Below, in pieces: positions 1-64,000 of a stretch of DNA of 64,000 nucleotides. The translations under genes and the position numbers were made by a program. The DNA lies in assembly GCA_965116495.1 (NCBI GenBank), contig OZ220696.1, positions 320,001-384,000 of the forward strand, written 5' to 3'. How positions within the stretch are numbered: position 1 is the first letter of the stretch; each line of letters begins with the position of its first letter. The notes beneath the pieces are model-generated. The model was not told where the DNA came from, did not search any database, and saw only the letters and a list, made by a program, of their open reading frames with translations. The stretch is from Gammaproteobacteria bacterium (GTDB taxonomy: Bacteria; Pseudomonadota; Gammaproteobacteria; Eutrophobiales; Eutrophobiaceae).

Positions 1-370
1 CTACAAACACCAATCCCAGGTAGAAGGTCGGCAACGCCGGGATAGCCAGTGTGAAATGCCCGAGCATTATGACCATTCCACCGTACCAGACGGCGCGTTG
101 CGCACCCAGCAACCGATCGGCAATCCAGCCACCCGGCAACGCGGCCACGTAGACCGCTGCCGTGTACAAACCGTAAATAGCCGTGGCAGTCACGCCATCA
201 AAGCCGAGACCGCCTTCAGTGATGGCCGCGGTCATAAACAGCACTAGTAAAGCACGCATGCCGTAGTAACTGAATCGTTCCCACATTTCAGTAAAAAACA
301 GCGTATACAGACCGCGTGGGTGAGTTCCGGTTTTTGTTATCTGCGGGTCGGCGTAAACGGAAGTTGACAT
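1..370 (-). CDS. POT/PTR family proton-dependent oligopeptide transporter (5' part; runs off the left edge)
   Basis: Reverse complement from ATG at 370 reads [46 protein letters not shown], containing the POT ExxERFxYYG signature; not in the ORF track because it is truncated. Confidence 0.9.
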
Positions 371-569
371 GAGGTCTAATTCTATTGTTTAAGTCGGAAG
401 ATAATATAACAGAGCGTTGATATCAGGAATTAATTATCAGGTACGTCCATGAGTTATATCCATCGCCGTCGGAAGAAGCTAAAATCATAACCTGGCGGTT
501 GGCGACTATTTAAGGTGGACCAGTGGATAAACAAAACTTCAAAACTATGGAAAACCACTTCCGGCGGCA

Positions 570-3434
570 ATGAATCGCGCATTGTCAATCATAGCCATAG
601 CGGCGACAGCCGTCGGCGCCTCTAACGCTGCAAACGGCCAGGAAGCCCGGCAGGAAACGCTGGAAGAAGTAGTCGTCACGGGATCACGCATTGCTGCCGA
701 CCCCAACTTGGTGACGTCCAGCCCGGTAACCATGATCAAGTCGGAAGAGTTAAGCTTTCGCGGCATCACCCGTGTCGAAGACCTGGTCAACGACCTGCCA
801 TCGATTGTGCCGGAATTGACCGCCAACGAATCGAATGACGCCACCGGTTCGGCAACGATTGACCTGCGCGGCCTGGGTTCTGATCGCACACTGGTTCTCA
901 CCAACGGGCACCGCATGGGGTTTGGCGATGTAACCGCGCTCGCACCGGACATCAACCAAGTGCCGGGTGCGCTGATCGAACGGGTCGAGGTACTGACCGG
1001 CGGCGCGTCTGCAACCTACGGTTCGGATGCGATATCCGGCGTAGTCAACTTCATCATGAAAAAGGATTTTGAAGGGCTTCAGATCGACTACCAGTTTTCC
1101 GGGTATCATCACGATTCAGGAAACGAGGCTGTCCAGGCCGCAGTTGAGGCGAGTGGTTACGAGCAGGCTCCCGACAGTGTCTTTGATGGTGAAGGGCATG
1201 ACGTTAACGTAACCTTCGGTGTCAACACAGGCGACGGCAGGGGTAATATTACCGGCTACTTCGGCTACCGGGAAACCAATGCGCTTACCCAGTCGGAACG
1301 TGATTTCAGCGCCTGCGCGCTGAGTGGAGGGGGGACAGGTGATACCTGTGCCGGTTCTGCAACGCTGCCGACAGGCCTGTTTACACCTTTCGACGGCAGC
1401 TACTACTACACGGTCGCCGGCAACGAGTTTGTTCCCTGGGATTTCTCGCTCTACAACTATGGTCCGCCAAATCACTTTCAGCGTCCGGATGAGCGTTACA
1501 CAGCCGGCCTGTTCGGCAACTACGGGGTCAACGAGCGCCTGGAAGGGTACGTGGAATTCCAGTTCATGGACGACCGCACCAATGCGCAGATCGCACCATC
1601 CGGCGCTTTCTTCGTGACTTCCACGTTGAACTGCAGCAACGCGTTCCTGTCTGCACAACAGTTCGCCGCCATTGGTTGCACGGATCCGTCGGAGGTATTG
1701 CCGTTATATATCGGTCGCCGCAATGTGGAAGGCGGTTTTCGCAACGATGACATAACCCATACCTCGTATCGAGGCCTGGGTGGCATCAAGGGCGATATCA
1801 ACGACGAATGGAGTTACGATGCGTTTGTCAACATCTCGCGCACGAGCCTGGCCAAGTTGTATACCAACGACCTGTCCACCACCCGGATCATAAGATCGCT
1901 GGATGTGGTCAGTGTCGATGGTGTGCCGACTTGCCAGTCCGTCATCGACGGCAACGATCCCAGTTGCGTACCCTGGAACATCTTTGAGACGGGCGGCGTG
2001 ACGCAGGCAGCGCTCGACTACCTGCGTTTACCTCTGTATGCTTCGGGCAGCCTGGACCAGGACCAGTATGTCGCCTACGTATCCGGCGACCTGACCAACT
2101 ACGGGCTTGTCAGCCCTATGGCGTCGGACGGGGTACAAGTCGTGTTCGGAGGTGAATACCGGGATGAAAAAATGGGCTTTGACCCTGACGAAGGTTATCG
2201 AACCGGTGACGGCGCCGGCCAGGGCGGGCCGACCGCACCCGTAGATGGCGAAGTGGATGTCACCGAGTTCTTCATTGAAGCCAAGCTCCCGCTGGTAGAG
2301 TACCAGCCCATGATCCAGTCCCTGACCCTCGACGTCGGTTATCGTTACTCCGATTACAGCACGGGACATACAACGGATACCTACAATGTGCTTGCTGAGT
2401 GGACACCGGTAGACAACCTCAAGTTACGCGGCGGTTATTCCCGGGCCGTCAGGGCCGCGAACATCAGGGAGTTGTTCGAACCGCGCAACCTGGGGCTGTG
2501 GGCCGGCACTGACCCATGCGCGGGTTCGGCTCCCATACAGTCGCAGGCACAGTGTGTGAACTCAGGGGTGACGGCAGCGCAGTACGGCAGCATTCCCCTG
2601 AGTCCCGCCGGCCAATACAACGCCATTTACGGCGGCAACGCCGAACTCGCCCCGGAGAAGGCCAACACGTTCACCATCGGCGCGGTCATTACTCCTGATG
2701 ATATCATTTCAGGGCTGACGGTCAGCGTTGACTACTGGAGTATCGAGATACTGCACGCTATCGACGATGTGGAGCCTGAGTTCATTGTCAACCAGTGCGG
2801 TCTGACCGGTGACCCGGTCTTCTGCTCACAGGTCCATCGCGGACCCAACGGCAACCTCTGGATCGGCAGTAGCGCGACCGCCCCCAACGTCGTCTCGACC
2901 AATATCAACATCGGCTTTTTCGAGACCTCCGGGATCGACTTCTTCGGCAATTATGTCATGGAACCGGGCAATTACGGCGCCCTGGAGTTTACCTTCCGCG
3001 GCACCTGGCTGGAGAAATTTGACCAGCAGTTGACACCCGGCGCCGTGGTTGAAGGCTGTGCCGGCTATTATGCCAGCACCTGCGTCCGTCCGAGGCCGAA
3101 GTGGCGGCACAATTTCGGTGCGGTCTGGACCTCGCCCTGGGATATGACATTTGCCGGAAGCTGGCGTTATGTCAGCAGAGTCGATGAATTTGCCAACGAT
3201 CGTTTCAGCTCCGGCACTGAGAACTACGTCGACCTATCGGTCCAATACGCACCGGCGTTCATCGGACTGGGCGAAACCACGTTGAGCGTGGGGGTCAGCA
3301 ACCTGCTTGATAATGACCCGCCGGTCAGTGGTTTCTTCGGCAATGTATCGGTGTACGGCAACGGCAACACTATCCCGGGTATGTGGGATACCCTGGGCCG
3401 TTACCTCTTCTTCGGGGTCTCCCAGAAATTCTGA
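570..3434 (+). CDS. TonB-dependent receptor
   Basis: 954 aa; signal peptide, TonB box EEVVVTGSRI, plug motifs LRGLGSDRTLVL and IERVEVLTGGASATYGSDAISGVVNFI, C-terminal Phe. Confidence 0.95.
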   Translation: MNRALSIIAIAATAVGASNAANGQEARQETLEEVVVTGSRIAADPNLVTSSPVTMIKSEELSFRGITRVEDLVNDLPSIVPELTANESNDATGSATIDLRGLGSDRTLVLTNGHRMGFGDVTALAPDINQVPGALIERVEVLTGGASATYGSDAISGVVNFIMKKDFEGLQIDYQFSGYHHDSGNEAVQAAVEASGYEQAPDSVFDGEGHDVNVTFGVNTGDGRGNITGYFGYRETNALTQSERDFSACALSGGGTGDTCAGSATLPTGLFTPFDGSYYYTVAGNEFVPWDFSLYNYGPPNHFQRPDERYTAGLFGNYGVNERLEGYVEFQFMDDRTNAQIAPSGAFFVTSTLNCSNAFLSAQQFAAIGCTDPSEVLPLYIGRRNVEGGFRNDDITHTSYRGLGGIKGDINDEWSYDAFVNISRTSLAKLYTNDLSTTRIIRSLDVVSVDGVPTCQSVIDGNDPSCVPWNIFETGGVTQAALDYLRLPLYASGSLDQDQYVAYVSGDLTNYGLVSPMASDGVQVVFGGEYRDEKMGFDPDEGYRTGDGAGQGGPTAPVDGEVDVTEFFIEAKLPLVEYQPMIQSLTLDVGYRYSDYSTGHTTDTYNVLAEWTPVDNLKLRGGYSRAVRAANIRELFEPRNLGLWAGTDPCAGSAPIQSQAQCVNSGVTAAQYGSIPLSPAGQYNAIYGGNAELAPEKANTFTIGAVITPDDIISGLTVSVDYWSIEILHAIDDVEPEFIVNQCGLTGDPVFCSQVHRGPNGNLWIGSSATAPNVVSTNINIGFFETSGIDFFGNYVMEPGNYGALEFTFRGTWLEKFDQQLTPGAVVEGCAGYYASTCVRPRPKWRHNFGAVWTSPWDMTFAGSWRYVSRVDEFANDRFSSGTENYVDLSVQYAPAFIGLGETTLSVGVSNLLDNDPPVSGFFGNVSVYGNGNTIPGMWDTLGRYLFFGVSQKF

Positions 3435-3439
3435 CCCTG

Positions 3440-4765
3440 TTACCTGAAACGCGGGTCCTGATCAGGACTCCAGGGCTGCTTCAGCAGTTTGTCCGGATCC
3501 CCGTATTTCGCGGCGATGGCGCGAATTTCCGGATCATCAAGCGCCGTCAGGTGGCCGCGGTCGATAATCAGCTCTCCATCCACCGTCAACGTCGGCCGGT
3601 AGATCACGAAGTCCTTGTGGTGTACGGGATAACCGTGCTTGTTGGTAAATTCCGCAGTAAATCCGCCCGCCGTCATGCCGACGGCAATGTGGAACACACC
3701 CGCTTTCAGGTCGATGTTGTAGGTCCACCATTTGCCGGACCAGGCCATATCCGGGATGTCCGGCAGGGGTTCATAGCCTGGAACAGGGTAAAAGCCCCAG
3801 ACCGCGTATTCCACCCAGTCAACCCCGGGGCCGGGGTAGTGCGGGTACTGGACGTCCTGGTACTTCTCGAATGCGGTGCGTAAATGATCACCCATACTGC
3901 CGCCGCCTGTTACCTTGGCGACCCTGCCTTTATCTATGTGCAGTTCAATGGTGGGAATCCTGCCGGAGTGCAGGTGGTCGGATACGAACACGCCCCGCAT
4001 GTCCGGGTTGTCGCTCAGGTGAATACGCGGAGAATGGTTGTTGACGATATCACCCCATAACTCGTTGTAGCGGCTCCACATCTGCTCATCCAGCGTCCAC
4101 TTCAGGTCGGTGCCATTGGGATCCGTCAGGTGGAAGTTTTTGCCGTTGCGCATGGTGTCATAACCCTTGCGGATCAGCGCCCAGACAAGCTCATCGGGGT
4201 AATCCCTGTTGGCGGCAAGCCGCTGGCGCTGCTGGTGCGTATTCCACAGCATGTGAAACACGGTGTCGGTGTCGTGGGCCCATTTGTTTTTCCAGCCGAC
4301 GCCGGGAACGTTGACGGCCGGCATCAGGTTGACCGGGTTGATAAAAGACAGTGGCAGTACCCGGTCATAACCCGCGGCGGCGTCCCAGACCCATTGCGGC
4401 CACGGGTTTTTCTCGAAGATTTCAAGGACGAGTTCGGTGGGGTCTGTTACGTCCAGGCGGCCTTGCAGCATAATCGTGTCCACCTGGCCGGCGCCGAGGC
4501 GCCATGCAGCGACATAGAAAGCCTCGGCAGTTAACGGGTCTACGGAACGGTCGCTTACTATCAGGACCTTTTCACCGGGTTGCATACCCGGTACGTATCC
4601 CGGGCGGCTGAGATTGTCCATCGCTGCGGGAACAATGTCCTCCAGGGTAATATCTTCCGGAGCGGGATAGGGATACAACGGCGGTTCGTTTGCCGGCGCC
4701 TGTTGCATGAACAAAATAAGGATAATCGGGGAGAGCAATTGTTTCATGGAGGTCAGAATATTCAT
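3440..4765 (-). CDS. Secreted hypothetical protein, probable M29 aminopeptidase/NicX-like metalloenzyme fold
   Basis: 441 aa; hydrophobic N-terminus, PGEKVLIVSD motif and C-terminal FHIAVG...HHKDFVIYRPTLTVDGELIIDRG resembling the M29/NicX family. Confidence 0.5.
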   Translation of the reverse strand: MNILTSMKQLLSPIILILFMQQAPANEPPLYPYPAPEDITLEDIVPAAMDNLSRPGYVPGMQPGEKVLIVSDRSVDPLTAEAFYVAAWRLGAGQVDTIMLQGRLDVTDPTELVLEIFEKNPWPQWVWDAAAGYDRVLPLSFINPVNLMPAVNVPGVGWKNKWAHDTDTVFHMLWNTHQQRQRLAANRDYPDELVWALIRKGYDTMRNGKNFHLTDPNGTDLKWTLDEQMWSRYNELWGDIVNNHSPRIHLSDNPDMRGVFVSDHLHSGRIPTIELHIDKGRVAKVTGGGSMGDHLRTAFEKYQDVQYPHYPGPGVDWVEYAVWGFYPVPGYEPLPDIPDMAWSGKWWTYNIDLKAGVFHIAVGMTAGGFTAEFTNKHGYPVHHKDFVIYRPTLTVDGELIIDRGHLTALDDPEIRAIAAKYGDPDKLLKQPWSPDQDPRFR

Positions 4766-4837
4766 AAATCCGGGATAAAATTAAACAAAAAGCTATCTTT
4801 AACTCACTATTCAACCTATGTATTATAGACTGTTATT

Positions 4838-5074
4838 ATGATTTTCCAATGTCCCCGATGTGCTGCAGACGGTGACCGCTGCCGGGAGGACTACAAGGGA
4901 ATGGACGGCGACACCGTTGCCTGGACCGTATTTCACTGCATGGATTGTTCGTTCACGTGGCGTGATTGTGAACCTGAAACCGTGGTAATACATGAGATGC
5001 GCCGGTCATGGGCAAACCTTACCAACCTGGGTCCGGAAGCCTACCCGCACAACATCCCGCCGCCGCAGGGGTAA
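4838..5074 (+). CDS. Non-oxidative hydroxyarylic acid decarboxylase subunit D (BsdD/VdcD-like zinc ribbon)
   Basis: 78 aa; CPRC...WTVFHCMDCSFTWR and terminal IPPP are typical of the D subunit; a UbiD gene lies downstream on the same strand. Confidence 0.8.
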   Translation: MIFQCPRCAADGDRCREDYKGMDGDTVAWTVFHCMDCSFTWRDCEPETVVIHEMRRSWANLTNLGPEAYPHNIPPPQG

Positions 5075-5079
5075 TATCG

Positions 5080-7170
5080 ATGCATTACAAAATAGGGGTT
5101 GATACGGGGGGGACCTTCACGGATGCGGTTATCCTGGATGAAGCAGGCAACATCACAACCGGCAAACACCTTACTACCTATCACGATTTTTCCGCAGGCG
5201 TCGGTAACTCATTGGCTGTTGCAGCGGAAAAATTATCGATCAGCCTGGAACAGTTACTGGGCAACTGCGTTGCGTTCGCCTACGGCACCACGATCGGCAC
5301 CAACGCCATTGCGACGCGCAGCGGGGCAAAAGTCGGCATGTTAACCACGAAAGGCGCCCGGGATACCATCCATATAGCACGGGGGTTATCACGCTGGACC
5401 GGTTTGTCGGAAGCCGAAACCAAACACATGGCGACAACCATCAAGCCGGCGCCGCTTGTTCCAAAAAAGTTGACCAGGGAGATTCGCGAACGGGTGGATT
5501 ATTCCGGTAGCGAAGTGGTGCCGCTGAATGAAAACGACGTGTGTACGGCCGTGGCGGAGCTTGTCGAGCAGGGCGCAGAGAGTATAGCCGTTTGCTTCCT
5601 GTGGTCGTTTACGAACAGCGGACACGAATTGAGGGCAAAGGAAATCGTACAGGAACTGTACCCGGACCTGTATAGCTGTACTTCCTGTGAAGTGGTGCCG
5701 CTGGAAGGTGAATACGAGCGTTTCATCACCACGGTGCTGGATGCTTACGTGGGGCCGGCTACCCTGAGTTATATGAAATCCGTATCCGGATTTCTCAGGG
5801 AAAAGGGGTTGAAACCGAGACTGCTGCTGATGAAAGCCGATGGCGGTATCGCGTATTCAGACTCCGTGCTGCCGGTTGCCACGGTCCACTCCGGGCCTGC
5901 AGGTGGAGTAAAAGCAACCCGTACATTCGGCCGGATCCTGGGATATGACAATATCATCTCGACTGACGTAGGCGGCACGACTTTTGACGTAAGTCTGGTT
6001 ACTAATGGAAAGGAAACCTTCAACCGGGAACCGCGTATCGAAAAATTCAGCACCCTGTATCCGACGCTGGACATCGTATCCATCGGCGCGGGCGGGGGCA
6101 CCATCGTCCACGCCGACCCGGAACTGAAGACGCTGCACGTGGGTCCGCAAAGCGCGGGCTCCAATCCGGGTCCGGCCTGTTACGGGTTTGGCGGGGAACA
6201 GCCTACAATGACCGATGCCGCGGTGACCCTGGGCTATATCAATCCGGAATACTTCAACGGCGGACGTATGGCGCTGCAACCTGAACGTTCCCGGGAGGCG
6301 TTCAACAGGGTGGCTGCTATCCTGGAAATGGATGTGGTGGAAGTGGCCCAGGGCGCTTACGAGATCATCAATTCGCACATGTCGGACCTGATCATGGGCA
6401 TGACGGTGCGCCGCGGTGTGGATATCAGCAACTATGTGATCTTCAGTTTCGGCGGTGCAGGTCCCGTGCACGTGGCCTACATGGGCGCGACGCTGGGCGC
6501 CCGTAAGGCAATCATTCCTGCCTCATCATCAGTCTACTCGGCCCTGGGGCTGGCTACATCCCCTATAGGACATACATATATCAAGTATGACTATCGCACT
6601 TTACCGATAACTGCGCAGGTATTGAACGACAATATCGGCGAGTTGCAGCAACGGGTGAAACGGGAACTGGCCGAAGGTGGCGTGCCCTCCGGCGGTATGG
6701 ATATCCAGGTGTCACTGGATATGAAATACCTGTTGCAGATCAATACGGTCAATATGACGATCCCGTTAAAGGATACCTATACGGAAGATGATGCGGCGCA
6801 ACTGGGTGACTTGTTCGATCAGGCATATACTGATCTTTACGGCGCAGCCGCTGCGTATCCCGAGGCCGGGCGCGTGGTTTCCTCCTATATGATAAAGGGG
6901 GAGGGCATAGTCCACGATTTTGCCCCGAGTCCGGCGCCCCTGGCAGGCAATGATGCGGGTGCGGGGAACAAGGGAAGCAGGCAGGCTTATTTCAAAGGCG
7001 ATGGTTTCCTGGAAACGCCCCTGTTTGATTTTACGAAACTGCTGCCCGGTAATGAAGTAAGTGGGCCGGCGATCATTGAGGCCGATGAGACCACGATCGT
7101 GGTGCCGCCGGGCTACTCCGCTGCACTGGACGGATTTAAAAATATCGAACTTGTAAGTACGGAAGGGTGA
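5080..7170 (+). CDS. Hydantoinase/oxoprolinase subunit A (ATP-binding)
   Basis: IGVDTGGTFTD, SGPAGG, DVGGTTFD, IGAGGG and GPACYG motifs; start placed at ATG 5080 (MHYKIGVD). Confidence 0.92.
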   Translation: MHYKIGVDTGGTFTDAVILDEAGNITTGKHLTTYHDFSAGVGNSLAVAAEKLSISLEQLLGNCVAFAYGTTIGTNAIATRSGAKVGMLTTKGARDTIHIARGLSRWTGLSEAETKHMATTIKPAPLVPKKLTREIRERVDYSGSEVVPLNENDVCTAVAELVEQGAESIAVCFLWSFTNSGHELRAKEIVQELYPDLYSCTSCEVVPLEGEYERFITTVLDAYVGPATLSYMKSVSGFLREKGLKPRLLLMKADGGIAYSDSVLPVATVHSGPAGGVKATRTFGRILGYDNIISTDVGGTTFDVSLVTNGKETFNREPRIEKFSTLYPTLDIVSIGAGGGTIVHADPELKTLHVGPQSAGSNPGPACYGFGGEQPTMTDAAVTLGYINPEYFNGGRMALQPERSREAFNRVAAILEMDVVEVAQGAYEIINSHMSDLIMGMTVRRGVDISNYVIFSFGGAGPVHVAYMGATLGARKAIIPASSSVYSALGLATSPIGHTYIKYDYRTLPITAQVLNDNIGELQQRVKRELAEGGVPSGGMDIQVSLDMKYLLQINTVNMTIPLKDTYTEDDAAQLGDLFDQAYTDLYGAAAAYPEAGRVVSSYMIKGEGIVHDFAPSPAPLAGNDAGAGNKGSRQAYFKGDGFLETPLFDFTKLLPGNEVSGPAIIEADETTIVVPPGYSAALDGFKNIELVSTEG

Positions 7171-7174
7171 CAAT

Positions 7175-9352
7175 ATGAGCACAAAGCTGGACCCGGTAAC
7201 TTTCGAAATACTCCGTCACCGCCTGGAAGAAATCGTCAATGAAGCCTACTACACCATGGCGCGCGTCTCCGGCAATGCAATCATAACGGAGGCCGGCGAC
7301 CATGAAGAGGCCATCCTGAATGCAAACGGAGATACCATCATGGTCGGTGGCGGCATTGTTGAATGGACCCAGTGTCTGGAGGAAGCGGGGCGCTATATCT
7401 CCAGGGAGTACCAGGACAACCCGGGTATCTTTGAGGGTGACCAGTTTGTATTGAACTGCACCGAAGTGGCGGCGGTACACCTGATGGATATCCAGGTGTT
7501 GAAGCCGGTATTCTGGGAAGGCGAACGGTTTGCCTGGTTAAACACGGCCGGGCACAACATGGACGTGGGCGGCATCAATATCGGAGGTGTCCAGATTGAT
7601 GCCCGTGAACGCGTGCAGGAAGGGTTGAGCATGTGGGGTCTCAAGGTCTGCGAACGGGGGGTTATCCGCAAGGATATTGAGACGACCATAAAGAACATGA
7701 CGCGCCAGCCGGAACTGCTGGTACTGGAATTGCGGGCGCGCATGGCCGCCAATAATGCCGCGGAGAAACGCCTGCTGGATACCGTCAGGGAGTTCGGCTT
7801 CGACAAGGTGATGGCGATCTTCGAGGAATTGCCCAGGTACTCGGAGCAACGTATTCGCCAGAGGCTGGCAAAGCTGCCGGATGGTGAGTTCTCGGCCGTT
7901 CACTATTTCGAATCGGTTATCGAGAGTGAAGGCGCCCTGGCAGTCAAATGTAACCTGGTGAAAAAAGGTGATACCCTGAAGATGGATTTCACCGGGTCGT
8001 CACCACAATCCAAAGGGGCCCAGAACGTGGCGTTACCCGGCGCCAAGAGCAATGCCGAATGCCCCTTCCTCATGATGCTGGCCCACGATATTCCGTGGAA
8101 TTACGGTTTGTGGGGGGTGATTGAGTGGGTGCTGCCCCATGGCAGTATCGTCAACCCCACTGATGACGCACCGGTTTCCATCAATACGCCTGCGGGCGCC
8201 GGCTATGTCACCATCGGTTGTGTGCTGGATTGCATCAGCCAGCTCTACCTGTGTTCGGATGAAATGGAAGAGGCAATGGCCTGCGGCAGTAATGCCTTTA
8301 ATAACCCGATGCTCTACGGCAATGACAAGGAAGGCAATTATTTCATCACGATGATGATGGAAAACCTCATCTGCGGCGGCGGCGGCATGTACCATCGCGA
8401 CGGTGATGACGCCTGTTCCAACATGTGGACGACCAAGCCGCAGGTCACCAACCTGGAACGCGCCGAGCAGCTGTTTCCCTGGTTGTACCTGTGGCGCAGG
8501 GAGGCAATGGATACCGGCGGACCCGGAAAGAACCGGGGCGGTACAGCCTGTATGAACGCTTTCATTCCATGGAAAGTTGATGAGATGGAAGTCCATGACA
8601 ACGGTATGGGCGATACTGTGCGACTCGCCAACGGCCTGGCCGGGGGGTATCCCGCGCCCAACGTGAAACAATATCTCATCAGAAAATCCAACATACAGTC
8701 CCTGTTTGACCGGGGCGAGATGCCCTCTGCCGTGGATGAAGTTGAGGGAACGGTTGAGGAATACGGTGTCAACACAACGCTTCCTTTCTACAAGGACGAT
8801 GTCTACGCGGTTTACTTCGGGGGTGGTGGAGGCTTTGGCGACCCGCTGGAACGCAATCCCGAAAATCTCGTTAAAGACGTGATAAACGAACATGTATCGG
8901 TAGATGAAGCCAGGAAGTTATACGGGGTTATCATTGATAAGGAGATGCTGCAGGTGGACCGGGCGGCTACTGACAGTGAACGGGAAACCATGCGCAAAAA
9001 GCGCCTGGGTCTGGCGCAGGCGCCGAAACTGACCAACGGTAAAGCTGTAGATAGCGGCACTGAACTGATGAACTGGGCGGGGGTGATTTCCCTGAACGTG
9101 GACGCTACGGGTGACCGTTACTGGCAATGCAGGAAATGCGATCATATTCTGGGTGACGCCGGCGCCGACTGGAAGGACTACGCGGCGACCTATCACGCCC
9201 CGATGGAGCACGGCCAACCCGAGGCGTTTGCAACGGTTACCGAAGACTATCACCTGCGCGAATGTTACTGCCCGAATTGCGGCGGATTATTCGAGGTGTT
9301 GAACCTCGGTGTAAATGATGAGGACGTAGTGACATTCAAGTACCTCGACTGA
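7175..9352 (+). CDS. Hydantoinase B/oxoprolinase subunit fused to a C-terminal acetone carboxylase gamma-like Zn domain
   Basis: LDPVTFEIL start, HLMD and HNMDVGG metal motifs, GGGGFGDPLER; extra C-terminal CRKCDH...LRECYCPNCG. Confidence 0.85.
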   Translation: MSTKLDPVTFEILRHRLEEIVNEAYYTMARVSGNAIITEAGDHEEAILNANGDTIMVGGGIVEWTQCLEEAGRYISREYQDNPGIFEGDQFVLNCTEVAAVHLMDIQVLKPVFWEGERFAWLNTAGHNMDVGGINIGGVQIDARERVQEGLSMWGLKVCERGVIRKDIETTIKNMTRQPELLVLELRARMAANNAAEKRLLDTVREFGFDKVMAIFEELPRYSEQRIRQRLAKLPDGEFSAVHYFESVIESEGALAVKCNLVKKGDTLKMDFTGSSPQSKGAQNVALPGAKSNAECPFLMMLAHDIPWNYGLWGVIEWVLPHGSIVNPTDDAPVSINTPAGAGYVTIGCVLDCISQLYLCSDEMEEAMACGSNAFNNPMLYGNDKEGNYFITMMMENLICGGGGMYHRDGDDACSNMWTTKPQVTNLERAEQLFPWLYLWRREAMDTGGPGKNRGGTACMNAFIPWKVDEMEVHDNGMGDTVRLANGLAGGYPAPNVKQYLIRKSNIQSLFDRGEMPSAVDEVEGTVEEYGVNTTLPFYKDDVYAVYFGGGGGFGDPLERNPENLVKDVINEHVSVDEARKLYGVIIDKEMLQVDRAATDSERETMRKKRLGLAQAPKLTNGKAVDSGTELMNWAGVISLNVDATGDRYWQCRKCDHILGDAGADWKDYAATYHAPMEHGQPEAFATVTEDYHLRECYCPNCGGLFEVLNLGVNDEDVVTFKYLD

Positions 9353-9413
9353 CCAGGGTCAATGCCGTGCTTTGCCTGCCGCGCACCCCATCCGTCATTC
9401 TAGCTCTTCCTCT

Positions 9414-9441
9414 CGTCATTCCTGCGCAAGCAGGAATCCAG
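9414..9441. repeat. REP-like palindrome (GTCATTCC...GGAATCC type)
   Basis: cgtcattcctgcgcaagcaggaatccag in the intergenic gap before the UbiD gene; a partial copy (cgtcattc) lies just upstream. Confidence 0.6.
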
Positions 9442-9467
9442 TGCCCAGACAGGCGCACCCCCCCGCA

Positions 9468-10946
9468 ATGACATACAAACGCGAGCCGACCCTGACTCCG
9501 GAAGCAATCGCCATCGGTCAACGAATCAAGGGGTTGCGGGACTTCCTCGAGTTACTGGACGAACACGGCCAACTGGCGCGTTGGGAAGAGGAAGTCCTGC
9601 CTGAACCGGACATCCGCAATATCTCCGTGGCCGCGGGCCGCGACGCCATGTACGGGCCGGCGGTGCTGCTCACCAACATCAAGGGCTACCCCGGCAAACA
9701 GGTCGTGGTGGGGGTACACGGCAGTTTCACCAACCTGGCCCTGCTGATGGGTCGTGCCAAGGGTACCTCGGTGAAGGAACTGTTCTACGAAATGGTGAAC
9801 CGCTGGGGCAGTGATGAACCGTTAATCGAGCGGGTACCCCCGACACAGGCGCCGGTGCACACCAACCGGGTTGAGGGGAATATCAATTTGTACGAACTGC
9901 TACCCCTGTACCGTATCAACGAGTATGACGGGGGTTTCTATATCGACAAGGCCAACGTGGTGAGCCGGGACCCGTCGGACCCGGACGACTTCGGTAAACA
10001 GAACGTGGGGATCTACCGCATCCAGGTGCATGGACCGGACCTGTTCAGCCTGGATGCCGTGCCGTCTCACGACATGGGGCAACACATTCGTATTGCCGAG
10101 CGGGAGGGTGCCGACCTGAACATCGCGGCTATGATCGGCAACCATCCTGCCCTGGCGATGTTTGCGGGGACGCCGGTGAACTACGATGAATCGGAGTATG
10201 CGTATGCCTCGCAGATGATGGGTGCGCCGCTGCGGTTGACTACATCCGGCAACGGCCTTGATATCCTGGCCGGCTCGGAGATGGTCATCGAGGCGACGAT
10301 GGTCAACAAGGAGCGTATTCTTGAGGGGCCGTTTGGTGAGTTCCCCGGCACTTACAGCGGTGTGCGCCGTTTGAACGTGTTCCGGGTGACGGCCGTTTCT
10401 TTCCGGGATAATCCCATCTACGAGAGTTTGTACATCGGCAGCAAGAGCTGGACGGAGCACGACACGCTGCTGGGCGTCAACGTATGTGCGACGGTATATA
10501 ACCAGTTGAAACAGAATTTCCCTGAAATCGTCGCCGTTAATGCCTTGTACCAGGACGGGACGACTGCTGTCATCGCGGTGAAGAACCGCTTTGCCGGCTT
10601 TGCCAAATCCGTGGCCCTGCGGGCACTGGGTTCACCTCACGGGCTGATGTTCCTGAAGAACCTCATCATGGTGGATGCCGACATCGACCCGTTTGACCTG
10701 AACCAGGTCATGTGGTCGCTGTCGAACCGCACCCGGGCCGATGACGTTATCGTGTTGCCGAACATGCCGCTCAGCGATGCGGACCCGTCGGCGGAGGTCG
10801 GCGGCAAAGGCCACCGGCTGATTATCGACGCCACCTCCTACATGCCGCCCGATACAATCTCCGTGAACAACAACCTGGTGGAATCACCGGCCGGCCCGGT
10901 TATCGATGAACTGGAAAGGATGATTAATGAGTTGCGAAAAAAGTAA
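9468..10946 (+). CDS. UbiD-family (prFMN-dependent) decarboxylase, hydroxyarylic acid decarboxylase subunit C-like
   Basis: LRDFLELL, RINEYDGGFY, QNVGIYRIQV, EGPFGEFPG and VDADIDPFDLNQVMWSL motifs; start placed at ATG 9468 because the longer ORF start runs through the REP. Confidence 0.92.
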   Translation: MTYKREPTLTPEAIAIGQRIKGLRDFLELLDEHGQLARWEEEVLPEPDIRNISVAAGRDAMYGPAVLLTNIKGYPGKQVVVGVHGSFTNLALLMGRAKGTSVKELFYEMVNRWGSDEPLIERVPPTQAPVHTNRVEGNINLYELLPLYRINEYDGGFYIDKANVVSRDPSDPDDFGKQNVGIYRIQVHGPDLFSLDAVPSHDMGQHIRIAEREGADLNIAAMIGNHPALAMFAGTPVNYDESEYAYASQMMGAPLRLTTSGNGLDILAGSEMVIEATMVNKERILEGPFGEFPGTYSGVRRLNVFRVTAVSFRDNPIYESLYIGSKSWTEHDTLLGVNVCATVYNQLKQNFPEIVAVNALYQDGTTAVIAVKNRFAGFAKSVALRALGSPHGLMFLKNLIMVDADIDPFDLNQVMWSLSNRTRADDVIVLPNMPLSDADPSAEVGGKGHRLIIDATSYMPPDTISVNNNLVESPAGPVIDELERMINELRKK

Positions 10947-10982
10947 CGCTACAATGAATTCTACGGCGGTTATCCGGTCGAT

Positions 10983-11927
10983 TTATAAAAACACGACTTC
11001 GGGAAGAGAAGCAGATACGATGTAATTTGGCTTGTCGACGATCTCGTTAATTTTCAGATCCACGCAGACGGAGCAGAGCACATAGGCTTGCTCCCTGGTC
11101 AGACCCCGTTCCCGCTCCAGGTGATCTATCATATAGCGCACCGCCTGCTGGGCGTTTTCATACAGGTTCGGACCGTTGGCGGTAGTGACAAAGAAAGATC
11201 CGGTATTGGTATTGGTACAAAGGGGGCCGTCAGTCCTGAAATGAGGTTCCGGGATCCTGTTGCCTGGTTCGAGGTCAATCCTGAGCGTTACCTTTGCCGA
11301 CATTTCAATAGCCGTGATGCAGACTTCCCCATCGCCCTGTGCCGCATGGGCGTCGCCCACACTGAACAGCGCTCCCTCGACGGAAACGGGCAAATACAAC
11401 GTGGCGCCCTTGCACAGGTGGCGGATATCCATATTGCCGCCGTTATCGCGGGGCGGGATGGTGCTGTGTTCACCCGGTTCCGGCAGCGCCGTACCCATGA
11501 TGCCGGGGAAGGGGGCAACGGGGATGGCGATATCGTCACGGTGTTTCATGCGGGCCAGGTTGCCGTCGGTTAAATCCCAGATCTGCAGGAACTCATCGGG
11601 AAATTCCTCTACCGGCAACAGGCCGCGAGCAGGCCGGATGGCGGTCCAGCCAAAACCCAGCCTGGGAACGACTTCCAGGACGTGTACGACAAGTGTGTCG
11701 CCGGGTTCGGCGCCGTTAACAAAAACGGGACCGGTCAGGGGGTGGCCGGTCAGCGGGCCTTTTGCCTTGACATCTGCGCCGGTTGAATCGGCGGAATAGT
11801 AATAGTCCGCGGCATCGCGGGTGGTAAAGATGACCGTGTCACCGGGTTCGATGGTCAGGCGGGGCGTGTGGGAGTTGTCCCAGGCATAATTCACCACGTT
11901 ATCGTCGAGTTCGTGGGTGGCAGTCAT
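10983..11927 (-). CDS. Acetamidase/formamidase family protein
   Basis: HPLTGPVFVNGAEPGD, GGNMD and FSVGDAHAAQGDGEV motifs. Confidence 0.93.
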   Translation of the reverse strand: MTATHELDDNVVNYAWDNSHTPRLTIEPGDTVIFTTRDAADYYYSADSTGADVKAKGPLTGHPLTGPVFVNGAEPGDTLVVHVLEVVPRLGFGWTAIRPARGLLPVEEFPDEFLQIWDLTDGNLARMKHRDDIAIPVAPFPGIMGTALPEPGEHSTIPPRDNGGNMDIRHLCKGATLYLPVSVEGALFSVGDAHAAQGDGEVCITAIEMSAKVTLRIDLEPGNRIPEPHFRTDGPLCTNTNTGSFFVTTANGPNLYENAQQAVRYMIDHLERERGLTREQAYVLCSVCVDLKINEIVDKPNYIVSASLPEVVFL

Positions 11928-11936
11928 GGGAGGCCG

Positions 11937-12782
11937 TTATTTCAGTTGGGGCCAGATGACCCATCCGGAAGCGGAACGCCAGGCGTAACTGTCGCAATAA
12001 CCCAGTACGTCGGCGGGTCCCCTGGTTGAGGCGAGCACCACGAACCAGGCGATAAGCTCTGCCGTGCCGCCCGAACCGGCTTCTTCCATGCGCTCCAGCG
12101 TGCATTTCTCCATTAACTTGCGGTGGTCGCCCTCGGCGAGACAATCCAGGAACATGCGGTCGAATTCTTCATCGATATAGAAATAGCGAGGCCCGCCCGG
12201 CTCATGGGACAGGCCGCCGGAACCGATCAATGCGATGCGTTCATCCCCCGGATAACTGTTGAGCACGTCGCGGATGATGTGTCCCACCTGGTAGGCCCGC
12301 TCCGGCGTCGGGATAGGGGGCACGGTACAGTTCATGGTAATGGGGATGATCGGAATACTCATATCAGGGTTGAGATACTTGGTCGGCGTGGATATCCCGT
12401 CGTCAAACTGCATGTCTTCCTGGATGTAGGCCAGTTGTAAACCGTGCCTGGCCGCTTCGTTCACGATGTAACGGGCCAGTTTTGAGTTACCCGGCACATG
12501 GTATTTTTCATCCTGCGCCAACCAGGGTTGGTACCAGTCGGCCGGGCCGCTGTGGTGCCCGGCGATACCGACCGTGTATTCGGGGGTGTTGCTCAGCGGC
12601 CAGTTGAGCAGGTGATCGTTGGCGAAAATGATCAATACATCGGGTTTAGCCGCGTTGAGGTGCTCGCGCATTTTTTTGAATGAATCCAGCGCGGTCTGTT
12701 GCTGATGTTCCGGTGCATCGTCAAACCAGCCCAGCAGACCCGGTGTGTGGGTCGAGGCTACTGCGGCAACGATCTCAGCCAT
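11937..12782 (-). CDS. Class III extradiol ring-cleavage dioxygenase, LigB-type beta subunit
   Basis: STHTPG, NDH, SGGLSHEPGG and GTAE motifs, matching the LigB Fe ligand and catalytic His pattern. Confidence 0.9.
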   Translation of the reverse strand: MAEIVAAVASTHTPGLLGWFDDAPEHQQQTALDSFKKMREHLNAAKPDVLIIFANDHLLNWPLSNTPEYTVGIAGHHSGPADWYQPWLAQDEKYHVPGNSKLARYIVNEAARHGLQLAYIQEDMQFDDGISTPTKYLNPDMSIPIIPITMNCTVPPIPTPERAYQVGHIIRDVLNSYPGDERIALIGSGGLSHEPGGPRYFYIDEEFDRMFLDCLAEGDHRKLMEKCTLERMEEAGSGGTAELIAWFVVLASTRGPADVLGYCDSYAWRSASGWVIWPQLK

Positions 12783-13131
12783 CGCCCTTGTCCTGCATCA
12801 TGTCCCACTTGGAATCACCAAGGGACTCTTTTGATTCCTTCGGGAAGGCCTTCTGGTAGATGGCGACGGCCGGGTGGGCATTGGTCATGTTGCCGACCCC
12901 GTAGGTGAGGCGCATGATGTGCGGAACCAGGTACTGGTGTACGCCCAGGTCCATTAACCGTTTCGGATCGGTATCCCGCAGCGCCTCGTATTCTTCCCGG
13001 CTGCAACCGAATTCCCTGGTCAGACTCTCCAGGTCTTCCAGCCAGCGTTTTTGCAGGGCCGGGTCCTTGCGCACGTAATAGATCATATCGTTAGTGGGCA
13101 GGGTTTTGTCGACTCGAAGAACGTTGCTCAT
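12775..13131 (-). CDS. LigA-like small (alpha) subunit of the extradiol dioxygenase
   Basis: 118 aa from ATG 13131; SREEYEAL...DPKRLMDLGVHQYL resembles LigA; overlaps the LigB start. Confidence 0.7.
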   Translation of the reverse strand: MSNVLRVDKTLPTNDMIYYVRKDPALQKRWLEDLESLTREFGCSREEYEALRDTDPKRLMDLGVHQYLVPHIMRLTYGVGNMTNAHPAVAIYQKAFPKESKESLGDSKWDMMQDKGDG

Positions 13132-13303
13132 TTTCGGGCCTGCTTTCTTTTGATCTGATGTAAATCGAATACCTGGGCATGGGTGATTTCGCTCGTGTGT
13201 GCTGCGTCTGTGCCTGCCATGCCTTGTGCCTCTGTTCTTTTGCTGATCCGTATATACTAATGTGTACGCGCCGGTAATCATAGTGCGGCGCCGGGTTTTC
13301 CCT

Positions 13304-15028
13304 TCAGTATGTATAAGTGGTATAGGGAGCGCCGTAATCCGGCAGTATCACACCGTTTTCTCGCGCATAGATTTCCCACTCCTGCACCAGTTCTTCCAGT
13401 TTGTCCGGTTGATCGTCTGAGAGATCATTCAGTTCCCCGGGATCTTCCTTAATATTGTAAAGACGCCATTTATCAACCGGAATGTCCGTTTCCCTGGGTT
13501 CCCAGGGTATTCCTACCGGTTCCCATACGATTTTCCAGTCGCCTTTTCGGATGGCCCGGCGGCCGAACAGTTCCCAGCCCATCACGTAGTCCTGGTTGTG
13601 GGTGGTTATCCGTTCTCCCTTTAGCATTGAAAGCATGGAAGCGCCCTGCAACGGCAAAACTTCGCGTCCGTTGAAGGTGGGGCCCGGATGATCAACGCCG
13701 GCCAATTCCAGGATCGTAGGCAGCACATCCTTTACGGTCACGAATTCACCGATCGTCGCGCCTTTCTGAAGCTGTTGCGGAAAATGGACGATTGCCGGTA
13801 CACGGATCCCGCCTTCCGTGGTGAATTGTTTATACATCCGGTAACCTCCGCTACTGGCCCAGGTCCAGTTCGGGCCGTACCAGGTATAGGAATCACCGTT
13901 CCCCAGGTTTTCCAGACTGTTGTCGCAGCATTGCTCAGCCCACTGCTCCAGCGCCTCCCAGCCGATATCCAGGTGCGCTCCCTCGGCGCCGTTGTCGGAC
14001 ATGAAGAAAATCAACGTGTTTTCAAATTGCCCCGAAGACTTCAGATAATCGATTACCTCACCGGTATACCTGTCCATGTCGTCAACCATCGCGGCAAAAA
14101 TTTCCATCTTTCTCGCTTCAAGCTGTTTCTCCTCATCCGGCAAATCCTGCCAGGTCGGTTCTGTCTCTAACCTGTCGAACGGTACCGCATCCTGTTCAAT
14201 CAACCCCAGTTTCTTCAAGTTTTCAAAGCGCCTGCCTTGCAGTACGTCCCATCCCGCATCGTACCGGCCGGCATAGTTCTCGACAGATTCCCTCGGCGCC
14301 TGCAACGGCCAGTGAGGGGCGGTAAACGCAAGATAGGCAAAAAAAGGCCGTCCATCCTCATCATTACTTTTAAGGTATTCGATCAGCTTGCGGGCATAGA
14401 AGCGGCTCGAATAGAAGTCGTCGGGAATCCCGGCAGGGTTACCGTCTTCCCTGTAGATTGACGGGTTGAGGCCAATCAACGGCAGGCCTCCGAGATGCGC
14501 CGCGCCGCCCTGTGCCAGGTCAAACGAGCGCTCAAACCCCCGGGCATGCGGGCTCGTATCCCCTGTCAATCCCAGGTGCCATTTGCCCGTCATATAGGTG
14601 TGGTATCCGGCATCGCGCATGATTTCCGCCACCGAAGCCACGCGAAAATTGAGGTACCCTTCATAACCGGGATGACCAACCTGGTTTGCTCTCAGTTCTT
14701 CATACATATGACCCAGGCCTGCCAGGTGATTGTCAGTGCCGGAGAGCAGCATGGAACGCGTGGGCGAACAGGTGGGCGCGGAATAAAACTGCGTGAGCAG
14801 GATCCCGTCACGGCCGAGGGCGTCCAGGTTCGGTGTGTTAATTTCACCTCCGAATACCCCGAGATCGGAATATCCCAGGTCGTCCGCAACGATTAGCAGC
14901 ACGTTGGGTCGATCAGTCTGATGCGACATCTGGCTGCGTTTCGACCCTTGAGCACTGCCGGTATCCGAGTTGCAGGAACACAGGTTTGGAAGAGCAAGGA
15001 TGATGGTCAATATGAGGGAATGTCGCAT
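13304..15028 (-). CDS. Arylsulfatase (Cys-type, formylglycine-dependent), probably exported
   Basis: RPNVLLIVADDLG, CSPTRSMLLSG (CxPxR) and GKWHLG motifs; signal-like N-terminus with Cys. Confidence 0.95.
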   Translation of the reverse strand: MRHSLILTIILALPNLCSCNSDTGSAQGSKRSQMSHQTDRPNVLLIVADDLGYSDLGVFGGEINTPNLDALGRDGILLTQFYSAPTCSPTRSMLLSGTDNHLAGLGHMYEELRANQVGHPGYEGYLNFRVASVAEIMRDAGYHTYMTGKWHLGLTGDTSPHARGFERSFDLAQGGAAHLGGLPLIGLNPSIYREDGNPAGIPDDFYSSRFYARKLIEYLKSNDEDGRPFFAYLAFTAPHWPLQAPRESVENYAGRYDAGWDVLQGRRFENLKKLGLIEQDAVPFDRLETEPTWQDLPDEEKQLEARKMEIFAAMVDDMDRYTGEVIDYLKSSGQFENTLIFFMSDNGAEGAHLDIGWEALEQWAEQCCDNSLENLGNGDSYTWYGPNWTWASSGGYRMYKQFTTEGGIRVPAIVHFPQQLQKGATIGEFVTVKDVLPTILELAGVDHPGPTFNGREVLPLQGASMLSMLKGERITTHNQDYVMGWELFGRRAIRKGDWKIVWEPVGIPWEPRETDIPVDKWRLYNIKEDPGELNDLSDDQPDKLEELVQEWEIYARENGVILPDYGAPYTTYTY

Positions 15029-15155
15029 GGCTGGATGAGCGATTCAGTTTAAAATTGTTATTGTGCGCAATATTATTTATAATCACAACTCATCATCGCT
15101 ATGCTCGATTGCTTCTTGATCCTGTAACAGTCAATAAAAAAGTGGGACAAATATC

Positions 15156-17474
15156 ATGCTACGTACTATCCATTCACGAAATCATAGGAATTTCCCGGGT
15201 TACTTTCCGGCATTATTGTTAACCGTTGTATTTTCCGTTCCTGCCACCTTGCCGGCACAGGTCATTGAAGAGGTCGTGGTGACCGCGCAAAAACGTGAGG
15301 AATCCCTGCAGGATGTACCTATCTCCGTAGTGGCGTTTACCGGTGATTCTCTGAATGAACTTGGTGTACAGAACTCACAGGATGTAATGCAGCTTGTTCC
15401 AAATGCAGGTCTTCAAGGTCAGGGGGGGTCCAAGTACAACTACTTCATTCGAGGGGTTGGGACCGCAGATTTCCACATTAATTCCGTGGGCGCGGTAGGT
15501 GTCTACCTTGATGACATCGCACTGAATGCGCCAAATGCCGTTACATTCAGTGCCTTCGACCTGGACCGGGTAGAAGTGATGCGCGGTCCGCAAAACACCT
15601 TGTTTGGCCGTAATACCACAGGTGGCGCGGTGAACTATCTCAGCCGCAAACCTGATGTTGATGCGGGCCTGAACGGGTACCTGCGAGGCGGGTATGGACG
15701 CCATGATCAATTCGATATGGAAGGCGCCATAGGCGTCCCTCTTGGAGAAAATGCCGCAGCGAGGGTATCGTTCGTGAGCAATATTCGTGATGGGGTGTAC
15801 GAGAATCCCACGCTCGGAAAGGATGAGGGAAGTTATTCCCGCCAGGCGGGCCGCGGCCAGTTACTTTTCAGGCCAGACGACGATTTGGAAATTCTGTTTA
15901 ACTTCCACGGCGGGGTGGCCCGGGATAACCCTACGCCGTACAAATCCGTAGGGCTTCAGGACCCGAACGATCCCTCAGCCCGTTGCGCGGTGCCTGAATC
16001 TGACCTGATTCCGCAGAATAATCCCAACTGTGTCGACTCATCGGGATTCAGCCACCAGTTTGACGACTGGGATACCGCCTATGGGAACATGGAGTTCAAG
16101 GAAGACGTTGACTTGTGGGGAACATCACTTAAGGCATCCTGGGATACCGGACCGATGACACTGACATCGGTCACTGCTTATGACTCATTCGAAGTGCAAT
16201 ACAGGGAAGATGCTGATGGAGCTCCCTCAACGATGTTTAATTTTTACCAGCAGGGTGATTACGAGCAATGGTCCCAGGAATTGCGTTTGCAATCGGATGA
16301 TGACCGAAAATTGCGCTGGATTCTGGGTTTTTACTACTTTCATGAAGATGCAAGGTATTCGACGGCGTTACGTATAAACTGGGCCATCCTGGCTCCGGGC
16401 AATTTTAACGTACTTCCCAATACCCAGGTTAACCAGGACAACGAGGTGTATTCGGGATATGGTCAACTGGAATTTGACCTGCAGGATAACCTGACGGCGA
16501 CGGTTGGCTTCCGCTGGACCAATGAAACCAAGGACGGTTCCAATACCGGCTCCATCAGGTGTTCAGGGGTGGGTGGTCCGCCATTTTGCCCCCAACTCAG
16601 CGCACATGCGTTCCTGGGGTATGACCTGATTCCCACACTGCCCGGGGTATTCTTTCCACCTACGGAAACCTTCGGGGCGGAGTACGAAGAATGGGGTGCG
16701 CGTTTTGCGCTGGACTGGCAGGCAAGCGATGATTTGCTTGTATACGGAAGTATTTCCCGTGGCTTCAAGGGCGGTGGTTTCGCCCTTGCTCCTTTAGCGC
16801 TCTGGACGGGTACTGCTACGGACAGCGTAGATCCGGAAGTCTTATTGGCTTACGAGATAGGTTTCAAGTCCACTTTGATGGACGGTGCACTACAACTTAA
16901 CGCGGCGGGATTTTATTACGATTGGAAAGATCTGATATCTTTTCAACCATTCGATGGGCTTGTCCGGCTTCTGAATGTTGCGGAGAGCAGTAATATCGGT
17001 GGGGAGGTTGAGGTGCAATGGGCGCCGGCAGAAGGGTTGTACATCTCAGCGGGTATAGGCATCAGCGATGCTGAAATTGACGATCCCGGCGGGGTTGACA
17101 ACGTTTTTAAGGGTAATGCTCTACCCAACGCTCCTGACCTGACATTCAATGGTTTGGTCAGGAAGGAGTTTCAAATTGGCGATGGTATGCTCGCGTTACA
17201 GACCAATTGGCGCTACAAGGATGACGTAACCTATGACCTGACTAACGCCGCCCACCTCAGTCAGGATGGTTGGTGGAACCTGGATGCACGCGGATCATAC
17301 GCATTCGGACCGGGTCAACAGTACGAAATTGCCGTCTGGGGCAAGAATTTGACCGGCCAGGAATATTGTACCGGACTGGTCAGCCTCAAGAATGCGGCTG
17401 CAGAATCTTTCGTATGTTATGGGAATTATTCAGACCCGACCTATGGAATCACGGCCAGCTACAGCTTTGATTAA
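15156..17474 (+). CDS. TonB-dependent receptor
   Basis: EEVVVTAQKREESLQDVP and DRVEVMRGPQNTLFGRNTTGGAVN motifs. Confidence 0.95.
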   Translation: MLRTIHSRNHRNFPGYFPALLLTVVFSVPATLPAQVIEEVVVTAQKREESLQDVPISVVAFTGDSLNELGVQNSQDVMQLVPNAGLQGQGGSKYNYFIRGVGTADFHINSVGAVGVYLDDIALNAPNAVTFSAFDLDRVEVMRGPQNTLFGRNTTGGAVNYLSRKPDVDAGLNGYLRGGYGRHDQFDMEGAIGVPLGENAAARVSFVSNIRDGVYENPTLGKDEGSYSRQAGRGQLLFRPDDDLEILFNFHGGVARDNPTPYKSVGLQDPNDPSARCAVPESDLIPQNNPNCVDSSGFSHQFDDWDTAYGNMEFKEDVDLWGTSLKASWDTGPMTLTSVTAYDSFEVQYREDADGAPSTMFNFYQQGDYEQWSQELRLQSDDDRKLRWILGFYYFHEDARYSTALRINWAILAPGNFNVLPNTQVNQDNEVYSGYGQLEFDLQDNLTATVGFRWTNETKDGSNTGSIRCSGVGGPPFCPQLSAHAFLGYDLIPTLPGVFFPPTETFGAEYEEWGARFALDWQASDDLLVYGSISRGFKGGGFALAPLALWTGTATDSVDPEVLLAYEIGFKSTLMDGALQLNAAGFYYDWKDLISFQPFDGLVRLLNVAESSNIGGEVEVQWAPAEGLYISAGIGISDAEIDDPGGVDNVFKGNALPNAPDLTFNGLVRKEFQIGDGMLALQTNWRYKDDVTYDLTNAAHLSQDGWWNLDARGSYAFGPGQQYEIAVWGKNLTGQEYCTGLVSLKNAAAESFVCYGNYSDPTYGITASYSFD

Positions 17475-17527
17475 GACATATTCCGGACGGTTGCACACCT
17501 GATTGAAGGGGCGTTTCAGTTCATTAA

Positions 17528-17563
17528 GCCGGCAGTCGGATCGCGCTCACGAGGATTGCCGGC
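17528..17563 (+). terminator. Hairpin downstream of the TBDR (possible terminator or processing site)
   Basis: gccggcagtc...gattgccggc inverted repeat; no clear U tract. Confidence 0.3.
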
Positions 17564-17678
17564 ACTGAGCCGTTGTATCCAGTTGTATCAGATCTTAATT
17601 CCCATTACAGTGAAGAGGTTTGGGTATTAATGCCTTCGTGGCAGCGAAACCCAGCAATTTTATGTAGCCGGATCTGAA

Positions 17679-18806
17679 ATGAAGAAATCGCATCAACTGA
17701 TGATCCTCATCGGCGCCATCTGTGCGTATAACCTGTCATCTTTCAGTTGGTGGGCCCAACCTCAAATCGTCCATACCCTGATAGACAAGCTCGGATTGTC
17801 CGATTCCAGGGCCGGCCAGGTAGTCTCAATAGAATTACTGGCAATAGCTGTAACCGCATTTGTTATTTCCCCATGGATATCGAAATTCCATGTCAAAAAA
17901 GTCTGCTATTCGGCCGGGATCATCGCAATTGCCGGGCATTTTATGTCGGCATCGACTCAATCAATTGAGCTATTGTTTTCTGCCCGGCTGGTATCAGGCA
18001 TAGCTGAGGGATTGATACTCGCTTTTGCCAACGCTGCGCTTGCTTCCACCAGCAACCCCGACCGTTCCTACGCGTTGCTCAATACCTGGAATGTCGCCTC
18101 GGGTGTGGTGTTATTGACGGTAATGCCGGTCCTGGAGCAGAAATACGGCATCGCAGCCGTCTTTGGGCTCATCGGTATTGCCTGTTTGTTGATGATGCCG
18201 CTGTTCAAGCATTTACCCGTGAAAATAGCAGTCGTACAACAAATCAAAATCTCCCGGGACAGGATAACAACATCTATAGTCATGTTGTTATCCCTGCTGG
18301 TGTGGGGCACGGCATCAGCAATGGTCTGGGCGTTTTATATTTCCATAGGCGCACTCACTACACTGGAGACCTCGACGGTAGGATTAATAGTGGCAGTTGC
18401 TGCGCTCGGGGGTCTGGTGGGAGGTACTTTAGCGGTATACGTCAGTAGCAACCATGGACGTTACCTGCCTTTCTATATAGCGCTGCTGATACATACGGTT
18501 ATTGCGATGGCGCTTACACACGTGTTTTATAACTGGGTTTTCATTTTGACCGCGCCTGCAGCATTGGCCTGTGTTTATTTTATCCTGCCGCTCTACCTGG
18601 GGATGGCGGCTGAACACGATCCCAACGGCGGGTTGCCGGCAGCGATGGCTGCAGTGTTCCTGTTGACCGGCGGGACAGGACCGTTGCTTGGCGGCTACCT
18701 GGTGGAATACGGGGGTGTCCAATTTATCGGATGGGCCATATTAACCGGTTGTATCTTTGCCGCACTATGTAATAAATGGCTGATTCAGAGGCTGTCGAAA
18801 ACGTAG
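17679..18806 (+). CDS. MFS transporter
   Basis: 375 aa, about 12 hydrophobic segments, ARLVSGIAEG motif. Confidence 0.85.
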   Translation: MKKSHQLMILIGAICAYNLSSFSWWAQPQIVHTLIDKLGLSDSRAGQVVSIELLAIAVTAFVISPWISKFHVKKVCYSAGIIAIAGHFMSASTQSIELLFSARLVSGIAEGLILAFANAALASTSNPDRSYALLNTWNVASGVVLLTVMPVLEQKYGIAAVFGLIGIACLLMMPLFKHLPVKIAVVQQIKISRDRITTSIVMLLSLLVWGTASAMVWAFYISIGALTTLETSTVGLIVAVAALGGLVGGTLAVYVSSNHGRYLPFYIALLIHTVIAMALTHVFYNWVFILTAPAALACVYFILPLYLGMAAEHDPNGGLPAAMAAVFLLTGGTGPLLGGYLVEYGGVQFIGWAILTGCIFAALCNKWLIQRLSKT

Positions 18807-18871
18807 AAAGGTTTGCCCAAGCCTCTGCCTCTCCCGGTTTCGCCGTATCTGCACGGCGTTTTTCGAGAAAA

Positions 18872-18923
18872 GGGGACGGATTTAAAATCCGTCCCCGGAG
18901 AATTTGCGTCCCCGGAGAATTTG
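18872..18923. repeat. REP-like palindrome overlapping a 17-bp tandem duplication
   Basis: ggggacggattt-a-aaatccgtcccc (18872-18896); cgtccccggagaatttg twice (18890-18906, 18907-18923). Confidence 0.8.
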
Positions 18924-18924
18924 A

Positions 18925-19782
18925 ATGAAAACCGTTGAATGCGGTATCAAAGCGTTCGATGTCCATGAACTGCTGTGCCATTTTGTCGCCCAACGGGGCG
19001 GCTTTTACGCGGCTGCAGGCCTGGACGTAAGACTTGTGGATACCACATTTACGCCGGATGACAGGCTTCCCGGTGCGAATTATTTCCAGGTCGCCTGCGG
19101 CGCTGCGTTATTTTCCCGGAGCGTACGCTTCAGGGTTTTTCTGGCTGCCGTAACCGGACCCATGTTCTGGTTATATTCAGCAGCGGAGATAAAGTCTGTC
19201 GAGCAACTCGCCGGCAAGCGCATTGCCACCTACCCATCGCTTGCGCCGCCTTACTGGTTCAACCGCATCGTGCTGCGCAACTATGGACTCGATCCGGACA
19301 ACGATGTCGAGTTGATGCCCGCGCGGGATGATGCACTGCGTCTCGGCCTGTTGCGTGAAGGCGCGGTGGATGCGGCGCTGATCAGCTCCGCCATGTCACC
19401 GGTGGCGATCCGACAGTTAGGCTTGAATACCCTGACCTTGCTGGCAGATGAGATAAAGTTTGTAACCAGCGGTATCGCCACCACCGAAAAGATCGCGCAG
19501 GATGACCCGGACCTGGTGCAAAAACTGGCCAGGGTTTATCGGCAGAGCCTGGCTGTCATCCATGATTCACCGGCTGAAATCTATCCTATCCTGGCAGATG
19601 TAATGGGTGTCTCGAAAGATGTTGCTGAAAAAACCTATGAGTTGATTTTACCCTGCTATACACAGGACGGCTTTCTAGAGATGGATACGTTACAGACGGC
19701 TCTGGACACCCTGAATGCGGAGCAGGGCACAGGTGCTCCGGTATCTGCAGGCGATGTGTATCATTTCCACCCGGCCGAATAA
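18925..19782 (+). CDS. NMT1/THI5/TauA-like substrate-binding-fold protein without a signal peptide
   Basis: AQRGGFYAAAGLDVRLV, SVEQLAGKRIA, GLDPDNDVEL and LREGAVDAA motifs. Confidence 0.75.
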   Translation: MKTVECGIKAFDVHELLCHFVAQRGGFYAAAGLDVRLVDTTFTPDDRLPGANYFQVACGAALFSRSVRFRVFLAAVTGPMFWLYSAAEIKSVEQLAGKRIATYPSLAPPYWFNRIVLRNYGLDPDNDVELMPARDDALRLGLLREGAVDAALISSAMSPVAIRQLGLNTLTLLADEIKFVTSGIATTEKIAQDDPDLVQKLARVYRQSLAVIHDSPAEIYPILADVMGVSKDVAEKTYELILPCYTQDGFLEMDTLQTALDTLNAEQGTGAPVSAGDVYHFHPAE

Positions 19783-21005
19783 TGAAACTTGACCTGACCG
19801 GCTTGTTTTCAGCCGACTGGTGGCGTACCCCGCTCTCACCACGGCAAGGTGCTGACGGGAATGATTTTGACCGGCCCATTTCCCTGTTGAGCATAATGTT
19901 GACAGGTATTGCCGGGGTGACGGTAGCTGGCCTGAACCCGATCATTGCAACTGCTTATGTTGACTATCTTGGTTTTTCGGAAGCACAGGCCGGTTATTTG
20001 CTGGCAGCGGACATGTCGGGGTTCACCATCGGGACATTATTCGTATCAACACGGATCCATGTATGGAACCGGCGCATGATTGCAGTGACCGGGTTGGTTA
20101 TCCTGTTGCTCGGCAACCTGGTCTGTTTGGCATTAAGTTCATTCGATGCGCTGTTGGTTGCCCGCCTGTTTATCGGACTCGGCTCGGGGAGTGTGGCGGG
20201 CGCCATGGCAGCCAGCCTTGCCGCCTCAGGCAGCCCGGATCGATTCTTTGGTTTTTACACTATCCTGACGCTCAGCACCATCGCCATTCTCATGTTAATG
20301 ACACCCCGGTTGTTAATTGCATTTGGTATCGGGGGACTTTTCTGGTTGCTGGCTGCCATGACCCTGCCGGCGTTTTGCCTGGTCAGGAATTTTCCGGAAT
20401 TTGCCGGCAACGGTAATGATGTCAGGCATAGCTCAAGTGCATCATGGCGTGATATGCCGCTGAATATCGTTATGGTCGTCTCTATTGCTACCCTGGTTTA
20501 CTATGTGGGTACCGGTGGTGTGTGGCCGTATATCTCCCAGGTAGGGAAGGCGCAGGGCTTCGCGATTGAAGAAATAGGCAAACTGCTTGCAGTGGCGCAA
20601 CTGTTTGGTATAGCCGGCGCAATGGTACCCATAGTTCTCGGCTCCCGCCTGGGCCGCGCGCTGCCCATTGCAGTTTCTTTACTTAGCTCGATAATTTGTC
20701 TTATTGCCTTGCTTACTCTTGGCGGCAAGCTGGTATATGCCCTGGTTGTCCAGTTATACATGTTTGTCTGGTTGCTGTTCTTTCCGTACCTGATGGGTAT
20801 TGTTTCGGAGCTTGACCCGCTCGGTCGACTTGCCGGGATAAGCTACGCGCTGCAGAGTGTCGGTTTTGCCGTGGGACCTGCGCTTGCCGCACTGTTGATC
20901 ACTCATGGAGGTTACACGGCCCTGTTTTACCAGGGTATAGCTTGTTACCTGATAACGCTGTTCCTGTTACTTCCTCTCGCCCTTAAACAAGGTGCCACTG
21001 CTTGA
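19782..21005 (+). CDS. MFS transporter
   Basis: 407 aa hydrophobic protein with ARLFIGLGSG motif; overlaps the upstream stop (TAATG). Confidence 0.87.
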   Translation: MKLDLTGLFSADWWRTPLSPRQGADGNDFDRPISLLSIMLTGIAGVTVAGLNPIIATAYVDYLGFSEAQAGYLLAADMSGFTIGTLFVSTRIHVWNRRMIAVTGLVILLLGNLVCLALSSFDALLVARLFIGLGSGSVAGAMAASLAASGSPDRFFGFYTILTLSTIAILMLMTPRLLIAFGIGGLFWLLAAMTLPAFCLVRNFPEFAGNGNDVRHSSSASWRDMPLNIVMVVSIATLVYYVGTGGVWPYISQVGKAQGFAIEEIGKLLAVAQLFGIAGAMVPIVLGSRLGRALPIAVSLLSSIICLIALLTLGGKLVYALVVQLYMFVWLLFFPYLMGIVSELDPLGRLAGISYALQSVGFAVGPALAALLITHGGYTALFYQGIACYLITLFLLLPLALKQGATA

Positions 21006-21066
21006 TAAAACGTGGATAATATGTCTTGAAACCAGTAATTCAAAATAATGAAACCAGGCAGCTGAT

Positions 21067-22359
21067 ATGACTTCCGATACGATACTTATCAAGAACGCAC
21101 ACATATTTGACGGACATGCCCCGGAGTTGTCGGACCGGAGCAACATACTGTTGGCGGACGGTGAAATCAGGGAGATTTCCAGCGGCGCTATTGACAGCGG
21201 TAGTCATCACGTGGTCGATGCCGAAGGTCGTACCGTCATGCCGGGCCTGATAGATAACCACATCCATGTGACCATACCTACCCTGGATACGACTGCATTG
21301 ACGAGGATGCCGGAGACGTATATTGCCCAGTATGCAAATGTTTTTCTGAATGCGACCTTGCAACGTGGGTTTACCACGATACGCGATATTGGTGGCGGAG
21401 ATGTCGGCATCTCCCGCGCTATCGACCACGGCCTGGTGCGCGGCCCGCGGTTTTATTATGCCGGAAAAATCATGTCACAGACCGGGGGGCACGGCGATAT
21501 GCGGCCGGGCTGGGAAGTTGACCCCTCGGATCAACTTTGCACATGTGGCAGCTATTCGACAAAACTTACCCGTATAGTGGACGACCCGTATGAGATGCGC
21601 CGCGCGGTACGAGATGAATTACGTAAAGGTTCTCACTGCATAAAGATAATGGGATCAGGCGGCGTAGTCAGCCCTAATGATCCGTTACACCATACACAAT
21701 TTACTGAAGATGAGATTCGCGCAGCGGTGGATGAATGCGCCCGGCAGGAAACCTATGTATCAGCACATTGTCACCCGACTGAAGCAGTCAAGCGCTGTGT
21801 CGAGTTTGGCGTGCGCTGTATTGAACACGCAACCCTGATTGACAAGAAAACAGCGGAATACGTGGCAGGCCAGGGAGCATTCGTTGTCCCGACTTTTGCA
21901 GTGCTGAACGCATTGTATGAAGAAGGCGCAAAATATGGACTGGCGCCGGTCAGCCAGGAGAAAATCAAGATTATTTACGCACAGGCCATGAACGGCCTGG
22001 AAATTATGCGGGATGCCGGGGTAAAAATGGGCCTGGGTACTGACCTGCTCGGCGCGCAACATGTTCGGCAATGCACTGAATTTACCATCAGGAAGCAGGT
22101 ATTTACACCGTTTGAAATACTACATCAAGCCACGGCGGTGAATGCCGAGATTTTGCTGGAACCAGACCGGCTGGGCTGTATCAGGGAAGGCGCGTTTGCC
22201 GACCTGCTGGTAGTTGACGGCAATCCCCTGGAAGATATCTCTTTGATGGAGCAGGACGGCGCGGCGCTTTCAGTCATCGTACGCAAGGGTGAGATGGTGA
22301 AGTGTGAACTGCCCGTCTCAGAGGGAGCGGTGAGAGCGTTCAGTTGGCCGGCGAGCTGA
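21067..22359 (+). CDS. Amidohydrolase family protein (M38/Xaa-Pro dipeptidase-like)
   Basis: MPGLIDNHIH, GFTTIRDIGG, IKIMGSGGV, IEHA, GTD and ADLLVVDGNPLEDI motifs. Confidence 0.9.
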   Translation: MTSDTILIKNAHIFDGHAPELSDRSNILLADGEIREISSGAIDSGSHHVVDAEGRTVMPGLIDNHIHVTIPTLDTTALTRMPETYIAQYANVFLNATLQRGFTTIRDIGGGDVGISRAIDHGLVRGPRFYYAGKIMSQTGGHGDMRPGWEVDPSDQLCTCGSYSTKLTRIVDDPYEMRRAVRDELRKGSHCIKIMGSGGVVSPNDPLHHTQFTEDEIRAAVDECARQETYVSAHCHPTEAVKRCVEFGVRCIEHATLIDKKTAEYVAGQGAFVVPTFAVLNALYEEGAKYGLAPVSQEKIKIIYAQAMNGLEIMRDAGVKMGLGTDLLGAQHVRQCTEFTIRKQVFTPFEILHQATAVNAEILLEPDRLGCIREGAFADLLVVDGNPLEDISLMEQDGAALSVIVRKGEMVKCELPVSEGAVRAFSWPAS

Positions 22360-22366
22360 TCGGCGG

Positions 22367-23380
22367 TTATTTCCACACGGCGCGGGCCACGCGCATGAGA
22401 TTCCCGCCCAGTATCCTGGCGATGTCCTCATCCCGGTAGCTCAGGCCGAGCAGGGCGTCGACCATCTCCGGCGCTTGTTCGGGTTCCACGAATTTCACGC
22501 CGTCAGCGTAGCCTCCTTCCGGCGGGAAAGTATCCGGGTTCTGCCTGACGTATTCGTTCAACTCCTCCATGTCGAAAACATAATCAAGGCCAATTCCAAC
22601 ATGGTCTATTCCGGCTTTCTCCACTATGTAATCGATATGCCTGGCTATGGTTTCCGACCGGGCATCGTTTTCACCCAGAAAGATACCAACGCCGTTAACA
22701 CATATCACCCCGCCGGTAGCGGCACAGGCGCGGATGGCTTCGTCGGTAATATTGCGTTTATGCTCCCACATCCCCAGAGGGTTGGAATGTGAAAAAATAA
22801 CAGGGTTTGCAGAATACTCCATGACGTCCATGGTGGTCCGGTAGCCGGTGTGGCTGCAACAGGCCACCATACCCACCCTGGCCATCTCATCGAGCACCTC
22901 GCGGCCGAAAGCGGTCAACCCCTGGTCGTCATCCTGGCAACCCCCGCCCAGGGAATTGTTTTGGTTGTATGCGATCAGCATCCAGCGGGCGCCGAGGTCA
23001 TAATACATTTCCACCATACTAATCTGGTCCGCCAGTACGCAGCCCCCTTCCAGGTCGAAGAAAACCCCCAGCTTGCCTTCAGTAACGGCGCGCTCTATGT
23101 CACCGGTGGTTTCAATCAACATGTAATCATCAGCGTGCTGCCTGGTCCAGTGCCGGAAAGCAGCCATTACCAGCAGAGTATTTTCCCAGGGGACGGCGTC
23201 GAAACCCACATTCAATGAGACCACGTTAAAACCGGCATCCCGGTAGCGCGCCAACTGCGGCAAAAATCCGGTATCGCCGCCGCGCAGCGGCATGCAACCG
23301 TGGTTGTCCCATGCCAGGTTGTCGGCGAGGATGTGTTGTGCTTCAGCGCTTATGGTGTCTGCGATTACAGGTTCGGTCAT
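22367..23380 (-). CDS. Membrane dipeptidase (peptidase M19) family protein
   Basis: WDNH, DLEG, GLTAFGREV, SHSN and DHVGIGLD motifs; RBS-supported start at 23380. Confidence 0.9.
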   Translation of the reverse strand: MTEPVIADTISAEAQHILADNLAWDNHGCMPLRGGDTGFLPQLARYRDAGFNVVSLNVGFDAVPWENTLLVMAAFRHWTRQHADDYMLIETTGDIERAVTEGKLGVFFDLEGGCVLADQISMVEMYYDLGARWMLIAYNQNNSLGGGCQDDDQGLTAFGREVLDEMARVGMVACCSHTGYRTTMDVMEYSANPVIFSHSNPLGMWEHKRNITDEAIRACAATGGVICVNGVGIFLGENDARSETIARHIDYIVEKAGIDHVGIGLDYVFDMEELNEYVRQNPDTFPPEGGYADGVKFVEPEQAPEMVDALLGLSYRDEDIARILGGNLMRVARAVWK

Positions 23381-23499
23381 TGTTATGGCTCCTGATGCGG
23401 TCAATCATTAGTGTGATAAACTTCCGGTTCGGCAACTCCTTTCCGGGAAAGAGTATAAAACCCTGAGAACAAACTCAAGACTGGAATAAACCGGGTGTA

Positions 23500-25527
23500 A
23501 TGATGCGAATTGCAGTTGACGTGGGAGGCACCTTTACCGATGTTGTGGTATTGGATGAACAATCCGGTGTCCTCCGTTTCGATAAAGTTGAAACAGTCCC
23601 CAGTGACCCTGGCGCCGGTGTCATCAATGGTATCGTGAAGGCCGGAATTGATTGTAACAGTGTAGACATTTTTGTGCACGGTACTACTCTGGGGCTCAAT
23701 GCCTTGCTCACCCGCACCGGCGCCGATCTCGCCATTATTACGACGAAGGGATTTCGCGACGTTTACCTGCTGGGACGTACCGACCGGGATCCGCTGTATG
23801 ACCTGAGATACCGCAAACCCGATTCCCTGGTACCACGTCATCGAATATTTGAAGTGACGGAACGGATGAATTACAAGGGGGAAGTTCTGCTGGAACTGGG
23901 ACGGGAAGAGGCGGTTGCCCTGGGTGAAATGTTAAAGCAGCGGGGTGTCCGCTCCGTAGCCGTTTGCCTGTTACATTCCTACATCAATCCTGCCCATGAA
24001 CTGGCACTGGCAGACGTGCTTGCGGATGTATACCCGGAACTATCCATCACGCTGTCGCACAGGTTGACTCGTGAGTATCGTGAGTATGAACGTACCAGTA
24101 CGGCCGTTATCGATGCCTATATCAAACCATTGACACGGACTTACCTGGAAAAACTGGATGCAGAACTGAACGAGCGCGGTTTTAAAGGTTCTTTTCTTCT
24201 GACTCGATCCGGCGGTGGCGCGATAACCGTTGACGCAGCCAAGGATGAGCCGGCGCATCTGATTCTATCCGGTCCGGCAGGTGGCGTAATCGGGGCGACG
24301 GCATTCGGCGCGCTCATCAATGAGCCGAACCTTGTTACCATCGATATGGGTGGTACCAGCCTTGACGCCTCATTGATCGTTGCCGGCGAACCCAACGTGG
24401 AAACACAACAACGGTTTGAGGGACTGCCGATCGCGATTCCTACACTGGATATCCATACCATCGGCGCCGGTGGCGGCAGTATTGCCTGGGTAGACGACGG
24501 GGGGCACCTGCAAGTGGGTCCGCAAAGCGCCGGTGCCGTACCGGGTCCTGCCTGTTATGCCAAGGGAGGAAAGGATGCGACCTATACCGATGCCGCATTA
24601 GTGATGGGTTACCTGGATGCGAATAATTTCCTTGGTGGCGAAATGGCGCTGAATAAGGATCTCGCTCACCGGGCCGTTTCGGGAACGGCCGAAGCCGTGA
24701 AACTTTCCGTGGAAGAGACTGCGGCCGGGATCATGCGTATCAGTGATGCGAAGATTGCCGGCGCAGTCAGGGTTATATCGATTGAACGGGGACATCATCC
24801 GAAAGATTTTGCGTTGCTCGCTTTTGGGGGCGGTGGAGCGTTCGTTGCAACCAGTGTCGCCCGCGAACTGGGTATTCCCAGGGTCGTGATTCCTCCCGTT
24901 CCAGCGACTTTTTCAGCGTTGGGCATGATGATGGTGGATGTTACCCACGATTTATCACAGACCTGCGTTATGGACCTGGAACAGCTTGAAGTAGAGTCAA
25001 TCAACGGTATTTTTGCTGAATTGAGCAGCAGAGGGCATGATGCCCTGGAAAAAGACCAGATAGACCCTGCACGCAGGCGCCTTATTCCCATGGCGGAGTT
25101 GCGTTATCAGGGGCAGGAGCACACGGTCAACCTGGTGTTTCCCACAGTCGAACTGGGTCCCGGGGATAAGGAGAAAATAGAGTTGTTGTTCAATGCTGCC
25201 CATGAAAAACAATATAGACATTCCATGGGAGATCCTATCCAGATTGTGACCTTGCGCTTGCGCGCAGTGGGCCTGCTTGGACGCCCCAACCTGCCGAAAC
25301 CGGATATGGACACAGCGGCGCCGTCAAGCAATAACAGCAGAAATATTTACCGTTCCGAGACCGGTGCCAGGGAACCTTATGTCATATATGACAGGGAAGT
25401 TCTCAGGGCGGGTATGCAAATCCGAGGGCCGGCTATCATAGAAGAACCCACTTCGACTTCTGTGATACACAAGGGTGATAATTTGATTGTGGGTTCATAC
25501 GGTGAACTCCAGGTCAGTATCGGTTAG
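23500..25527 (+). CDS. Hydantoinase/oxoprolinase subunit A
   Basis: VDVGGTFTD, HGTT, REYERTST, SGPAGG and DMGGTS motifs. Confidence 0.93.
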   Translation: MMRIAVDVGGTFTDVVVLDEQSGVLRFDKVETVPSDPGAGVINGIVKAGIDCNSVDIFVHGTTLGLNALLTRTGADLAIITTKGFRDVYLLGRTDRDPLYDLRYRKPDSLVPRHRIFEVTERMNYKGEVLLELGREEAVALGEMLKQRGVRSVAVCLLHSYINPAHELALADVLADVYPELSITLSHRLTREYREYERTSTAVIDAYIKPLTRTYLEKLDAELNERGFKGSFLLTRSGGGAITVDAAKDEPAHLILSGPAGGVIGATAFGALINEPNLVTIDMGGTSLDASLIVAGEPNVETQQRFEGLPIAIPTLDIHTIGAGGGSIAWVDDGGHLQVGPQSAGAVPGPACYAKGGKDATYTDAALVMGYLDANNFLGGEMALNKDLAHRAVSGTAEAVKLSVEETAAGIMRISDAKIAGAVRVISIERGHHPKDFALLAFGGGGAFVATSVARELGIPRVVIPPVPATFSALGMMMVDVTHDLSQTCVMDLEQLEVESINGIFAELSSRGHDALEKDQIDPARRRLIPMAELRYQGQEHTVNLVFPTVELGPGDKEKIELLFNAAHEKQYRHSMGDPIQIVTLRLRAVGLLGRPNLPKPDMDTAAPSSNNSRNIYRSETGAREPYVIYDREVLRAGMQIRGPAIIEEPTSTSVIHKGDNLIVGSYGELQVSIG

Positions 25528-25570
25528 ACTGTGGCAAACAGATATATAAAAGAGGTATGAGATCAGAAAG

Positions 25571-27295
25571 ATGGCTACTGTCGACTCCATTACGGTAGAG
25601 GTAATACATAACTATCTGTTATCGGCGGCGCGGGAGATGAACCGGAATCTCATGCGCACCGCCTACAGCACCTTGATATACGAGGTACACGATTTTGGTC
25701 TCGGTCTCTATGACAGGGAGTGCCGACTGCTGGCCGAGGCGCCGGGACTGGCCGTTTTTACCCGCAGCAATGATTACGGGCTGAACAAGATGGTCGAATT
25801 TCTCGGTTATGACAATATTCATCCCGGTGACGTAATCCTGCTCAATTACCCTTACTGGAGTTCAACCCATACCCTGGACGTGATGGCGGCGTCCCCCATC
25901 TTTCATAAAGACGAACTCGTAGGTTTTACCGCCGTGAAAGAACACTGGCTCGACCTGGGACAGAAAGACCCCGGCTATTGTCTGGACACCCTTGAACTTG
26001 CCCAGGAAGGGCTGGTTTTCCCCTGCTCAAAGATCTACTCACGCGGAGAACTGAACAAGGAGCTGGAAACGCTTATTCGATTTAACAGCCGCATGCCGGA
26101 CCGGGTCATCGGCGACATGAATGCGCAAATTTCCGCCTGCCGCACCGGCGAGCGGCGTGTACAGGAACTGGTGGAAAAGTTTGGTGTTGAAACCTACAGG
26201 TCGGCCATCAAGGAGATGCTGGACCACGGTGAACGTCTTGCGCGTAAGCGCCTGGCGGAGTTGCCGGACGGCACCTGGACCGCGGAAGACTATGTCGATG
26301 ATGACGGTGTTGTGCGCGACCAAAAGATGCGCCTGCAGGCCACGGTAACCATTGCCGGTGATGAAATGACCATAGACTGGACCGGATCCGATGATAAATG
26401 TAAAGGCCCTATGAATGTGCCCATAGGCACGACCGAAGGAGTGTGTGCGCTGGTCTTCAAGTCAATCACCACCCCGGATACACCTGCTAATGAAGGCAAT
26501 TTTCGGCCGTTAACAGTAATTGCTCCGGAAGGCTGCATCATGAACGCACAACCGCCGTCACCGACTTTTACCCTGTGGACGGCGCTGATTGCGCCCGAGG
26601 TAGTGACCAAGGCCCTGGCCCAGGGGATGCCCGACAGCATCCCGGCGTGCAGCGGCGGAGATATTTTCTCCCTGATGGGAATTGGCACCCATCCCGATAC
26701 CGGCAAGCTGTGGATTGAAAGCACCAATGAAGGCATCGGATTTGGCGGGCATTCCGCCGATGATGGCGAGAGCGGCATTATGCACATGACCGAACCCGGT
26801 TGCCGTAACAACCCGGTTGAGGTTCTGGAGACCAAGGCGCCCTGGCTGATAGAAAACTACAGCCTGCGGGCCGATTCGGGGGGAGCCGGTAAACACCGGG
26901 GAGGGCTGGGCATTACCCGCACCTATCGTTTTCTCTCGGACGCGTCCGCATTGACCCTGGTTAAAAAAACCAAGACTTCGCCATGGGGTATGGCTGACGG
27001 GGAGGACGGGCAGGCGGGGGCGGTTATCGTGCGGCCCGGCACTGAGCGGGAACTGGTAACCGGCGCCATATACGAGGAGATGTCGGCGGGTGATGTTATC
27101 ATCAACCAGTCCGGCGGCGGCGGCGGGTGGGGCAACCCCCTGGAGCGTGATCCGGAGCAGGTGCTTGACGATGTCAGGAACGAATTTGTATCGGTTGTTG
27201 CCGCGCGGGAGAAATATGGTGTAATAGTCAATGCTGAGACCATGACGATTGACGGCGTGGCTACTGTTGACTTGCGAACATCAATGTCAACTTGA
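25571..27295 (+). CDS. Hydantoinase B/oxoprolinase subunit
   Basis: HTLD, HWLDLG, NSRMP, DSGGAGKHRGG and GGGGWGNP motifs. Confidence 0.93.
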   Translation: MATVDSITVEVIHNYLLSAAREMNRNLMRTAYSTLIYEVHDFGLGLYDRECRLLAEAPGLAVFTRSNDYGLNKMVEFLGYDNIHPGDVILLNYPYWSSTHTLDVMAASPIFHKDELVGFTAVKEHWLDLGQKDPGYCLDTLELAQEGLVFPCSKIYSRGELNKELETLIRFNSRMPDRVIGDMNAQISACRTGERRVQELVEKFGVETYRSAIKEMLDHGERLARKRLAELPDGTWTAEDYVDDDGVVRDQKMRLQATVTIAGDEMTIDWTGSDDKCKGPMNVPIGTTEGVCALVFKSITTPDTPANEGNFRPLTVIAPEGCIMNAQPPSPTFTLWTALIAPEVVTKALAQGMPDSIPACSGGDIFSLMGIGTHPDTGKLWIESTNEGIGFGGHSADDGESGIMHMTEPGCRNNPVEVLETKAPWLIENYSLRADSGGAGKHRGGLGITRTYRFLSDASALTLVKKTKTSPWGMADGEDGQAGAVIVRPGTERELVTGAIYEEMSAGDVIINQSGGGGGWGNPLERDPEQVLDDVRNEFVSVVAAREKYGVIVNAETMTIDGVATVDLRTSMST

Positions 27296-27321
27296 TATAA
27301 CGAAGGCAGGGGAGAAGCTGA

Positions 27322-29361
27322 TTGAGCAGCCGTATCGGTGTTGATATAGGGGGTACTTTTACCGATCTCATTTTTTTCAATGAGGACGATGGTTCCGTAC
27401 TGGTGGACAAAGTGCCCACCACCCCATCGGCACCGGAAATCGGTTGTGTGGATGCCATAAATTCGGCTGTTGCGCCTGAATTACTCCGATCGTCCTCCTA
27501 CTTCCTCCATGGCACGACAGTTGGGCTGAATGCCTTGCTCGAACGCAAGGGTTCGGTAGTGGGTCTGTTAACCACCAGCGGTTTCCGTGATGTACTGGAA
27601 ATCCGCAAGGGTTCCAGGGAAGAATGGTATAACGTATTCTGGGTTCCCGATGCGCCTCTGGTGCCGCGCAGACACCGGCTTGAAATCAGGGAGAGGGTGC
27701 TGGCCAGTGGTGAAGTGCTGGAACCATTGCTTGAAGCAGATGTCATAAATGCCGTGAATGTATTTCAGGATCAAGGGGTTACCGCCATAGCAGTGGCTTT
27801 CCTGAATGCTTACATGAACCCTGACCATGAGATAGTAGCCGAGCAGCTTATCCACGCTGCAGGATTCACCGGGGCCGTTTCTCTCTCCCACCGCGTGTCG
27901 GGTGAGTACCGTGACTATGAACGAACTTCCACTACCGTGATTGACGCTTATGTGCGCGGGCGCTTGTCAAACTACATGGACCACATCGAATCCAGGCTGC
28001 GCGCGGACGGGTTTGGCGGCACGTGCCTGATCACCCGATCGGGCAGCGGTTCCATGACATTCACCGAAGCGGCAGAACGCCCCTTTGAAACCATAATGTC
28101 AGGACCTGTTGCCGGGGTTGAAGGCGCAGCCGGATTGGCGCGCAACCTGGGTCTGGGTGACATCATCTCTGCCGACGTGGGCGGCACCAGTTTTGATACG
28201 GCCTTGATTCGGGACGGCCGTCCGCAGTTGCTTTATGAAGGTTCGGTGTTAGGCATGCCGTTACAGACACCCTGGGTAGATGTGCGTTCCATCGGCGCAG
28301 GCGGTGGCTCCATTGCTTATGTTGACGTAGGAGGCCTGCTGCAGGTCGGTCCGCAGAGCGCAGGCGCGGAACCCGGCCCCGCCTGCTATGGCCGCGGCGG
28401 TACACATGCCACGGTGACGGATGCCGCATTTTACCTGGGCATGCTGGCGTCAGGGGTCCTTGCTTCCGGTATCAGGCTGGATCGCGGCGAGTCGGAAGCG
28501 GCGCTGAAACCTCTGGCCGACAGGCTCGGCTATGACCTGACACAGACGGCGGAAGGAATCATAACCATCGCAGTGGCCGCCATGGCCAATGCCATACGCG
28601 AGATTACCGTGGAGCAGGGTTTCGACCCCAGGGAGATGAAGTTACTGCCGTTTGGCGGCGCGGGGCCCATGCTTGCAACCGAGTTGGCGCGGGAACTGGA
28701 CATGCGCGAGATCATCATTCCGCCTTGCGCCGGAAACTTTTCCGCGCTGGGATTGCTGACATCCGACCTGTTGCAAAGCGCCGCCCTGACACGGCCCATG
28801 CCGCTCAATGATGAATCGCTAAGCCAGGCAAACGATATACTCGAAGGCCTGTTCAAGGATTTGAAATCCAGGGGGGCGGCCAGTGTAAACGGAACAACGA
28901 CACAACTGGAAGTTGCCCTGGATCTGCGTTATACCGGGCAGGAACATACCATCAACGTTCAACCTGACGCCGATGACGGAATGATTACGGCTGCGGCGGA
29001 TGACGTGCAAAACCGGTTTGAGGCTGCATACCACGAAGCATATGGTGGCATACTCGATACGCTTATTGATATTGTCTCCATCCGGGCCTCAGTGCGCCGG
29101 CCTTTATCCGGCTCGATAAATTTCACCGGGACCGGGAGCATTTCGACCGGTGGTTCTACCGATGCTGTGCGGGCTTACAGCTTCATCCGCGGGGAATACT
29201 CGAAATTTACCGTCATGGAGCGGAGTCAACTGTGCGCCGCTGAGCAGCGTGAGGGTCCCGCCATTATCATCGAACCCACCACAACTACCTATGTCGATGC
29301 AGATTGCCGGTATACTATTGATCCCGGTGGTTGTTTACGAATTAATATCGAGGATACCTGA
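27322..29361 (+). CDS. Hydantoinase/oxoprolinase subunit A
   Basis: GVDIGGTFTD, SGPVAG and DVGGTSFD motifs; TTG start. Confidence 0.93.
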   Translation: MSSRIGVDIGGTFTDLIFFNEDDGSVLVDKVPTTPSAPEIGCVDAINSAVAPELLRSSSYFLHGTTVGLNALLERKGSVVGLLTTSGFRDVLEIRKGSREEWYNVFWVPDAPLVPRRHRLEIRERVLASGEVLEPLLEADVINAVNVFQDQGVTAIAVAFLNAYMNPDHEIVAEQLIHAAGFTGAVSLSHRVSGEYRDYERTSTTVIDAYVRGRLSNYMDHIESRLRADGFGGTCLITRSGSGSMTFTEAAERPFETIMSGPVAGVEGAAGLARNLGLGDIISADVGGTSFDTALIRDGRPQLLYEGSVLGMPLQTPWVDVRSIGAGGGSIAYVDVGGLLQVGPQSAGAEPGPACYGRGGTHATVTDAAFYLGMLASGVLASGIRLDRGESEAALKPLADRLGYDLTQTAEGIITIAVAAMANAIREITVEQGFDPREMKLLPFGGAGPMLATELARELDMREIIIPPCAGNFSALGLLTSDLLQSAALTRPMPLNDESLSQANDILEGLFKDLKSRGAASVNGTTTQLEVALDLRYTGQEHTINVQPDADDGMITAAADDVQNRFEAAYHEAYGGILDTLIDIVSIRASVRRPLSGSINFTGTGSISTGGSTDAVRAYSFIRGEYSKFTVMERSQLCAAEQREGPAIIIEPTTTTYVDADCRYTIDPGGCLRINIEDT

Positions 29362-29363
29362 TC

Positions 29364-31088
29364 ATGGATATGGAAACCAAAACCTATACCTATGTAGCAG
29401 GCAAGAAACTTGACGTGGACAGTTCTGCCGCGGACCCGGTAACCACGCAACTGGTGCGTAATTCTCTCAACTCCATCGCCAACCAGATGCGCAACACCCT
29501 GACCCGGGCCTCGTTTTCGCCTATTGTCTACGAGGCAAACGACTTTTGCGTGGCGCTCTATGATCACAATATCTGCCTGTTGTCCCAGGCGCCGACATTG
29601 CCGGTATTCCTGGGCACCATGAATTTCTGTATCGAAGCTGCCGTTGAAGGCGTGGGCGGAGTTGATGTGCTGGAACCCGGTGATATCGTGCTTTACAACA
29701 TGCCATATGGCACCGGTTCCCATGCTCAGGATGCCGCGGTGGTGATGCCGGTGTTCATGGAGGACGGGGAACTGGCAGGTTACGCCTGTAACAAGGCGCA
29801 CTGGTATGACATCGGCGCCAAGAACCCGTATTGTACCGATACCGAGGATCTGTTCCAGGAAGGCGTGATCTTCCCCGGTGTAAAAATATACAAACGGGGC
29901 GAGAAAAATGACGACATTTTCCGCATGGTGGAGGCCAATACGCGCACCCCGGATTTTGTCCTGGGAGACATCCATGCCCAAAGCGCTTCTGCGCGGGCCG
30001 GGGCTGAGGCTCTGGTCAAACTGATACACCGCTTCGGGCGGGATACGTTCCGCCTGTGCGTACAGCGCATGTTCGATCATGGTGAAGCATTGGTGCGGGA
30101 TTTTTTCACGAAATTACCTGACGGTCGCTATACCGCGACCAGCACCATGGATAATGACGGCATTACAGATGAGACCATCGATTTTGAAATTGTCGTGGAA
30201 ATCGAGGGCAGCACTATCCGTATTGATTATTCCAAAGTGCCTGACGCGGTCGCCGGACCCATGAACTGCCCGTTCCCGTCGACCGTATCCGGCAGCCGCG
30301 TGGCCATCGGCATGATGCTGGGCGAAGGGGGTTCTCCGGCGGAAGGGCATTTTCGCCCGCTTGAGGTGGTCACACGTACCGGGTCCATGTTCCATCCGGT
30401 TGCGCCGCAGCCCTGTTATTTATACGGCTGGCCGCTGATGCATGCGATGGAGGCGATTTATGAAGCCTTCTCAAAGGCTGCCACGGACCTGGTGCCTTCC
30501 GGCAGTGCCGGTGACATTTGCGCCGTGCAAGCCTATGGCTACCATTCAGAGACCGGCGAGTTTTTCTTCAACGGTTACGCCCTGCCCGTAGGGCACGGTG
30601 CTTCCGCCGACGCGGATGGTGCGACCCTGTATGTCCCCGCACTGGCCAAATCCACCCTGCCGTCGGCGGAAATACAGGAAGCCAAGTTTCCGTTCGTGTT
30701 CAGGAAATGGAACCTGGCCCCCGATTCCTGCGGCCCCGGCAAGTACCGGGGCGGCCTGGGCGTAGATTACGAATGGCAGGTGATGCACGATGCGCGCCTG
30801 ATCTCCACGGTTGAGAATACCAAGACACCGGCCTGGGCCCAGCAGGGCGGACTGTCCGGGACCTGTAACGGTTTTACCATCGAATATCCCGACGGACGTA
30901 TCGAAAAACGCAACAAGGTCACGGGATTACCCGTACCGGAAGGGACCGTTGTGAAAATCCATTGCGGAGGAGGTGGTGGCTATGGATCACCGTCTGAGCG
31001 GGCTCCGGAAGCGGTGCAGCGGGACCTGGCAGAAGGCTATATCAGCGAACAGCACGCCAGGCAATATTATCCTCATGCATTTGCCTGA
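29364..31088 (+). CDS. Hydantoinase B/oxoprolinase subunit
   Basis: GSHAQD, HWYDIG, DSCGPGKYRGG and GGGGYGSP motifs. Confidence 0.93.
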   Translation: MDMETKTYTYVAGKKLDVDSSAADPVTTQLVRNSLNSIANQMRNTLTRASFSPIVYEANDFCVALYDHNICLLSQAPTLPVFLGTMNFCIEAAVEGVGGVDVLEPGDIVLYNMPYGTGSHAQDAAVVMPVFMEDGELAGYACNKAHWYDIGAKNPYCTDTEDLFQEGVIFPGVKIYKRGEKNDDIFRMVEANTRTPDFVLGDIHAQSASARAGAEALVKLIHRFGRDTFRLCVQRMFDHGEALVRDFFTKLPDGRYTATSTMDNDGITDETIDFEIVVEIEGSTIRIDYSKVPDAVAGPMNCPFPSTVSGSRVAIGMMLGEGGSPAEGHFRPLEVVTRTGSMFHPVAPQPCYLYGWPLMHAMEAIYEAFSKAATDLVPSGSAGDICAVQAYGYHSETGEFFFNGYALPVGHGASADADGATLYVPALAKSTLPSAEIQEAKFPFVFRKWNLAPDSCGPGKYRGGLGVDYEWQVMHDARLISTVENTKTPAWAQQGGLSGTCNGFTIEYPDGRIEKRNKVTGLPVPEGTVVKIHCGGGGGYGSPSERAPEAVQRDLAEGYISEQHARQYYPHAFA

Positions 31089-31151
31089 TATATAGAAATT
31101 TATTAAAATAATTCTATACCTACATAAATAACATCCATGAAGGGGGACAGT

Positions 31152-33293
31152 ATGAAAATCCAGATTACTTGCCTTACAGCGCTGGTTATGGGTTTCCTCA
31201 TTAACCTGCCTGTATTTGCACAGGGTACCGGCACGCTGGAAGAGATCGTGGTAACCGCCACCAAGCGTGAGACCAACCTGCAGGACACCGCCATGTCCGT
31301 TTCCGCGTTCACCGGTGAACAGCTCGCACAGGCCGGCGCAACGGACCTCAGGGAAATGCAGTTGTTCACACCGGGGCTCTGGGTAGGCGGTAATGCCGGT
31401 TTTGGCACCAGTCCCATCGTTATTCGCGGCATCGGCTCGTTGATTACCGGTATCGGCGCGGATGAAGCAGTCGGTATTTACATTGACGGAATATACCAGG
31501 GACGCTCTGCCGGCAACATATTCGAGTTCGTCGATATTGACCGGGTTGAAGTCCTGCGTGGTCCGCAAGGGACGCTGTACGGACGTAACGCTACGGGGGG
31601 CGCCATCAACGTCATCACCAGGACACCGGGAGATGAGTTTGAAGGCCGCGTGGAAGGCGAGGTCGCATCTTTCGATGGCTGGGGGGCGCGCGGTTATTTC
31701 CTGGTGCCTGTCTCCGATAACCTGGGGATAAAATTTTCCGGCGGCAAGTACGACCGTGACGGCTGGGTCCATAATCCCACGACCGGCGTTGCCGGCGCTT
31801 CCGTGGAGAAGGAGTATTTTTCGTTTGGGATGCATTGGACGCCAACAGATAGAACCACGGTTGATCTGCGCGGATATACGGGTATAACAAAAATTCCTTC
31901 CGCATATAAAGACTTGAACGATGGGATAGATACATTGAGTGTTTATACCGCTGATCATCCCAATACTTCCAGGCGCGAGTTTACTTCTGTCAGCGGCACT
32001 ATCACCCATGACTTTGACTGGTTCACGGCGAAGGCGATAGTCGGCTATCTTGAAACGGAAGTGGCAGATCTGTCCGATTCCGACGGCCAGGCGATCAACA
32101 ACGTACAATACCGCGGGTTCAATGAATCCGACCAATACAGCGTGGAGTTACAATTCGCTTCAACGGGCTCAGGTCCGTTTACCTGGTTGATAGGCGCGTT
32201 TTACTTCGACGAGTTTGCCGATGATCACACGCCGTTTAATTTCTTCCGTGATCCCATGGCCATATTCGGCGTTCCACCGGGAATAGGGCTTGGACCACTC
32301 GGTTTGCTGTTTGCGGCGGAAGTAAATACAGAGGCCTGGGCCGGTTTCGGCGAAGTGACATTCCAGCCGGTTGACAGGATTACACTCACCGCCGGTGTGC
32401 GTTACAGTACCGAGTCCAAGGACTGGCTGGGTTGTATCGGGGCATTTGCCGTATACGAGGTTGATTACAGACCCGACCTTTGCGATGGCAGCTTTGTCCC
32501 GGATGACGATTCCTGGGATGCCTGGACGCCGCACTTCGTCATCGATTTTCAGTTGACCGACGACATGCTTGTCTACGCGAGCGCCACACGGGGGTTCCGT
32601 AGCGGCGGCTGGAACTGGACCGCCCCTACTTTCCCCGATACGGATAACGGCTTTAATCCGGAATTCGTCTGGACTTACGAGGGCGGCATGAAGACGGATT
32701 TGCTGGACCGGCGGGCGCGGTTTAACATCTCGGGCTTTTATTCCGATTTCACCAATGTACAGGTGCGCACTACGGATCCCAACGGCCTCATCACCATCCT
32801 GAATGCGGCTACCGCGGATATCTATGGCGTGGAAATGGAGTTGAGCGCAACGCCTGTCGACAATTTCAATATTGCCGGTACCGTGGCCTGGCTGGATGCA
32901 ACATATGCTGAGTTTATCGGCGCCGGAGGCGTCGACCTGTCAGGCAACAGGTTGAACCGGGCGCCGGAGTGGCAGCTTTCACTGATGGCGCAATATACGT
33001 TTCCCATCGGCGATTTCGGCACACTCACCCCCCGTGTTGAATGGCAATATGTCGACGAAATCTTCCATGACGAAAATAACACCCAGCCGCAGGGTTCGGA
33101 GAGTTTCGATATTATCAATGTAAAGCTGCGCTTTGAGTCCAACGATTCTAGTTGGGGTGCGGAGTTGTATGCGAAAAACGCGGACAATACCCAGTACCGC
33201 GCGCACTCGTTCCAGGGAATACTGCCCAACATCCTGCCCAGCCAGTACAGCGACCCGCGTATATTCGGCGGCAAGGTATTTTTCAATTTTTAG
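31152..33293 (+). CDS. TonB-dependent receptor embedded in the hydantoinase array
   Basis: LEEIVVTATKRE, RVEVLRGPQGTLYGRNATGGAIN, C-terminal FNF. Confidence 0.95.
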   Translation: MKIQITCLTALVMGFLINLPVFAQGTGTLEEIVVTATKRETNLQDTAMSVSAFTGEQLAQAGATDLREMQLFTPGLWVGGNAGFGTSPIVIRGIGSLITGIGADEAVGIYIDGIYQGRSAGNIFEFVDIDRVEVLRGPQGTLYGRNATGGAINVITRTPGDEFEGRVEGEVASFDGWGARGYFLVPVSDNLGIKFSGGKYDRDGWVHNPTTGVAGASVEKEYFSFGMHWTPTDRTTVDLRGYTGITKIPSAYKDLNDGIDTLSVYTADHPNTSRREFTSVSGTITHDFDWFTAKAIVGYLETEVADLSDSDGQAINNVQYRGFNESDQYSVELQFASTGSGPFTWLIGAFYFDEFADDHTPFNFFRDPMAIFGVPPGIGLGPLGLLFAAEVNTEAWAGFGEVTFQPVDRITLTAGVRYSTESKDWLGCIGAFAVYEVDYRPDLCDGSFVPDDDSWDAWTPHFVIDFQLTDDMLVYASATRGFRSGGWNWTAPTFPDTDNGFNPEFVWTYEGGMKTDLLDRRARFNISGFYSDFTNVQVRTTDPNGLITILNAATADIYGVEMELSATPVDNFNIAGTVAWLDATYAEFIGAGGVDLSGNRLNRAPEWQLSLMAQYTFPIGDFGTLTPRVEWQYVDEIFHDENNTQPQGSESFDIINVKLRFESNDSSWGAELYAKNADNTQYRAHSFQGILPNILPSQYSDPRIFGGKVFFNF

Positions 33294-33326
33294 TTGTGCC
33301 TGACTTTTACCGGCGCTTAACCGACA

Positions 33327-33351
33327 GGGGACAGAATTCAATTCTGTCCCT
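33327..33351. repeat. REP-like palindrome
   Basis: ggggacagaatt-c-aattctgtccct. Confidence 0.75.
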
Positions 33352-33372
33352 TGTTACTGTACCCTGTTAACT

Positions 33373-35409
33373 ATGGCGACCAGAATTGGCGTTGACATCG
33401 GCGGTACGTTTACCGATCTGTTGTTCTATAACGATCAGACTTCAGATATGCTGGTGGCCAAGGTGCCGACCACTCCCGCATCCCCTGAGCAGGGTTGTGT
33501 CCAGGTAGTAACTGACTCTGTTGATGGGGATCAGTTGCTGCAGACGCAGTACTTTTTGCATGGGACCACTGTCGGGCTCAACTCATTACTGGAGCGCAAG
33601 GGCGCCCGAGTAGGCTTGCTGGCGACCCGTGGGTTCCGCGATATCCTGGAAATCCGCCGCGGCGACCGGGACGAAATGTACAACCTGTTCTGGCAGTTGC
33701 CGGAACCCCTGGTCCCCAGGCGCTTGCGGTTGCCGGTTACCGGCCGCATCCGATCCGATGGCGCGGTTCACATACCTTTTGAAAAACAGGACGTACTTGA
33801 TGCGCTCGAGGTGTTCACCAGTGAGGGGGTGAACAGTATCGCGGTGGCGTTTATGAATGCTTACGCCAACCCGGACCATGAACTGGCCGCGGAGACCGCT
33901 ATCAGGGAAGCCGGATTCGATGGCGAAATTTCCCTGTCCCATCGGATATCACGGGAATACAGGGAATATGAACGCACTTCCACGACCGTGATCGATGCTT
34001 TTGTGCGCGGGCGCATGTCGAATTACCTGCGGCGGCTGGAAGCCGACCTGCGCGGCGCCGGGTTTAACGGCGCTTGTCTCATAACCCGGTCCGGCAGCGG
34101 ATCCATGACATTTACCGAAGCCGAAGACCGGCCTTTTGAGACGATTATGTCAGGGCCGGTGGCAGGCGCTGAAGGTGGCGGTGAACTGTCCAGACAACTG
34201 GACCTGGGAGATCTGATAACGGCAGACGTCGGCGGCACCAGTTTTGACACCTGCGTAATCACCCAGGGCCGGCCAACCTTGTTGTATGAGGGGAAGATAG
34301 TGGGGATGCCGTTGCAAACTCCCTGGGTGGATGTACGTTCAATCGGCGCCGGGGGAGGGTCTATCGCCCAGGTTGACGTGGGTGGACTGCTTCGGGTCGG
34401 ACCCGAAAGCGGGGGAGCCGACCCGGGTCCCGCCTGCTACGGCAAGGGGGGTGAAAACGCCTGTATGACCGATGCTGCTTTTTACCTCGGGATGCTGGGG
34501 GAAGGAAGACTGGCATCAGGAATGCAGCTTGACCTTGAGCTTGCGGAAAAGGCCTTGCAACCCCTGGCGGATAAGCTGGGATACGAACTGGATGAAACTG
34601 CCATCGGTGTCATGGATATCGCATCGGCATCCATGGCCGACGCGATACGGGAAATCACCGTGGAGCAGGGCATCGACCCGAGAAAGATGAAGCTGCTGGC
34701 TTTCGGCGGCGCCGGCCCTTTGATGAGTGCCCTGCTGGCCCGTGACCTGGACATCACGGAAATTATTATCCCTCTCCATGCCGGCAATTTCTCCGCCTGG
34801 GGTCTGTTGGGGGCCGACCTGACACGGGCCACTGCGCGTACACGCATCATGCGCCTGGATGAAGACAGCCTGGCAGATGCCAATGAAATCCTGGATGAGA
34901 TGTATTCGGACCTGGCTGCCCGTGCAGGCAGCGCCGGGGATGGGGATGAGTGGGCGCGGGAGGTTGGCCTGGATATGCGTTATAAAGGACAGGAACACAC
35001 GCTGAGTATCAATGTACCCAGCGAGAACGGGCGGGTGGCTGTCACGACCGAACAGGTGCGCGAGATCTTTACCCGTGATTATGATCGAACATTCGGCAAT
35101 ACCATGGAAGAGCCGGTAGAGATTGTGTCGATCCGCGCCACGGTGAGACATGCCCTGCCAAGAAGGTCGGAAACGCCCTCAGCGCTGAACGGCTCAGAAG
35201 AAACACACACCATCCGGGAAGCATATTCTTTTACCGAAAAGAAACGAATGGACTTCCGCATTCTTGACCGTTCATCCATGCAGGTCGGCGCTACCCTGAC
35301 AGGACCTGCTATTATTAATGAACCGACTGCGACCACTTACCTCGATGCGAACTGGGCCTGTGAAGTCCATGGTTCGGGGTGCTTATTCATTGCGCGTGTT
35401 GCCACGTAA
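33373..35409 (+). CDS. Hydantoinase/oxoprolinase subunit A
   Basis: Same motifs; visibly a close paralog of 27322..29361. Confidence 0.93.
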   Translation: MATRIGVDIGGTFTDLLFYNDQTSDMLVAKVPTTPASPEQGCVQVVTDSVDGDQLLQTQYFLHGTTVGLNSLLERKGARVGLLATRGFRDILEIRRGDRDEMYNLFWQLPEPLVPRRLRLPVTGRIRSDGAVHIPFEKQDVLDALEVFTSEGVNSIAVAFMNAYANPDHELAAETAIREAGFDGEISLSHRISREYREYERTSTTVIDAFVRGRMSNYLRRLEADLRGAGFNGACLITRSGSGSMTFTEAEDRPFETIMSGPVAGAEGGGELSRQLDLGDLITADVGGTSFDTCVITQGRPTLLYEGKIVGMPLQTPWVDVRSIGAGGGSIAQVDVGGLLRVGPESGGADPGPACYGKGGENACMTDAAFYLGMLGEGRLASGMQLDLELAEKALQPLADKLGYELDETAIGVMDIASASMADAIREITVEQGIDPRKMKLLAFGGAGPLMSALLARDLDITEIIIPLHAGNFSAWGLLGADLTRATARTRIMRLDEDSLADANEILDEMYSDLAARAGSAGDGDEWAREVGLDMRYKGQEHTLSINVPSENGRVAVTTEQVREIFTRDYDRTFGNTMEEPVEIVSIRATVRHALPRRSETPSALNGSEETHTIREAYSFTEKKRMDFRILDRSSMQVGATLTGPAIINEPTATTYLDANWACEVHGSGCLFIARVAT

Positions 35410-35419
35410 CGGGAGCGCT

Positions 35420-35444
35420 GGGGACGGATTTCAAATCCGTCCCC
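35420..35444. repeat. REP-like palindrome
   Basis: ggggacggattt-c-aaatccgtcccc, flanked by 11-bp direct repeats cgtaacgggag (35405-35415, 35472-35482). Confidence 0.8.
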
Positions 35445-35488
35445 TGACAACTTTTAATCCGCGCATTGACGCGTAACGGGAGATAGTA

Positions 35489-37228
35489 ATGGATACACTA
35501 GCTGACAGCGAAATCAGAATTTATCGAGCCTTACCCGGTACGCATAGCGGCACTGATGCTGACCCGGTACAGACTGAAATAGTCCGCCATTCGCTCAACT
35601 CGGCTGCCAACCAGATGAAGCGAACCCTGATTCGCACATCATTCTCGCCGGTGATTTATGAGGTGCTGGACTTTGCCGCCGCCTTGTATGATACGAAGGT
35701 TCGCTTGCTCGCCCAGGCGCCCTCCATCCCGCTGTTCATGGGCACCCTGAATTTCTGTGTCGAAGCAGCGGTTGAAGGCTCGGGTGGTGTGGAAAATCTC
35801 GAACCCGGTGATATCATCCTCTACAACTGGCCGTTCGGTACCGGATCCCATGCCCAGGATACGGCCATGATTCAGCCGGTGTTTACCGATGACGGCACGC
35901 TGGTCGGGTATTCGGCTATCAAGGCCCATTGGCTGGATATCGGCGCCATCGCGCCTTACTGCACTGACACAACGGATGTTTTTCAGGAAGGAACGTTTTT
36001 CCCGGGCGTCAAGCTCTACAAGGGCGGAAAACTCGTTGATGATATACACCGTTTTGTGCTGGCCAATTCGCGTATGCCTGCATTCGTCGCGGGAGATATC
36101 CTTGCCCAGGCGACCGCCGTAGGCGTCGGCGCGCGCAACCTGGTACGCATTGTCGACCGTTACGGACTGGAGGTATTTCACAACACGGTCGAACGCATAT
36201 TCGACCACGGTGAGGCGACGGTACGCAGTTATTTCGAAAAGATTCCCGACGGACGCTACGTGGGACACGGCATGATGGACAACAACGGCGTCGATGATAA
36301 ACCGATCCCCTTTAATGTCGTTGTCGAGGTAAGGGGGTCATCGGTACGGGTGGACTTCACCAATTCACCGGAAGTGCAACCCGGGCCGGTAAACTGTCCC
36401 GTTGCCTCTACCGTCTCTGCCAGCCGCGTTGCCATCACCATGCTGGCGGGAGGTAACCAGGCGCCCTGCGATGGCCATTTCCGGCCTGTGGAAATCGTCA
36501 CACGGCGTAATTCCATGTTTGATCCCAACCCGCCTGCGCCCTGTTTCCTGTATGGCTGGCCTGCTATGCAGTCCATGGAGGTCATCTACCATGCCATGTC
36601 CAAGGTCAACCCGGAAACCGTGCCTGCCTGTTCAGGCGGCGACCTGTGCGCCCTGGTATGGTGGGGCACCAGGCAGGATTCCGGTGAGATGTGGGGTGAT
36701 GGTTCACCGTTCCCTGTCGGCCACGGTGGCAGCATCAGTGGGGACGGCAGTACCATGATGCACGCGGCCGAGGCGGCCACCCGGTTCGCCTCAATGGAGG
36801 TGATGGAGTCCAAGTTCCCGTGGGTGGTTGAACAGTGTCAGTTTGTACCGGACAGTTGCGGCGCCGGCAAATTTCGCGGTGGTATGGGTTACGACCTGGG
36901 TTTTGAACTGCTGGAAGAAGCTTATTGCACGCCGACCCTGGAACGGACCCGCACCAGGCCCTGGGGCCTTGCCGGCGGAGGTGAAGCGCGCGCCAACAGC
37001 GGTACTTTGCGTTATCCTGACGGCCGGGTGGAAGCATTTACGAAAGCGACTGGGATGCCTGTACCGAAAGGGGCCGTGTTGACGATCCATACAGGCGGGG
37101 GAGGTGGCTACGGGCCGCCAGAGCAGCGGGCATTGGAACAGGTCGAAGCGGATCTGAAGGAGGGTTATATCACGGAAGCCTTTGCACGGGAACACCATGC
37201 TGATGTTAAGACGAACCAGGCGATATGA
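35489..37228 (+). CDS. Hydantoinase B/oxoprolinase subunit
   Basis: NWPFGTGSHAQD, KAHWLDIG and GGGGYGPP motifs. Confidence 0.93.
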   Translation: MDTLADSEIRIYRALPGTHSGTDADPVQTEIVRHSLNSAANQMKRTLIRTSFSPVIYEVLDFAAALYDTKVRLLAQAPSIPLFMGTLNFCVEAAVEGSGGVENLEPGDIILYNWPFGTGSHAQDTAMIQPVFTDDGTLVGYSAIKAHWLDIGAIAPYCTDTTDVFQEGTFFPGVKLYKGGKLVDDIHRFVLANSRMPAFVAGDILAQATAVGVGARNLVRIVDRYGLEVFHNTVERIFDHGEATVRSYFEKIPDGRYVGHGMMDNNGVDDKPIPFNVVVEVRGSSVRVDFTNSPEVQPGPVNCPVASTVSASRVAITMLAGGNQAPCDGHFRPVEIVTRRNSMFDPNPPAPCFLYGWPAMQSMEVIYHAMSKVNPETVPACSGGDLCALVWWGTRQDSGEMWGDGSPFPVGHGGSISGDGSTMMHAAEAATRFASMEVMESKFPWVVEQCQFVPDSCGAGKFRGGMGYDLGFELLEEAYCTPTLERTRTRPWGLAGGGEARANSGTLRYPDGRVEAFTKATGMPVPKGAVLTIHTGGGGGYGPPEQRALEQVEADLKEGYITEAFAREHHADVKTNQAI

Positions 37229-37238
37229 GAGACGATAC

Positions 37239-38978
37239 ATGGATATGAACACAGTAGAGACGGTAGTGCATAAAGCGGGCTTCGGCCGTTCTGAAGGCAC
37301 CCGCGACGCCGACCCGATCACGACCGAGATCATGCGTAATTCGCTCAGCTCTGCGGCCAACCAGATGAAGAGTACCTTGTGCCGCATCGCATTCTCGCCG
37401 TTGATATACGAAACGTTGGATTTTGCCGCGGCGATATACGATGAAGACTTCTGCATGCTGGCCCAGGCGCCCTCGTTACCGCTGTTCATGGGGTCGCTTA
37501 CCTATTGTGTTAAAGAGGCCTCTGATGCGGTGGGCGGGTCTGAAAACATGCGTGAAGGGGACGTGATCATATACAACTGGCCGTTTGGCACCGGGTCCCA
37601 TGCCCAGGACGTTGTGCTGGTGGCGCCGGCGTTTCTCGGGAAAAAACTGATCGGTTACACGGCAGTCAAGGCCCATTGGCTGGATATCGCGGCCAAGGAA
37701 CCCTATTGCACCGATACGACCGACGTTTACCAGGAGGGCGTTATCTTCCCCGGCATCAAGTTGTATGACAGCGGCGAAGTGGTACGGGATGTATACAACC
37801 TGGTAATGGCCAATACGCGTATGCCCAAGATCATTTTTGGCGATATGCGAGCGCAGGCAACGGCAGTAAACATCGGCGCCCGCGAACTACAACGCGTGGT
37901 GAAACGCTTCGGCTATGAGACATTCAGAACTTCAACACAACGGATTTACGACCATGGAGAAGCGCTCGTCCGGCGTTATTTCGCCAACCTGCCTGACGGC
38001 CGTTACGTGGGGGAAGGCTGTGTGGATGATGACGGCCTGAGTGACGACAAGATACCTTACCAGGTTATCGTCGAAATAGACGGTGATACGGTACGGGTGG
38101 ATTATTCCAATGCACCACCGGCCACACGCGGTCCCATTAATTGCCCGGTCCCTTCCACCATCTCAGTTGCCCGTGTCGCGATCTCCATGCTGGCCGGCAG
38201 CGGTTATGCGCCTAATGAAGGACATTTTCGCCCCCTTGAAGTCATTACCAGGCCGGGCACGCTGTTTCATCCGCTACCACCGTCGCCGTCATTTCTCTAC
38301 GGCTGGCCCGCGCTGCAATCCATCGATGCGATCTACAACGCCATCGGCAAGGCAAAACCGGAGGCTGTACCCGCCTGTTCAGGTTGCGACATCCCGAATG
38401 TTTACTGGTGGGGCTACCGGGAAAAAACCGGTGAGCCCTGGGCCCACGGCGGCGGCATGCCCTGTGGTGGTGGCGCACATGTCCGTGGTGACGGGACAAC
38501 CATGTACCACGTATCCCTGGCGCAGTCACGCATCTCGCCCCTGGAGCTGGCCGAAACCAAGTTTCCCCTGATCTATAACAAGTTTGAATTGGCCCAGGAC
38601 AGTTGTGGGGCAGGAAAAAATCGCGGCGCCTGCGGTATAGATATCAGTTACCACGTGACGGAGGAGTGTTTCGGTACTGCTCCGATTGAAAGACAGAAGA
38701 CGCCGCCATGGGGTCTGCAGGGTGGCGCTGAAGCGAGGCCGAACAGTATGACCGTGTACCGGCCCGGTGAGGTAGCGGAAAAAATTGGCAAGGCAACCGG
38801 TCTGAAGTTTCCCAAAGGGACTATTGTTGACTTGTCTATTGCCGGTGGAGGAGGCTATGGCCCACCCTCGGAGCGAGTTGTCGAGCGCGTATATGGGGAT
38901 ATTGCCGATGGTTATATCTCAGAGGCGTATGCGCGGCAACACTATCCCCAATCAACCAGCGACGAACAGGCAGCGTAA
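37239..38978 (+). CDS. Hydantoinase B/oxoprolinase subunit (second tandem B)
   Basis: NWPFGTGSHAQD and KAHWLDIA motifs; start placed at ATG 37239. Confidence 0.92.
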   Translation: MDMNTVETVVHKAGFGRSEGTRDADPITTEIMRNSLSSAANQMKSTLCRIAFSPLIYETLDFAAAIYDEDFCMLAQAPSLPLFMGSLTYCVKEASDAVGGSENMREGDVIIYNWPFGTGSHAQDVVLVAPAFLGKKLIGYTAVKAHWLDIAAKEPYCTDTTDVYQEGVIFPGIKLYDSGEVVRDVYNLVMANTRMPKIIFGDMRAQATAVNIGARELQRVVKRFGYETFRTSTQRIYDHGEALVRRYFANLPDGRYVGEGCVDDDGLSDDKIPYQVIVEIDGDTVRVDYSNAPPATRGPINCPVPSTISVARVAISMLAGSGYAPNEGHFRPLEVITRPGTLFHPLPPSPSFLYGWPALQSIDAIYNAIGKAKPEAVPACSGCDIPNVYWWGYREKTGEPWAHGGGMPCGGGAHVRGDGTTMYHVSLAQSRISPLELAETKFPLIYNKFELAQDSCGAGKNRGACGIDISYHVTEECFGTAPIERQKTPPWGLQGGAEARPNSMTVYRPGEVAEKIGKATGLKFPKGTIVDLSIAGGGGYGPPSERVVERVYGDIADGYISEAYARQHYPQSTSDEQAA

Positions 38979-39105
38979 CCCCCTGTTTTTGCTCCTTACC
39001 CCATGGGGGATTCTATAATTTAAATGTCTCTCTTAACTGTTAGACCAGTTTGTCCCAAACCTGTTACGACTTACAATACGCATTAGAGAAATCGAAGGAG
39101 CCGGT

Positions 39106-40200
39106 ATGTGTGGCCATTACCTGACGAGACTGAAATTTAAGCTTTTACAATCACTTCGGTGCCCGGCTAACGCCAACCTCATAGTCACTGCAATCCTGGT
39201 TCTGCTGGCTCAGCAAGCAGGCGCCGTTACTCCATTCAAGCTGGCCACTTATAAGAATCATGGGGATGAGCGTCCTGCAATTGTATGTGGAGATAACCTG
39301 ATCGATATTGCCGGCGCAAGTCAAAACCTGGATGAGGCGCCTGGCTCTGCACAAGCAGGTGTCCCGGAAAATATGCGCGAATTAATCGAAAACTACGAAT
39401 TACTCAAGCCCCGGTTATACGAAATTTCTGATGAATTCTGCCAGAAGCAAACAAAGGACTTGCCATTTATCTATCCGTTAACAGGGATGACACTGGCAGC
39501 GCCGATCAAGTATCCATACAACCTGTTAGCTGCCGCGGCAAATTATCTGGACCACGCAGAGGAGATGAACAGGGTTACGGATTACGATGTCAGTATCAAC
39601 CCTGAGACGGACGCTCCTTATCTGTTTGCCAAGTCAGCGCGTTCAAGCATTATCGACCCTGGAGAACCCTATTATATTCCTGCCGGACGTGACAAAATTG
39701 ACTGGGAAGGTGAGTTGGCGATTGTCATCGGAAAACCGGCAAAAAATGTCAGTATGGACCAGGTGCATGATTATGTGTTCGGGTACAGCATTATCTATGA
39801 TGTATCCGATCGTGGAAAACAGTACCGTCAGAAACCAATGTTACCAGGACCTGACTGGTTCTCGTCAAAAAGCCGGGATGGTGCAGCGCCGTTTGGCCCA
39901 TATATAGTCCCGAAAGAATTTTTACCTGATCACGATAACCTGCGCTTGATAACCCGTCTGAACGGTGAAGTGGTTCAGGATGGTAATACCGGGGATATGA
40001 TCTTTAACGAAGCGCGCTTGTTGTCGTTTGTTACCTCAATCCTTACCTTATATCCGGGTGACGTGATTGCAACAGGCACGCCTGCCGGTGTGGGCTCAGC
40101 CCGGCGTCCGCAACGCTGGGTTAAGCCCGGAGATGTGGTTGAAATTGAGATTGAAGGAATTGGTACGCTGGTAACACCAATTAAGGCGGAAAAACAGTAA
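39106..40200 (+). CDS. Fumarylacetoacetate hydrolase (FAH) family protein with N-terminal hydrophobic segment
   Basis: NYLDHAEEM, IDWEGELAIVIG, DVSDR and TLYPGDVIATGTPAGVG motifs. Confidence 0.92.
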   Translation: MCGHYLTRLKFKLLQSLRCPANANLIVTAILVLLAQQAGAVTPFKLATYKNHGDERPAIVCGDNLIDIAGASQNLDEAPGSAQAGVPENMRELIENYELLKPRLYEISDEFCQKQTKDLPFIYPLTGMTLAAPIKYPYNLLAAAANYLDHAEEMNRVTDYDVSINPETDAPYLFAKSARSSIIDPGEPYYIPAGRDKIDWEGELAIVIGKPAKNVSMDQVHDYVFGYSIIYDVSDRGKQYRQKPMLPGPDWFSSKSRDGAAPFGPYIVPKEFLPDHDNLRLITRLNGEVVQDGNTGDMIFNEARLLSFVTSILTLYPGDVIATGTPAGVGSARRPQRWVKPGDVVEIEIEGIGTLVTPIKAEKQ

Positions 40201-40211
40201 CGTTACTCTGC

Positions 40212-41270
40212 ATGATCCATTTATGGCTGCGCGCAGAAGCCAAACCGTTTGAACGAAGGGCAGTTCTGACACCGGAAATGGCGGGGAAACTGGTTGCGTC
40301 AGGTTATGCCGTATCGGTTGAAGAATGTGATAACCGCATATTCGACACGGAGCAATACCATCAAGCGGGTTGCCGTATTGCCCCTGCCGCTTCCTGGCAG
40401 GATGCTCCGCCGGACTGTTATGTGCTTGGGTTGAAGGAATTGCCTGAGCCATTACCTTCGTTGCATCACAAGCATATCTATTTTGCCCATGCCTACAAGC
40501 AGCAAAACGGTTGGAAGGAACTATTGGGCAAGTTTACCGATGACGGCGGCCAATTGTTTGACCTGGAATATTTACTGAACGAAAACAGTCAGCGTATCGC
40601 CGCATTTGGTTACTGGGCCGGTTTCGCAGGCGCCGCGCTGGGTATCCTGAACTGGTTGAAGCAACCTGGGACGATGGGGTCAGTCCGCAGTTACCCCGAT
40701 AAAAATCAGCTGCTTGCGGAGGTGGCGAATAAGCTGAAAAAGTCCGGGAAACGTCCGCGGGTCATCATCATCGGCGCCAAGGGGCGTAGCGGCCGCGGCG
40801 CCGCGGAACTCTGTCAAAGCCTGGAGATTGAAACAACTTTATGGGACATGGAAGAAACCGCACAAGGAGGGCCGTTCGTTACAATTCTTGAATACGATAT
40901 CCTGATAAACTGCGTGCTGGTTCAATCAGACACCCGGCCGTTTATAACCAATGACCTGCTGAAAAAAAAACGCTTGCTCACCAGTGTAGTCGACGTCAGT
41001 TGCGACCCGTACAGTGTCTATAACCCGCTACCGGTTTATACTGACTGCACGACATTTTCCCGGCCGTCACTGCATCTCAGAGACGAACCCGTTTTGGACC
41101 TGATCGCCATAGACAATTTACCGTCGATGTTGCCAAAAGAAAGCAGTGAGGATTTTTCAGCGCAACTGCTGGGTGCCTTGCTGGAATTGCCGGATGGCCT
41201 GACCTGGCAGCGCGCGTTGAAACTCTTTGAAGACAAAAAGATCCAGGCCCGGTTAACGGAAGCCGGTTAG
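40212..41270 (+). CDS. Saccharopine dehydrogenase (NAD+, L-lysine-forming), LYS1-like
   Basis: LWLRAEAKPFERR, VLGLKELP, HIYFAHAYKQQ, FGYWAGFAGAA and IDNLPSMLPKESS closely follow Lys1. Confidence 0.88.
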   Translation: MIHLWLRAEAKPFERRAVLTPEMAGKLVASGYAVSVEECDNRIFDTEQYHQAGCRIAPAASWQDAPPDCYVLGLKELPEPLPSLHHKHIYFAHAYKQQNGWKELLGKFTDDGGQLFDLEYLLNENSQRIAAFGYWAGFAGAALGILNWLKQPGTMGSVRSYPDKNQLLAEVANKLKKSGKRPRVIIIGAKGRSGRGAAELCQSLEIETTLWDMEETAQGGPFVTILEYDILINCVLVQSDTRPFITNDLLKKKRLLTSVVDVSCDPYSVYNPLPVYTDCTTFSRPSLHLRDEPVLDLIAIDNLPSMLPKESSEDFSAQLLGALLELPDGLTWQRALKLFEDKKIQARLTEAG

Positions 41271-41286
41271 AAACAGGATACAGGAT

Positions 41287-41313
41287 ATGCGTCACATTCA
41301 CTGGCTGAGAGCA
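41287..41313 (+). pseudogene. Detached original 5' end (MRHIHWL) of the LYS9-like saccharopine dehydrogenase
   Basis: RBS-like aggat plus ATG CGT CAC ATT CAC TGG CTG; joins in frame to GGA GCA GGC CTG at 43754 across the duplicated 16-mer. Confidence 0.75.
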
Positions 41314-41444
41314 AAATCATCGTTTTTTGCGTTCTATTATTTTCCTTTGCGCACCCTAACTATTTGATACTTCTATAATTATTTTGTTGACGGTTATTTT
41401 TCCTTCCTATATAGTTCCGTGTGTATCGTTGGATAAATCGTGGG

Positions 41445-41700
41445 ATGCTGAATATGCTCGCGGAGACCGCGGAGCTGTCGGACGACTCAGTGCTGGTGTT
41501 GTCTGGCGCGTTTCCTGGTCGTCTGTTAAGCGATAACACACATGCGAATTCAGCTTCCGCGTTCGAGGAGACCCACACGCCGCACACCGTCATGGAGGTG
41601 CCGGTTGCGCACACTATTACGAACAAGGCAGAAGATGGATATGCCCGGAGTAACCTGTTTGAGAAACGCCGTGCGTTGATAAAGTCCTGGGCGGGAGTAT
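41445..41700 (+). pseudogene. C-terminal remnant of a P4-like tyrosine integrase
   Basis: ETHTPHTVMEVPVAHTITNKAEDGYARSNLFEKRRALIKSW resembles the AH...AYARSDLFEKRRALM..W tail; the HxxR box and N-terminus are missing. Confidence 0.7.
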
Positions 41701-41749
41701 CTGGCCCGTTAGTTGCAGTTGCCTCAGCCGTCCGTACGAGCCCGCGAAC

Positions 41750-43215
41750 CTATTTTCTGTCCCTGCGCACCGAGGCAACATAAGACAAGCTCGCCTCTGC
41801 GGCTGCAACCCCACTTTTCATGGCGCCATTCAGGGATGGCAAACGCGTGTAGTCGCCCGCAAGGAACAGGCCACGTGCGCATTCGGTCAGTCGCCCACGC
41901 ATGTCATACACATCCCTGAGCATGCCGGCAGGCGAGAGACATATCGCCTCGGGCCAGCGGTAGACCCTGGCGAAGAGAGGATGTTGAGGCATGGCGGGAA
42001 AAAAACGGCGCATCTCTTCAATCACCTGCTGTATAATTACATCATCGTTTAAGGCGAACAGTGCTCTTGCATGTTCGCCAATGATCAGCGCGTGAACCAG
42101 GGTCTTGCCTGGAGGGGCTGCATCCGGAGCCATAGCAACCAAATTCGTAACCATAGTCAGAATGGTAGGAGAACCGGGAGGAAACAGGGCAGCGTGAGAT
42201 CCATCGGCCAGAATGTTCTCATCCAGCCCAAAAGCCAAATTGCAGCACGAGCTGTAACTGACATGTTCAAGCACAGTTCGTATTCCCCCCCCCCCGGTAA
42301 TGCCGGGATGATTCGCGCGGCTATCGTAGCGGTGGTGGCACAAATAACCGCATCGGCTTCGATCTCTTCTCCAGTGGTCATGACGACGCCTCTCACCTGC
42401 CTGTCTTCAAGGATGATTCGCTCGACGGGCGAGGAGACCTGGATGAAACTCGCGCAAGCCTCGGCAAAGGCCTTGCTGAGGGCGGCAATTCCTTGTCTTG
42501 GCAAATAGCTGCGCGTTGCAGGATTGATAGTCCACAGCCAAAGTAACGCCATGCCGTATGCAGCCCCCACCTGTTCGGAAGTCCCGGCAGTAAAGCAGTT
42601 GAGGTCCAGTTCTCCCGCTTGTTTCAGGTATCGGCCAAGGGAATTGGCGCGAGCGAAATCGGCGAAACTATCCCCCGTGTCCAGGTCCAACATGCGAGTA
42701 TGGTCTTCGAAATCGAGGTCCTTGGCGCGCTTCTTCAGGAGCGCGAACAGGCGCATGAATTCCCAATTTCCCGCCAGCGTGTGCTGTGGCGAAAAGAGCA
42801 TGGTGTGAAGGGTCGTCAAAGTCTGTTTCACCGAACCACCCATGTACAGGCCCCAGAACCGGCCGCCGGCGTAGCTTTGGCCGCCTTTACTTTTAGGGCT
42901 TTGGAATAGTTCCACGCCCAAATCGCGTGCAAGGTCTCTAGTAGTTGCGAAAGATTCATGGATGACGCTTGCACCGCCGTACACGTGAAAGCCTTCGATC
43001 TCCTCGCAAAACATGCGCCCGCCGATCTTGTCGGAGGCTTCCAACACCCGAATGTTGCAGTTGCTCTCCGTGTGACTGGCAGCGAGTCTCCAGGCTGCAG
43101 CGAGACCGGCCGCTCCGGCTCCGACAACTAGGATTTCTGATCCCTTCGAACGTCGGACTCGTTTACGAGTCGAACCAGTCTCACGAGTAGCCATATTATA
43201 GTCCTCACGTCCCAC
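41750..43215 (-). pseudogene. FAD-dependent oxidoreductase (amine oxidase/protoporphyrinogen oxidase-like), frameshifted at a G11 tract
   Basis: VVGAGAAGLAAA...LEASDKIGGR in ORF 42157..43215 and LFLAGDY...GAMKSG in ORF 41750..42343; frames switch at C11 (42285-42295). Confidence 0.8.
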
Positions 43216-43705
43216 CCAAAATTGAAATGCTAAGTAGTATCACATCCAATTGCACCTGAATCAAACTCAACTGAGATTGCCGTATGTGTGCGTGCCGGCC
43301 CATATGCACCGCTGGTGTAGAACTTGATCATCATGAGGCAGCAGATTCCGTAACGCCCAATCAATGTCGATGAGACGGCGCAGCAAGTCAATCTCCCCCG
43401 GCCATTGCTGCCGGTTGGTGGCCCGGGCATTTTAATTTAAATTGTTGCCAATACGACGGACCGCGCTGATACTGCCCACTGTACCGTGTGCGCGCATGTC
43501 GGGCTGCATGACTTCCCATGCAACACGGAATTTTCCCCTCGTTATTTTCCGGCGTGTTAAATTTGGGCCGACACCTGCACTTAGAGGGAAACCGGGACAA
43601 TTACATCGCTCGCATAACGGATTTATAATAGCAGAGATCGTGCTTAAATATCCTGCAAAAGTTGTGGGATCGATTGTGTGAAAATGGTTGTTCGTATATT
43701 ATAAA

Positions 43706-44893
43706 ATGTCATATAAATCAACTAGATATTATGTAAAACATACTCACTGGCTGGGAGCAGGCCTGTCATCGGTGCCGGGGATCCGCCGGCTGGCAATGAT
43801 GGATTACCCCATGACCGTATGGAACAGGACGCCGGCGAAAGCGCAGGCTGCTATTGCCGGTATCAGGCCGGTAGAAGCCGTTGCCCGGGAGTTGGATTGG
43901 ACGCGGTTGGCATCCGGGGTCAAGCCGGGTAATGTAGTGGTATCGATGCTGCCTGCATCCATGCATCTGCGCACGGCGGAACTTTGCCTGGAGAACGGCG
44001 CTCATTTTGTTACTTCCAGTTATATTTCCGGAGAAATGGCTGCGCTGGATGAACAGGTGAAGATGAAGCAACTCTGTTTCGTCAACGAGTGCGGCCTTGA
44101 CCCGGGGTTGGACCACCTGTTTGCCCATGCTTTACTGGATGACTACAGGGGGAGTCCTGTCTTTGAGCCTGGAAACACGGTCACGTTTCATTCTTACTGC
44201 GGCGGCTTTCCACTGCATGCGGATGACTTCACCTACAAGTTTTCCTGGTCGCCGCTCGGTGTTTTGAAAGCGTTGATATCCCCGGCGCGGTGGATTGCCC
44301 GGGGCGAGGAACGCAGCACCGAAACGCCTTACAGGGAAATCGAAACTTATCTTGTTAACGGGGAAAGCTTTGAGGCTTATCCCAACCGTGATTCATTGCC
44401 GTTCATCAGCCAGTACGGGATCCAGAGTAGTTGGAATATCGAAGATTTTGTGCGCGGCACACTGCGGCTTAACGGCTGGGCAAAGGCCTGGCAGGACATT
44501 TTCGAAACGGTGGAGAATGCAACCGGGGCAGCCGGGGAGCAACGCCTTGCCGGGTTGAGTGAAGAGTTGTGGCAGCGACACCAGTATGCAGAGGGAGAAC
44601 CGGATCGGGTTGTTTTGAGTGTGGAATTAGGAGTCAAGGACAAAACGGGCAAGCAGGTATGGCGCCGGCGGTATCTCCTGGACAGTACCGGTAATGAACG
44701 GGGTTCAGCCATGGCCAGGCTGGTCTCTGTTCCGGTTTCACTGGTGGTTGAGGCCATACTGAACAATGAAGTCGAAGCCGGCGTAACGCCTGTGCCATCG
44801 GACAGGGGACACGTTAACAGGTGGATTGGGTTGCTACGCAGGTCGGGTGAGAATATCGTTGTTAAGGAGTTGCCGATAGAACCAGCGGTTTAA
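43706..44893 (+). CDS. Saccharopine dehydrogenase/reductase (LYS9-like); native start replaced by element-derived sequence
   Basis: HWLGAGLSS, TSSY, NECGLDPGLDHL, SYCGG, YKFSWSPLGVL, YPNRDSL and RGTLR motifs. Confidence 0.85.
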   Translation: MSYKSTRYYVKHTHWLGAGLSSVPGIRRLAMMDYPMTVWNRTPAKAQAAIAGIRPVEAVARELDWTRLASGVKPGNVVVSMLPASMHLRTAELCLENGAHFVTSSYISGEMAALDEQVKMKQLCFVNECGLDPGLDHLFAHALLDDYRGSPVFEPGNTVTFHSYCGGFPLHADDFTYKFSWSPLGVLKALISPARWIARGEERSTETPYREIETYLVNGESFEAYPNRDSLPFISQYGIQSSWNIEDFVRGTLRLNGWAKAWQDIFETVENATGAAGEQRLAGLSEELWQRHQYAEGEPDRVVLSVELGVKDKTGKQVWRRRYLLDSTGNERGSAMARLVSVPVSLVVEAILNNEVEAGVTPVPSDRGHVNRWIGLLRRSGENIVVKELPIEPAV

Positions 44894-45158
44894 CGTTTTT
44901 GAGATTAGTCGTCCTCTTTGCATGCCACAAATCGTATTGATCTTGTAATGCCAACCAACTCTCTGGCGAACGGCCTAATGTCTTAGCCAAACGTAAAGCC
45001 ATTGCAGGAGAGATATTGCTATCGCCATTTAACAAACGAGCAAGCGTAGAGGGTGATACTTCAAGATTCAAGGCAACCTTTCTGACACTGAGCTTGAAAG
45101 GTTCAATATAAGTCTCTCTGATAAACTCACCCGGATGAGGCGGGTTATACATGCTCAT
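44862..45158 (-). CDS. higA: HigA family antitoxin (XRE HTH)
   Basis: MYNPPHPGEFIRE...ISPAMALRL...SPESWLALQ. Confidence 0.93.
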   Translation of the reverse strand: MSMYNPPHPGEFIRETYIEPFKLSVRKVALNLEVSPSTLARLLNGDSNISPAMALRLAKTLGRSPESWLALQDQYDLWHAKRTTNLKNVKPLVLSATP

Positions 45159-45436
45159 TAATGATAATCCTCATAGTTAACAATATAGATATTACCTTCT
45201 TCAAATTTGAAGGTGATGCGCCAATTCCCATTGACAGAAATCGACCAGATTTCCTTTCTTTCACCCTTCAGCTTATGCAGTCTGTAACCTGGGATATCCA
45301 AATCCCTAATGATGGTTGCCGTATTTAAGGCCGCTAACTGCATCCTGAGTCGTTTCCGATGAGCAGGTTGAATTCCACTCGTGCTACCGGTTTCGTAGAA
45401 GCGTTGCAGTCCCTTATGCTTAAACGATTTGATCAC
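45158..45436 (-). CDS. higB: HigB/RelE family toxin
   Basis: MIKSFKHKGL...LHKLKG...WSISVNGNWRITF...YEDYH; toxin-first gene order. Confidence 0.93.
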   Translation of the reverse strand: MIKSFKHKGLQRFYETGSTSGIQPAHRKRLRMQLAALNTATIIRDLDIPGYRLHKLKGERKEIWSISVNGNWRITFKFEEGNIYIVNYEDYH

Positions 45437-45490
45437 TCACCAAGTATAGCGTATTGCGCACCACGCAACAAGGCCGCTTCCTGAAAGGTA

Positions 45491-45509
45491 TGGCGGAGAG
45501 AGAGGGATT
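45491..45509 (-). other. tRNA-Ser 3'-end fragment (att-site-like remnant)
   Basis: Reverse complement aatccctctctctccgcca matches the T-arm/acceptor/CCA end of bacterial tRNA-Ser; the rest of the tRNA is absent. Confidence 0.6.
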
Positions 45510-45527
45510 GCTTCATAATCACTTTCC

Positions 45528-46772
45528 ATGGAGAAGTATTCTTTTACAAAAATCCTCTACCATGCGCTCAGGGGCCACAAGCGCTGGCAGCCGGCCTGGC
45601 GTTCGCCGGAGCTGAAGAAATCCTATGACGTAGTCGTAATCGGCGGGGGAGGCCATGGTCTTGCCACGGCTTATTTCCTGGCGAAGAAGCACGGGGTCAC
45701 CAACGTCGCGGTGCTGGAACGCGGCTGGATAGGGGGCGGCAACAGCGGCCGCAATACCCAGGTGACCCGGTCAAACTATTTTTACCCGGAAAGCGCAGCG
45801 TTCTTCGAGCACTCCCTGAAGCTGTACGAAAGCATGAGCCGGGATCTGAATATCAACGTGATGTTCAGCCAGCGCGGCGTGCTGAACCTTGCCCACAGCG
45901 ATCATGACATGGAGATGCTCAGCCGCTGGACCAATGCCATCCAACTCAACGGTATCGATTCCGAGGTACTGACACCGCAGCAGATCAAGGAGATGGAACC
46001 GGTTATCGATATCAATGCGCGTTTTCCCATAGCCGGCGGATTTATCCAGAGGCGCGGCGGTATCTCCCGCCACGACGCGGTCAACTGGGGTTATGCCCGC
46101 GCCGCCGATGCACTGGGGGTGGATATTATCCAGAACTGTACCGTCACAGGTTTCAATATCAGTAATGGCATGGTTACCGGAGTACGCACATCGCTCGGGG
46201 ATATTTCGGCGGGTAAAGTACATATCACGGTAGCCGGGCACACGAGTGTGCTCGCGAAAATGGCGGGTTTTGGTCTGCCCTTGACCAGCATGGCGCTGCA
46301 GGCCATGGTGTCGGAGCCGATCAAACCGGCGCTTAACCTGGTGACCGTGTCCGGCCCCATACACATGTATGCCAGCCAGTCGGACCGCGGGGAGATTATC
46401 CTGGGCGCAGGCGCGGACGTGTACAATTCCTATGCCCAGCGCGGCAGTTACGATAACATCGAATCCTGCGTGGCAGCGTTCCTGACCCTGTATCCCGGGT
46501 TCAGCCGCCTGAAGCTCATGCGCCAGTGGGCAGGTATCGTGGATATTTCGCCCGATACCAGCCCCATCATGGGCAGGACCCCGGTGCAGAACCTCTACAT
46601 CAACTGCGGTTGGGGGACCGGCGGTTACAAGGCCATCCCGGCGAGCGGTGATACCATGGCTTATACCATCGTTAAAGACCGGCCTCATACATTGATAAAA
46701 CCCTTCTCCCTGGAGCGTTTCGAAAGCGGCGCCCTGGTGGACGAATCGGCGGCGGCAGGTGTCGCGCACTAG
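45528..46772 (+). CDS. soxB: Sarcosine oxidase subunit beta
   Basis: YDVVVIGGGGHGLATAY, GGGNSGRNT, RHDAVNWGYAR and C-terminal AAAGVAH. Confidence 0.93.
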   Translation: MEKYSFTKILYHALRGHKRWQPAWRSPELKKSYDVVVIGGGGHGLATAYFLAKKHGVTNVAVLERGWIGGGNSGRNTQVTRSNYFYPESAAFFEHSLKLYESMSRDLNINVMFSQRGVLNLAHSDHDMEMLSRWTNAIQLNGIDSEVLTPQQIKEMEPVIDINARFPIAGGFIQRRGGISRHDAVNWGYARAADALGVDIIQNCTVTGFNISNGMVTGVRTSLGDISAGKVHITVAGHTSVLAKMAGFGLPLTSMALQAMVSEPIKPALNLVTVSGPIHMYASQSDRGEIILGAGADVYNSYAQRGSYDNIESCVAAFLTLYPGFSRLKLMRQWAGIVDISPDTSPIMGRTPVQNLYINCGWGTGGYKAIPASGDTMAYTIVKDRPHTLIKPFSLERFESGALVDESAAAGVAH

Positions 46773-46784
46773 GCCGGATATCTC

Positions 46785-47078
46785 ATGTTCCGTATCTCCT
46801 GTCCTTTCTGCGGTGAGCGTGATGAGCATGAGTTCGTCTTCGGCGGACAGGCTCATATAGCGCGGCCTGCACCGGCCGAGCAGGTTTCGGACCGGGAGTG
46901 GGCCGAATATCTTTTTTTTCGTGATAATCCCAAGGGGGTTCACCTGGAACGCTGGCAACACCGCCATGGGTGCCGGCAGTGGTTCAATATTGCTCGTCAT
47001 ACGGTGAGCCATGAGATCCTGGCCGTGTATCGCCTCGATGAAGCAGCCCCTGATGTGAACCGGGAAGAAACGGTATGA
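46785..47078 (+). CDS. soxD: Sarcosine oxidase subunit delta
   Basis: CPFCGERDEHEF...ERWQHRHGCRQWFN. Confidence 0.93.
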   Translation: MFRISCPFCGERDEHEFVFGGQAHIARPAPAEQVSDREWAEYLFFRDNPKGVHLERWQHRHGCRQWFNIARHTVSHEILAVYRLDEAAPDVNREETV

Positions 47079-50038
47079 GTGAATCCCAGCCTATGCGGCT
47101 TGAAACCGGCGGCAGGATCGACCGTAACAAGCCGTTGTCATTTACTTTCGATGGCAAAAAATACACTGGCTTTGAAGGCGACACCCTGGCATCAGCATTA
47201 CTGGCCAACGGGGTGCGCGTGGTAGGGCGCAGCTTCAAGTATCACCGTCCCCGGGGCATTCTCGCTGCTGGTGCCGAAGAGAGTAATGCGCTGGTGACCG
47301 TGGGGCAGGGCGCCCTGGAGGAACCCAATGTGCGGGCCACGTTGCAGCCGTTATACGATGGCCTGTCGGCGCGCAGCCAGAACTGTTGGCCCAATGTCAG
47401 GTTTGATATCGGCCGCAGTCTTGATTACCTGCATTTCCTCTGGCCTGCCGGGTTTTACAATAAGACCTTCATCTGGCCTCACTGGCACTGGTACGAGAGG
47501 ATTATCCGGCGTATATCGGGGCTGGGCAAACTGCCGACTGGAGATGATCCTGACCATTATGTTCATCATAATGTACATTGTGATGTCTTGATAGTGGGCG
47601 CCGGTCCTGCCGGACTGGGTGCGGCGCTGACGGCCAGCGAGCACGGGTTGCGGGTCGTCGTGACAGAGCAGGACAGCCAGTTGGGCGGCAGCCTGCTCTG
47701 GAGTGAAGAGAGCATTGACGGCGTACAGGCAGACACGTGGCTGGAAGACACGGTGCGCGTTTTAGGGCAACGGGATAACGTTACCCTGTTGACCGATACC
47801 ACGGCCTCGGCCTGGTTTGACCACCGTATGGTTATCGCGTGCCAGACGGTAACTGACCGCCGCATCCCGGGGGAGGGGGAAGGACCCCGTCAGCGGTTAT
47901 GGAAGATACATGCGCGCGAAATTATTCTGGCCACCGGCGCTATTGAGCAACCGCTGGTCTTCGCCAACAACGACCGCCCCGGTATCATGCTGGCAAGCGC
48001 CGTACAGCAGTACTGTAACCGTTATGCGGTGGCGCCCGGGAAACGCATAGCCATAGCGACCAACAACGACAGCGCATACAGCGTTGCCGGCGCACTCAGG
48101 AATGCAGGGGTGGACGTTGTGGCCATGATCGATTCCCGGCAAAAACTGACTGGAAAGCCAGCACGGCTGGTGCGCGATCAAGGCATGACGGTGTTTCATA
48201 ACGCCATGCCGCGGGATTGCCGGGGCGACAAAGGCGTGCGTAGCGTGTCCGTAACCAAGCGGGACAGCCTGGAAACCCTGGCAACCCTGCAATGCGACTG
48301 CATCGCCATGGCCGGGGGTTGGCAGCCGGCGGTGCATCTGTTCACCCAGGCGCGCGGCAAATTGCGCTACGATGCCTCGCCTGGCGCGTTCGTGCCGGAA
48401 GAAAACCCGCCCCATATGCACGTGGCGGGGATGGTGGCCGGCGCCCTTACCTTGGAAACGGCCCTGGACCAGGGCCGGGAGGCCGGTCTCGCTGCCGCTG
48501 GGGACGGACTTCAAGTCCGTCCCCAGACACGCTCGAAGAACCCTGGTGCCTTGCATATCGAACGGGCCTGGAGCGGGCAGCGTAGCAGCCGCCAATGGAT
48601 CGACTTCCAATATGACGTGACCCTGCAGGATATCGATATAGCGGTAGCCGAGAACTATACCTCCGTTGAACACCTGAAACGTTACACGACCACCGGCATG
48701 TCCGTCGACCAGGGCAAGACAAGCAATGTGAACGCCTTGCTTGCCCTGGCAGCACGTACGGGCAGGACTCCCGGTGAGGTGGGGACAACCACCTTCCGGC
48801 CGTTCTATATGCCGGTCACCCTGGGCGCCCTGGCCGGACGTGACAGTGGCGAGTTCTATGCGCCGGTTCAGCGCAGCCCGTTGTTTGCCTGTCACCAACA
48901 ACTTGATGCCCGGTTTGAAGATTACGGCACCTGGCGCCGCCCGCGGGTCTACCCGCGCGGGAGTGAAAGCGAGCAGCAGGCCATTACCCGGGAGGCCGTG
49001 TCTGCCCGTACCTCCGTTGTCGTTTTCGACGGGTCGCCGTTGGGCAAATTTGAAGTGTACGGACCAGATGCCGCCGAATTTTTGAATCGCATTTACATCA
49101 ACAATGTCACCTCACTGAAGACAGGCCGGGCCCGGTATGGCCTGATGCTGAATGAAAACGGCATCATCATCGACGACGGCATCTTTGCCCGTCTTGCCGG
49201 GGATCACTACCTGGTGCATACCACCAGCGCGGGGGCAAACCGGATCCATGCCTGGATGGAGGCCCTGCTGCAGGGCGACTGGCCGGACCTGGATGTGTTG
49301 CTGACGCCGGTTACCAGCCAGTGGGCTAACATGGCCGTATCCGGCCCGCGTTCAAGACAACTGCTTGAGCGGCTGGGGATCGATATCGACTTCAGTGACA
49401 ACGGGTTGCCGCATATGGCTGTCGTGACCGGCAGGATAGATGAGGTGCCGGTACGCGTGCTCAGGGCAAGCTATACGGGTGAACTGTGTTATGAGATCAA
49501 CGTCCCTGCTGATTGGGGAGAGTCCTTGTGGAATCGCTTGTTGCAACTCGGTGAAGACCTGCAGGTGATGCCGATCGGAATTGAAACACTGGGGATATTG
49601 CGCACTGAGAAGGGTTACCTGCACGTAGGCAGCGATACAGACGGTTACAGCACGCCGGGAGACGTTGGTTGGGGCCATGTGGCAGAACGGAAGCAGGGTG
49701 AGTTCCTTGGCAAACGCTCGTTGAGCCGTCCTTTTAATACAAGCAGTGGGCGTCTGGAATTTGTCGGTCTTACCCCTGCGATAGAAGGGGGTGTGCTGGT
49801 CGCCGGTGCGCATGTTATTGATGCGAGATATTCCAGCGCACCTGCTCCCACCCAGGGATATGTGACTTCCGCCTGTTACAGTCCCAACCTGCAACGCTAT
49901 GTCGGCCTCGGACTGGTCCGGGACGGCAGCAAGCGGCTGGGTGAGACAGTGAACGTGTATGACAACGGCCAGGTTCATGCCGCGCAAATCAGTAAACCGG
50001 CAGCATGGGACCCGGAAGGAGAACGGTTGCATGTTTGA
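47075..50038 (+). CDS. soxA: Sarcosine oxidase subunit alpha
   Basis: GDTLASALLANG, RSFKYHRPRG, NNDRPG, EHLKRYTT and DQGKTSN motifs; GcvT-like C-terminal domain. Confidence 0.93.
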   Translation: MSESQPMRLETGGRIDRNKPLSFTFDGKKYTGFEGDTLASALLANGVRVVGRSFKYHRPRGILAAGAEESNALVTVGQGALEEPNVRATLQPLYDGLSARSQNCWPNVRFDIGRSLDYLHFLWPAGFYNKTFIWPHWHWYERIIRRISGLGKLPTGDDPDHYVHHNVHCDVLIVGAGPAGLGAALTASEHGLRVVVTEQDSQLGGSLLWSEESIDGVQADTWLEDTVRVLGQRDNVTLLTDTTASAWFDHRMVIACQTVTDRRIPGEGEGPRQRLWKIHAREIILATGAIEQPLVFANNDRPGIMLASAVQQYCNRYAVAPGKRIAIATNNDSAYSVAGALRNAGVDVVAMIDSRQKLTGKPARLVRDQGMTVFHNAMPRDCRGDKGVRSVSVTKRDSLETLATLQCDCIAMAGGWQPAVHLFTQARGKLRYDASPGAFVPEENPPHMHVAGMVAGALTLETALDQGREAGLAAAGDGLQVRPQTRSKNPGALHIERAWSGQRSSRQWIDFQYDVTLQDIDIAVAENYTSVEHLKRYTTTGMSVDQGKTSNVNALLALAARTGRTPGEVGTTTFRPFYMPVTLGALAGRDSGEFYAPVQRSPLFACHQQLDARFEDYGTWRRPRVYPRGSESEQQAITREAVSARTSVVVFDGSPLGKFEVYGPDAAEFLNRIYINNVTSLKTGRARYGLMLNENGIIIDDGIFARLAGDHYLVHTTSAGANRIHAWMEALLQGDWPDLDVLLTPVTSQWANMAVSGPRSRQLLERLGIDIDFSDNGLPHMAVVTGRIDEVPVRVLRASYTGELCYEINVPADWGESLWNRLLQLGEDLQVMPIGIETLGILRTEKGYLHVGSDTDGYSTPGDVGWGHVAERKQGEFLGKRSLSRPFNTSSGRLEFVGLTPAIEGGVLVAGAHVIDARYSSAPAPTQGYVTSACYSPNLQRYVGLGLVRDGSKRLGETVNVYDNGQVHAAQISKPAAWDPEGERLHV
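48498..48526. repeat. REP-like palindrome inside the soxA coding sequence
   Basis: ctggggacggactt-c-aagtccgtccccag, perfect 14-bp arms, reading frame preserved. Confidence 0.75.
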
Positions 50039-50591
50039 TGGGAGTCCTTCATTTGCGCTGAAGGAAAATGATGAGCGGTCACGGCTGTCACAGGCAGAGA
50101 GTCTGCGGCTGGAAGCGGTTAACGGTATCCGTAAGCTGCGCCTGCAGGTGCGGCCGCACGCCGGGATAGATCCGGGCCGGCTTGAAGAGTTACTGGGTAT
50201 CGCTCTGCCGGCAGACCCACTGGAAAAGACAGGTGAAGTGCCTTCAGCCTACTGGCTGGCGCCAAATGACTGGTTGCTGGTTAACCCGGCAGCCGATGCA
50301 GACAGCGTTAAAGTCGCGTTACGGGATGCAGTCGATGGCGCCACGGCCGTTGTCACCGACATGAGCGATGCCTGGAGCATCATCGACATCTCCGGTGAGG
50401 ATGCCGTAGCAAGACTGGCGCAAGGGTGTTCGGTCGATCTCCATGACAGCGTATTCCCCGCCGGCCGCTATGCATTGACCCGGTTGCAGCACCTGTCGGT
50501 CATTCTCCACCGGCTGGATGATACCCCGCGCTTTCGTATCCTGGTTGACCGTAGCGTGGCGCAATTTCTCTGGGATTGGTTGGCCGTGTGA
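50031..50591 (+). CDS. soxG: Sarcosine oxidase subunit gamma
   Basis: WLAPNDWL, LAQGCSVDLH and RSVAQFLWDWL motifs; overlaps the soxA stop. Confidence 0.88.
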   Translation: MFDGSPSFALKENDERSRLSQAESLRLEAVNGIRKLRLQVRPHAGIDPGRLEELLGIALPADPLEKTGEVPSAYWLAPNDWLLVNPAADADSVKVALRDAVDGATAVVTDMSDAWSIIDISGEDAVARLAQGCSVDLHDSVFPAGRYALTRLQHLSVILHRLDDTPRFRILVDRSVAQFLWDWLAV

Positions 50592-50626
50592 GTGCTGTGA
50601 CTGGAATTGAATTTCCTGTCCTTCGA

Positions 50627-52990
50627 TTAAAATCGCACTTCACCGGTCAGGTACCATTCACGATCACGCGCGAGGACTTCTGAACCAACACCCGCTGAGT
50701 TTGCCAGTTCGTTGTAATGTACGTAGCGTAAATCGCCGATATTATTCACATAAAAAGTCAGCGCATATTTCTCATCAGCGCTATTCCAGGCGATGTTGGC
50801 GTTGTACAGGCTATAAGACTTCTGGGTTTCGTGGTCAGCGTTATTACCGCCAAAAAATACTTTACTGCGAAAAGTCCAGTCTACCCGCGGCGTCAATGTG
50901 CCCATATCACCCAAACCAAATTCTTTGATGATAGAGGCGCTCCCTGTCCATCTCGGCACATGTGGGAGCCGATCGCCATCGGCAGGTCCGCCAATGGCCG
51001 TCGCTGCAGGATCGGCTTTGGTAATGTTGGCATCAAGGTGACCGATGGTCGCTTCAACAAACCAGGTATCAACCGGCACCCAACGCGCTTCAAGTTCAAA
51101 ACCTTTGACCTCGGCCTCACCGGCATTTTCCAGTATCGGTGCAATACCCCGGAAAACCTCCAGTTGAATGTCGGTATAATCGGCATAAAACGCGGCGGCA
51201 TTCAATATGAAGCTATCATTTGGACTGCTGTATTTAAAGCCTATCTCGTAAGAATCCACAAATTCCGGGTCATAGCTGGGCGCGCCGGGCAACTCTCCGG
51301 CAATGCGTTGTTGAAAGCCACCGCCCTTGAAACCTTCCGAATAAGTGGCATAAGTCATCAGGCTGTCGTTCCAGTCGTAAGACAGGTTCACCATGGGTGT
51401 CCAATCATCTGCATTGGCCTTATAGGTGCCAAGGGGAATAATCTGAAAAGTCGGCTGACCCGGCGCGAATATGGGAACAACAACCTGTTGCCCATCGACC
51501 ACGATGAATTCCTTGTTGTCCTTGGTATAACGAATACCTGCCGTCAGGTGCAGTTTTTCGGTAATGTCGTAAGTGGCCTGGGCAAAACCGGCCTTGCTTT
51601 CGTTATCATAATAACCACCACTTTCAATATCCAGGCTTACAAAATCAACGGCATTATTGTTAACGCCATCTTCGTTGAAGTAGTAAAACCCCAGGATCCA
51701 CTTTAACCTGTCGCCGAACGAATTACCCTGTAATTGCAGCTCCTGCGATATCTGCTCCTGTTTGAATTCGTCCCTGATGTAGGAGAGAAAAAAAGGACTG
51801 TAGTCACCATCCTGGGAAAAATTACTGTCAAGATTACGATAAGCTGTAATCGATCTGATGCTCATGTTATCGGTAATTGCCCAGTCAATCGTCCCGGAGA
51901 TACCATAAGTGTCTGCATCATAAAATTGAGGATGCCCTGAGGTATTTTGTCCAATGCCGATAGTATCAAAATTGACACAATTCGCATTGGTGCCGGCGGG
52001 GTTGCGAAATGTTGCATCACAACCTGTCGCCCGGCCTGGCGGTAACGCGAATTGAGGGATAGGGCTGTTTATCCCGAGGAAGACGTTATGGCCAAATGGA
52101 GCACTCCCAACGCTGCTGGGGCTGGTTGGCCCTGAGAAAGTGATCAGGTTGTTGGTATCCGAATCAGTCACTCTGCCCTGGCCATTTTCCCTGTCCCGGG
52201 AATAGTCGCCGGTAATATTGATTTCCACATTATTATTCACCAGCCAGCGCAGTGCACCGCGAAAGGCCAGAGTGTCATCGTCATTGGTATCCTGACCCGT
52301 TATCGGGTTGACGACATAGCCATCCTGGTTCAAGGTAGCAAGGGTTACAGAGGCAAAAAGATTATCTGCCAGAGCGCCATTCACTTTGGCCGTCAAATCC
52401 ATACGATCATCCGATCCCACTTTTCCCCGCAGCTTGACCTCAAATTCCTCGTGGGGTTTAACGGTATGAATATTCACGGCGCCGCCGATGGTGTTGCGGC
52501 CGAACAGGGTACCCTGTGGACCACGCAAGACTTCCACACGTTCTATATCGATCAAATCCAGTACTGAACCTACACTGCGCGCCAGATAGTTGCCGTCTAC
52601 GTAGAGTCCGACACCAGCGTCTGTAGTAGGTACATGGTCGGTTTGCCCGACGCCACGAATATAAACTGATACGTTGTTATTGCTGCCACCATTGGTGTTG
52701 ATATTGGAAAAGGTCATATTCGGCGTAATTGTGCCAATACGGTCGAGTTGGTCTATGCCCCGTGCCGCAAGACTTTCGCCACTGAAAGCGGAAACCGCTA
52801 TGGGCGTATTCTGGACATTTTCCTCCCTTTTTCTGGCGGTCACGACAATCTCATCCATTAATGCGTCGATCCCACTCTGGCTCTCCTGCGCAAACCCGGG
52901 AAATACAAACAAAATGGAGAGAAGGCCTGCCCCAAGACCTTTGAAAGATAAATTCAGAATGGTTGCAAGCCGGCAATAGATGCTATTCAT
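50627..52990 (-). CDS. TonB-dependent receptor
   Basis: DEIVVTARKREE, ERVEVLRGPQGTLFGRNTIGGAVN, C-terminal RF. Confidence 0.95.
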   Translation of the reverse strand: MNSIYCRLATILNLSFKGLGAGLLSILFVFPGFAQESQSGIDALMDEIVVTARKREENVQNTPIAVSAFSGESLAARGIDQLDRIGTITPNMTFSNINTNGGSNNNVSVYIRGVGQTDHVPTTDAGVGLYVDGNYLARSVGSVLDLIDIERVEVLRGPQGTLFGRNTIGGAVNIHTVKPHEEFEVKLRGKVGSDDRMDLTAKVNGALADNLFASVTLATLNQDGYVVNPITGQDTNDDDTLAFRGALRWLVNNNVEINITGDYSRDRENGQGRVTDSDTNNLITFSGPTSPSSVGSAPFGHNVFLGINSPIPQFALPPGRATGCDATFRNPAGTNANCVNFDTIGIGQNTSGHPQFYDADTYGISGTIDWAITDNMSIRSITAYRNLDSNFSQDGDYSPFFLSYIRDEFKQEQISQELQLQGNSFGDRLKWILGFYYFNEDGVNNNAVDFVSLDIESGGYYDNESKAGFAQATYDITEKLHLTAGIRYTKDNKEFIVVDGQQVVVPIFAPGQPTFQIIPLGTYKANADDWTPMVNLSYDWNDSLMTYATYSEGFKGGGFQQRIAGELPGAPSYDPEFVDSYEIGFKYSSPNDSFILNAAAFYADYTDIQLEVFRGIAPILENAGEAEVKGFELEARWVPVDTWFVEATIGHLDANITKADPAATAIGGPADGDRLPHVPRWTGSASIIKEFGLGDMGTLTPRVDWTFRSKVFFGGNNADHETQKSYSLYNANIAWNSADEKYALTFYVNNIGDLRYVHYNELANSAGVGSEVLARDREWYLTGEVRF

Positions 52991-53186
52991 GATTTTAAAC
53001 CCCCCGCTAGTGTTTAGCCCCGAAATTTAAGCTCCAATAACCTTGACAGGTCATGGTCTGGTGATAACAGTAACTCTCCCTATACCAATAATAGTAGTTT
53101 TATAATTGTCTTATAGCATATATCATTTTGTATAAAATATTCTATCTGAAATCGCGTAAGTCGACTATTCCCGGTATACATAAAAA

Positions 53187-53951
53187 ATGTTGAAATCACT
53201 AAATCCAGTCACTCTTCCAGACAGTTCCTGTCATGACCTTTGTGCTGCAGCAAATAACCGGAATTACCGGATATTCGCGGGAGGCGTTCGATACGGCCAG
53301 GTGGAAGCTATCCCTCGACCACTGATATTTGTGCTGGATGGGAACTGGCTGTTTGCATCCGTGTATGAATATTTGCGTACGCTTTCTATCTTTGACCCAT
53401 CAATCGGAGGCCCGGTCATCGTGGGAATTGGTTACCCCACCGATGATACCGGTACGCTGTTACGACTTCGAAAACGTGACCTGGATCCGAAACCGGATAA
53501 TATCAACAATGTCGGGCAATTTCTGACATTTATTGTTGAGGATGTCCTGACTTTTTTACAAAGTGAACTGGGCATTGTACCAGGCAAGAAAATACTGGCA
53601 GGTCATTCCATGGGAGGGTCATTCGCCCTTTTTGCAATGGGTTCGAAAAAAGCCGGAATTGACGGATTTCTGGCAAGCAGTCCACCCATCCTCGGCACGG
53701 TGTTGGAAAAAATAGATCAGCATGTCCGCAATATCGCAATCACAAAAGAGGTAAAATTATTTTGCAGTCTCGGCGCCGACGAAGCTGTAAAGTTTCCTCA
53801 TATCAGTTCCGGATTTCCTCTACTGATAGAATCGCTGGAGCAATTTGCGCCTGAAAACCTACGCTACAGGCATGTCATTTTCGAGGGTGAAAATCACAGC
53901 AGTATTACACTTGTCGCATTATCAAAAGGTCTGCGTTATCTCCTCACATGA
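53187..53951 (+). CDS. Alpha/beta hydrolase (IroE/BesA-like esterase)
   Basis: FVLDGN, VGIGYP, GHSMGG nucleophile elbow and FEGENH motifs. Confidence 0.85.
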   Translation: MLKSLNPVTLPDSSCHDLCAAANNRNYRIFAGGVRYGQVEAIPRPLIFVLDGNWLFASVYEYLRTLSIFDPSIGGPVIVGIGYPTDDTGTLLRLRKRDLDPKPDNINNVGQFLTFIVEDVLTFLQSELGIVPGKKILAGHSMGGSFALFAMGSKKAGIDGFLASSPPILGTVLEKIDQHVRNIAITKEVKLFCSLGADEAVKFPHISSGFPLLIESLEQFAPENLRYRHVIFEGENHSSITLVALSKGLRYLLT

Positions 53952-54090
53952 TCTATCCCCGCCTGTAAACGCCAGGCAGGTTCCCCATATAGGGAAATAC
54001 TGAATTTTTCCTTTGGATTGCTGGTGCGTTATTCCGGATTGGTTTATCATTCGTATCGGAAGTATGTTTAACATTTAGCAGGAGCTTATC

Positions 54091-54564
54091 GTGGCAAGAT
54101 CCGTTGCAACTACATCAGCAGCACAGAGGTTGGTATTTCAAAATTTTCTGCCTTGTCGATTCAAGGCGATTAATGAGCGAAACTTAAGGCTGCTTGCCGA
54201 TACACATGAAAGCCTGGGGATATCCGCTCCGGAATTCAACATTATGGTTATTTTATCGGAGCATGATGACGTTTCATCCAGAGAGATCAATAAGATAAAC
54301 GGAATGGATAAAGCCACCATTACCCGGGCACTCGGCCGTCTCATCGACAAGAAGTTTATTTCTCGCACCAGAAGCAAAACGGATAGTCGACTCATCAAAT
54401 TAAAACTTACGGCCAAAGGTAAGCGAACGTTCGGTCAGATAGAGGAAAATGCACTGGCCTGGGAACGTGAATTAGTCCGGAACATCAAGTTGACAGATCT
54501 GAATAAGCTTTATGCCATATTAGATAAGATCGATGCTAATCTTGACAGGTTGGACGAAAGTTAA
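54091..54564 (+). CDS. MarR family transcriptional regulator
   Basis: MDKATITRAL...DSRLIKLKLTAKG winged helix. Confidence 0.92.
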   Translation: MARSVATTSAAQRLVFQNFLPCRFKAINERNLRLLADTHESLGISAPEFNIMVILSEHDDVSSREINKINGMDKATITRALGRLIDKKFISRTRSKTDSRLIKLKLTAKGKRTFGQIEENALAWERELVRNIKLTDLNKLYAILDKIDANLDRLDES

Positions 54565-54782
54565 AACTTGATGTCGTAAAGCATAGAGCAGGGTATGGAG
54601 TGGGGCGAAACCGGAGGGGTTTTTTTACGATCTCTGTCCTGCAACTCCGCTCGTTCCATGCCGCGCTCGTGAAAGGTTCTTTTTATTTTCCTGAAAGTGG
54701 CGTCATCGATTTTATCAGCGAGGCCGATACCCAAAACTTCTGTTCCTACCGCTTCGCTCAGTGCGTTGAAAGTGATGCCCAT
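54561..54782 (-). pseudogene. Truncated N-terminus of a TauD/TfdA-type dioxygenase
   Basis: MGITFNALSEAVGTEVLGIGLA...DDATFRKIKRTFHERG resembles the TauD start, then similarity is lost. Confidence 0.55.
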
Positions 54783-54825
54783 GCCGGGTTACCTCGATGA
54801 AGTGGATGGTCCGGATACGGACACT

Positions 54826-55851
54826 TCAGTTTCTCAGCAATGGCATGACCTCAGCCCCGAACCGCTGCAGTTCTTCCAGCGTGGGATGAAACTGCAGCAG
54901 GAACGTCTCGATGCCCAGCGACTCAAACTGCCGCAAGCGTTCGGCAATCATTTCCGGTGTGCCCACCAGTCCTGCCATCGTGCCGCCGTTGGTGCCCACT
55001 TTTTCCTGGTCATGGGGCTGTACCTGGTGCATTACCACTTGTTTGTCTGCCCCCTTGATTTGCATGTGGCGTAATGCCAGCAGGCGCTGGAATTCCTCGT
55101 TTGCCGCGGTCTCCGTTTCCCGGCAGATGACAAACCCGCCCATCCCGAAGCGAATCGTACGGCCGTGTTTTTGCGCCCGCTCCTTCATGTTGGTCACGAG
55201 TTCCGGAAATTGATCCGGCGGCCTGCCGTTCATGACAAAAATATCGGCGGCCCGCGCACCCAGGGCCCGGCCCTGTTCCGATTCGCCGCCGATGTAGATC
55301 GGGATGTGCGGCTGTTGCACCGAGCGCGGGGCAATGGAGGCGTTCTTTATCCGGTAGTACTCACCGTCGAAACTGAAATTGTTACGGGTCCACAGGCCCC
55401 TGAGGATATCGATGTATTCAGCGGCACGGGCGTAGCGATCATCGTGCGCCAGCACCGGCACGCCAAGCATCTCGTATTCAGGTGGCCACCAGGCAGACAC
55501 CAGGTTTATCGCGAAGCGGCCCCGGCTGATTTGGTCGATACTGTTCGCCATTTTTGCGATAACACCGGGTGCCCGCAGACCGGGTTTTACCGCCGCGATG
55601 ATTTCGATTCTTGACGTCAGTGCGGCCAGCCCGGCCGCGCTGGTCCAGGCATCGACCATATCCAGCGTCGCGCCAATGGGATGTATGAAGTGCTCGGCAA
55701 GCAACAGGGTGTCAAATCCCAGTTGTTCCGCCAGCAGGGTCGTCTCCTTCACGTATTCGTAGGAGGCCGTACCCTGATCATGGGCATCGGTCATGATCCA
55801 GTTACCGTAAACCGGCGGCCAGAAACCAAGTCGCATTGCGCTCATATCCAT
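54826..55851 (-). CDS. LLM-class flavin-dependent monooxygenase (SsuD/SfnG-like)
   Basis: AEQLGFD, AKMANSIDQISRGRFAINLVS, HDDRY, YIGGES and LVGTPE motifs. Confidence 0.88.
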   Translation of the reverse strand: MDMSAMRLGFWPPVYGNWIMTDAHDQGTASYEYVKETTLLAEQLGFDTLLLAEHFIHPIGATLDMVDAWTSAAGLAALTSRIEIIAAVKPGLRAPGVIAKMANSIDQISRGRFAINLVSAWWPPEYEMLGVPVLAHDDRYARAAEYIDILRGLWTRNNFSFDGEYYRIKNASIAPRSVQQPHIPIYIGGESEQGRALGARAADIFVMNGRPPDQFPELVTNMKERAQKHGRTIRFGMGGFVICRETETAANEEFQRLLALRHMQIKGADKQVVMHQVQPHDQEKVGTNGGTMAGLVGTPEMIAERLRQFESLGIETFLLQFHPTLEELQRFGAEVMPLLRN

Positions 55852-56008
55852 TTTTCTCCCGGTTCTTCAGTTGAAATCCAACTCTGAATTATACTGGTAG
55901 AAACCTCATATCCAAGTTACGATAAACCTGATTGCAATACTGTAATTTATCAGGTTTGCGGGCGGTGTTGCCATATATTGTAGACAATAAACTGGTTGAG
56001 GCAGGCTT

Positions 56009-58276
56009 ATGAAGGGGAACCATGTCCCCGTCCTGAAAGATCTGGTGCTGGTAGGCGGTGGGCATGCTCACGTCACCGTGTTGAAAAAGCTGGGCATGAA
56101 ACCCATGCCGGGTGTACGCGTGACGTTGATTTGCCGGGATTTGCAGGCGCCATATTCCGGCATGTTGCCGGGGTTGATTGCCGGACACTATACGTTTGAC
56201 GAAGCGCATATTGACCTGGTTCCCTTATGCCGGTTTGCCGGCGCGCGGTTTTTTCACGATGAAGTGGTTGGCCTGGACACGGAAAATAAAAGGCTGCTCT
56301 GCCGTGACCGGCCGGACCTGGGTTACGACGTGCTGTCAATTAACGTCGGCTCAGCCCCTGATATCTCTGCCGTCCCCGGCGCTGTTGCCAATGTAACGCC
56401 GGTCAAGCCCATCGATGGTTTTGTCGACAACTGGCGCAGCCTGTGTGAGCGGATATTGACACGCCGGGGTGGTGTGCGGATCGGCATCGTCGGCGCGGGA
56501 GCGGGCGGCGTTGAGTTGACGCTTGCGGTGCAGTACCGGCTGAAACAGCTACTGGCCGGGAAATGGCCGGACAACGCCGACCCAGAATTTCACCTGTTTA
56601 CCGATGCCGCTGATGTCCTGGTCACACATAATCGATTTGTGCGCGCCAAATTTCGACGCGTTCTTGCCGAGCGGGATATCAACGTCCATACGGGACACGA
56701 GGTGGTCGAAGTCCGGCCCGGCGCGCTGCAATGCGCCAACGGCGCAACCTTTAACCTGGATGAGATCCTGTGGGTGACCATGGCCCGTGCCCAGCCGTGG
56801 CCGGCAAAAGCCGGTCTTGATGTTGACGCACAGGGATTTATCAAGGTCAGCGATACGCTTGAGTCCGTGTCCCATCCGGACATCTTTGCGGCCGGCGATA
56901 TCGCCCACATGGTCAATCATCCCCGGCCCAAATCCGGCGTGTTTGCCGTTCGTCAGGGGCCGCCCCTGTCATTGAATGTCCGGCGCAGGTTACTGGGCCG
57001 GCGCCTGAAACCCTTTTTCCCGCAAAAAGAATTTCTCAGCCTGATTTCCACCGGGGATAAATATGCCGTCGCATCACGCTCCTGGTGGGCGCTGGAAGGA
57101 CACTGGGTGTGGCGCTGGAAAGACTGGATAGATCGCCGCTTCATGCGCAAGTTCAACCAGCTTCCGGATATGAAAGAACAGGTTCGGCAGGATATTCCAC
57201 GCGGTCTGGTTGACGAGGACGCGATCAGGGAGATATCTGCCATTGCCATGCGTTGTGGCGGCTGCGGTTCAAAGGTGGGCGCTACGGTGCTTGAAAACGC
57301 ACTGGCAGGCCTCGAACCGGTTTCCCGGGATGATGTGCTCATCGGCCTGCGCGAGCCTGATGATGCTGCCGTGGCGAGTGTGCCTGACGGTAAGGTAATG
57401 GTGCACACGGTCGATTCCTTTCGGTCGTTTCTCGATGATCCCTATATCTTCGGCCAGGTCGCGGTAAATCATGCGCTGAGTGATCTATACGCGATGGGTG
57501 CGGAACCACAAACGGCACTGGCTATCGTGACCGTCCCCTACGCGGATGAAAAGAAGGTTGAGGAACTGCTTGCGCAAATGCTGCAGGGCGCCCTCAAGGT
57601 ATTGAATGAGTCAGGCACCGCGCTGGTCGGCGGGCATACCAGCGAAGGGGAGGAGTTGTCCCTGGGTTTTTCCGTGAACGGCCTGATTGATCGTGACAAA
57701 ATCCTGCACAAGAGCGGCCTGCGCGCAGGCGATCGAATCCTGTTGACCAAGCCCATCGGTACCGGAACCCTGTTTGCTGCCGACATGCGTCACAAGGCAA
57801 AAGGGCCATGGATTACAGCCGCCCTGGACAGTATGCTGCAATCAAACCATGAAGCAGCGGGGTGCCTGTTCGCGCACGGGGCAACTGCGTGCACGGACGT
57901 GACCGGCTTCGGCCTGCTGGGACACCTGGTGGAAATGATTAAACCATCCCGCGTTGATGTCGAGATAGACCTGGGCGCTATCCCATTCCTGGACGGCGCG
58001 GAGGAGACGGTTGCAGCCGGCGTATTCAGTTCATTACAGCCCCAGAACCTGCGTTTGCGCCGCGCCATCCAGGATGTTGAAAGTGCATCAAGGGATCTGC
58101 GCTACCCGTTGATATTCGATCCGCAAACTTCAGGCGGACTGCTTGCCGGTGTCCCGGAAGAGCAGGCCGATGCCTGTCTCGGCGAATTGCGCAAGCTGGG
58201 CTACACCCGCACTGCGACTATCGGCAGGGTGCTGCAGGAGAGCGATCACCTGGAGCCGGTGAAGTTAGTATTCTGA
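56009..58276 (+). CDS. selD: Selenide, water dikinase (SelD/SenC) with N-terminal pyridine nucleotide-disulfide oxidoreductase domain
   Basis: N-terminal LVLVGGGHAH...YSGMLPG; C-terminal MRCGGCGSKV, DDAA, HALSDLYAMG, GGHT, TDVTGFGLLGH and DPQTSGGLL. Confidence 0.93.
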   Translation: MKGNHVPVLKDLVLVGGGHAHVTVLKKLGMKPMPGVRVTLICRDLQAPYSGMLPGLIAGHYTFDEAHIDLVPLCRFAGARFFHDEVVGLDTENKRLLCRDRPDLGYDVLSINVGSAPDISAVPGAVANVTPVKPIDGFVDNWRSLCERILTRRGGVRIGIVGAGAGGVELTLAVQYRLKQLLAGKWPDNADPEFHLFTDAADVLVTHNRFVRAKFRRVLAERDINVHTGHEVVEVRPGALQCANGATFNLDEILWVTMARAQPWPAKAGLDVDAQGFIKVSDTLESVSHPDIFAAGDIAHMVNHPRPKSGVFAVRQGPPLSLNVRRRLLGRRLKPFFPQKEFLSLISTGDKYAVASRSWWALEGHWVWRWKDWIDRRFMRKFNQLPDMKEQVRQDIPRGLVDEDAIREISAIAMRCGGCGSKVGATVLENALAGLEPVSRDDVLIGLREPDDAAVASVPDGKVMVHTVDSFRSFLDDPYIFGQVAVNHALSDLYAMGAEPQTALAIVTVPYADEKKVEELLAQMLQGALKVLNESGTALVGGHTSEGEELSLGFSVNGLIDRDKILHKSGLRAGDRILLTKPIGTGTLFAADMRHKAKGPWITAALDSMLQSNHEAAGCLFAHGATACTDVTGFGLLGHLVEMIKPSRVDVEIDLGAIPFLDGAEETVAAGVFSSLQPQNLRLRRAIQDVESASRDLRYPLIFDPQTSGGLLAGVPEEQADACLGELRKLGYTRTATIGRVLQESDHLEPVKLVF

Positions 58277-58350
58277 AGTCAAAGACTATTGTAGAAGGTT
58301 AAGATTAGGGGATAAGGGCACAAATCAAGCTTGGGTGGTATGTGTCGAGT

Positions 58351-59532
58351 TCATTGGGTATGATTGGCAAGCTCCCGCGCCATATCGCCTACACTGATTA
58401 CCTCAACGCTCTCTGTTTTCAGGTAGCGCTCCTGTCCGGAATAAACGATAAAGGAGCGTTCGGGTTTAATATCCGCTCGTGCGTGATAGAAGCCTTTTTC
58501 AAGCCGAGGCGCCAGGCCTCGCTTGATTTCAACAGCCCAGAAGTGACCGCCGGGCATTTCCAGAAGCAGGTCGATTTCTGCGCCTGCCGCGCTACGGTAG
58601 AAGCTCGCTCTTACCCGATCAGGGGCGTGGTTAAGAAGGTTTTCCAACACGAAACCTTCCCAGCTTCCGCCAGCAACGGGATGACCGAGTACACTTTCCT
58701 GGTTGTCCAGTCGCAGCAGCGCATGAACGATACCGCTATCACGCACGTAAATCTTCGGAGATTTGACCAGTCGTTTGCCAAAGTTTGCATGGAAAGGTGG
58801 TAAGCGTCGTACCAGCAGCAGGTCGACCATTAAATCGAGATAGCGCATTATGGTTTTTCCATCGACTGCAAGCGCGCGGGCAAGTTGCGCCGCGTTAAAC
58901 AGGCCACTTTGTAAGTGTGCCAGCATCGTCCAGAAGCGGCGCAAGGTTTCTGCCGGAATCCTGGGTCCCAGTTGAGGTACGTCGCGCTCAAGGTAAGTGC
59001 GGATGAAGCTCTCCCGCCATATGGCGCTGTCGGCATCGCTATCTGCCAGAAAACTGTTGGGAAAACCACCCCTGGTCCATAGTTTTCCGTAATCAACTTC
59101 GTCAACTTCAAGAACGTCCAGAGGGCTGAGTTCTACAAAGACAATGCGGCCGGCCAGAGTCTCACCTGATTGCTGCAGGAGGTCGATGGAGGCTGATCCC
59201 AATAGCAGGAAACGCCCTGCATTCAGATTTCTCATTCTTCCCTTATCTATCAGGCCGCGCAGTGCCTGAAACAGGTCAGGACTGCGCTGGACTTCATCCA
59301 GGATCACCAGTTTGTCTTCATGCGCTGTCAGGTACGCGACGGGGTCGGCAAGTTTTTCGCGGTCGTGTCCCGCTTCAAGATCAAGGTATATGGCTTCACG
59401 GTCCGTAAGACCCAGTTGCGCGATGTGCTCAGCCAGAGTTGTTTTACCGGTCTGGCGCGGACCGAGCAGGGCAACAGCCGGAAATTGTTTCAGGCGGGAT
59501 AATATTGTCTGTAGTTTATGGCGATTTATCAT
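58351..59532 (-). CDS. AAA_14/DUF4143 ATP-binding protein
   Basis: GPRQTGKT, LDEVQ, GETLAGR, RGGFP, KSPKIY.RDSG and EIDL motifs. Confidence 0.92.
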   Translation of the reverse strand: MINRHKLQTILSRLKQFPAVALLGPRQTGKTTLAEHIAQLGLTDREAIYLDLEAGHDREKLADPVAYLTAHEDKLVILDEVQRSPDLFQALRGLIDKGRMRNLNAGRFLLLGSASIDLLQQSGETLAGRIVFVELSPLDVLEVDEVDYGKLWTRGGFPNSFLADSDADSAIWRESFIRTYLERDVPQLGPRIPAETLRRFWTMLAHLQSGLFNAAQLARALAVDGKTIMRYLDLMVDLLLVRRLPPFHANFGKRLVKSPKIYVRDSGIVHALLRLDNQESVLGHPVAGGSWEGFVLENLLNHAPDRVRASFYRSAAGAEIDLLLEMPGGHFWAVEIKRGLAPRLEKGFYHARADIKPERSFIVYSGQERYLKTESVEVISVGDMARELANHTQ

Positions 59533-59571
59533 CCTTGCAATTATGGCATGTTATGCCGAATATGCAAGGAT
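59531..59571. promoter_or_regulatory. Inverted repeat over the ATPase start (possible operator)
   Basis: atccttgca-attat-ggcat...atgcc-gaata-tgcaaggat. Confidence 0.4.
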
Positions 59572-59643
59572 AAATCCGAGTCTCTCGTTAGAATTAAGGA
59601 GTATGGAAAATTGTCAGCAAATACGTGTTGTAAATACTTGTAT

Positions 59644-60594
59644 TCAAAGATTATCCAACAGGGTTTGCCACTGCCTGCTCTCCCGTTCCGGGGTGAACAG
59701 GTATTTGCGTTCGTTTCCATGCTCGTGCAGGCGTTGCAGGAAGTTTTGGTCGGTTTCCGCCCGTTGTAACAGGGCGCATAATCCCCCGGTGTTTTCTACC
59801 GGGTAATAACCGGGATAATCCTCACCGAGCAGGCCGACGTTGCCGTCGATATCTGAGGCGATGACGGGCACACCTGCTACCAGAGCCTCGGAAATGACGT
59901 TGGCGCCGCCTTCCATGATCGAGCTGTGCACCAGTGCGTGCGTCTTCAAAAACTGCTCTCTTACCTGCCAGACGCCGACCTCGCCGCGCCAGTGATAACG
60001 GGGGTTTATCTCCATCTCGGCGCGCGCCTGTGCGGCCCATTCGTCGTTATGGGCCTTGCCGAGATGGATCACGCGCAGGCGGGACTGTTCCGGCAAGGTC
60101 CGGGCGGCATAGGCAGCTCTGAACGGGTCTTTTTCCTCCCGTAAATGACCGACCACACAGACATCGAAGGTAAGTATTGACGGACTGCGTGCGCGTTTCA
60201 ACGGCACTGCCGATTGATGGATCACGTGCAGTTTCTCCCGGTATGGTTCCGGTATTGCCCGGTACACCAGGTCGTGCAGGCATACCAGTGCATCAGCCAT
60301 TTCCATGGAACGCAGGGTTTCCTCCGGATGGCTGTGCTGGAAGCGGTAGATATCCGTACCGCTCAGGGCAACCACCAGGGGGCGCCCGGGGAACTGTTGG
60401 CGGTATCGTGCTATCGATGGGGCGCTGCGCCACGCGTGTATCGCTACCATTATATCGCCCGGCGTCCCGTCCCAGTCGGATTGAACAGTTATCCTGTGGC
60501 CGATATGCCGTAACAGCCGCTCCCAACGGGTGGCGGTCACGCGATTTCCCGTTTTCGATTGTTTTTTTGCAGGGGTAATCAGGATGATCTTCAT
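59644..60594 (-). CDS. senB: Selenosugar synthase SenB (glycosyltransferase) of selenoneine biosynthesis
   Basis: MKIILITPA...GNRVTATRW, AIHAWRSA, SGTDIY, GHLREEKDP and MEGGANVISEA motifs; lies between selD and an EgtB homolog. Confidence 0.88.
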   Translation of the reverse strand: MKIILITPAKKQSKTGNRVTATRWERLLRHIGHRITVQSDWDGTPGDIMVAIHAWRSAPSIARYRQQFPGRPLVVALSGTDIYRFQHSHPEETLRSMEMADALVCLHDLVYRAIPEPYREKLHVIHQSAVPLKRARSPSILTFDVCVVGHLREEKDPFRAAYAARTLPEQSRLRVIHLGKAHNDEWAAQARAEMEINPRYHWRGEVGVWQVREQFLKTHALVHSSIMEGGANVISEALVAGVPVIASDIDGNVGLLGEDYPGYYPVENTGGLCALLQRAETDQNFLQRLHEHGNERKYLFTPERESRQWQTLLDNL

Positions 60595-60648
60595 ACTCTT
60601 ACTTTAAGCTACAATATTCATGATGCAACCCCCAAACAGAACAGGGCA

Positions 60649-60699
60649 GGGGACAGATTTAAGCATGCCCCTGCATGTAGTAAGCAGGGGTCTGTCCCC
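60649..60699. repeat. Expanded REP-like element between senB and senA
   Basis: ggggacaga...tctgtcccc arms enclosing cccctgc...gcagggg; flanked by catgatgcaac at 60619-60629 and 60731-60741. Confidence 0.6.
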
Positions 60700-60731
60700 G
60701 GGTGCTCTCCACACTTTAAGCGACAAAAACC

Positions 60732-62048
60732 ATGATGCAACAGGTAAGCAGTAATTATTTGAAGGAAATCATGACGGACGCCCATAGCAGGACCCTGGAA
60801 CTGGTCGCCGGCCTGGATAAAGAGCAACTGATTGGGCCGAAGTTGCCCATCGTCAATCCGTTACGCTGGGAGATCGGCCACGTGGCCTGGTTTCATGAAA
60901 AGTTCATCCTGCGCGACCTGTATGGCCGCGCCCCGCTGCTGGCAAACGGTGACGCCATCTATGATTCCATCGCCATCCATCATGAACAGCGCTGGGACCT
61001 ACCGTTGTTGAGCATGCAGGAGACGCTGGATTACATCGAGAACGTCCTCGATGACTGCCTGTCGCTGTTGCCGGACGGTGACGCGGACCCGGAGCAGAGT
61101 TACATATACCGGTTTTCCACCTACCATGAAGATATGCATACCGAGGCTTATTGCTGGTCGCGCCAGACCCTGGCCTATCCGAAGCCTTCGTTTGCAAATG
61201 CGCTGAGACCGGAAGATACGGATACCGGAGCCTGGCCCGGGGATGCGGCTGTCCCGGGAGGGGTATTTTTCCCGGGAGCTACCGAAACAACGCCGTTTGT
61301 CTTCGATAACGAAAAATGGGCGCATGAAGTAACCGTCGAACCGTTTCACATGGCAAAAGCGCCGGTCACCAACGCTGGGTTCATGGAATTTGTCAATGCG
61401 GGGGGGTATCGATGCCGGGAATTCTGGTGCGACGAAGGCTGGGCCTGGCGCGAGCAGGCAAATGCAGAACATCCGGTGTACTGGACTGCCGGTGAACGGG
61501 GAGAATGGCGGTTGAGGCGGTTTAATGAGACCGTGGAAATGCCGCTGCATCAACCTGTCATTCATGTTAACTGGTACGAGGCCGACGCGTATTGCCGCTG
61601 GGCAGGCAGGCGTTTGCCGACCGAAGTGGAGTGGGAAGCCGCAGCACTGGGCGAACCTGCGCAAGGCAATAGCAAACTTGCCTTGAACAAACGCAGCTAT
61701 CCATGGGGAGAACAGTCGCCGGATAGACGGCAGGCCAATCTTGATGGCCGTGCGCTGGGATGTATCGACGTGGCTGCCTTGCCTGCGGGGGACAGCGCGT
61801 TCGGCTGCCGGCAGATGATCGGCAACGTATGGGAATGGACCGCGACCACGTTTGCCCCGTTTTCCGGGTTCTCGCCGGATGCCTACAAGGAATACTCAGA
61901 GCCGCTGTTTTATGACACCAGGGTATTGAAAGGCGGCACCTGGGTAACCCGAAGCCGCATGATCACGGGCCGGTACCGTAATTTTTTCACCCCGGACCGG
62001 CGCGACGTGCTGGCAGGCTTCAGGACCTGCGCGCTTTCTTCAAATTAG
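60732..62048 (+). CDS. senA: Selenoneine synthase SenA (EgtB homolog; DinB plus FGE-sulfatase domains)
   Basis: NPLRWEIGHVAWF, HEDMHTE (SenA-type rather than EgtB HEQQHQE), FDNEK, RLPTEVEWE, GNVWEWT, YRNFF and GFR motifs. Confidence 0.85.
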   Translation: MMQQVSSNYLKEIMTDAHSRTLELVAGLDKEQLIGPKLPIVNPLRWEIGHVAWFHEKFILRDLYGRAPLLANGDAIYDSIAIHHEQRWDLPLLSMQETLDYIENVLDDCLSLLPDGDADPEQSYIYRFSTYHEDMHTEAYCWSRQTLAYPKPSFANALRPEDTDTGAWPGDAAVPGGVFFPGATETTPFVFDNEKWAHEVTVEPFHMAKAPVTNAGFMEFVNAGGYRCREFWCDEGWAWREQANAEHPVYWTAGERGEWRLRRFNETVEMPLHQPVIHVNWYEADAYCRWAGRRLPTEVEWEAAALGEPAQGNSKLALNKRSYPWGEQSPDRRQANLDGRALGCIDVAALPAGDSAFGCRQMIGNVWEWTATTFAPFSGFSPDAYKEYSEPLFYDTRVLKGGTWVTRSRMITGRYRNFFTPDRRDVLAGFRTCALSSN

Positions 62049-62270
62049 TTGCTATACGGCGCGGTCCTTTCAATGATCTTGAATACTATGATGTGCCTTC
62101 CGGCAAGAAGAAAAAAGTCCCGGTTGCATTCACACTCTGGGGCTCTCAATTTGAAGAAGGGACATTGTGCCGGATCGGTATATTAAAAAACTAATTTAAT
62201 ATTAATAAGTTAAGAAAGACATTGAATGTTCAATATTAGATATTTATCACCTTGAGGATTAAATTGGGGA

Positions 62271-63665
62271 ATGAACAGTGACAAGCAACACCTGAGAAGC
62301 CTGCCGTCGGTAGATCGCGTACTGCGCGAGACGGTCCATCTTACCGAACGATGGGGACATGAGCGTGTCACGGCGGCAATCCGCAATGAGCTTGAACAGA
62401 TGCGAAATAACCCGGAAGCGTTGGACACTGCCGACAAGACATCATCATTAAGCCATGTCGTGGCTGCCGTTGAAACTGAACTGGAAAATGCCGCGCAGAG
62501 CAGTCTGGTCAGCGTATTCAACCTAACCGGTACGGTATTGCATACGAACCTGGGCCGCGCATCACTCCCCGACAATGCATTGGAAGCGGTGCAGGTCGTG
62601 GCGCAGTCACCGTCCAACCTGGAATATGATTTGCAGACCGGGAAACGGGGCGATCGTGATGAACACGTCGAACGCCTTATCCGTGAACTGTGCGGCGTGG
62701 AAGCGGCAACGGTGGTGAACAACAATGCAGCCGCGGTACTGCTGGTGTTGAATACGCTGGCAAAGGGGTTGGAGGTCCTAGTTTCCCGGGGCGAACTGGT
62801 CGAGATCGGCGGTTCATTTCGCATCCCGGAGATCATGCAGAGTTCAGGATGTGTCCTGGTCGAGGTCGGTACGACCAACCGTACCCACCTGAAGGATTAT
62901 AAAAATGCCGTAAACGATAAAACAGCGTTGTTGCTCAAGGTACATGCGAGCAATTATCAGATCCAGGGCTTTACCCGCAGCGTTGCCGAATCAGAGCTGG
63001 CGCAATTAGCCCAACGCTACAGTTTGCCGTTTGTTGTCGATTTGGGCAGCGGTAACCTGGTCGACTTTCCCGCATTCAACCTGCCCGATGAACCCACCGT
63101 GGCGCACACGGTGAAGAACGGCGCGGATATCGTTACGTTCAGTGGCGACAAGCTGCTGGGCGGTCCCCAGTGTGGCATTATCGCCGGTAAACGGGAATTG
63201 ATAGCCAGGATCAAGAAGAACCCCATGAAACGGGCCCTGCGCGTCGACAAGATGACGCTGGCTGCCCTGTTGGAAGTATTCAGGCTCTATCAGGACCCGT
63301 CCCGGTTGGCGGAAAAACTGCCGACCCTTACATTCCTGACCCGGCCGGCTGCCGAGATACGCACCCAGGCAGGACGGCTTGCTCCCAAGGTAGCAGAAAC
63401 GTTGGCGCCCCGTTATGAAGTCGCGGTTAGCGAATGTCACAGCCAGGTGGGCAGCGGCGCACTGCCGGTTGATACGCTACCCAGCTATGGTTTAAGGATC
63501 GGCGCGGCGGATGAGTCGGATGAAGCGATCAGGCAACTGGCCGAGTCCATGCGCCGGCTGGCTGTACCGGTCATCGGCCGCATCAACAAGGGCGCCTATT
63601 TCCTGGACCTGCGGTGTCTGGATAGGGAGGAAGAATTTATTGCCCAGCTTGAACACATGAAATAA
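62271..63665 (+). CDS. selA: L-seryl-tRNA(Sec) selenium transferase
   Basis: NLTGTVLHTNLGRA, VNNNAAA, SRGELVEIGGSFRIP, GTTNRT and FSGDKLLGGPQ motifs. Confidence 0.96.
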   Translation: MNSDKQHLRSLPSVDRVLRETVHLTERWGHERVTAAIRNELEQMRNNPEALDTADKTSSLSHVVAAVETELENAAQSSLVSVFNLTGTVLHTNLGRASLPDNALEAVQVVAQSPSNLEYDLQTGKRGDRDEHVERLIRELCGVEAATVVNNNAAAVLLVLNTLAKGLEVLVSRGELVEIGGSFRIPEIMQSSGCVLVEVGTTNRTHLKDYKNAVNDKTALLLKVHASNYQIQGFTRSVAESELAQLAQRYSLPFVVDLGSGNLVDFPAFNLPDEPTVAHTVKNGADIVTFSGDKLLGGPQCGIIAGKRELIARIKKNPMKRALRVDKMTLAALLEVFRLYQDPSRLAEKLPTLTFLTRPAAEIRTQAGRLAPKVAETLAPRYEVAVSECHSQVGSGALPVDTLPSYGLRIGAADESDEAIRQLAESMRRLAVPVIGRINKGAYFLDLRCLDREEEFIAQLEHMK

Positions 63666-63844
63666 CGCCCTCCCGTTATTCTGGCTTACGCCCCTGTGGC
63701 TCCCGCGAAAGCCCGAATCCCGCGGGATAATGGATCGCTCCCGGCTTATTTTTTTGTTTTCCGAAGTAGAATTAGGGAAAATAAGATTTTACTTTCTCAG
63801 ATTTCAGACTATAGTACGGTTATCAGCAGTTGATAAGTTAATAC

Positions 63845-63907
63845 ATGGATACCACGGATATCGGCCTACAAGTACTGTTGGAGTTGAATGGCAAGAATAC
63901 AGTCTGA
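63845..63907 (+). pseudogene. Short remnant, possibly the N-terminus of a DUF6516-like toxin
   Basis: MDTTDIGLQVLLELNG followed soon by a stop; sits directly before a putative antitoxin/regulator. Confidence 0.3.
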
Positions 63908-63933
63908 TGTCTTTGATTGAAGAGGTAAAGATC

Positions 63934-64000
63934 ATGCCTAATTTGCACGTCGGTATTATGCCAAGAGAACGGTTTCAGCAGCGCGTATTGGACATTGCAG
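63934..64000 (+). CDS. Partial transcriptional regulator/antitoxin (runs off the right edge)
   Basis: RBS gagg then MPNLHVGIMPRERFQQRVLDIA. Confidence 0.45.
   Translation, partial: MPNLHVGIMPRERFQQRVLDIA

What the first reader, a model, noticed from the sequence alone, without database searches (positions are those of the whole stretch)
4838..10946. Candidate new pathway: an ATP-dependent hydantoinase/carboxylase pair nested between the D and C subunits of a UbiD decarboxylase
Seen: same-strand order of subunit D (4838), hydantoinase A (5 bp later), hydantoinase B::gamma fusion (4 bp later), then UbiD. Known: BsdBCD/VdcBCD are normally contiguous B-C-D, and acetone and acetophenone carboxylases are built from hydantoinase A/B-like subunits plus a small Zn subunit. 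No UbiX (B subunit) occurs in the 64 kb. Inference: a coupled ATP-dependent carboxylation or ring-opening step and a prFMN (de)carboxylation step on one (hetero)aromatic substrate, an architecture I do not recognise.
Basis: partly seen in the sequence, partly recalled or inferred. Interest (0 to 1): 0.78.

Follow-up and report, generated by a model that had tools for sequence, protein, structure and literature searches.

The report
ATP-driven ring opener plus retuned decarboxylase
Four genes on one strand encode an ATP-using enzyme of the hydantoinase/acetone-carboxylase family and a flavin-dependent aromatic decarboxylase whose phenol-binding residues are replaced by acidic ones; the pairing recurs in three bacterial lineages and likely marks an undescribed route that breaks down a nitrogen-containing aromatic compound.

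Summary
The four genes and spacings are as reported. The 'missing' UbiX lies 8.5 kb upstream, just outside the window, and the B::gamma fusion is common. The conserved link is HyuA-HyuB::gamma to a subclade of VdcC-like UbiD; the position of D varies. The link holds in 9 of 23 same-genus genomes (the same 9 for both genes), a Steroidobacteraceae contig and genome G385. The UbiD keeps its catalytic triad but carries extra Asp residues in the pocket. In this genus every Hyu-linked copy examined (8 of 8) has replaced the phenolate-binding His349/Tyr381 by Asp/Phe, even against a 96%-identical paralogue that keeps them. Neither enzyme falls in a characterised clade (Hyu B 23-24% identical to Apc, Acx, CapB). 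A LigAB dioxygenase and a formamidase flank the operon. Best reading (0.5): ATP-dependent opening of an aromatic lactam or amide, decarboxylation that makes it irreversible, then ring cleavage and amide hydrolysis. Substrate, direction and co-transcription are not shown. I found no paper and no earlier scan note on this pairing. New variant of known parts; interest 0.58.

The parts
4838..5074 (+). VdcD-type Zn-ribbon activator subunit (78 aa)
   Evidence: NF041205 46.4 bits, cut-off 30; CPRC and CMDC knuckles; R42/E45 match the ShVdcD interface residues R36/E39 by spacing from the second knuckle
5080..7170 (+). HyuA-type ATP-binding subunit (696 aa)
   Evidence: PF05378/PF01968/PF19278; DTGGTFTD, DVGGTT, GSNPGP and RERVDYSG motifs intact; best PDB hit Apc 5L9W_B, 410 bits; nearest full-length 50%-cluster representative 45% identical
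7175..9352 (+). HyuB-type metal subunit fused to an acetone-carboxylase-gamma-like Cys4 domain (725 aa)
   Evidence: PF02538 + PF08882; D42/H102/D105/H127 tetrad, CRKC and CPNC; model pLDDT 94.8 matches Apc, Acx, NMHase and CapB chains at 23-24% identity, and the Acx/Apc gamma chains weakly
9468..10946 (+). VdcC-like prFMN (de)carboxylase with altered pocket (492 aa from ATG 9468; the open frame starts at TTG 9372)
   Evidence: VdcC 622 bits, under the 650 cut-off; 44% identical to ShVdcC, TM 0.86; R184/E286/E291 kept; D196, H331, D363, F395, S436, D437, A438 at ShVdcC Q180, I317, H349, Y381, M423, P424, L425
10983..11927 (-). Acetamidase/formamidase-family amidase; likely lower pathway
   Evidence: PF03069; co-oriented downstream of the UbiD in G007 and G008
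11937..12782 (-). LigB-type extradiol dioxygenase beta subunit of an uncharacterised clade (FDDG in place of LDHG); likely lower pathway
   Evidence: PF02900; under every NCBIfam cut-off; alignment to gallate dioxygenase; motif counts
12775..13131 (-). LigA-type small subunit (118 aa from the start shared with relatives)
   Evidence: PF07746; 96-97% identical in four same-genus loci
3440..4765 (-). Divergent gene, distant NicX/peptidase-M29-like; probably a passenger
   Evidence: No Pfam or NCBIfam hit; Atlas neighbours carry PF26233 NicX (35% and 76% of members) at scores 0.90-0.91; seen beside D only in G000, L012 and L059

Best explanation
The operon likely encodes two consecutive steps in the breakdown of a nitrogen-containing aromatic compound: HyuA/HyuB::gamma would spend ATP to open a stable lactam or amide whose carbonyl sits on the ring, and the D-activated UbiD would then remove the freed carboxyl group as CO2. 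Shown: gene order, intact ATP and metal motifs, intact UbiD triad, the altered pocket, co-inheritance, and a UbiX in the same island. Inferred: phosphorylation of the lactam oxygen in HyuA and metal-assisted C-N cleavage in HyuB, by analogy with CapAB and oxoprolinase. Inferred: the product is a hydroxy- or amino-aromatic acid bearing an amine or ring N-H, held by D196, D363 and D437. Inferred: decarboxylation stops the amino acid from re-closing to the lactam, which would explain why the two genes stay together. Inferred and weaker: Rieske O/N-demethylase-like genes act upstream, and LigAB plus the formamidase act downstream and release the nitrogen. Candidate classes are hydroxylated isoquinolinones, isoindolinones, quinazolinones, pyridone carboxamides and amino- or hydroxy-benzamides; no single substrate is identified.
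For: Co-inheritance: HyuB::gamma orthologues (80% or more) and D196-type UbiDs (87% or more) occur in the same 9 of 23 same-genus genomes. HyuA-HyuB::gamma-UbiD is contiguous in L053 at 74/74/74%. G385 has the same order with three genes inserted, at 76/71/62%. In family f204, 2 of 2 genomes with the Hyu orthologue have a D196-type UbiD and 0 of 3 without it do (5 of 7 genomes tested). All 11 Hyu-linked UbiDs fall in one 24-row subclade (SH-aLRT 90, quick tree), and both trees place L053 nearer this genus than G385. Specificity shift: 8 of 8 Hyu/LigAB-linked copies in the genus have D363/F395, 6 of 6 Rieske-linked copies that cover these positions have H/Y, and 18 of 18 canonical C-D copies have L/H/Y. 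The window gene and its paralogue L010 are 92-99% identical in DNA over codons 38-337 but 86-90% over codons 338-397, where these residues lie. H349 and Y381 are proposed to position the substrate and support phenolate formation (PMC8379154, passage). [quoted passage not shown] I saw no CoA ligase, CoA transferase or thiolase in the G000 ORFs scanned around the operon.
Against: No substrate or activity is shown, and pocket roles are read from a sequence alignment to ShVdcC, not from a ligand model. The gene order and gamma domain are those of acetone carboxylase; gamma is described as absent from hydantoinases (PMC5214803) and as specific to Apc and Acx (PMC13677872). In G427 the Hyu orthologue is flanked by an unrelated UbiD (25%) and its D196-type UbiD lies on another 4.6-kb contig; that UbiD and its HyuB group differently in the two trees. 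The Hyu-linked UbiDs outside the genus keep H349/Y381, so the D/F change is lineage-specific. The Corynebacterium Hyu pair is only 34/28% identical to the window pair and 55/52% to another pair of G000. LigAB-FmdA occurs without this Hyu pair in G003 and G428 and its clade is far wider, so it need not belong to this route. Kin are not independent, and shared presence on one island explains part of the 9-of-9 match.
Confidence: 0.5

Rival explanations
1. Shared island, separate jobs: HyuAB and the UbiD act on related but different compounds and are neighbours because this lineage packs dozens of catabolic genes into mobile islands.
For: 23 HyuB and 10 UbiD genes in one genome. A 96%-identical UbiD copy lives without Hyu. 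G427 pairs the same Hyu with another UbiD clade. An integrated element splits hyuA from hyuB in G022 and an extra ORF plus an MFS gene follow hyuB in G008. The HyuB-UbiD gap is 115 bp with no clear ribosome-binding site.
Against: Same order and matched divergence in L053 and G385; one UbiD subclade; the D363/F395 change tracks Hyu linkage in 8 of 8 copies despite apparent gene conversion. Control families are rarely near HyuB in G000: 0 of 17 Rieske, 0 of 12 sulfatase, 9 of 89 TonB receptors, against 3 of 10 UbiD.
Confidence: 0.22
2. Aryl-ketone route: HyuA/HyuB::gamma is an acetone-carboxylase-like enzyme that carboxylates a hydroxyacetophenone-type ketone; the aroylacetate is shortened elsewhere to a hydroxybenzoate, which the UbiD/D pair decarboxylates.
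For: A-B-gamma order as in acxABC (PMC5214803); best sequence and structure hits are Apc subunits; VanA/DdmC-like Rieske genes travel with the UbiD subclade; NadCD, apparently the 65%-identical pNL1 protein, decarboxylates protocatechuate.
Against: Only 23-24% identity to Apc and Acx; no second ATPase subunit or epsilon; Asp42 where Acx has the gating Glu89; no CoA-activating gene seen in the ORFs scanned; loss of H349/Y381 and gain of Asp residues is not expected for a plain hydroxybenzoate.
Confidence: 0.15
3. ATP-driven ring carboxylation: the Acx-like enzyme phosphorylates bicarbonate and/or a phenol, pyridone or arylamine, and the UbiD runs in the carboxylating direction, a non-homologous counterpart of phenylphosphate or phenylphosphoamidate synthase plus carboxylase.
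For: Acx-type architecture, which activates both an enol and bicarbonate (PMC5214803); kinase-plus-UbiD precedents for phenol and aniline (PMC7500099, passages); a HyuB homologue at 65% is labelled Clostridia bacterium, so the chemistry need not use O2.
Against: An acidic pocket suits a cationic or N-H substrate rather than an aryl phosphate (inference); the UbiD scores 110 and 85 bits on the phenylphosphate carboxylase models against cut-offs of 469 and 565; the neighbours are O2-dependent oxygenases.
Confidence: 0.1

Closest known systems
VdcBCD/ShdBCD/BsdBCD hydroxyarylic acid decarboxylases (ShVdcCD, PDB 7AE4/7AE5/7AE7) and NadBCD of Novosphingobium aromaticivorans
   Same: UbiD fold (TM 0.86, 44% to ShVdcC; 65% to the pNL1 VdcC), E-R-E triad, Zn-ribbon D with conserved interface residues, UbiX in the same island
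   Different: D precedes C and is 4.4 kb away; no B-C-D block; H349D, Y381F, Q180D, P424D, M423S, L425A; under the VdcC cut-off while the genome's own canonical C-D paralogue passes it at 657.6 bits
Acetone carboxylase AcxABC (Xanthobacter autotrophicus, PDB 5M45/5SVB/5SVC)
   Same: One ATPase subunit, one metal subunit and a Cys4 gamma, in the order A-B-gamma
   Different: 23% identity; gamma fused and short; Asp in place of Glu89; no acetoacetate-processing neighbour seen
Acetophenone carboxylase ApcABCDE (Aromatoleum aromaticum, PDB 5L9W)
   Same: Best PDB hit for both large subunits; Asp-His-Asp-His metal site
   Different: No second ATPase subunit and no epsilon in the operon; NCBIfam scores 427 and 217 against cut-offs of 1500
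ATP-dependent lactamases: caprolactamase CapAB (6YRA), N-methylhydantoinase (9H03), oxoprolinase, IaaCE
   Same: ATP motifs and metal tetrad; two catalytic subunits
   Different: Fused gamma domain; 24% identity; E63-W64 in place of the family His; NCBIfam scores 482 and 188 against 1000; I found no report of one paired with a UbiD
Phenylphosphate and phenylphosphoamidate synthase/carboxylase (Thauera aromatica, Desulfatiglans anilini)
   Same: An ATP-using enzyme beside UbiD-family subunits on one aromatic substrate
   Different: There the kinase is PEP-synthase-like and two UbiD subunits are needed; here it is hydantoinase-like and the UbiD is VdcC-like

Membership tests
VdcBCD/BsdBCD decarboxylase | C subunit with UbiD fold and E-R-E catalytic triad | tested here: met
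   R184/E286/E291; Foldseek top hit 7AE4, TM 0.86
VdcBCD/BsdBCD decarboxylase | NCBIfam VdcC curated cut-off (650 bits) | tested here: not met
   622.4 bits; canonical paralogue 657.6
VdcBCD/BsdBCD decarboxylase | D subunit: two CxxC knuckles, C-D interface residues | tested here: met
   NF041205 over cut-off; D R42/E45 and C E46/R149 kept; Sh D173 aligns to G189
VdcBCD/BsdBCD decarboxylase | Contiguous B-C-D gene order | tested here: not met
   Order is D-HyuA-HyuB-C; UbiX 8.5 kb upstream on the other strand; canonical order in PMC13527026
VdcBCD/BsdBCD decarboxylase | Phenolate-positioning His349 and Tyr381 | tested here: not met
   Asp363 and Phe395
VdcBCD/BsdBCD decarboxylase | Decarboxylates 4-hydroxybenzoate, vanillate or protocatechuate | not testable with these tools
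   Needs an assay
Acetone carboxylase Acx | A-B-gamma architecture with a Cys4 gamma | tested here: met
   PF08882 27.5 bits over cut-off 21; CRKC/CPNC
Acetone carboxylase Acx | Orthology to Acx subunits; Glu89 gate | tested here: not met
   23% structural-alignment identity; Asp42
Acetone carboxylase Acx | Ketone-dependent ATP to AMP turnover with bicarbonate fixation | not testable with these tools
   Needs an assay
Acetophenone carboxylase Apc | Two ATPase subunits plus epsilon (four or five genes) | tested here: not met
   One HyuA in the operon in every locus read
ATP-dependent hydantoinase/lactamase (CapAB, HyuAB, OplA) | ATP motifs and Asp-His-Asp-His metal site | tested here: met
   against PMC8453981 passages
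ATP-dependent hydantoinase/lactamase (CapAB, HyuAB, OplA) | Two-subunit enzyme without gamma; CapA/CapB cut-offs | tested here: not met
   Gamma fused; 481.5 and 188 bits against 1000
ATP-dependent hydantoinase/lactamase (CapAB, HyuAB, OplA) | ATP-dependent C-N hydrolysis of a cyclic amide | not testable with these tools
   Needs an assay
Phenylphosphate synthase/carboxylase | PEP-synthase-like kinase and Ppc alpha/beta UbiD subunits | tested here: not met
   No such kinase among the four genes; TIGR02724 110.5 against 469, TIGR02723 84.6 against 565

The most novel reading that the evidence does not exclude
The Acx-like enzyme and the retuned UbiD form one ATP-driven machine for the C-C step on an aromatic ring: ATP activates bicarbonate and/or an N-containing arene and the UbiD fixes CO2 on it, a new way of pulling a UbiD uphill that does not use the PEP-synthase-type kinase of the phenol and aniline routes.
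Probability: 0.1. Interest if true: 0.85.

Novelty: new variant of a known kind. Interest (0 to 1): 0.58.

Why it matters
Most hydantoinase/oxoprolinase-family enzymes have no known substrate, and sequence alone does not separate carboxylases from lactamases (PMC5214803). A conserved partner with a well-understood active site gives a handle on one such clade. The genus also offers a natural pair of 96%-identical UbiDs that differ at the two phenolate-binding residues, a ready test of how UbiD specificity moves from phenolic to N-bearing acids. If the best reading holds, it adds an ATP-lactamase plus prFMN-decarboxylase strategy for N-aromatic breakdown. If the carboxylation reading holds, it bears on the standing problem of driving UbiD carboxylation, which matters for CO2-fixing biocatalysis.

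Tried and rejected
Complex prediction of HyuB(209-725) with UbiD(15-490): no verdict (runs 0.47, 0.00, 0.00; mark 0.32); counted neither for nor against binding. D with UbiD was not folded. RNA: one metatranscriptome run held a small share of the stretch (0.06); 46 short contigs were laid, none of the 8 listed pieces bridges two genes and 38 were not shown, so co-transcription is untested. Promoter scan: 4 sites against 7.0 expected; one on the + strand at 4799-4826, not significant. Wider sampling for the HyuB orthologue: 1 of 399 other genomes scored in the class, 0 of 400 in the phylum, 3 metagenome loci, two of them too short downstream. A general UbiD-HyuAB link: four plasmid homologues of the G427-type UbiD had no hydantoinase genes within 7 kb (0 of 4), so I reject a family-wide rule. 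My recollection that lumichrome catabolism pairs an ATP hydantoinase with a UbiD was wrong: the paper has no occurrence of 'ATP' or 'UbiD' and uses a thiamin-dependent decarboxylase (PMC12746152, passages). PydA-like identity of the LigB was not supported: the extradiol dioxygenases of Leucaena- and Desmanthus-derived rhizobial plasmids are 29% identical, and their being PydA is my recall. The skatole cluster SktIJ (bioRxiv 10.1101/2024.12.29.630347, passages) has no UbiD mention. The careful UbiD tree did not finish; both trees are quick trees without bootstrap, without a one-clade test and without characterised Acx, Apc or Cap sequences, which I could not obtain as rows; the UbiD tree used 66 chosen rows of the larger alignment and the HyuB tree 14 of the 22 other G000 paralogues. 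The contig look-up by protein identity was closed, so neighbourhoods of P0002, P0005, P0006, P0008-P0012 are unknown. Literature searches without a description of this pairing: (0 papers); subscription journals are largely outside that library and no supplements were read.


Full report
Observation. D spans 4838-5074, HyuA starts 5 bp later at 5080 and ends at 7170, HyuB::gamma starts 4 bp later and spans 7175-9352, and the UbiD ends at 10946 with a likely ATG at 9468. Family scans give VdcD over its cut-off, the three hydantoinase A domains, hydantoinase B plus acetone carboxylase gamma, and a VdcC-like UbiD at 622 bits against a cut-off of 650. The genome (4.34 Mb, one contig) has one UbiX, 8.5 kb upstream of D and just outside the window, so its absence is an edge effect. 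The genome also holds 10 UbiD and 23 HyuB genes. Adjacency here is therefore weak evidence by itself: 3 of 10 UbiD genes lie within 6 kb of a HyuB, and 279 of 10,000 circular shifts do as well; controls were 0 of 17 Rieske, 0 of 12 sulfatase and 9 of 89 TonB receptor genes.

Conservation. D-HyuA-HyuB::gamma-UbiD recurs in L012, L014, L015 and L018, and in G022 with an integrated element between hyuA and hyuB. Among 23 same-genus genomes, 9 carry the HyuB::gamma orthologue and the same 9 carry the matching UbiD type; kin are not independent and the genes share an island. Outside the genus, a contig whose HyuB a source labels Steroidobacteraceae has HyuA-HyuB::gamma-UbiD contiguous at 74/74/74% with no D in 18 kb. 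G385, of another family, has HyuA (76%), HyuB::gamma (71%), three inserted genes, the UbiD (62%) and a DdmC-like Rieske gene on one strand, with a second D 6.5 kb upstream on the other strand. Four contig lengths (19,883; 332,752; 672,190; 4,585,804) are shared between HyuB and UbiD cluster members of the G385-like lineage, an indirect sign of the same linkage that I could not check in DNA. Against this, G427 has the Hyu orthologue beside an unrelated UbiD and keeps its matching UbiD on a separate short contig; two further metagenome loci end too soon. The module is rare: 1 of 399 other class genomes, 0 of 400 phylum genomes, 2 of 7 in family f204. So the old link is Hyu to UbiD; D between or beside them is local. 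In G020 the order is UbiD', two Rieske genes, D, HyuA, HyuB::gamma, UbiD, which reads as a duplicated C sharing one D.

The decarboxylase. It is 44% identical to ShVdcC with TM 0.86 and 65% to the pNL1 protein that appears to be NadC, a protocatechuate decarboxylase (the locus-tag match is my inference). The E-R-E triad is kept. H349 and Y381, proposed to position the substrate and support phenolate formation (PMC8379154, passages and section 8), are Asp363 and Phe395, and Q180 and P424 are Asp196 and Asp437. Three types exist in the genus. Type I (L196, H, Y) always has D directly downstream (18 of 18) and, where read, sits with a cresol-hydroxylase-like flavoprotein and cytochrome. Type II (D196, H, Y) lies beside VanA/DdmC- and NdmA-like Rieske genes (6 of 6). 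Type III (D196, D363, F395) follows HyuB::gamma or precedes LigAB-formamidase (8 of 8). The window's type III gene and the type II copy at C1:1933-1934 kb are 96% identical and group together, with DNA identity of 92-99% over codons 38-337 but 86-90% over codons 338-397: apparent gene conversion that spares the specificity residues. The Hyu-linked UbiDs of L053 and G385 are type II. All 11 Hyu-linked rows fall in one 24-row subclade (SH-aLRT 90, quick tree), and L053 is nearer this genus than G385 in both the UbiD and HyuB trees, while G427 is incongruent. D keeps both knuckles and the interface Arg/Glu; G000 and G385 each have two D genes, G003 and G016, which lack the module, have one.

The ATP-dependent pair. 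HyuA has intact phosphate and adenosine motifs and HyuB the D42/H102/D105/H127 tetrad (residues defined in PMC8453981, passages). The model (pLDDT 94.8) matches Apc, Acx, N-methylhydantoinase and CapB about equally at 23-24% identity, and NCBIfam scores are far under the Apc and Cap cut-offs. The A-B-gamma layout is formally that of acetone carboxylase (PMC5214803, parts 2-3 of 5; PMC13677872, passages), but the same paper says sequence cannot assign function in these branches, and the Cys4 tail occurs in 38 of 119 homologues across all identity bands. The orthologues share a distinct pocket motif, GGGIVEW, with Glu-Trp where the solved relatives have His. I saw no CoA ligase, CoA transferase or thiolase among the ORFs scanned in G000, G385, G427 and L053; not every ORF was scanned.

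The flanking genes. LigA, LigB and an acetamidase/formamidase converge on the UbiD here and are co-oriented directly behind it in G007 and G008. The LigB has FDDG where gallate dioxygenase has LDHG (87 of 120 homologues match that pattern, the rest were not inspected). Its best plasmid homologue lies in a Corynebacterium operon of HyuA, HyuB, LigB, LigA and formamidase, and the next beside an isochorismatase-family hydrolase, which points to an amide-containing cleavage product. However, that Hyu pair is closer to another G000 pair (55/52%) than to the window's (34/28%), LigAB-FmdA occurs without the module in G003 and G428, and the clade is much wider. It is best read as a shared lower pathway for N-containing rings, present in 8 of the 9 module genomes.

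Mechanism. The best-supported reading is catabolic. HyuA/HyuB::gamma would use ATP to open a lactam or amide whose carbonyl is on an aromatic ring. The UbiD, activated by D and supplied with prFMN by the nearby UbiX, would remove that carboxyl group, with the added Asp residues holding an amine or ring N-H. Loss of CO2 would prevent re-closure, a chemical reason for the linkage (inference). Demethylation upstream and LigAB/formamidase downstream are weaker inferences. I give this 0.5, island juxtaposition 0.22, an aryl-ketone carboxylation route 0.15 and ATP-driven ring carboxylation 0.1. Co-transcription, substrate and direction are not shown.

Novelty. Each part belongs to a known family, but none passes the membership test for a characterised system. 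Seven literature searches and five look-ups in the scan's own notes returned no description of a hydantoinase-family pair linked to a VdcC-type UbiD; the scan's notes cover the canonical cresol-hydroxylase-linked VdcCD cluster and a HyuB::gamma fusion on other DNA. I rate it a new variant of a known kind, interest 0.58.

Noticed in passing
window 23500-38978: Three further HyuA/HyuB sets in the same window (23500-27295, 27322-31088, 33373-38978, the last with two HyuB genes in tandem), none with a gamma domain by Pfam; the genome has 23 HyuB genes.
   Followed up: partly
L061:5934-12540 (G000:C1:1165933-1172539): A second, unrelated UbiD-HyuA-HyuB-FAD oxidoreductase run on one strand; its UbiD is 28% identical to the window's and resembles the UbiD beside the Hyu pair in G427.
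   Followed up: partly
L062:6367-15464 (G000:C1:2044-2053 kb): A UbiD converging on a HyuA/HyuB pair that is 55/52% identical to the pair in the Corynebacterium HyuAB-LigBA-formamidase operon; that HyuB has a match at E 1e-150 or better in 15 of 23 genus genomes.
   Followed up: partly
L117:4111-10179 (NZ_CP014329.1): IclR-HyuA-HyuB-LigB-LigA-acetamidase/formamidase operon on a Corynebacterium plasmid, LigB and LigA annotated as hypothetical; looks like an uncharacterised N-heterocycle pathway in a culturable host.
   Followed up: partly
L010 (G000:C1:1930843-1934439): A 96%-identical UbiD paralogue without D, beside NdmA-like and DdmC-like Rieske genes; apparent gene conversion with the window copy.
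   Followed up: yes
L132:3025-8316 (G000:C1:299-304 kb): Canonical C-D pair with a TAT-type FAD oxidase, cytochrome c and a second FAD-binding protein, the cresol-hydroxylase-linked cluster found in most genus members.
   Followed up: partly
L059:5523-13604 (G022): An 8.5-kb integrase- and relaxase-like element (read by eye) inserted exactly between hyuA and hyuB.
   Followed up: no
L023:8001-10707 (G020): A type II UbiD copy interrupted by a transposase-like ORF.
   Followed up: no
window 3440-4765: Divergent 441-aa gene with a hydrophobic N-terminus and distant NicX/M29 likeness; a NicX-like gene (by eye) also lies near the Hyu pair in G427, 23% identical.
   Followed up: partly
window 9390-9445: A short GC-rich palindromic, REP-like element (recalled resemblance) in the gap between hyuB and the UbiD gene.
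   Followed up: no
L124:10156-12684 (G003) and L118:10479-13035 (G428): Cupin-LigA-LigB-formamidase operon without the Hyu pair.
   Followed up: partly

Follow-up and report, generated by a model that had tools for sequence, protein, structure and literature searches.

The gene neighbourhood described here raises the question of whether a single SelD can supply selenium both to a small molecule and to proteins. The window, i.e. the whole 64-kb stretch of DNA that was analysed, carries five genes that bear on it, with all five open reading frames confirmed at their positions. A fusion of a flavoprotein domain and SelD (Ndh-SelD; 56009..58276, + strand, 755 aa) would have the role of SenC. Then come an AAA_14/DUF4143 ATPase (58351..59532, − strand, 393 aa), SenB, the predicted selenosugar synthase (59644..60594, − strand, 316 aa), SenA, the predicted selenoneine synthase (60732..62048, + strand, 438 aa), and SelA, the selenocysteine synthase (62271..63665, + strand, 464 aa). 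senA, senB and selD are found within ~5 kb of senB, the distance by which sen clusters have been defined (10.1101/2022.04.13.486033). It is highly probable, as judged from sequence, that in this genus a sen cluster is joined to selA, and that the single fused SelD feeds both SenB/SenA, leading to predicted selenoneine, and SelA, leading to predicted selenocysteinyl-tRNA.

The initial annotation took the EgtB homolog, which has the sequence HEDMHTE, to be SenA, and set it apart from canonical EgtB and OvoA. Family scores agree on both points: 482.9 with NF041186 (cut-off 420), but only 327 with TIGR03440 for EgtB type I (cut-off 360) and 157.8 with TIGR04344 for OvoA (cut-off 400). The protein fits the published composite SenA motif xNEH--HRHxHYYN(F/Y)(F/Y)R (PMC11030361) at 15 of 15 residue positions (V41, N42, E47, H50, H84, R87, H132, M135, H136, Y385, Y388, N417, F418, F419 and R423), and this motif is also complete in all 15 extractable SenA proteins of the same genus. 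It does not fit the EgtB type I motif, xSDH--RRHQHYYNWDR, or the OvsA motif, which ends in HYMQAYR where the protein reads HYYNFFR. Residues H50, H132 and H136 are the predicted non-heme iron ligands, Y385 is the predicted catalytic tyrosine, and Y388, N417 and F418 would form a hercynine-type site. In the alignment these last three equal the substitutions that turn OvsA into SenA (PMC11030361). By these signatures the EgtB homolog is SenA, and C2 selenylation of hercynine is predicted.

Hercynine would come from elsewhere in the genome. As reported initially, egtD, selB and selC are absent from the window; a search of the genome found all three outside it. The egtD gene is at G000:C1:3629098-3630000 (341.8 vs a cut-off of 290.9), and its product aligns with histidine-specific EgtD. 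The presence of egtD and senA agrees in 14 of 15 same-genus genomes (11 have both, three neither), the sole mismatch being a fragmentary assembly with egtD only. Neither egtB nor egtC stands beside egtD among the ORFs listed, and a search of the genome found no second egtB, selU or ovsM, nor yqeB. SenA thus appears to be the sole user of the EgtD product, a canonical egtB not having turned up. A 681-aa FGE-domain gene, considered as a possible OvoA, is a PEGA-like/FGE protein by inspection.

Two other products of the EgtB homolog have to be weighed. An enzyme of the OvsA type would yield 5-selenohistidine or ovoselenol, and the best PDB sequence matches are indeed OvsA (8UX5, 310 bits; 8U41, 300 bits), ahead of EgtB-I (250 bits) and Variovorax paradoxus SenA (215 bits). 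In addition, ovs clusters such as that of Halomonas utahensis (OvsA/OvsM) share senBC with this locus and occur in aquatic Gammaproteobacteria (PMC11030361). However, the top match (8UX5) has SenA activity, being the YNF mutant; at the positions of M/Q/A in OvsA, the protein itself carries Y/N/F. The genome has egtD, which tracks senA, but no OvoA-type N-methyltransferase, the stand-in for OvsM, was found in it (best TIGR04345 score 23.8 bits, cut-off 170). In a quick IQ-TREE phylogeny the protein nests among SenA-motif proteins, apart from the single OvsA-motif row; this tree holds 94 of 166 aligned rows, most ‘other’-motif representatives and every second outside locus having been dropped, includes no characterised SenA and has weak deep nodes. 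An OvsA-type function is thus very improbable. A sulfur EgtB that makes ergothioneine, with selenium entering by promiscuity alone, is if anything less probable still. Such a reading would suit a genome where this is the only EgtB-like gene and egtD is present, as well as the 327 bits with TIGR03440, but that score is under the EgtB cut-off while the SenA cut-off is passed. Like all SenA proteins, the homolog has H84/F419 in place of the thiol-binding pair Arg87/Asp416, and SenA is reported to give no ergothioneine from thioglucose (10.1101/2022.04.13.486033). The lack of an egtB or egtC neighbour of egtD also speaks against it. The assignment as SenA is therefore retained.

The glycosyltransferase was initially called SenB-like, which is borne out by a TIGR04348 score of 417.4 (cut-off 300). 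On alignment to V. paradoxus SenB, N17/T20/E228 correspond to N20/T23/E231 and the catalytic K155 to K158, with H53, R56, T80, D81 and R152 also kept (residue roles from PMC10891094). Differences are T83, which is S78 here, and EGGAHV, which reads EGGANV. The protein is predicted to form a selenosugar. The locus resembles the senABC cluster of V. paradoxus, described in a preprint that catalogues 827 sen clusters (10.1101/2022.04.13.486033), in the grouping of senA, senB and selD/senC, in the SenA and SenB catalytic residues and in hercynine supply from an egtD located elsewhere in the genome. It differs in the N-terminal NDH-2-like domain of SenC, the divergence of senB and senA and the presence of selA after senA; moreover, V. 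paradoxus carries a complete egt cluster, whereas canonical egtB was not found in the present genome.

The oxidoreductase-SelD fusion with a Cys active site, also part of the initial annotation, is well supported. It passes the cut-offs of TIGR03169 for the N-terminal family (500.7 vs 310) and of TIGR00476 for SelD (302.5 vs 125), and scores below that of TIGR04369, an oxidoreductase/SelD-related fusion (fusion_not_SelD; 494.4 vs 700). Residues ~10–385 have an NDH-2-like flavoprotein fold and residues ~414–755 are SelD. The active site reads C416-G-G-C419-G-S-K422, the two cysteines being encoded by TGT and TGC. C419, K422, D452, D469, D492 and D630 align with E. coli SelD (3U0O) as equivalents of its C17, K20 and metal-binding Asp residues. 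CxxC is present at the active site of 89 of 89 aligned homologs, and E. coli N87 is replaced by H488 in all 89 aligned fusions. A structure model from the 89-row alignment has a pLDDT of 89.6 and matches NDH-2 and SelD folds, with residues 410–418 around C416 at pLDDT <50; the single-sequence prediction reaches only 34.8.

The redox domain of SelD had been thought unusual. The fusion was described in 2008 and is a known, common SelD form (PMC2398784, PMC4561486), and a fused SelD occurs in 25 of 55 SelD-positive genomes of a class sample. The present protein shares with the form presented in the available text of these two papers the NADH-dehydrogenase-like N-terminal domain, Cys rather than Sec, and CxxC. 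There is no structural difference; what differs is that it is here the sole SelD for sen and Sec. The available text of both papers, which predate the selenoneine link, does not connect the fusion with selenoneine. In the class sample, senB accompanies fused SelD in 11 of 25 genomes but single-domain SelD in two of 30 (p=0.0015, ignoring relatedness; the counts cover SelD-positive genomes, with 244 genomes without SelD left out and one, G243, unscored). In one of these two, a separate flavoprotein gene adjoins selD-senB-senA.

A possible task of the NDH-2-like domain is to reduce oxidised selenium for use by SelD. A more far-reaching proposal, of fairly low probability but favoured by the senB counts just given, is that it would be a dedicated NAD(P)H-driven selenium reductase passing selenide to SelD via the invariant C416/C419, and that the fusion would be the usual SenC of aquatic Proteobacteria. 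In this genus it would then head one antioxidant selenium module that divides selenophosphate between selenoneine and peroxidase-type selenoproteins, without an ergothioneine route. The proposal would also explain why Ndh fusions make up ~40% of the Cys-type SelDs of ocean metagenomes. Two observations point the other way: 14 of the 25 genomes with fused SelD are without senB, and the domain could be quinone-linked instead. No biochemical study of the SelD-fused flavoprotein domain was found in the literature, subscription journals being mostly outside the scope of the search.

The selenocysteine route has all the components of the Sec trait: selA, selB, tRNA-Sec, selD and at least one selenoprotein gene. 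SelA scores 597.7 with TIGR00474 (cut-off 267.9), and K294 in its SGDKLLGG motif is presumably the PLP lysine. No tRNA gene was found in the 64-kb window; selB and tRNA-Sec lie side by side at G000:C1:2055435-2057526, far from the selA locus, the tRNA being the single default-score ARAGORN match, confirmed by Rfam; relaxed ARAGORN scoring added nothing but noise. Four genes with an in-frame TGA would, if read through, encode two proteins of the AhpC/TSA type and two of the NF041238 CFYUT family, and every one of the 11 relatives checked retains the TGA. SECIS-like hairpins whose loop contains a G follow the UGA by pattern and are conserved for AhpD, yet their folding is at best slightly better than that of shuffled sequence (z −1.7 to +0.1). 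The 12 molybdopterin-domain matches are all free of in-frame stops, so a Sec formate dehydrogenase was not found. The four products are predicted to be antioxidant thiol-peroxidase-type selenoproteins. Thus the four bacterial components selA/selB/selC/selD are present, together with predicted AhpD-CFYUT (NF041238 AhpD_rel_CFYUT) and Prx-like UxxC selenoproteins; the difference is that selA is linked to sen genes and not to selB/selC.

That one SelD serves both routes was proposed initially and is upheld by family scores, catalytic residues and the single selD in a 99.5% complete genome. It is likely, since a second selD, egtB, selU or ovsM was not found. SelD would convert selenide and ATP to selenophosphate, to judge from family membership and residues, and SenB would build a selenosugar by moving the selenium onto UDP-GlcNAc or a related sugar. 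The distant EgtD, whose gene is present, would trimethylate histidine to hercynine. SenA, given its motif match, would attach the selenosugar at C2 of hercynine; elimination of the selenoxide would then release selenoneine. For the four predicted selenoproteins, SelA would charge Sec together with selB and tRNA-Sec, both encoded far away.

Is selA then part of the module? It was said to lie directly downstream of senA; it is the next gene, but an AT-rich spacer of 222 nt intervenes. The gene order of the genus is selD> <senB senA> selA> <ahpD-Sec, and every same-genus genome that carries senA (16 of 16) has selA downstream of it. It is rather unlikely, though a good deal less so than the alternative enzyme functions, that the pathway assignments are right and selA is a chance neighbour without shared transcription or regulation. 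The link is confined to one genus, whose members share gene order by kinship; selA is missing at 77 of 77 outside loci, many of which do not span the full flank; in three relatives senA and selA are split by insertions of 1.8, 1.8 and 6.5 kb; and selB and selC are distant in this genome. Yet the order persists in genomes whose SenA identity falls to 79%, and in seven of the 16 the gap measures −11 to 17 nt, one being an overlap. An AhpD-type selenoprotein gene directly follows selA in 11 relatives, and genome G013 retains selD beside selA, plus the AhpD selenoprotein and selB; a search for senA and egtD in that genome, and for senB at its locus, found none of them. None of the 14 terminator-like sites (8.0 ± 3.2 in shuffles) falls in the senA-selA spacer; a promoter scan gave six sites, no excess over 5.7 ± 2.4 in shuffles. 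The senA-selA link is real but local, a trait of one genus, where senA and selA apparently form one operon, though less surely so here, given the 222-nt spacer. In the class sample none of the 55 SelD-positive genomes has both senB and selA, but this mutual avoidance falls short of significance (p=0.096). No study of sen and Sec co-occurrence was found in the literature, again with subscription journals mostly outside the search, and the cluster layouts in Supplementary Fig. 1 of 10.1101/2022.04.13.486033 and Supplementary Fig. 3 of PMC11030361 may already include fused or selA-linked examples.

Three of the four oddities initially listed, the fused SelD among them, are ordinary; only the senA-selA link is uncommon. 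Among close homologs outside the genus, most loci (46 of 77) have senB and senA divergent. Their spacer (60595..60731), 137 nt here vs 25–28 nt in most relatives, is extended by an inserted palindromic repeat (hairpin fold z −1.8) of a family common in the genome, with 67 exact and 167 degenerate copies of its 12-mer. In this genome the genus order is broken twice: the AAA ATPase has entered the interval from selD to senB, and an inserted 24-kb catabolic block separates selA from ahpD. The ATPase, of Pfam family AAA_14/DUF4143 and the PADLOC candidate defence family PDC-S01 (294 bits), has 17 further matches in this genome but none in the loci of 16 relatives, and a GC3 of 0.54 vs 0.65–0.67 for the selenium genes. 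Other genes occupy the selD/senB junction in five relatives. The ATPase is a lineage-specific passenger insertion outside the selenium module. It should be pointed out that in genome G005 selD is ~450 kb away from senA; linkage is therefore not obligatory.

This is a known type of selenoneine gene set with a local selA arrangement, and not a new system. As one more candidate producer of selenoneine beside more than 800 known clusters, it changes little. It does offer a clean natural case in which one SelD would have to serve the selenium routes to both a small molecule and proteins, while across the genus senA and selA apparently share an operon. None of the 55 other SelD-positive genomes of the class sample shows this combination. 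The locus also points again to the SelD-fused flavoprotein domain, abundant in the sea; should it prove to reduce selenium for SelD, the way in which such bacteria come by selenide would be explained.

The five reading frames that the initial annotation had placed in the selenium locus were all recovered by ORF calls, in an assembly (G000, the genome under study) of 4.34 Mb in one contig with a completeness score of 99.5%; the window corresponds to G000:C1:320001–384000. The NCBIfam models give the 755-aa fusion (56009–58276, plus strand) 500.7 for Nterm_to_SelD (cut-off 310) and 302.5 for selD (cut-off 125), and it stays below the 'fusion_not_SelD' cut-off (494 vs 700). SenB (59644–60594, minus strand) scores 417.4 (cut-off 300), SenA (60732–62048, plus strand) 482.9 (cut-off 420) and SelA (62271–63665, plus strand) 597.7 (cut-off 267.9). 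By each feature testable from sequence, the locus is a member of the sen (selenoneine) family. A luciferase-like monooxygenase gene (54826–55851; SfnG-related, under cut-off) lies divergent from selD, as it does in seven relatives.

The solved sequences closest to the query SenA are OvsA-YNF (8UX5; 310 bits) and wild-type OvsA (300), followed by EgtB-I (250) and Variovorax paradoxus SenA (215). Because OvsA forms are at the top, an OvsA reading needed to be ruled out. A composite motif sorts this enzyme group, and M401Y/Q430N/A431F turns OvsA into SenA (PMC11030361). In the query the corresponding residues are Y388/N417/F418, and 15 of 15 residue positions agree with the SenA motif; in addition, H84/F419 stand where EgtB has its thiol-binding Arg/Asp pair, a type of replacement given as a SenA signature (10.1101/2022.04.13.486033). 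No OvoA-type methyltransferase was found in a search of the genome. In a quick SenA tree (94 rows), members of the genus group as one clade (support 100) nested in an alphaproteobacterial SenA-motif group (support 99), apart from EgtB-I and from the only OvsA-motif row included. An OvsA identity is thus improbable on residues, gene content and tree position, and the EgtB homolog, whose scores lie under the EgtB (327 vs 360) and OvoA (157.8 vs 400) cut-offs, is a SenA, as had been proposed. All 15 extractable same-genus proteins carry the complete motif, as do 53 of the 66 proteins from other loci; the remaining 13 mismatch at one position. The nesting, taken without a formal test, suggests that Alphaproteobacteria were the source of the genus cassette.

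Variants beyond the published motif were also seen: Thr replaces Asn in the hercynine pocket at 10 loci (L086, L088, L096, L099, L107, L115, L116, L135, L136 and L137), and NFA is present instead of NFF/NFY at three loci of Rubrobacteraceae (L109, L130, L131). In the relative G001, senA is split over two frames (L059:8493–9793; residues 2–311 and 311–435), by a frameshift or an assembly error.

SenB retains N17, T20, E228, K155, H53, R56, T80 and R152, with Ser in place of T83, when set against the sugar-binding and catalytic residues named in PMC10891094. The SelD domain of the fusion aligns C419 and K422 with C17 and K20 of Escherichia coli SelD, and of the cysteines, C416 and C419 alone are invariant among 89 aligned fusions. 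Residue 488 is His in all 89 (N87 in E. coli SelD), which may be a mark of fused SelDs. A model from this alignment (pLDDT 89.6, pTM 0.90; the C416 segment is of low confidence) matches type II NADH dehydrogenase with an rmsd of about 2.6 Å over about 394 columns, as well as sulfide:quinone oxidoreductase and SelD; the NDH-2-like domain may act in selenium reduction. The extra redox domain had been thought unusual. However, two papers already describe such fusions: in ocean samples about 40% of the Cys-SelDs are Ndh-SelD with CxxC (PMC2398784), and Ndh-SelD is by far the most common SelD fusion (PMC4561486). A homolog search scored 7999 candidates, all 7999 at E ≤ 1e-50 (415–1322 residues). 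The SelD tree sets the genus apart from most other gammaproteobacterial fusions and does not resolve a donor; a literature search found no papers on the fusion's chemistry.

Two further supposed oddities proved ordinary. The 393-aa AAA ATPase gene (AAA_14 + DUF4143; 58351–59532, minus strand) is in none of 16 same-genus loci, has 17 other matches in G000 and a lower GC3, and matches PADLOC PDC-S01. By inspection, the selD–senB junction in five relatives holds toxin-antitoxin-like pairs or transporter-like genes. The divergent senA/senB arrangement recurs in 46 of 77 non-genus loci among the best 80 SenA loci in GTDB (flanks of at most 8 kb, many of them shorter); senB is tandem in 19 and absent from the locus in 12. 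Of these 77 loci, 32 have the flavoprotein domain. In nine of the 15 relatives whose locus includes senB (L045–L059), senB and senA start codons are just 25–28 nt apart, so divergent promoters would need to overlap the opposite coding regions. The G000 spacer (60595–60731) is longer owing to a palindromic repeat present 67–167 times in the genome.

The egtD, selB and selC genes sought beyond the window are all present in G000. The solitary egtD (3,629,083–3,630,213) passes its family cut-off and aligns to histidine-specific EgtD, with the pocket Met and Glu conserved. Nearby (G000:C1:3633543–3636471), four nearly identical ORFs lie in tandem; they are about 190 aa long, carry short repeats of the QTDRQMK type and have nuclease-like C-termini. 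The selB and tRNA-Sec (Sec, selenocysteine) genes adjoin at 2,055,435–2,057,526; Fic-like and HipA-like genes (by inspection) follow at G000:C1:2057435–2060956, which suggests that tRNA-Sec is an integration site. Genome searches found only one selD, in keeping with the proposal of one SelD for two routes, and no second EgtB-type gene, selU or yqeB. A heuristic TGA read-through scan, which may miss further genes, identified four convincing candidates for selenoprotein genes. Two encode AhpC/TSA proteins with UxxC (TGA at 3,256,862 and 1,572,601), and two encode NF041238 AhpD_rel_CFYUT proteins (TGA at 407,954 and 189,802; 475 and 427 bits, cut-off 175). SECIS-like hairpins are present at these genes and are weak against shuffled sequences. 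No stop occurs in any of the 12 molybdopterin-domain matches.

Of the features singled out by the initial annotation, the joining of the sen genes to selA stands; together with a linked selenoprotein gene it makes up one genus-level trait. Among 22 same-genus genomes, senA is found in 16 and selA in 17, and selA lies downstream of senA on the same strand in 16 of 16. The gaps are −11, 2, 16, 16, 16, 16, 17, 51, 58, 92, 139, 155, 225, 1780, 1841 and 6454 nt, and 222 nt in G000; from this layout co-transcription is possible. The fused selD is convergent with senB in 13 of 16 relatives' loci; two loci stop at contig edges and G005 has selD elsewhere. An AhpD-CFYUT gene, its TGA present in 11 of 11, converges on selA in 11 genomes. 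That of G000 is 23.8 kb from selA with an aromatic-catabolism block between, whose opening genes also follow selA in G014, G015, G016 and G022. This 24-kb block (L001:4337–13330 to L002:7291; G000:C1:384,000–407,400) holds, by inspection, Rieske oxygenase, protocatechuate 4,5-dioxygenase-like, hydroxybenzoate hydroxylase-like, TonB receptor, P450-like and transposase-like genes. Of 15 same-genus genomes tested, egtD and senA agree in 14, and selB was found in 12. G013 retains selD, selA, selB and ahpD; senA and egtD were not found genome-wide, nor senB at the locus. This gene set, and a SelD that sits on a long branch within the clade of the genus, would fit a loss of the selenoneine arm.

Outside the genus, selA is in none of the 77 loci, within flanks of up to 8 kb, many shorter. 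Of 300 scored gammaproteobacterial genomes, 55 besides G000 have SelD (25 fused, 30 single), and none of these has senB together with selA. With fused vs single SelD, senB occurs in 11/25 vs 2/30 (Fisher p=0.0015, kinship ignored), selA in 3/25 vs 6/30 and selU in 17/25 vs 25/30. In G149, a single-domain exception with senB, the flavoprotein is a separate gene adjoining selD-senB-senA. The fusion is not sen-specific, since 10 genomes pair it with selU alone; three have it with selA and neither senB nor selU, and thus fused SelD can likely supply the Sec route. Two genomes have an orphan SelD (G039:C1:50271–52385; G145:C1:24684–25610), with senB, selA and selU not found in either, possibly reflecting another selenium trait. 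The literature search, with supplementary cluster-layout figures outside its scope, found no papers linking sen to selA or a selenoprotein gene, and passages of PMC13674229 held nothing altering the sen/Sec reading.

The direct observations are of genes, residues, copy numbers and layouts. By analogy with characterised homologs, SelD would convert selenide to selenophosphate, from which SenB would make a selenosugar, and SenA would join this to EgtD-made hercynine to give selenoneine; SelA would use selenophosphate to form Sec-tRNA for the four predicted peroxidase-type proteins.
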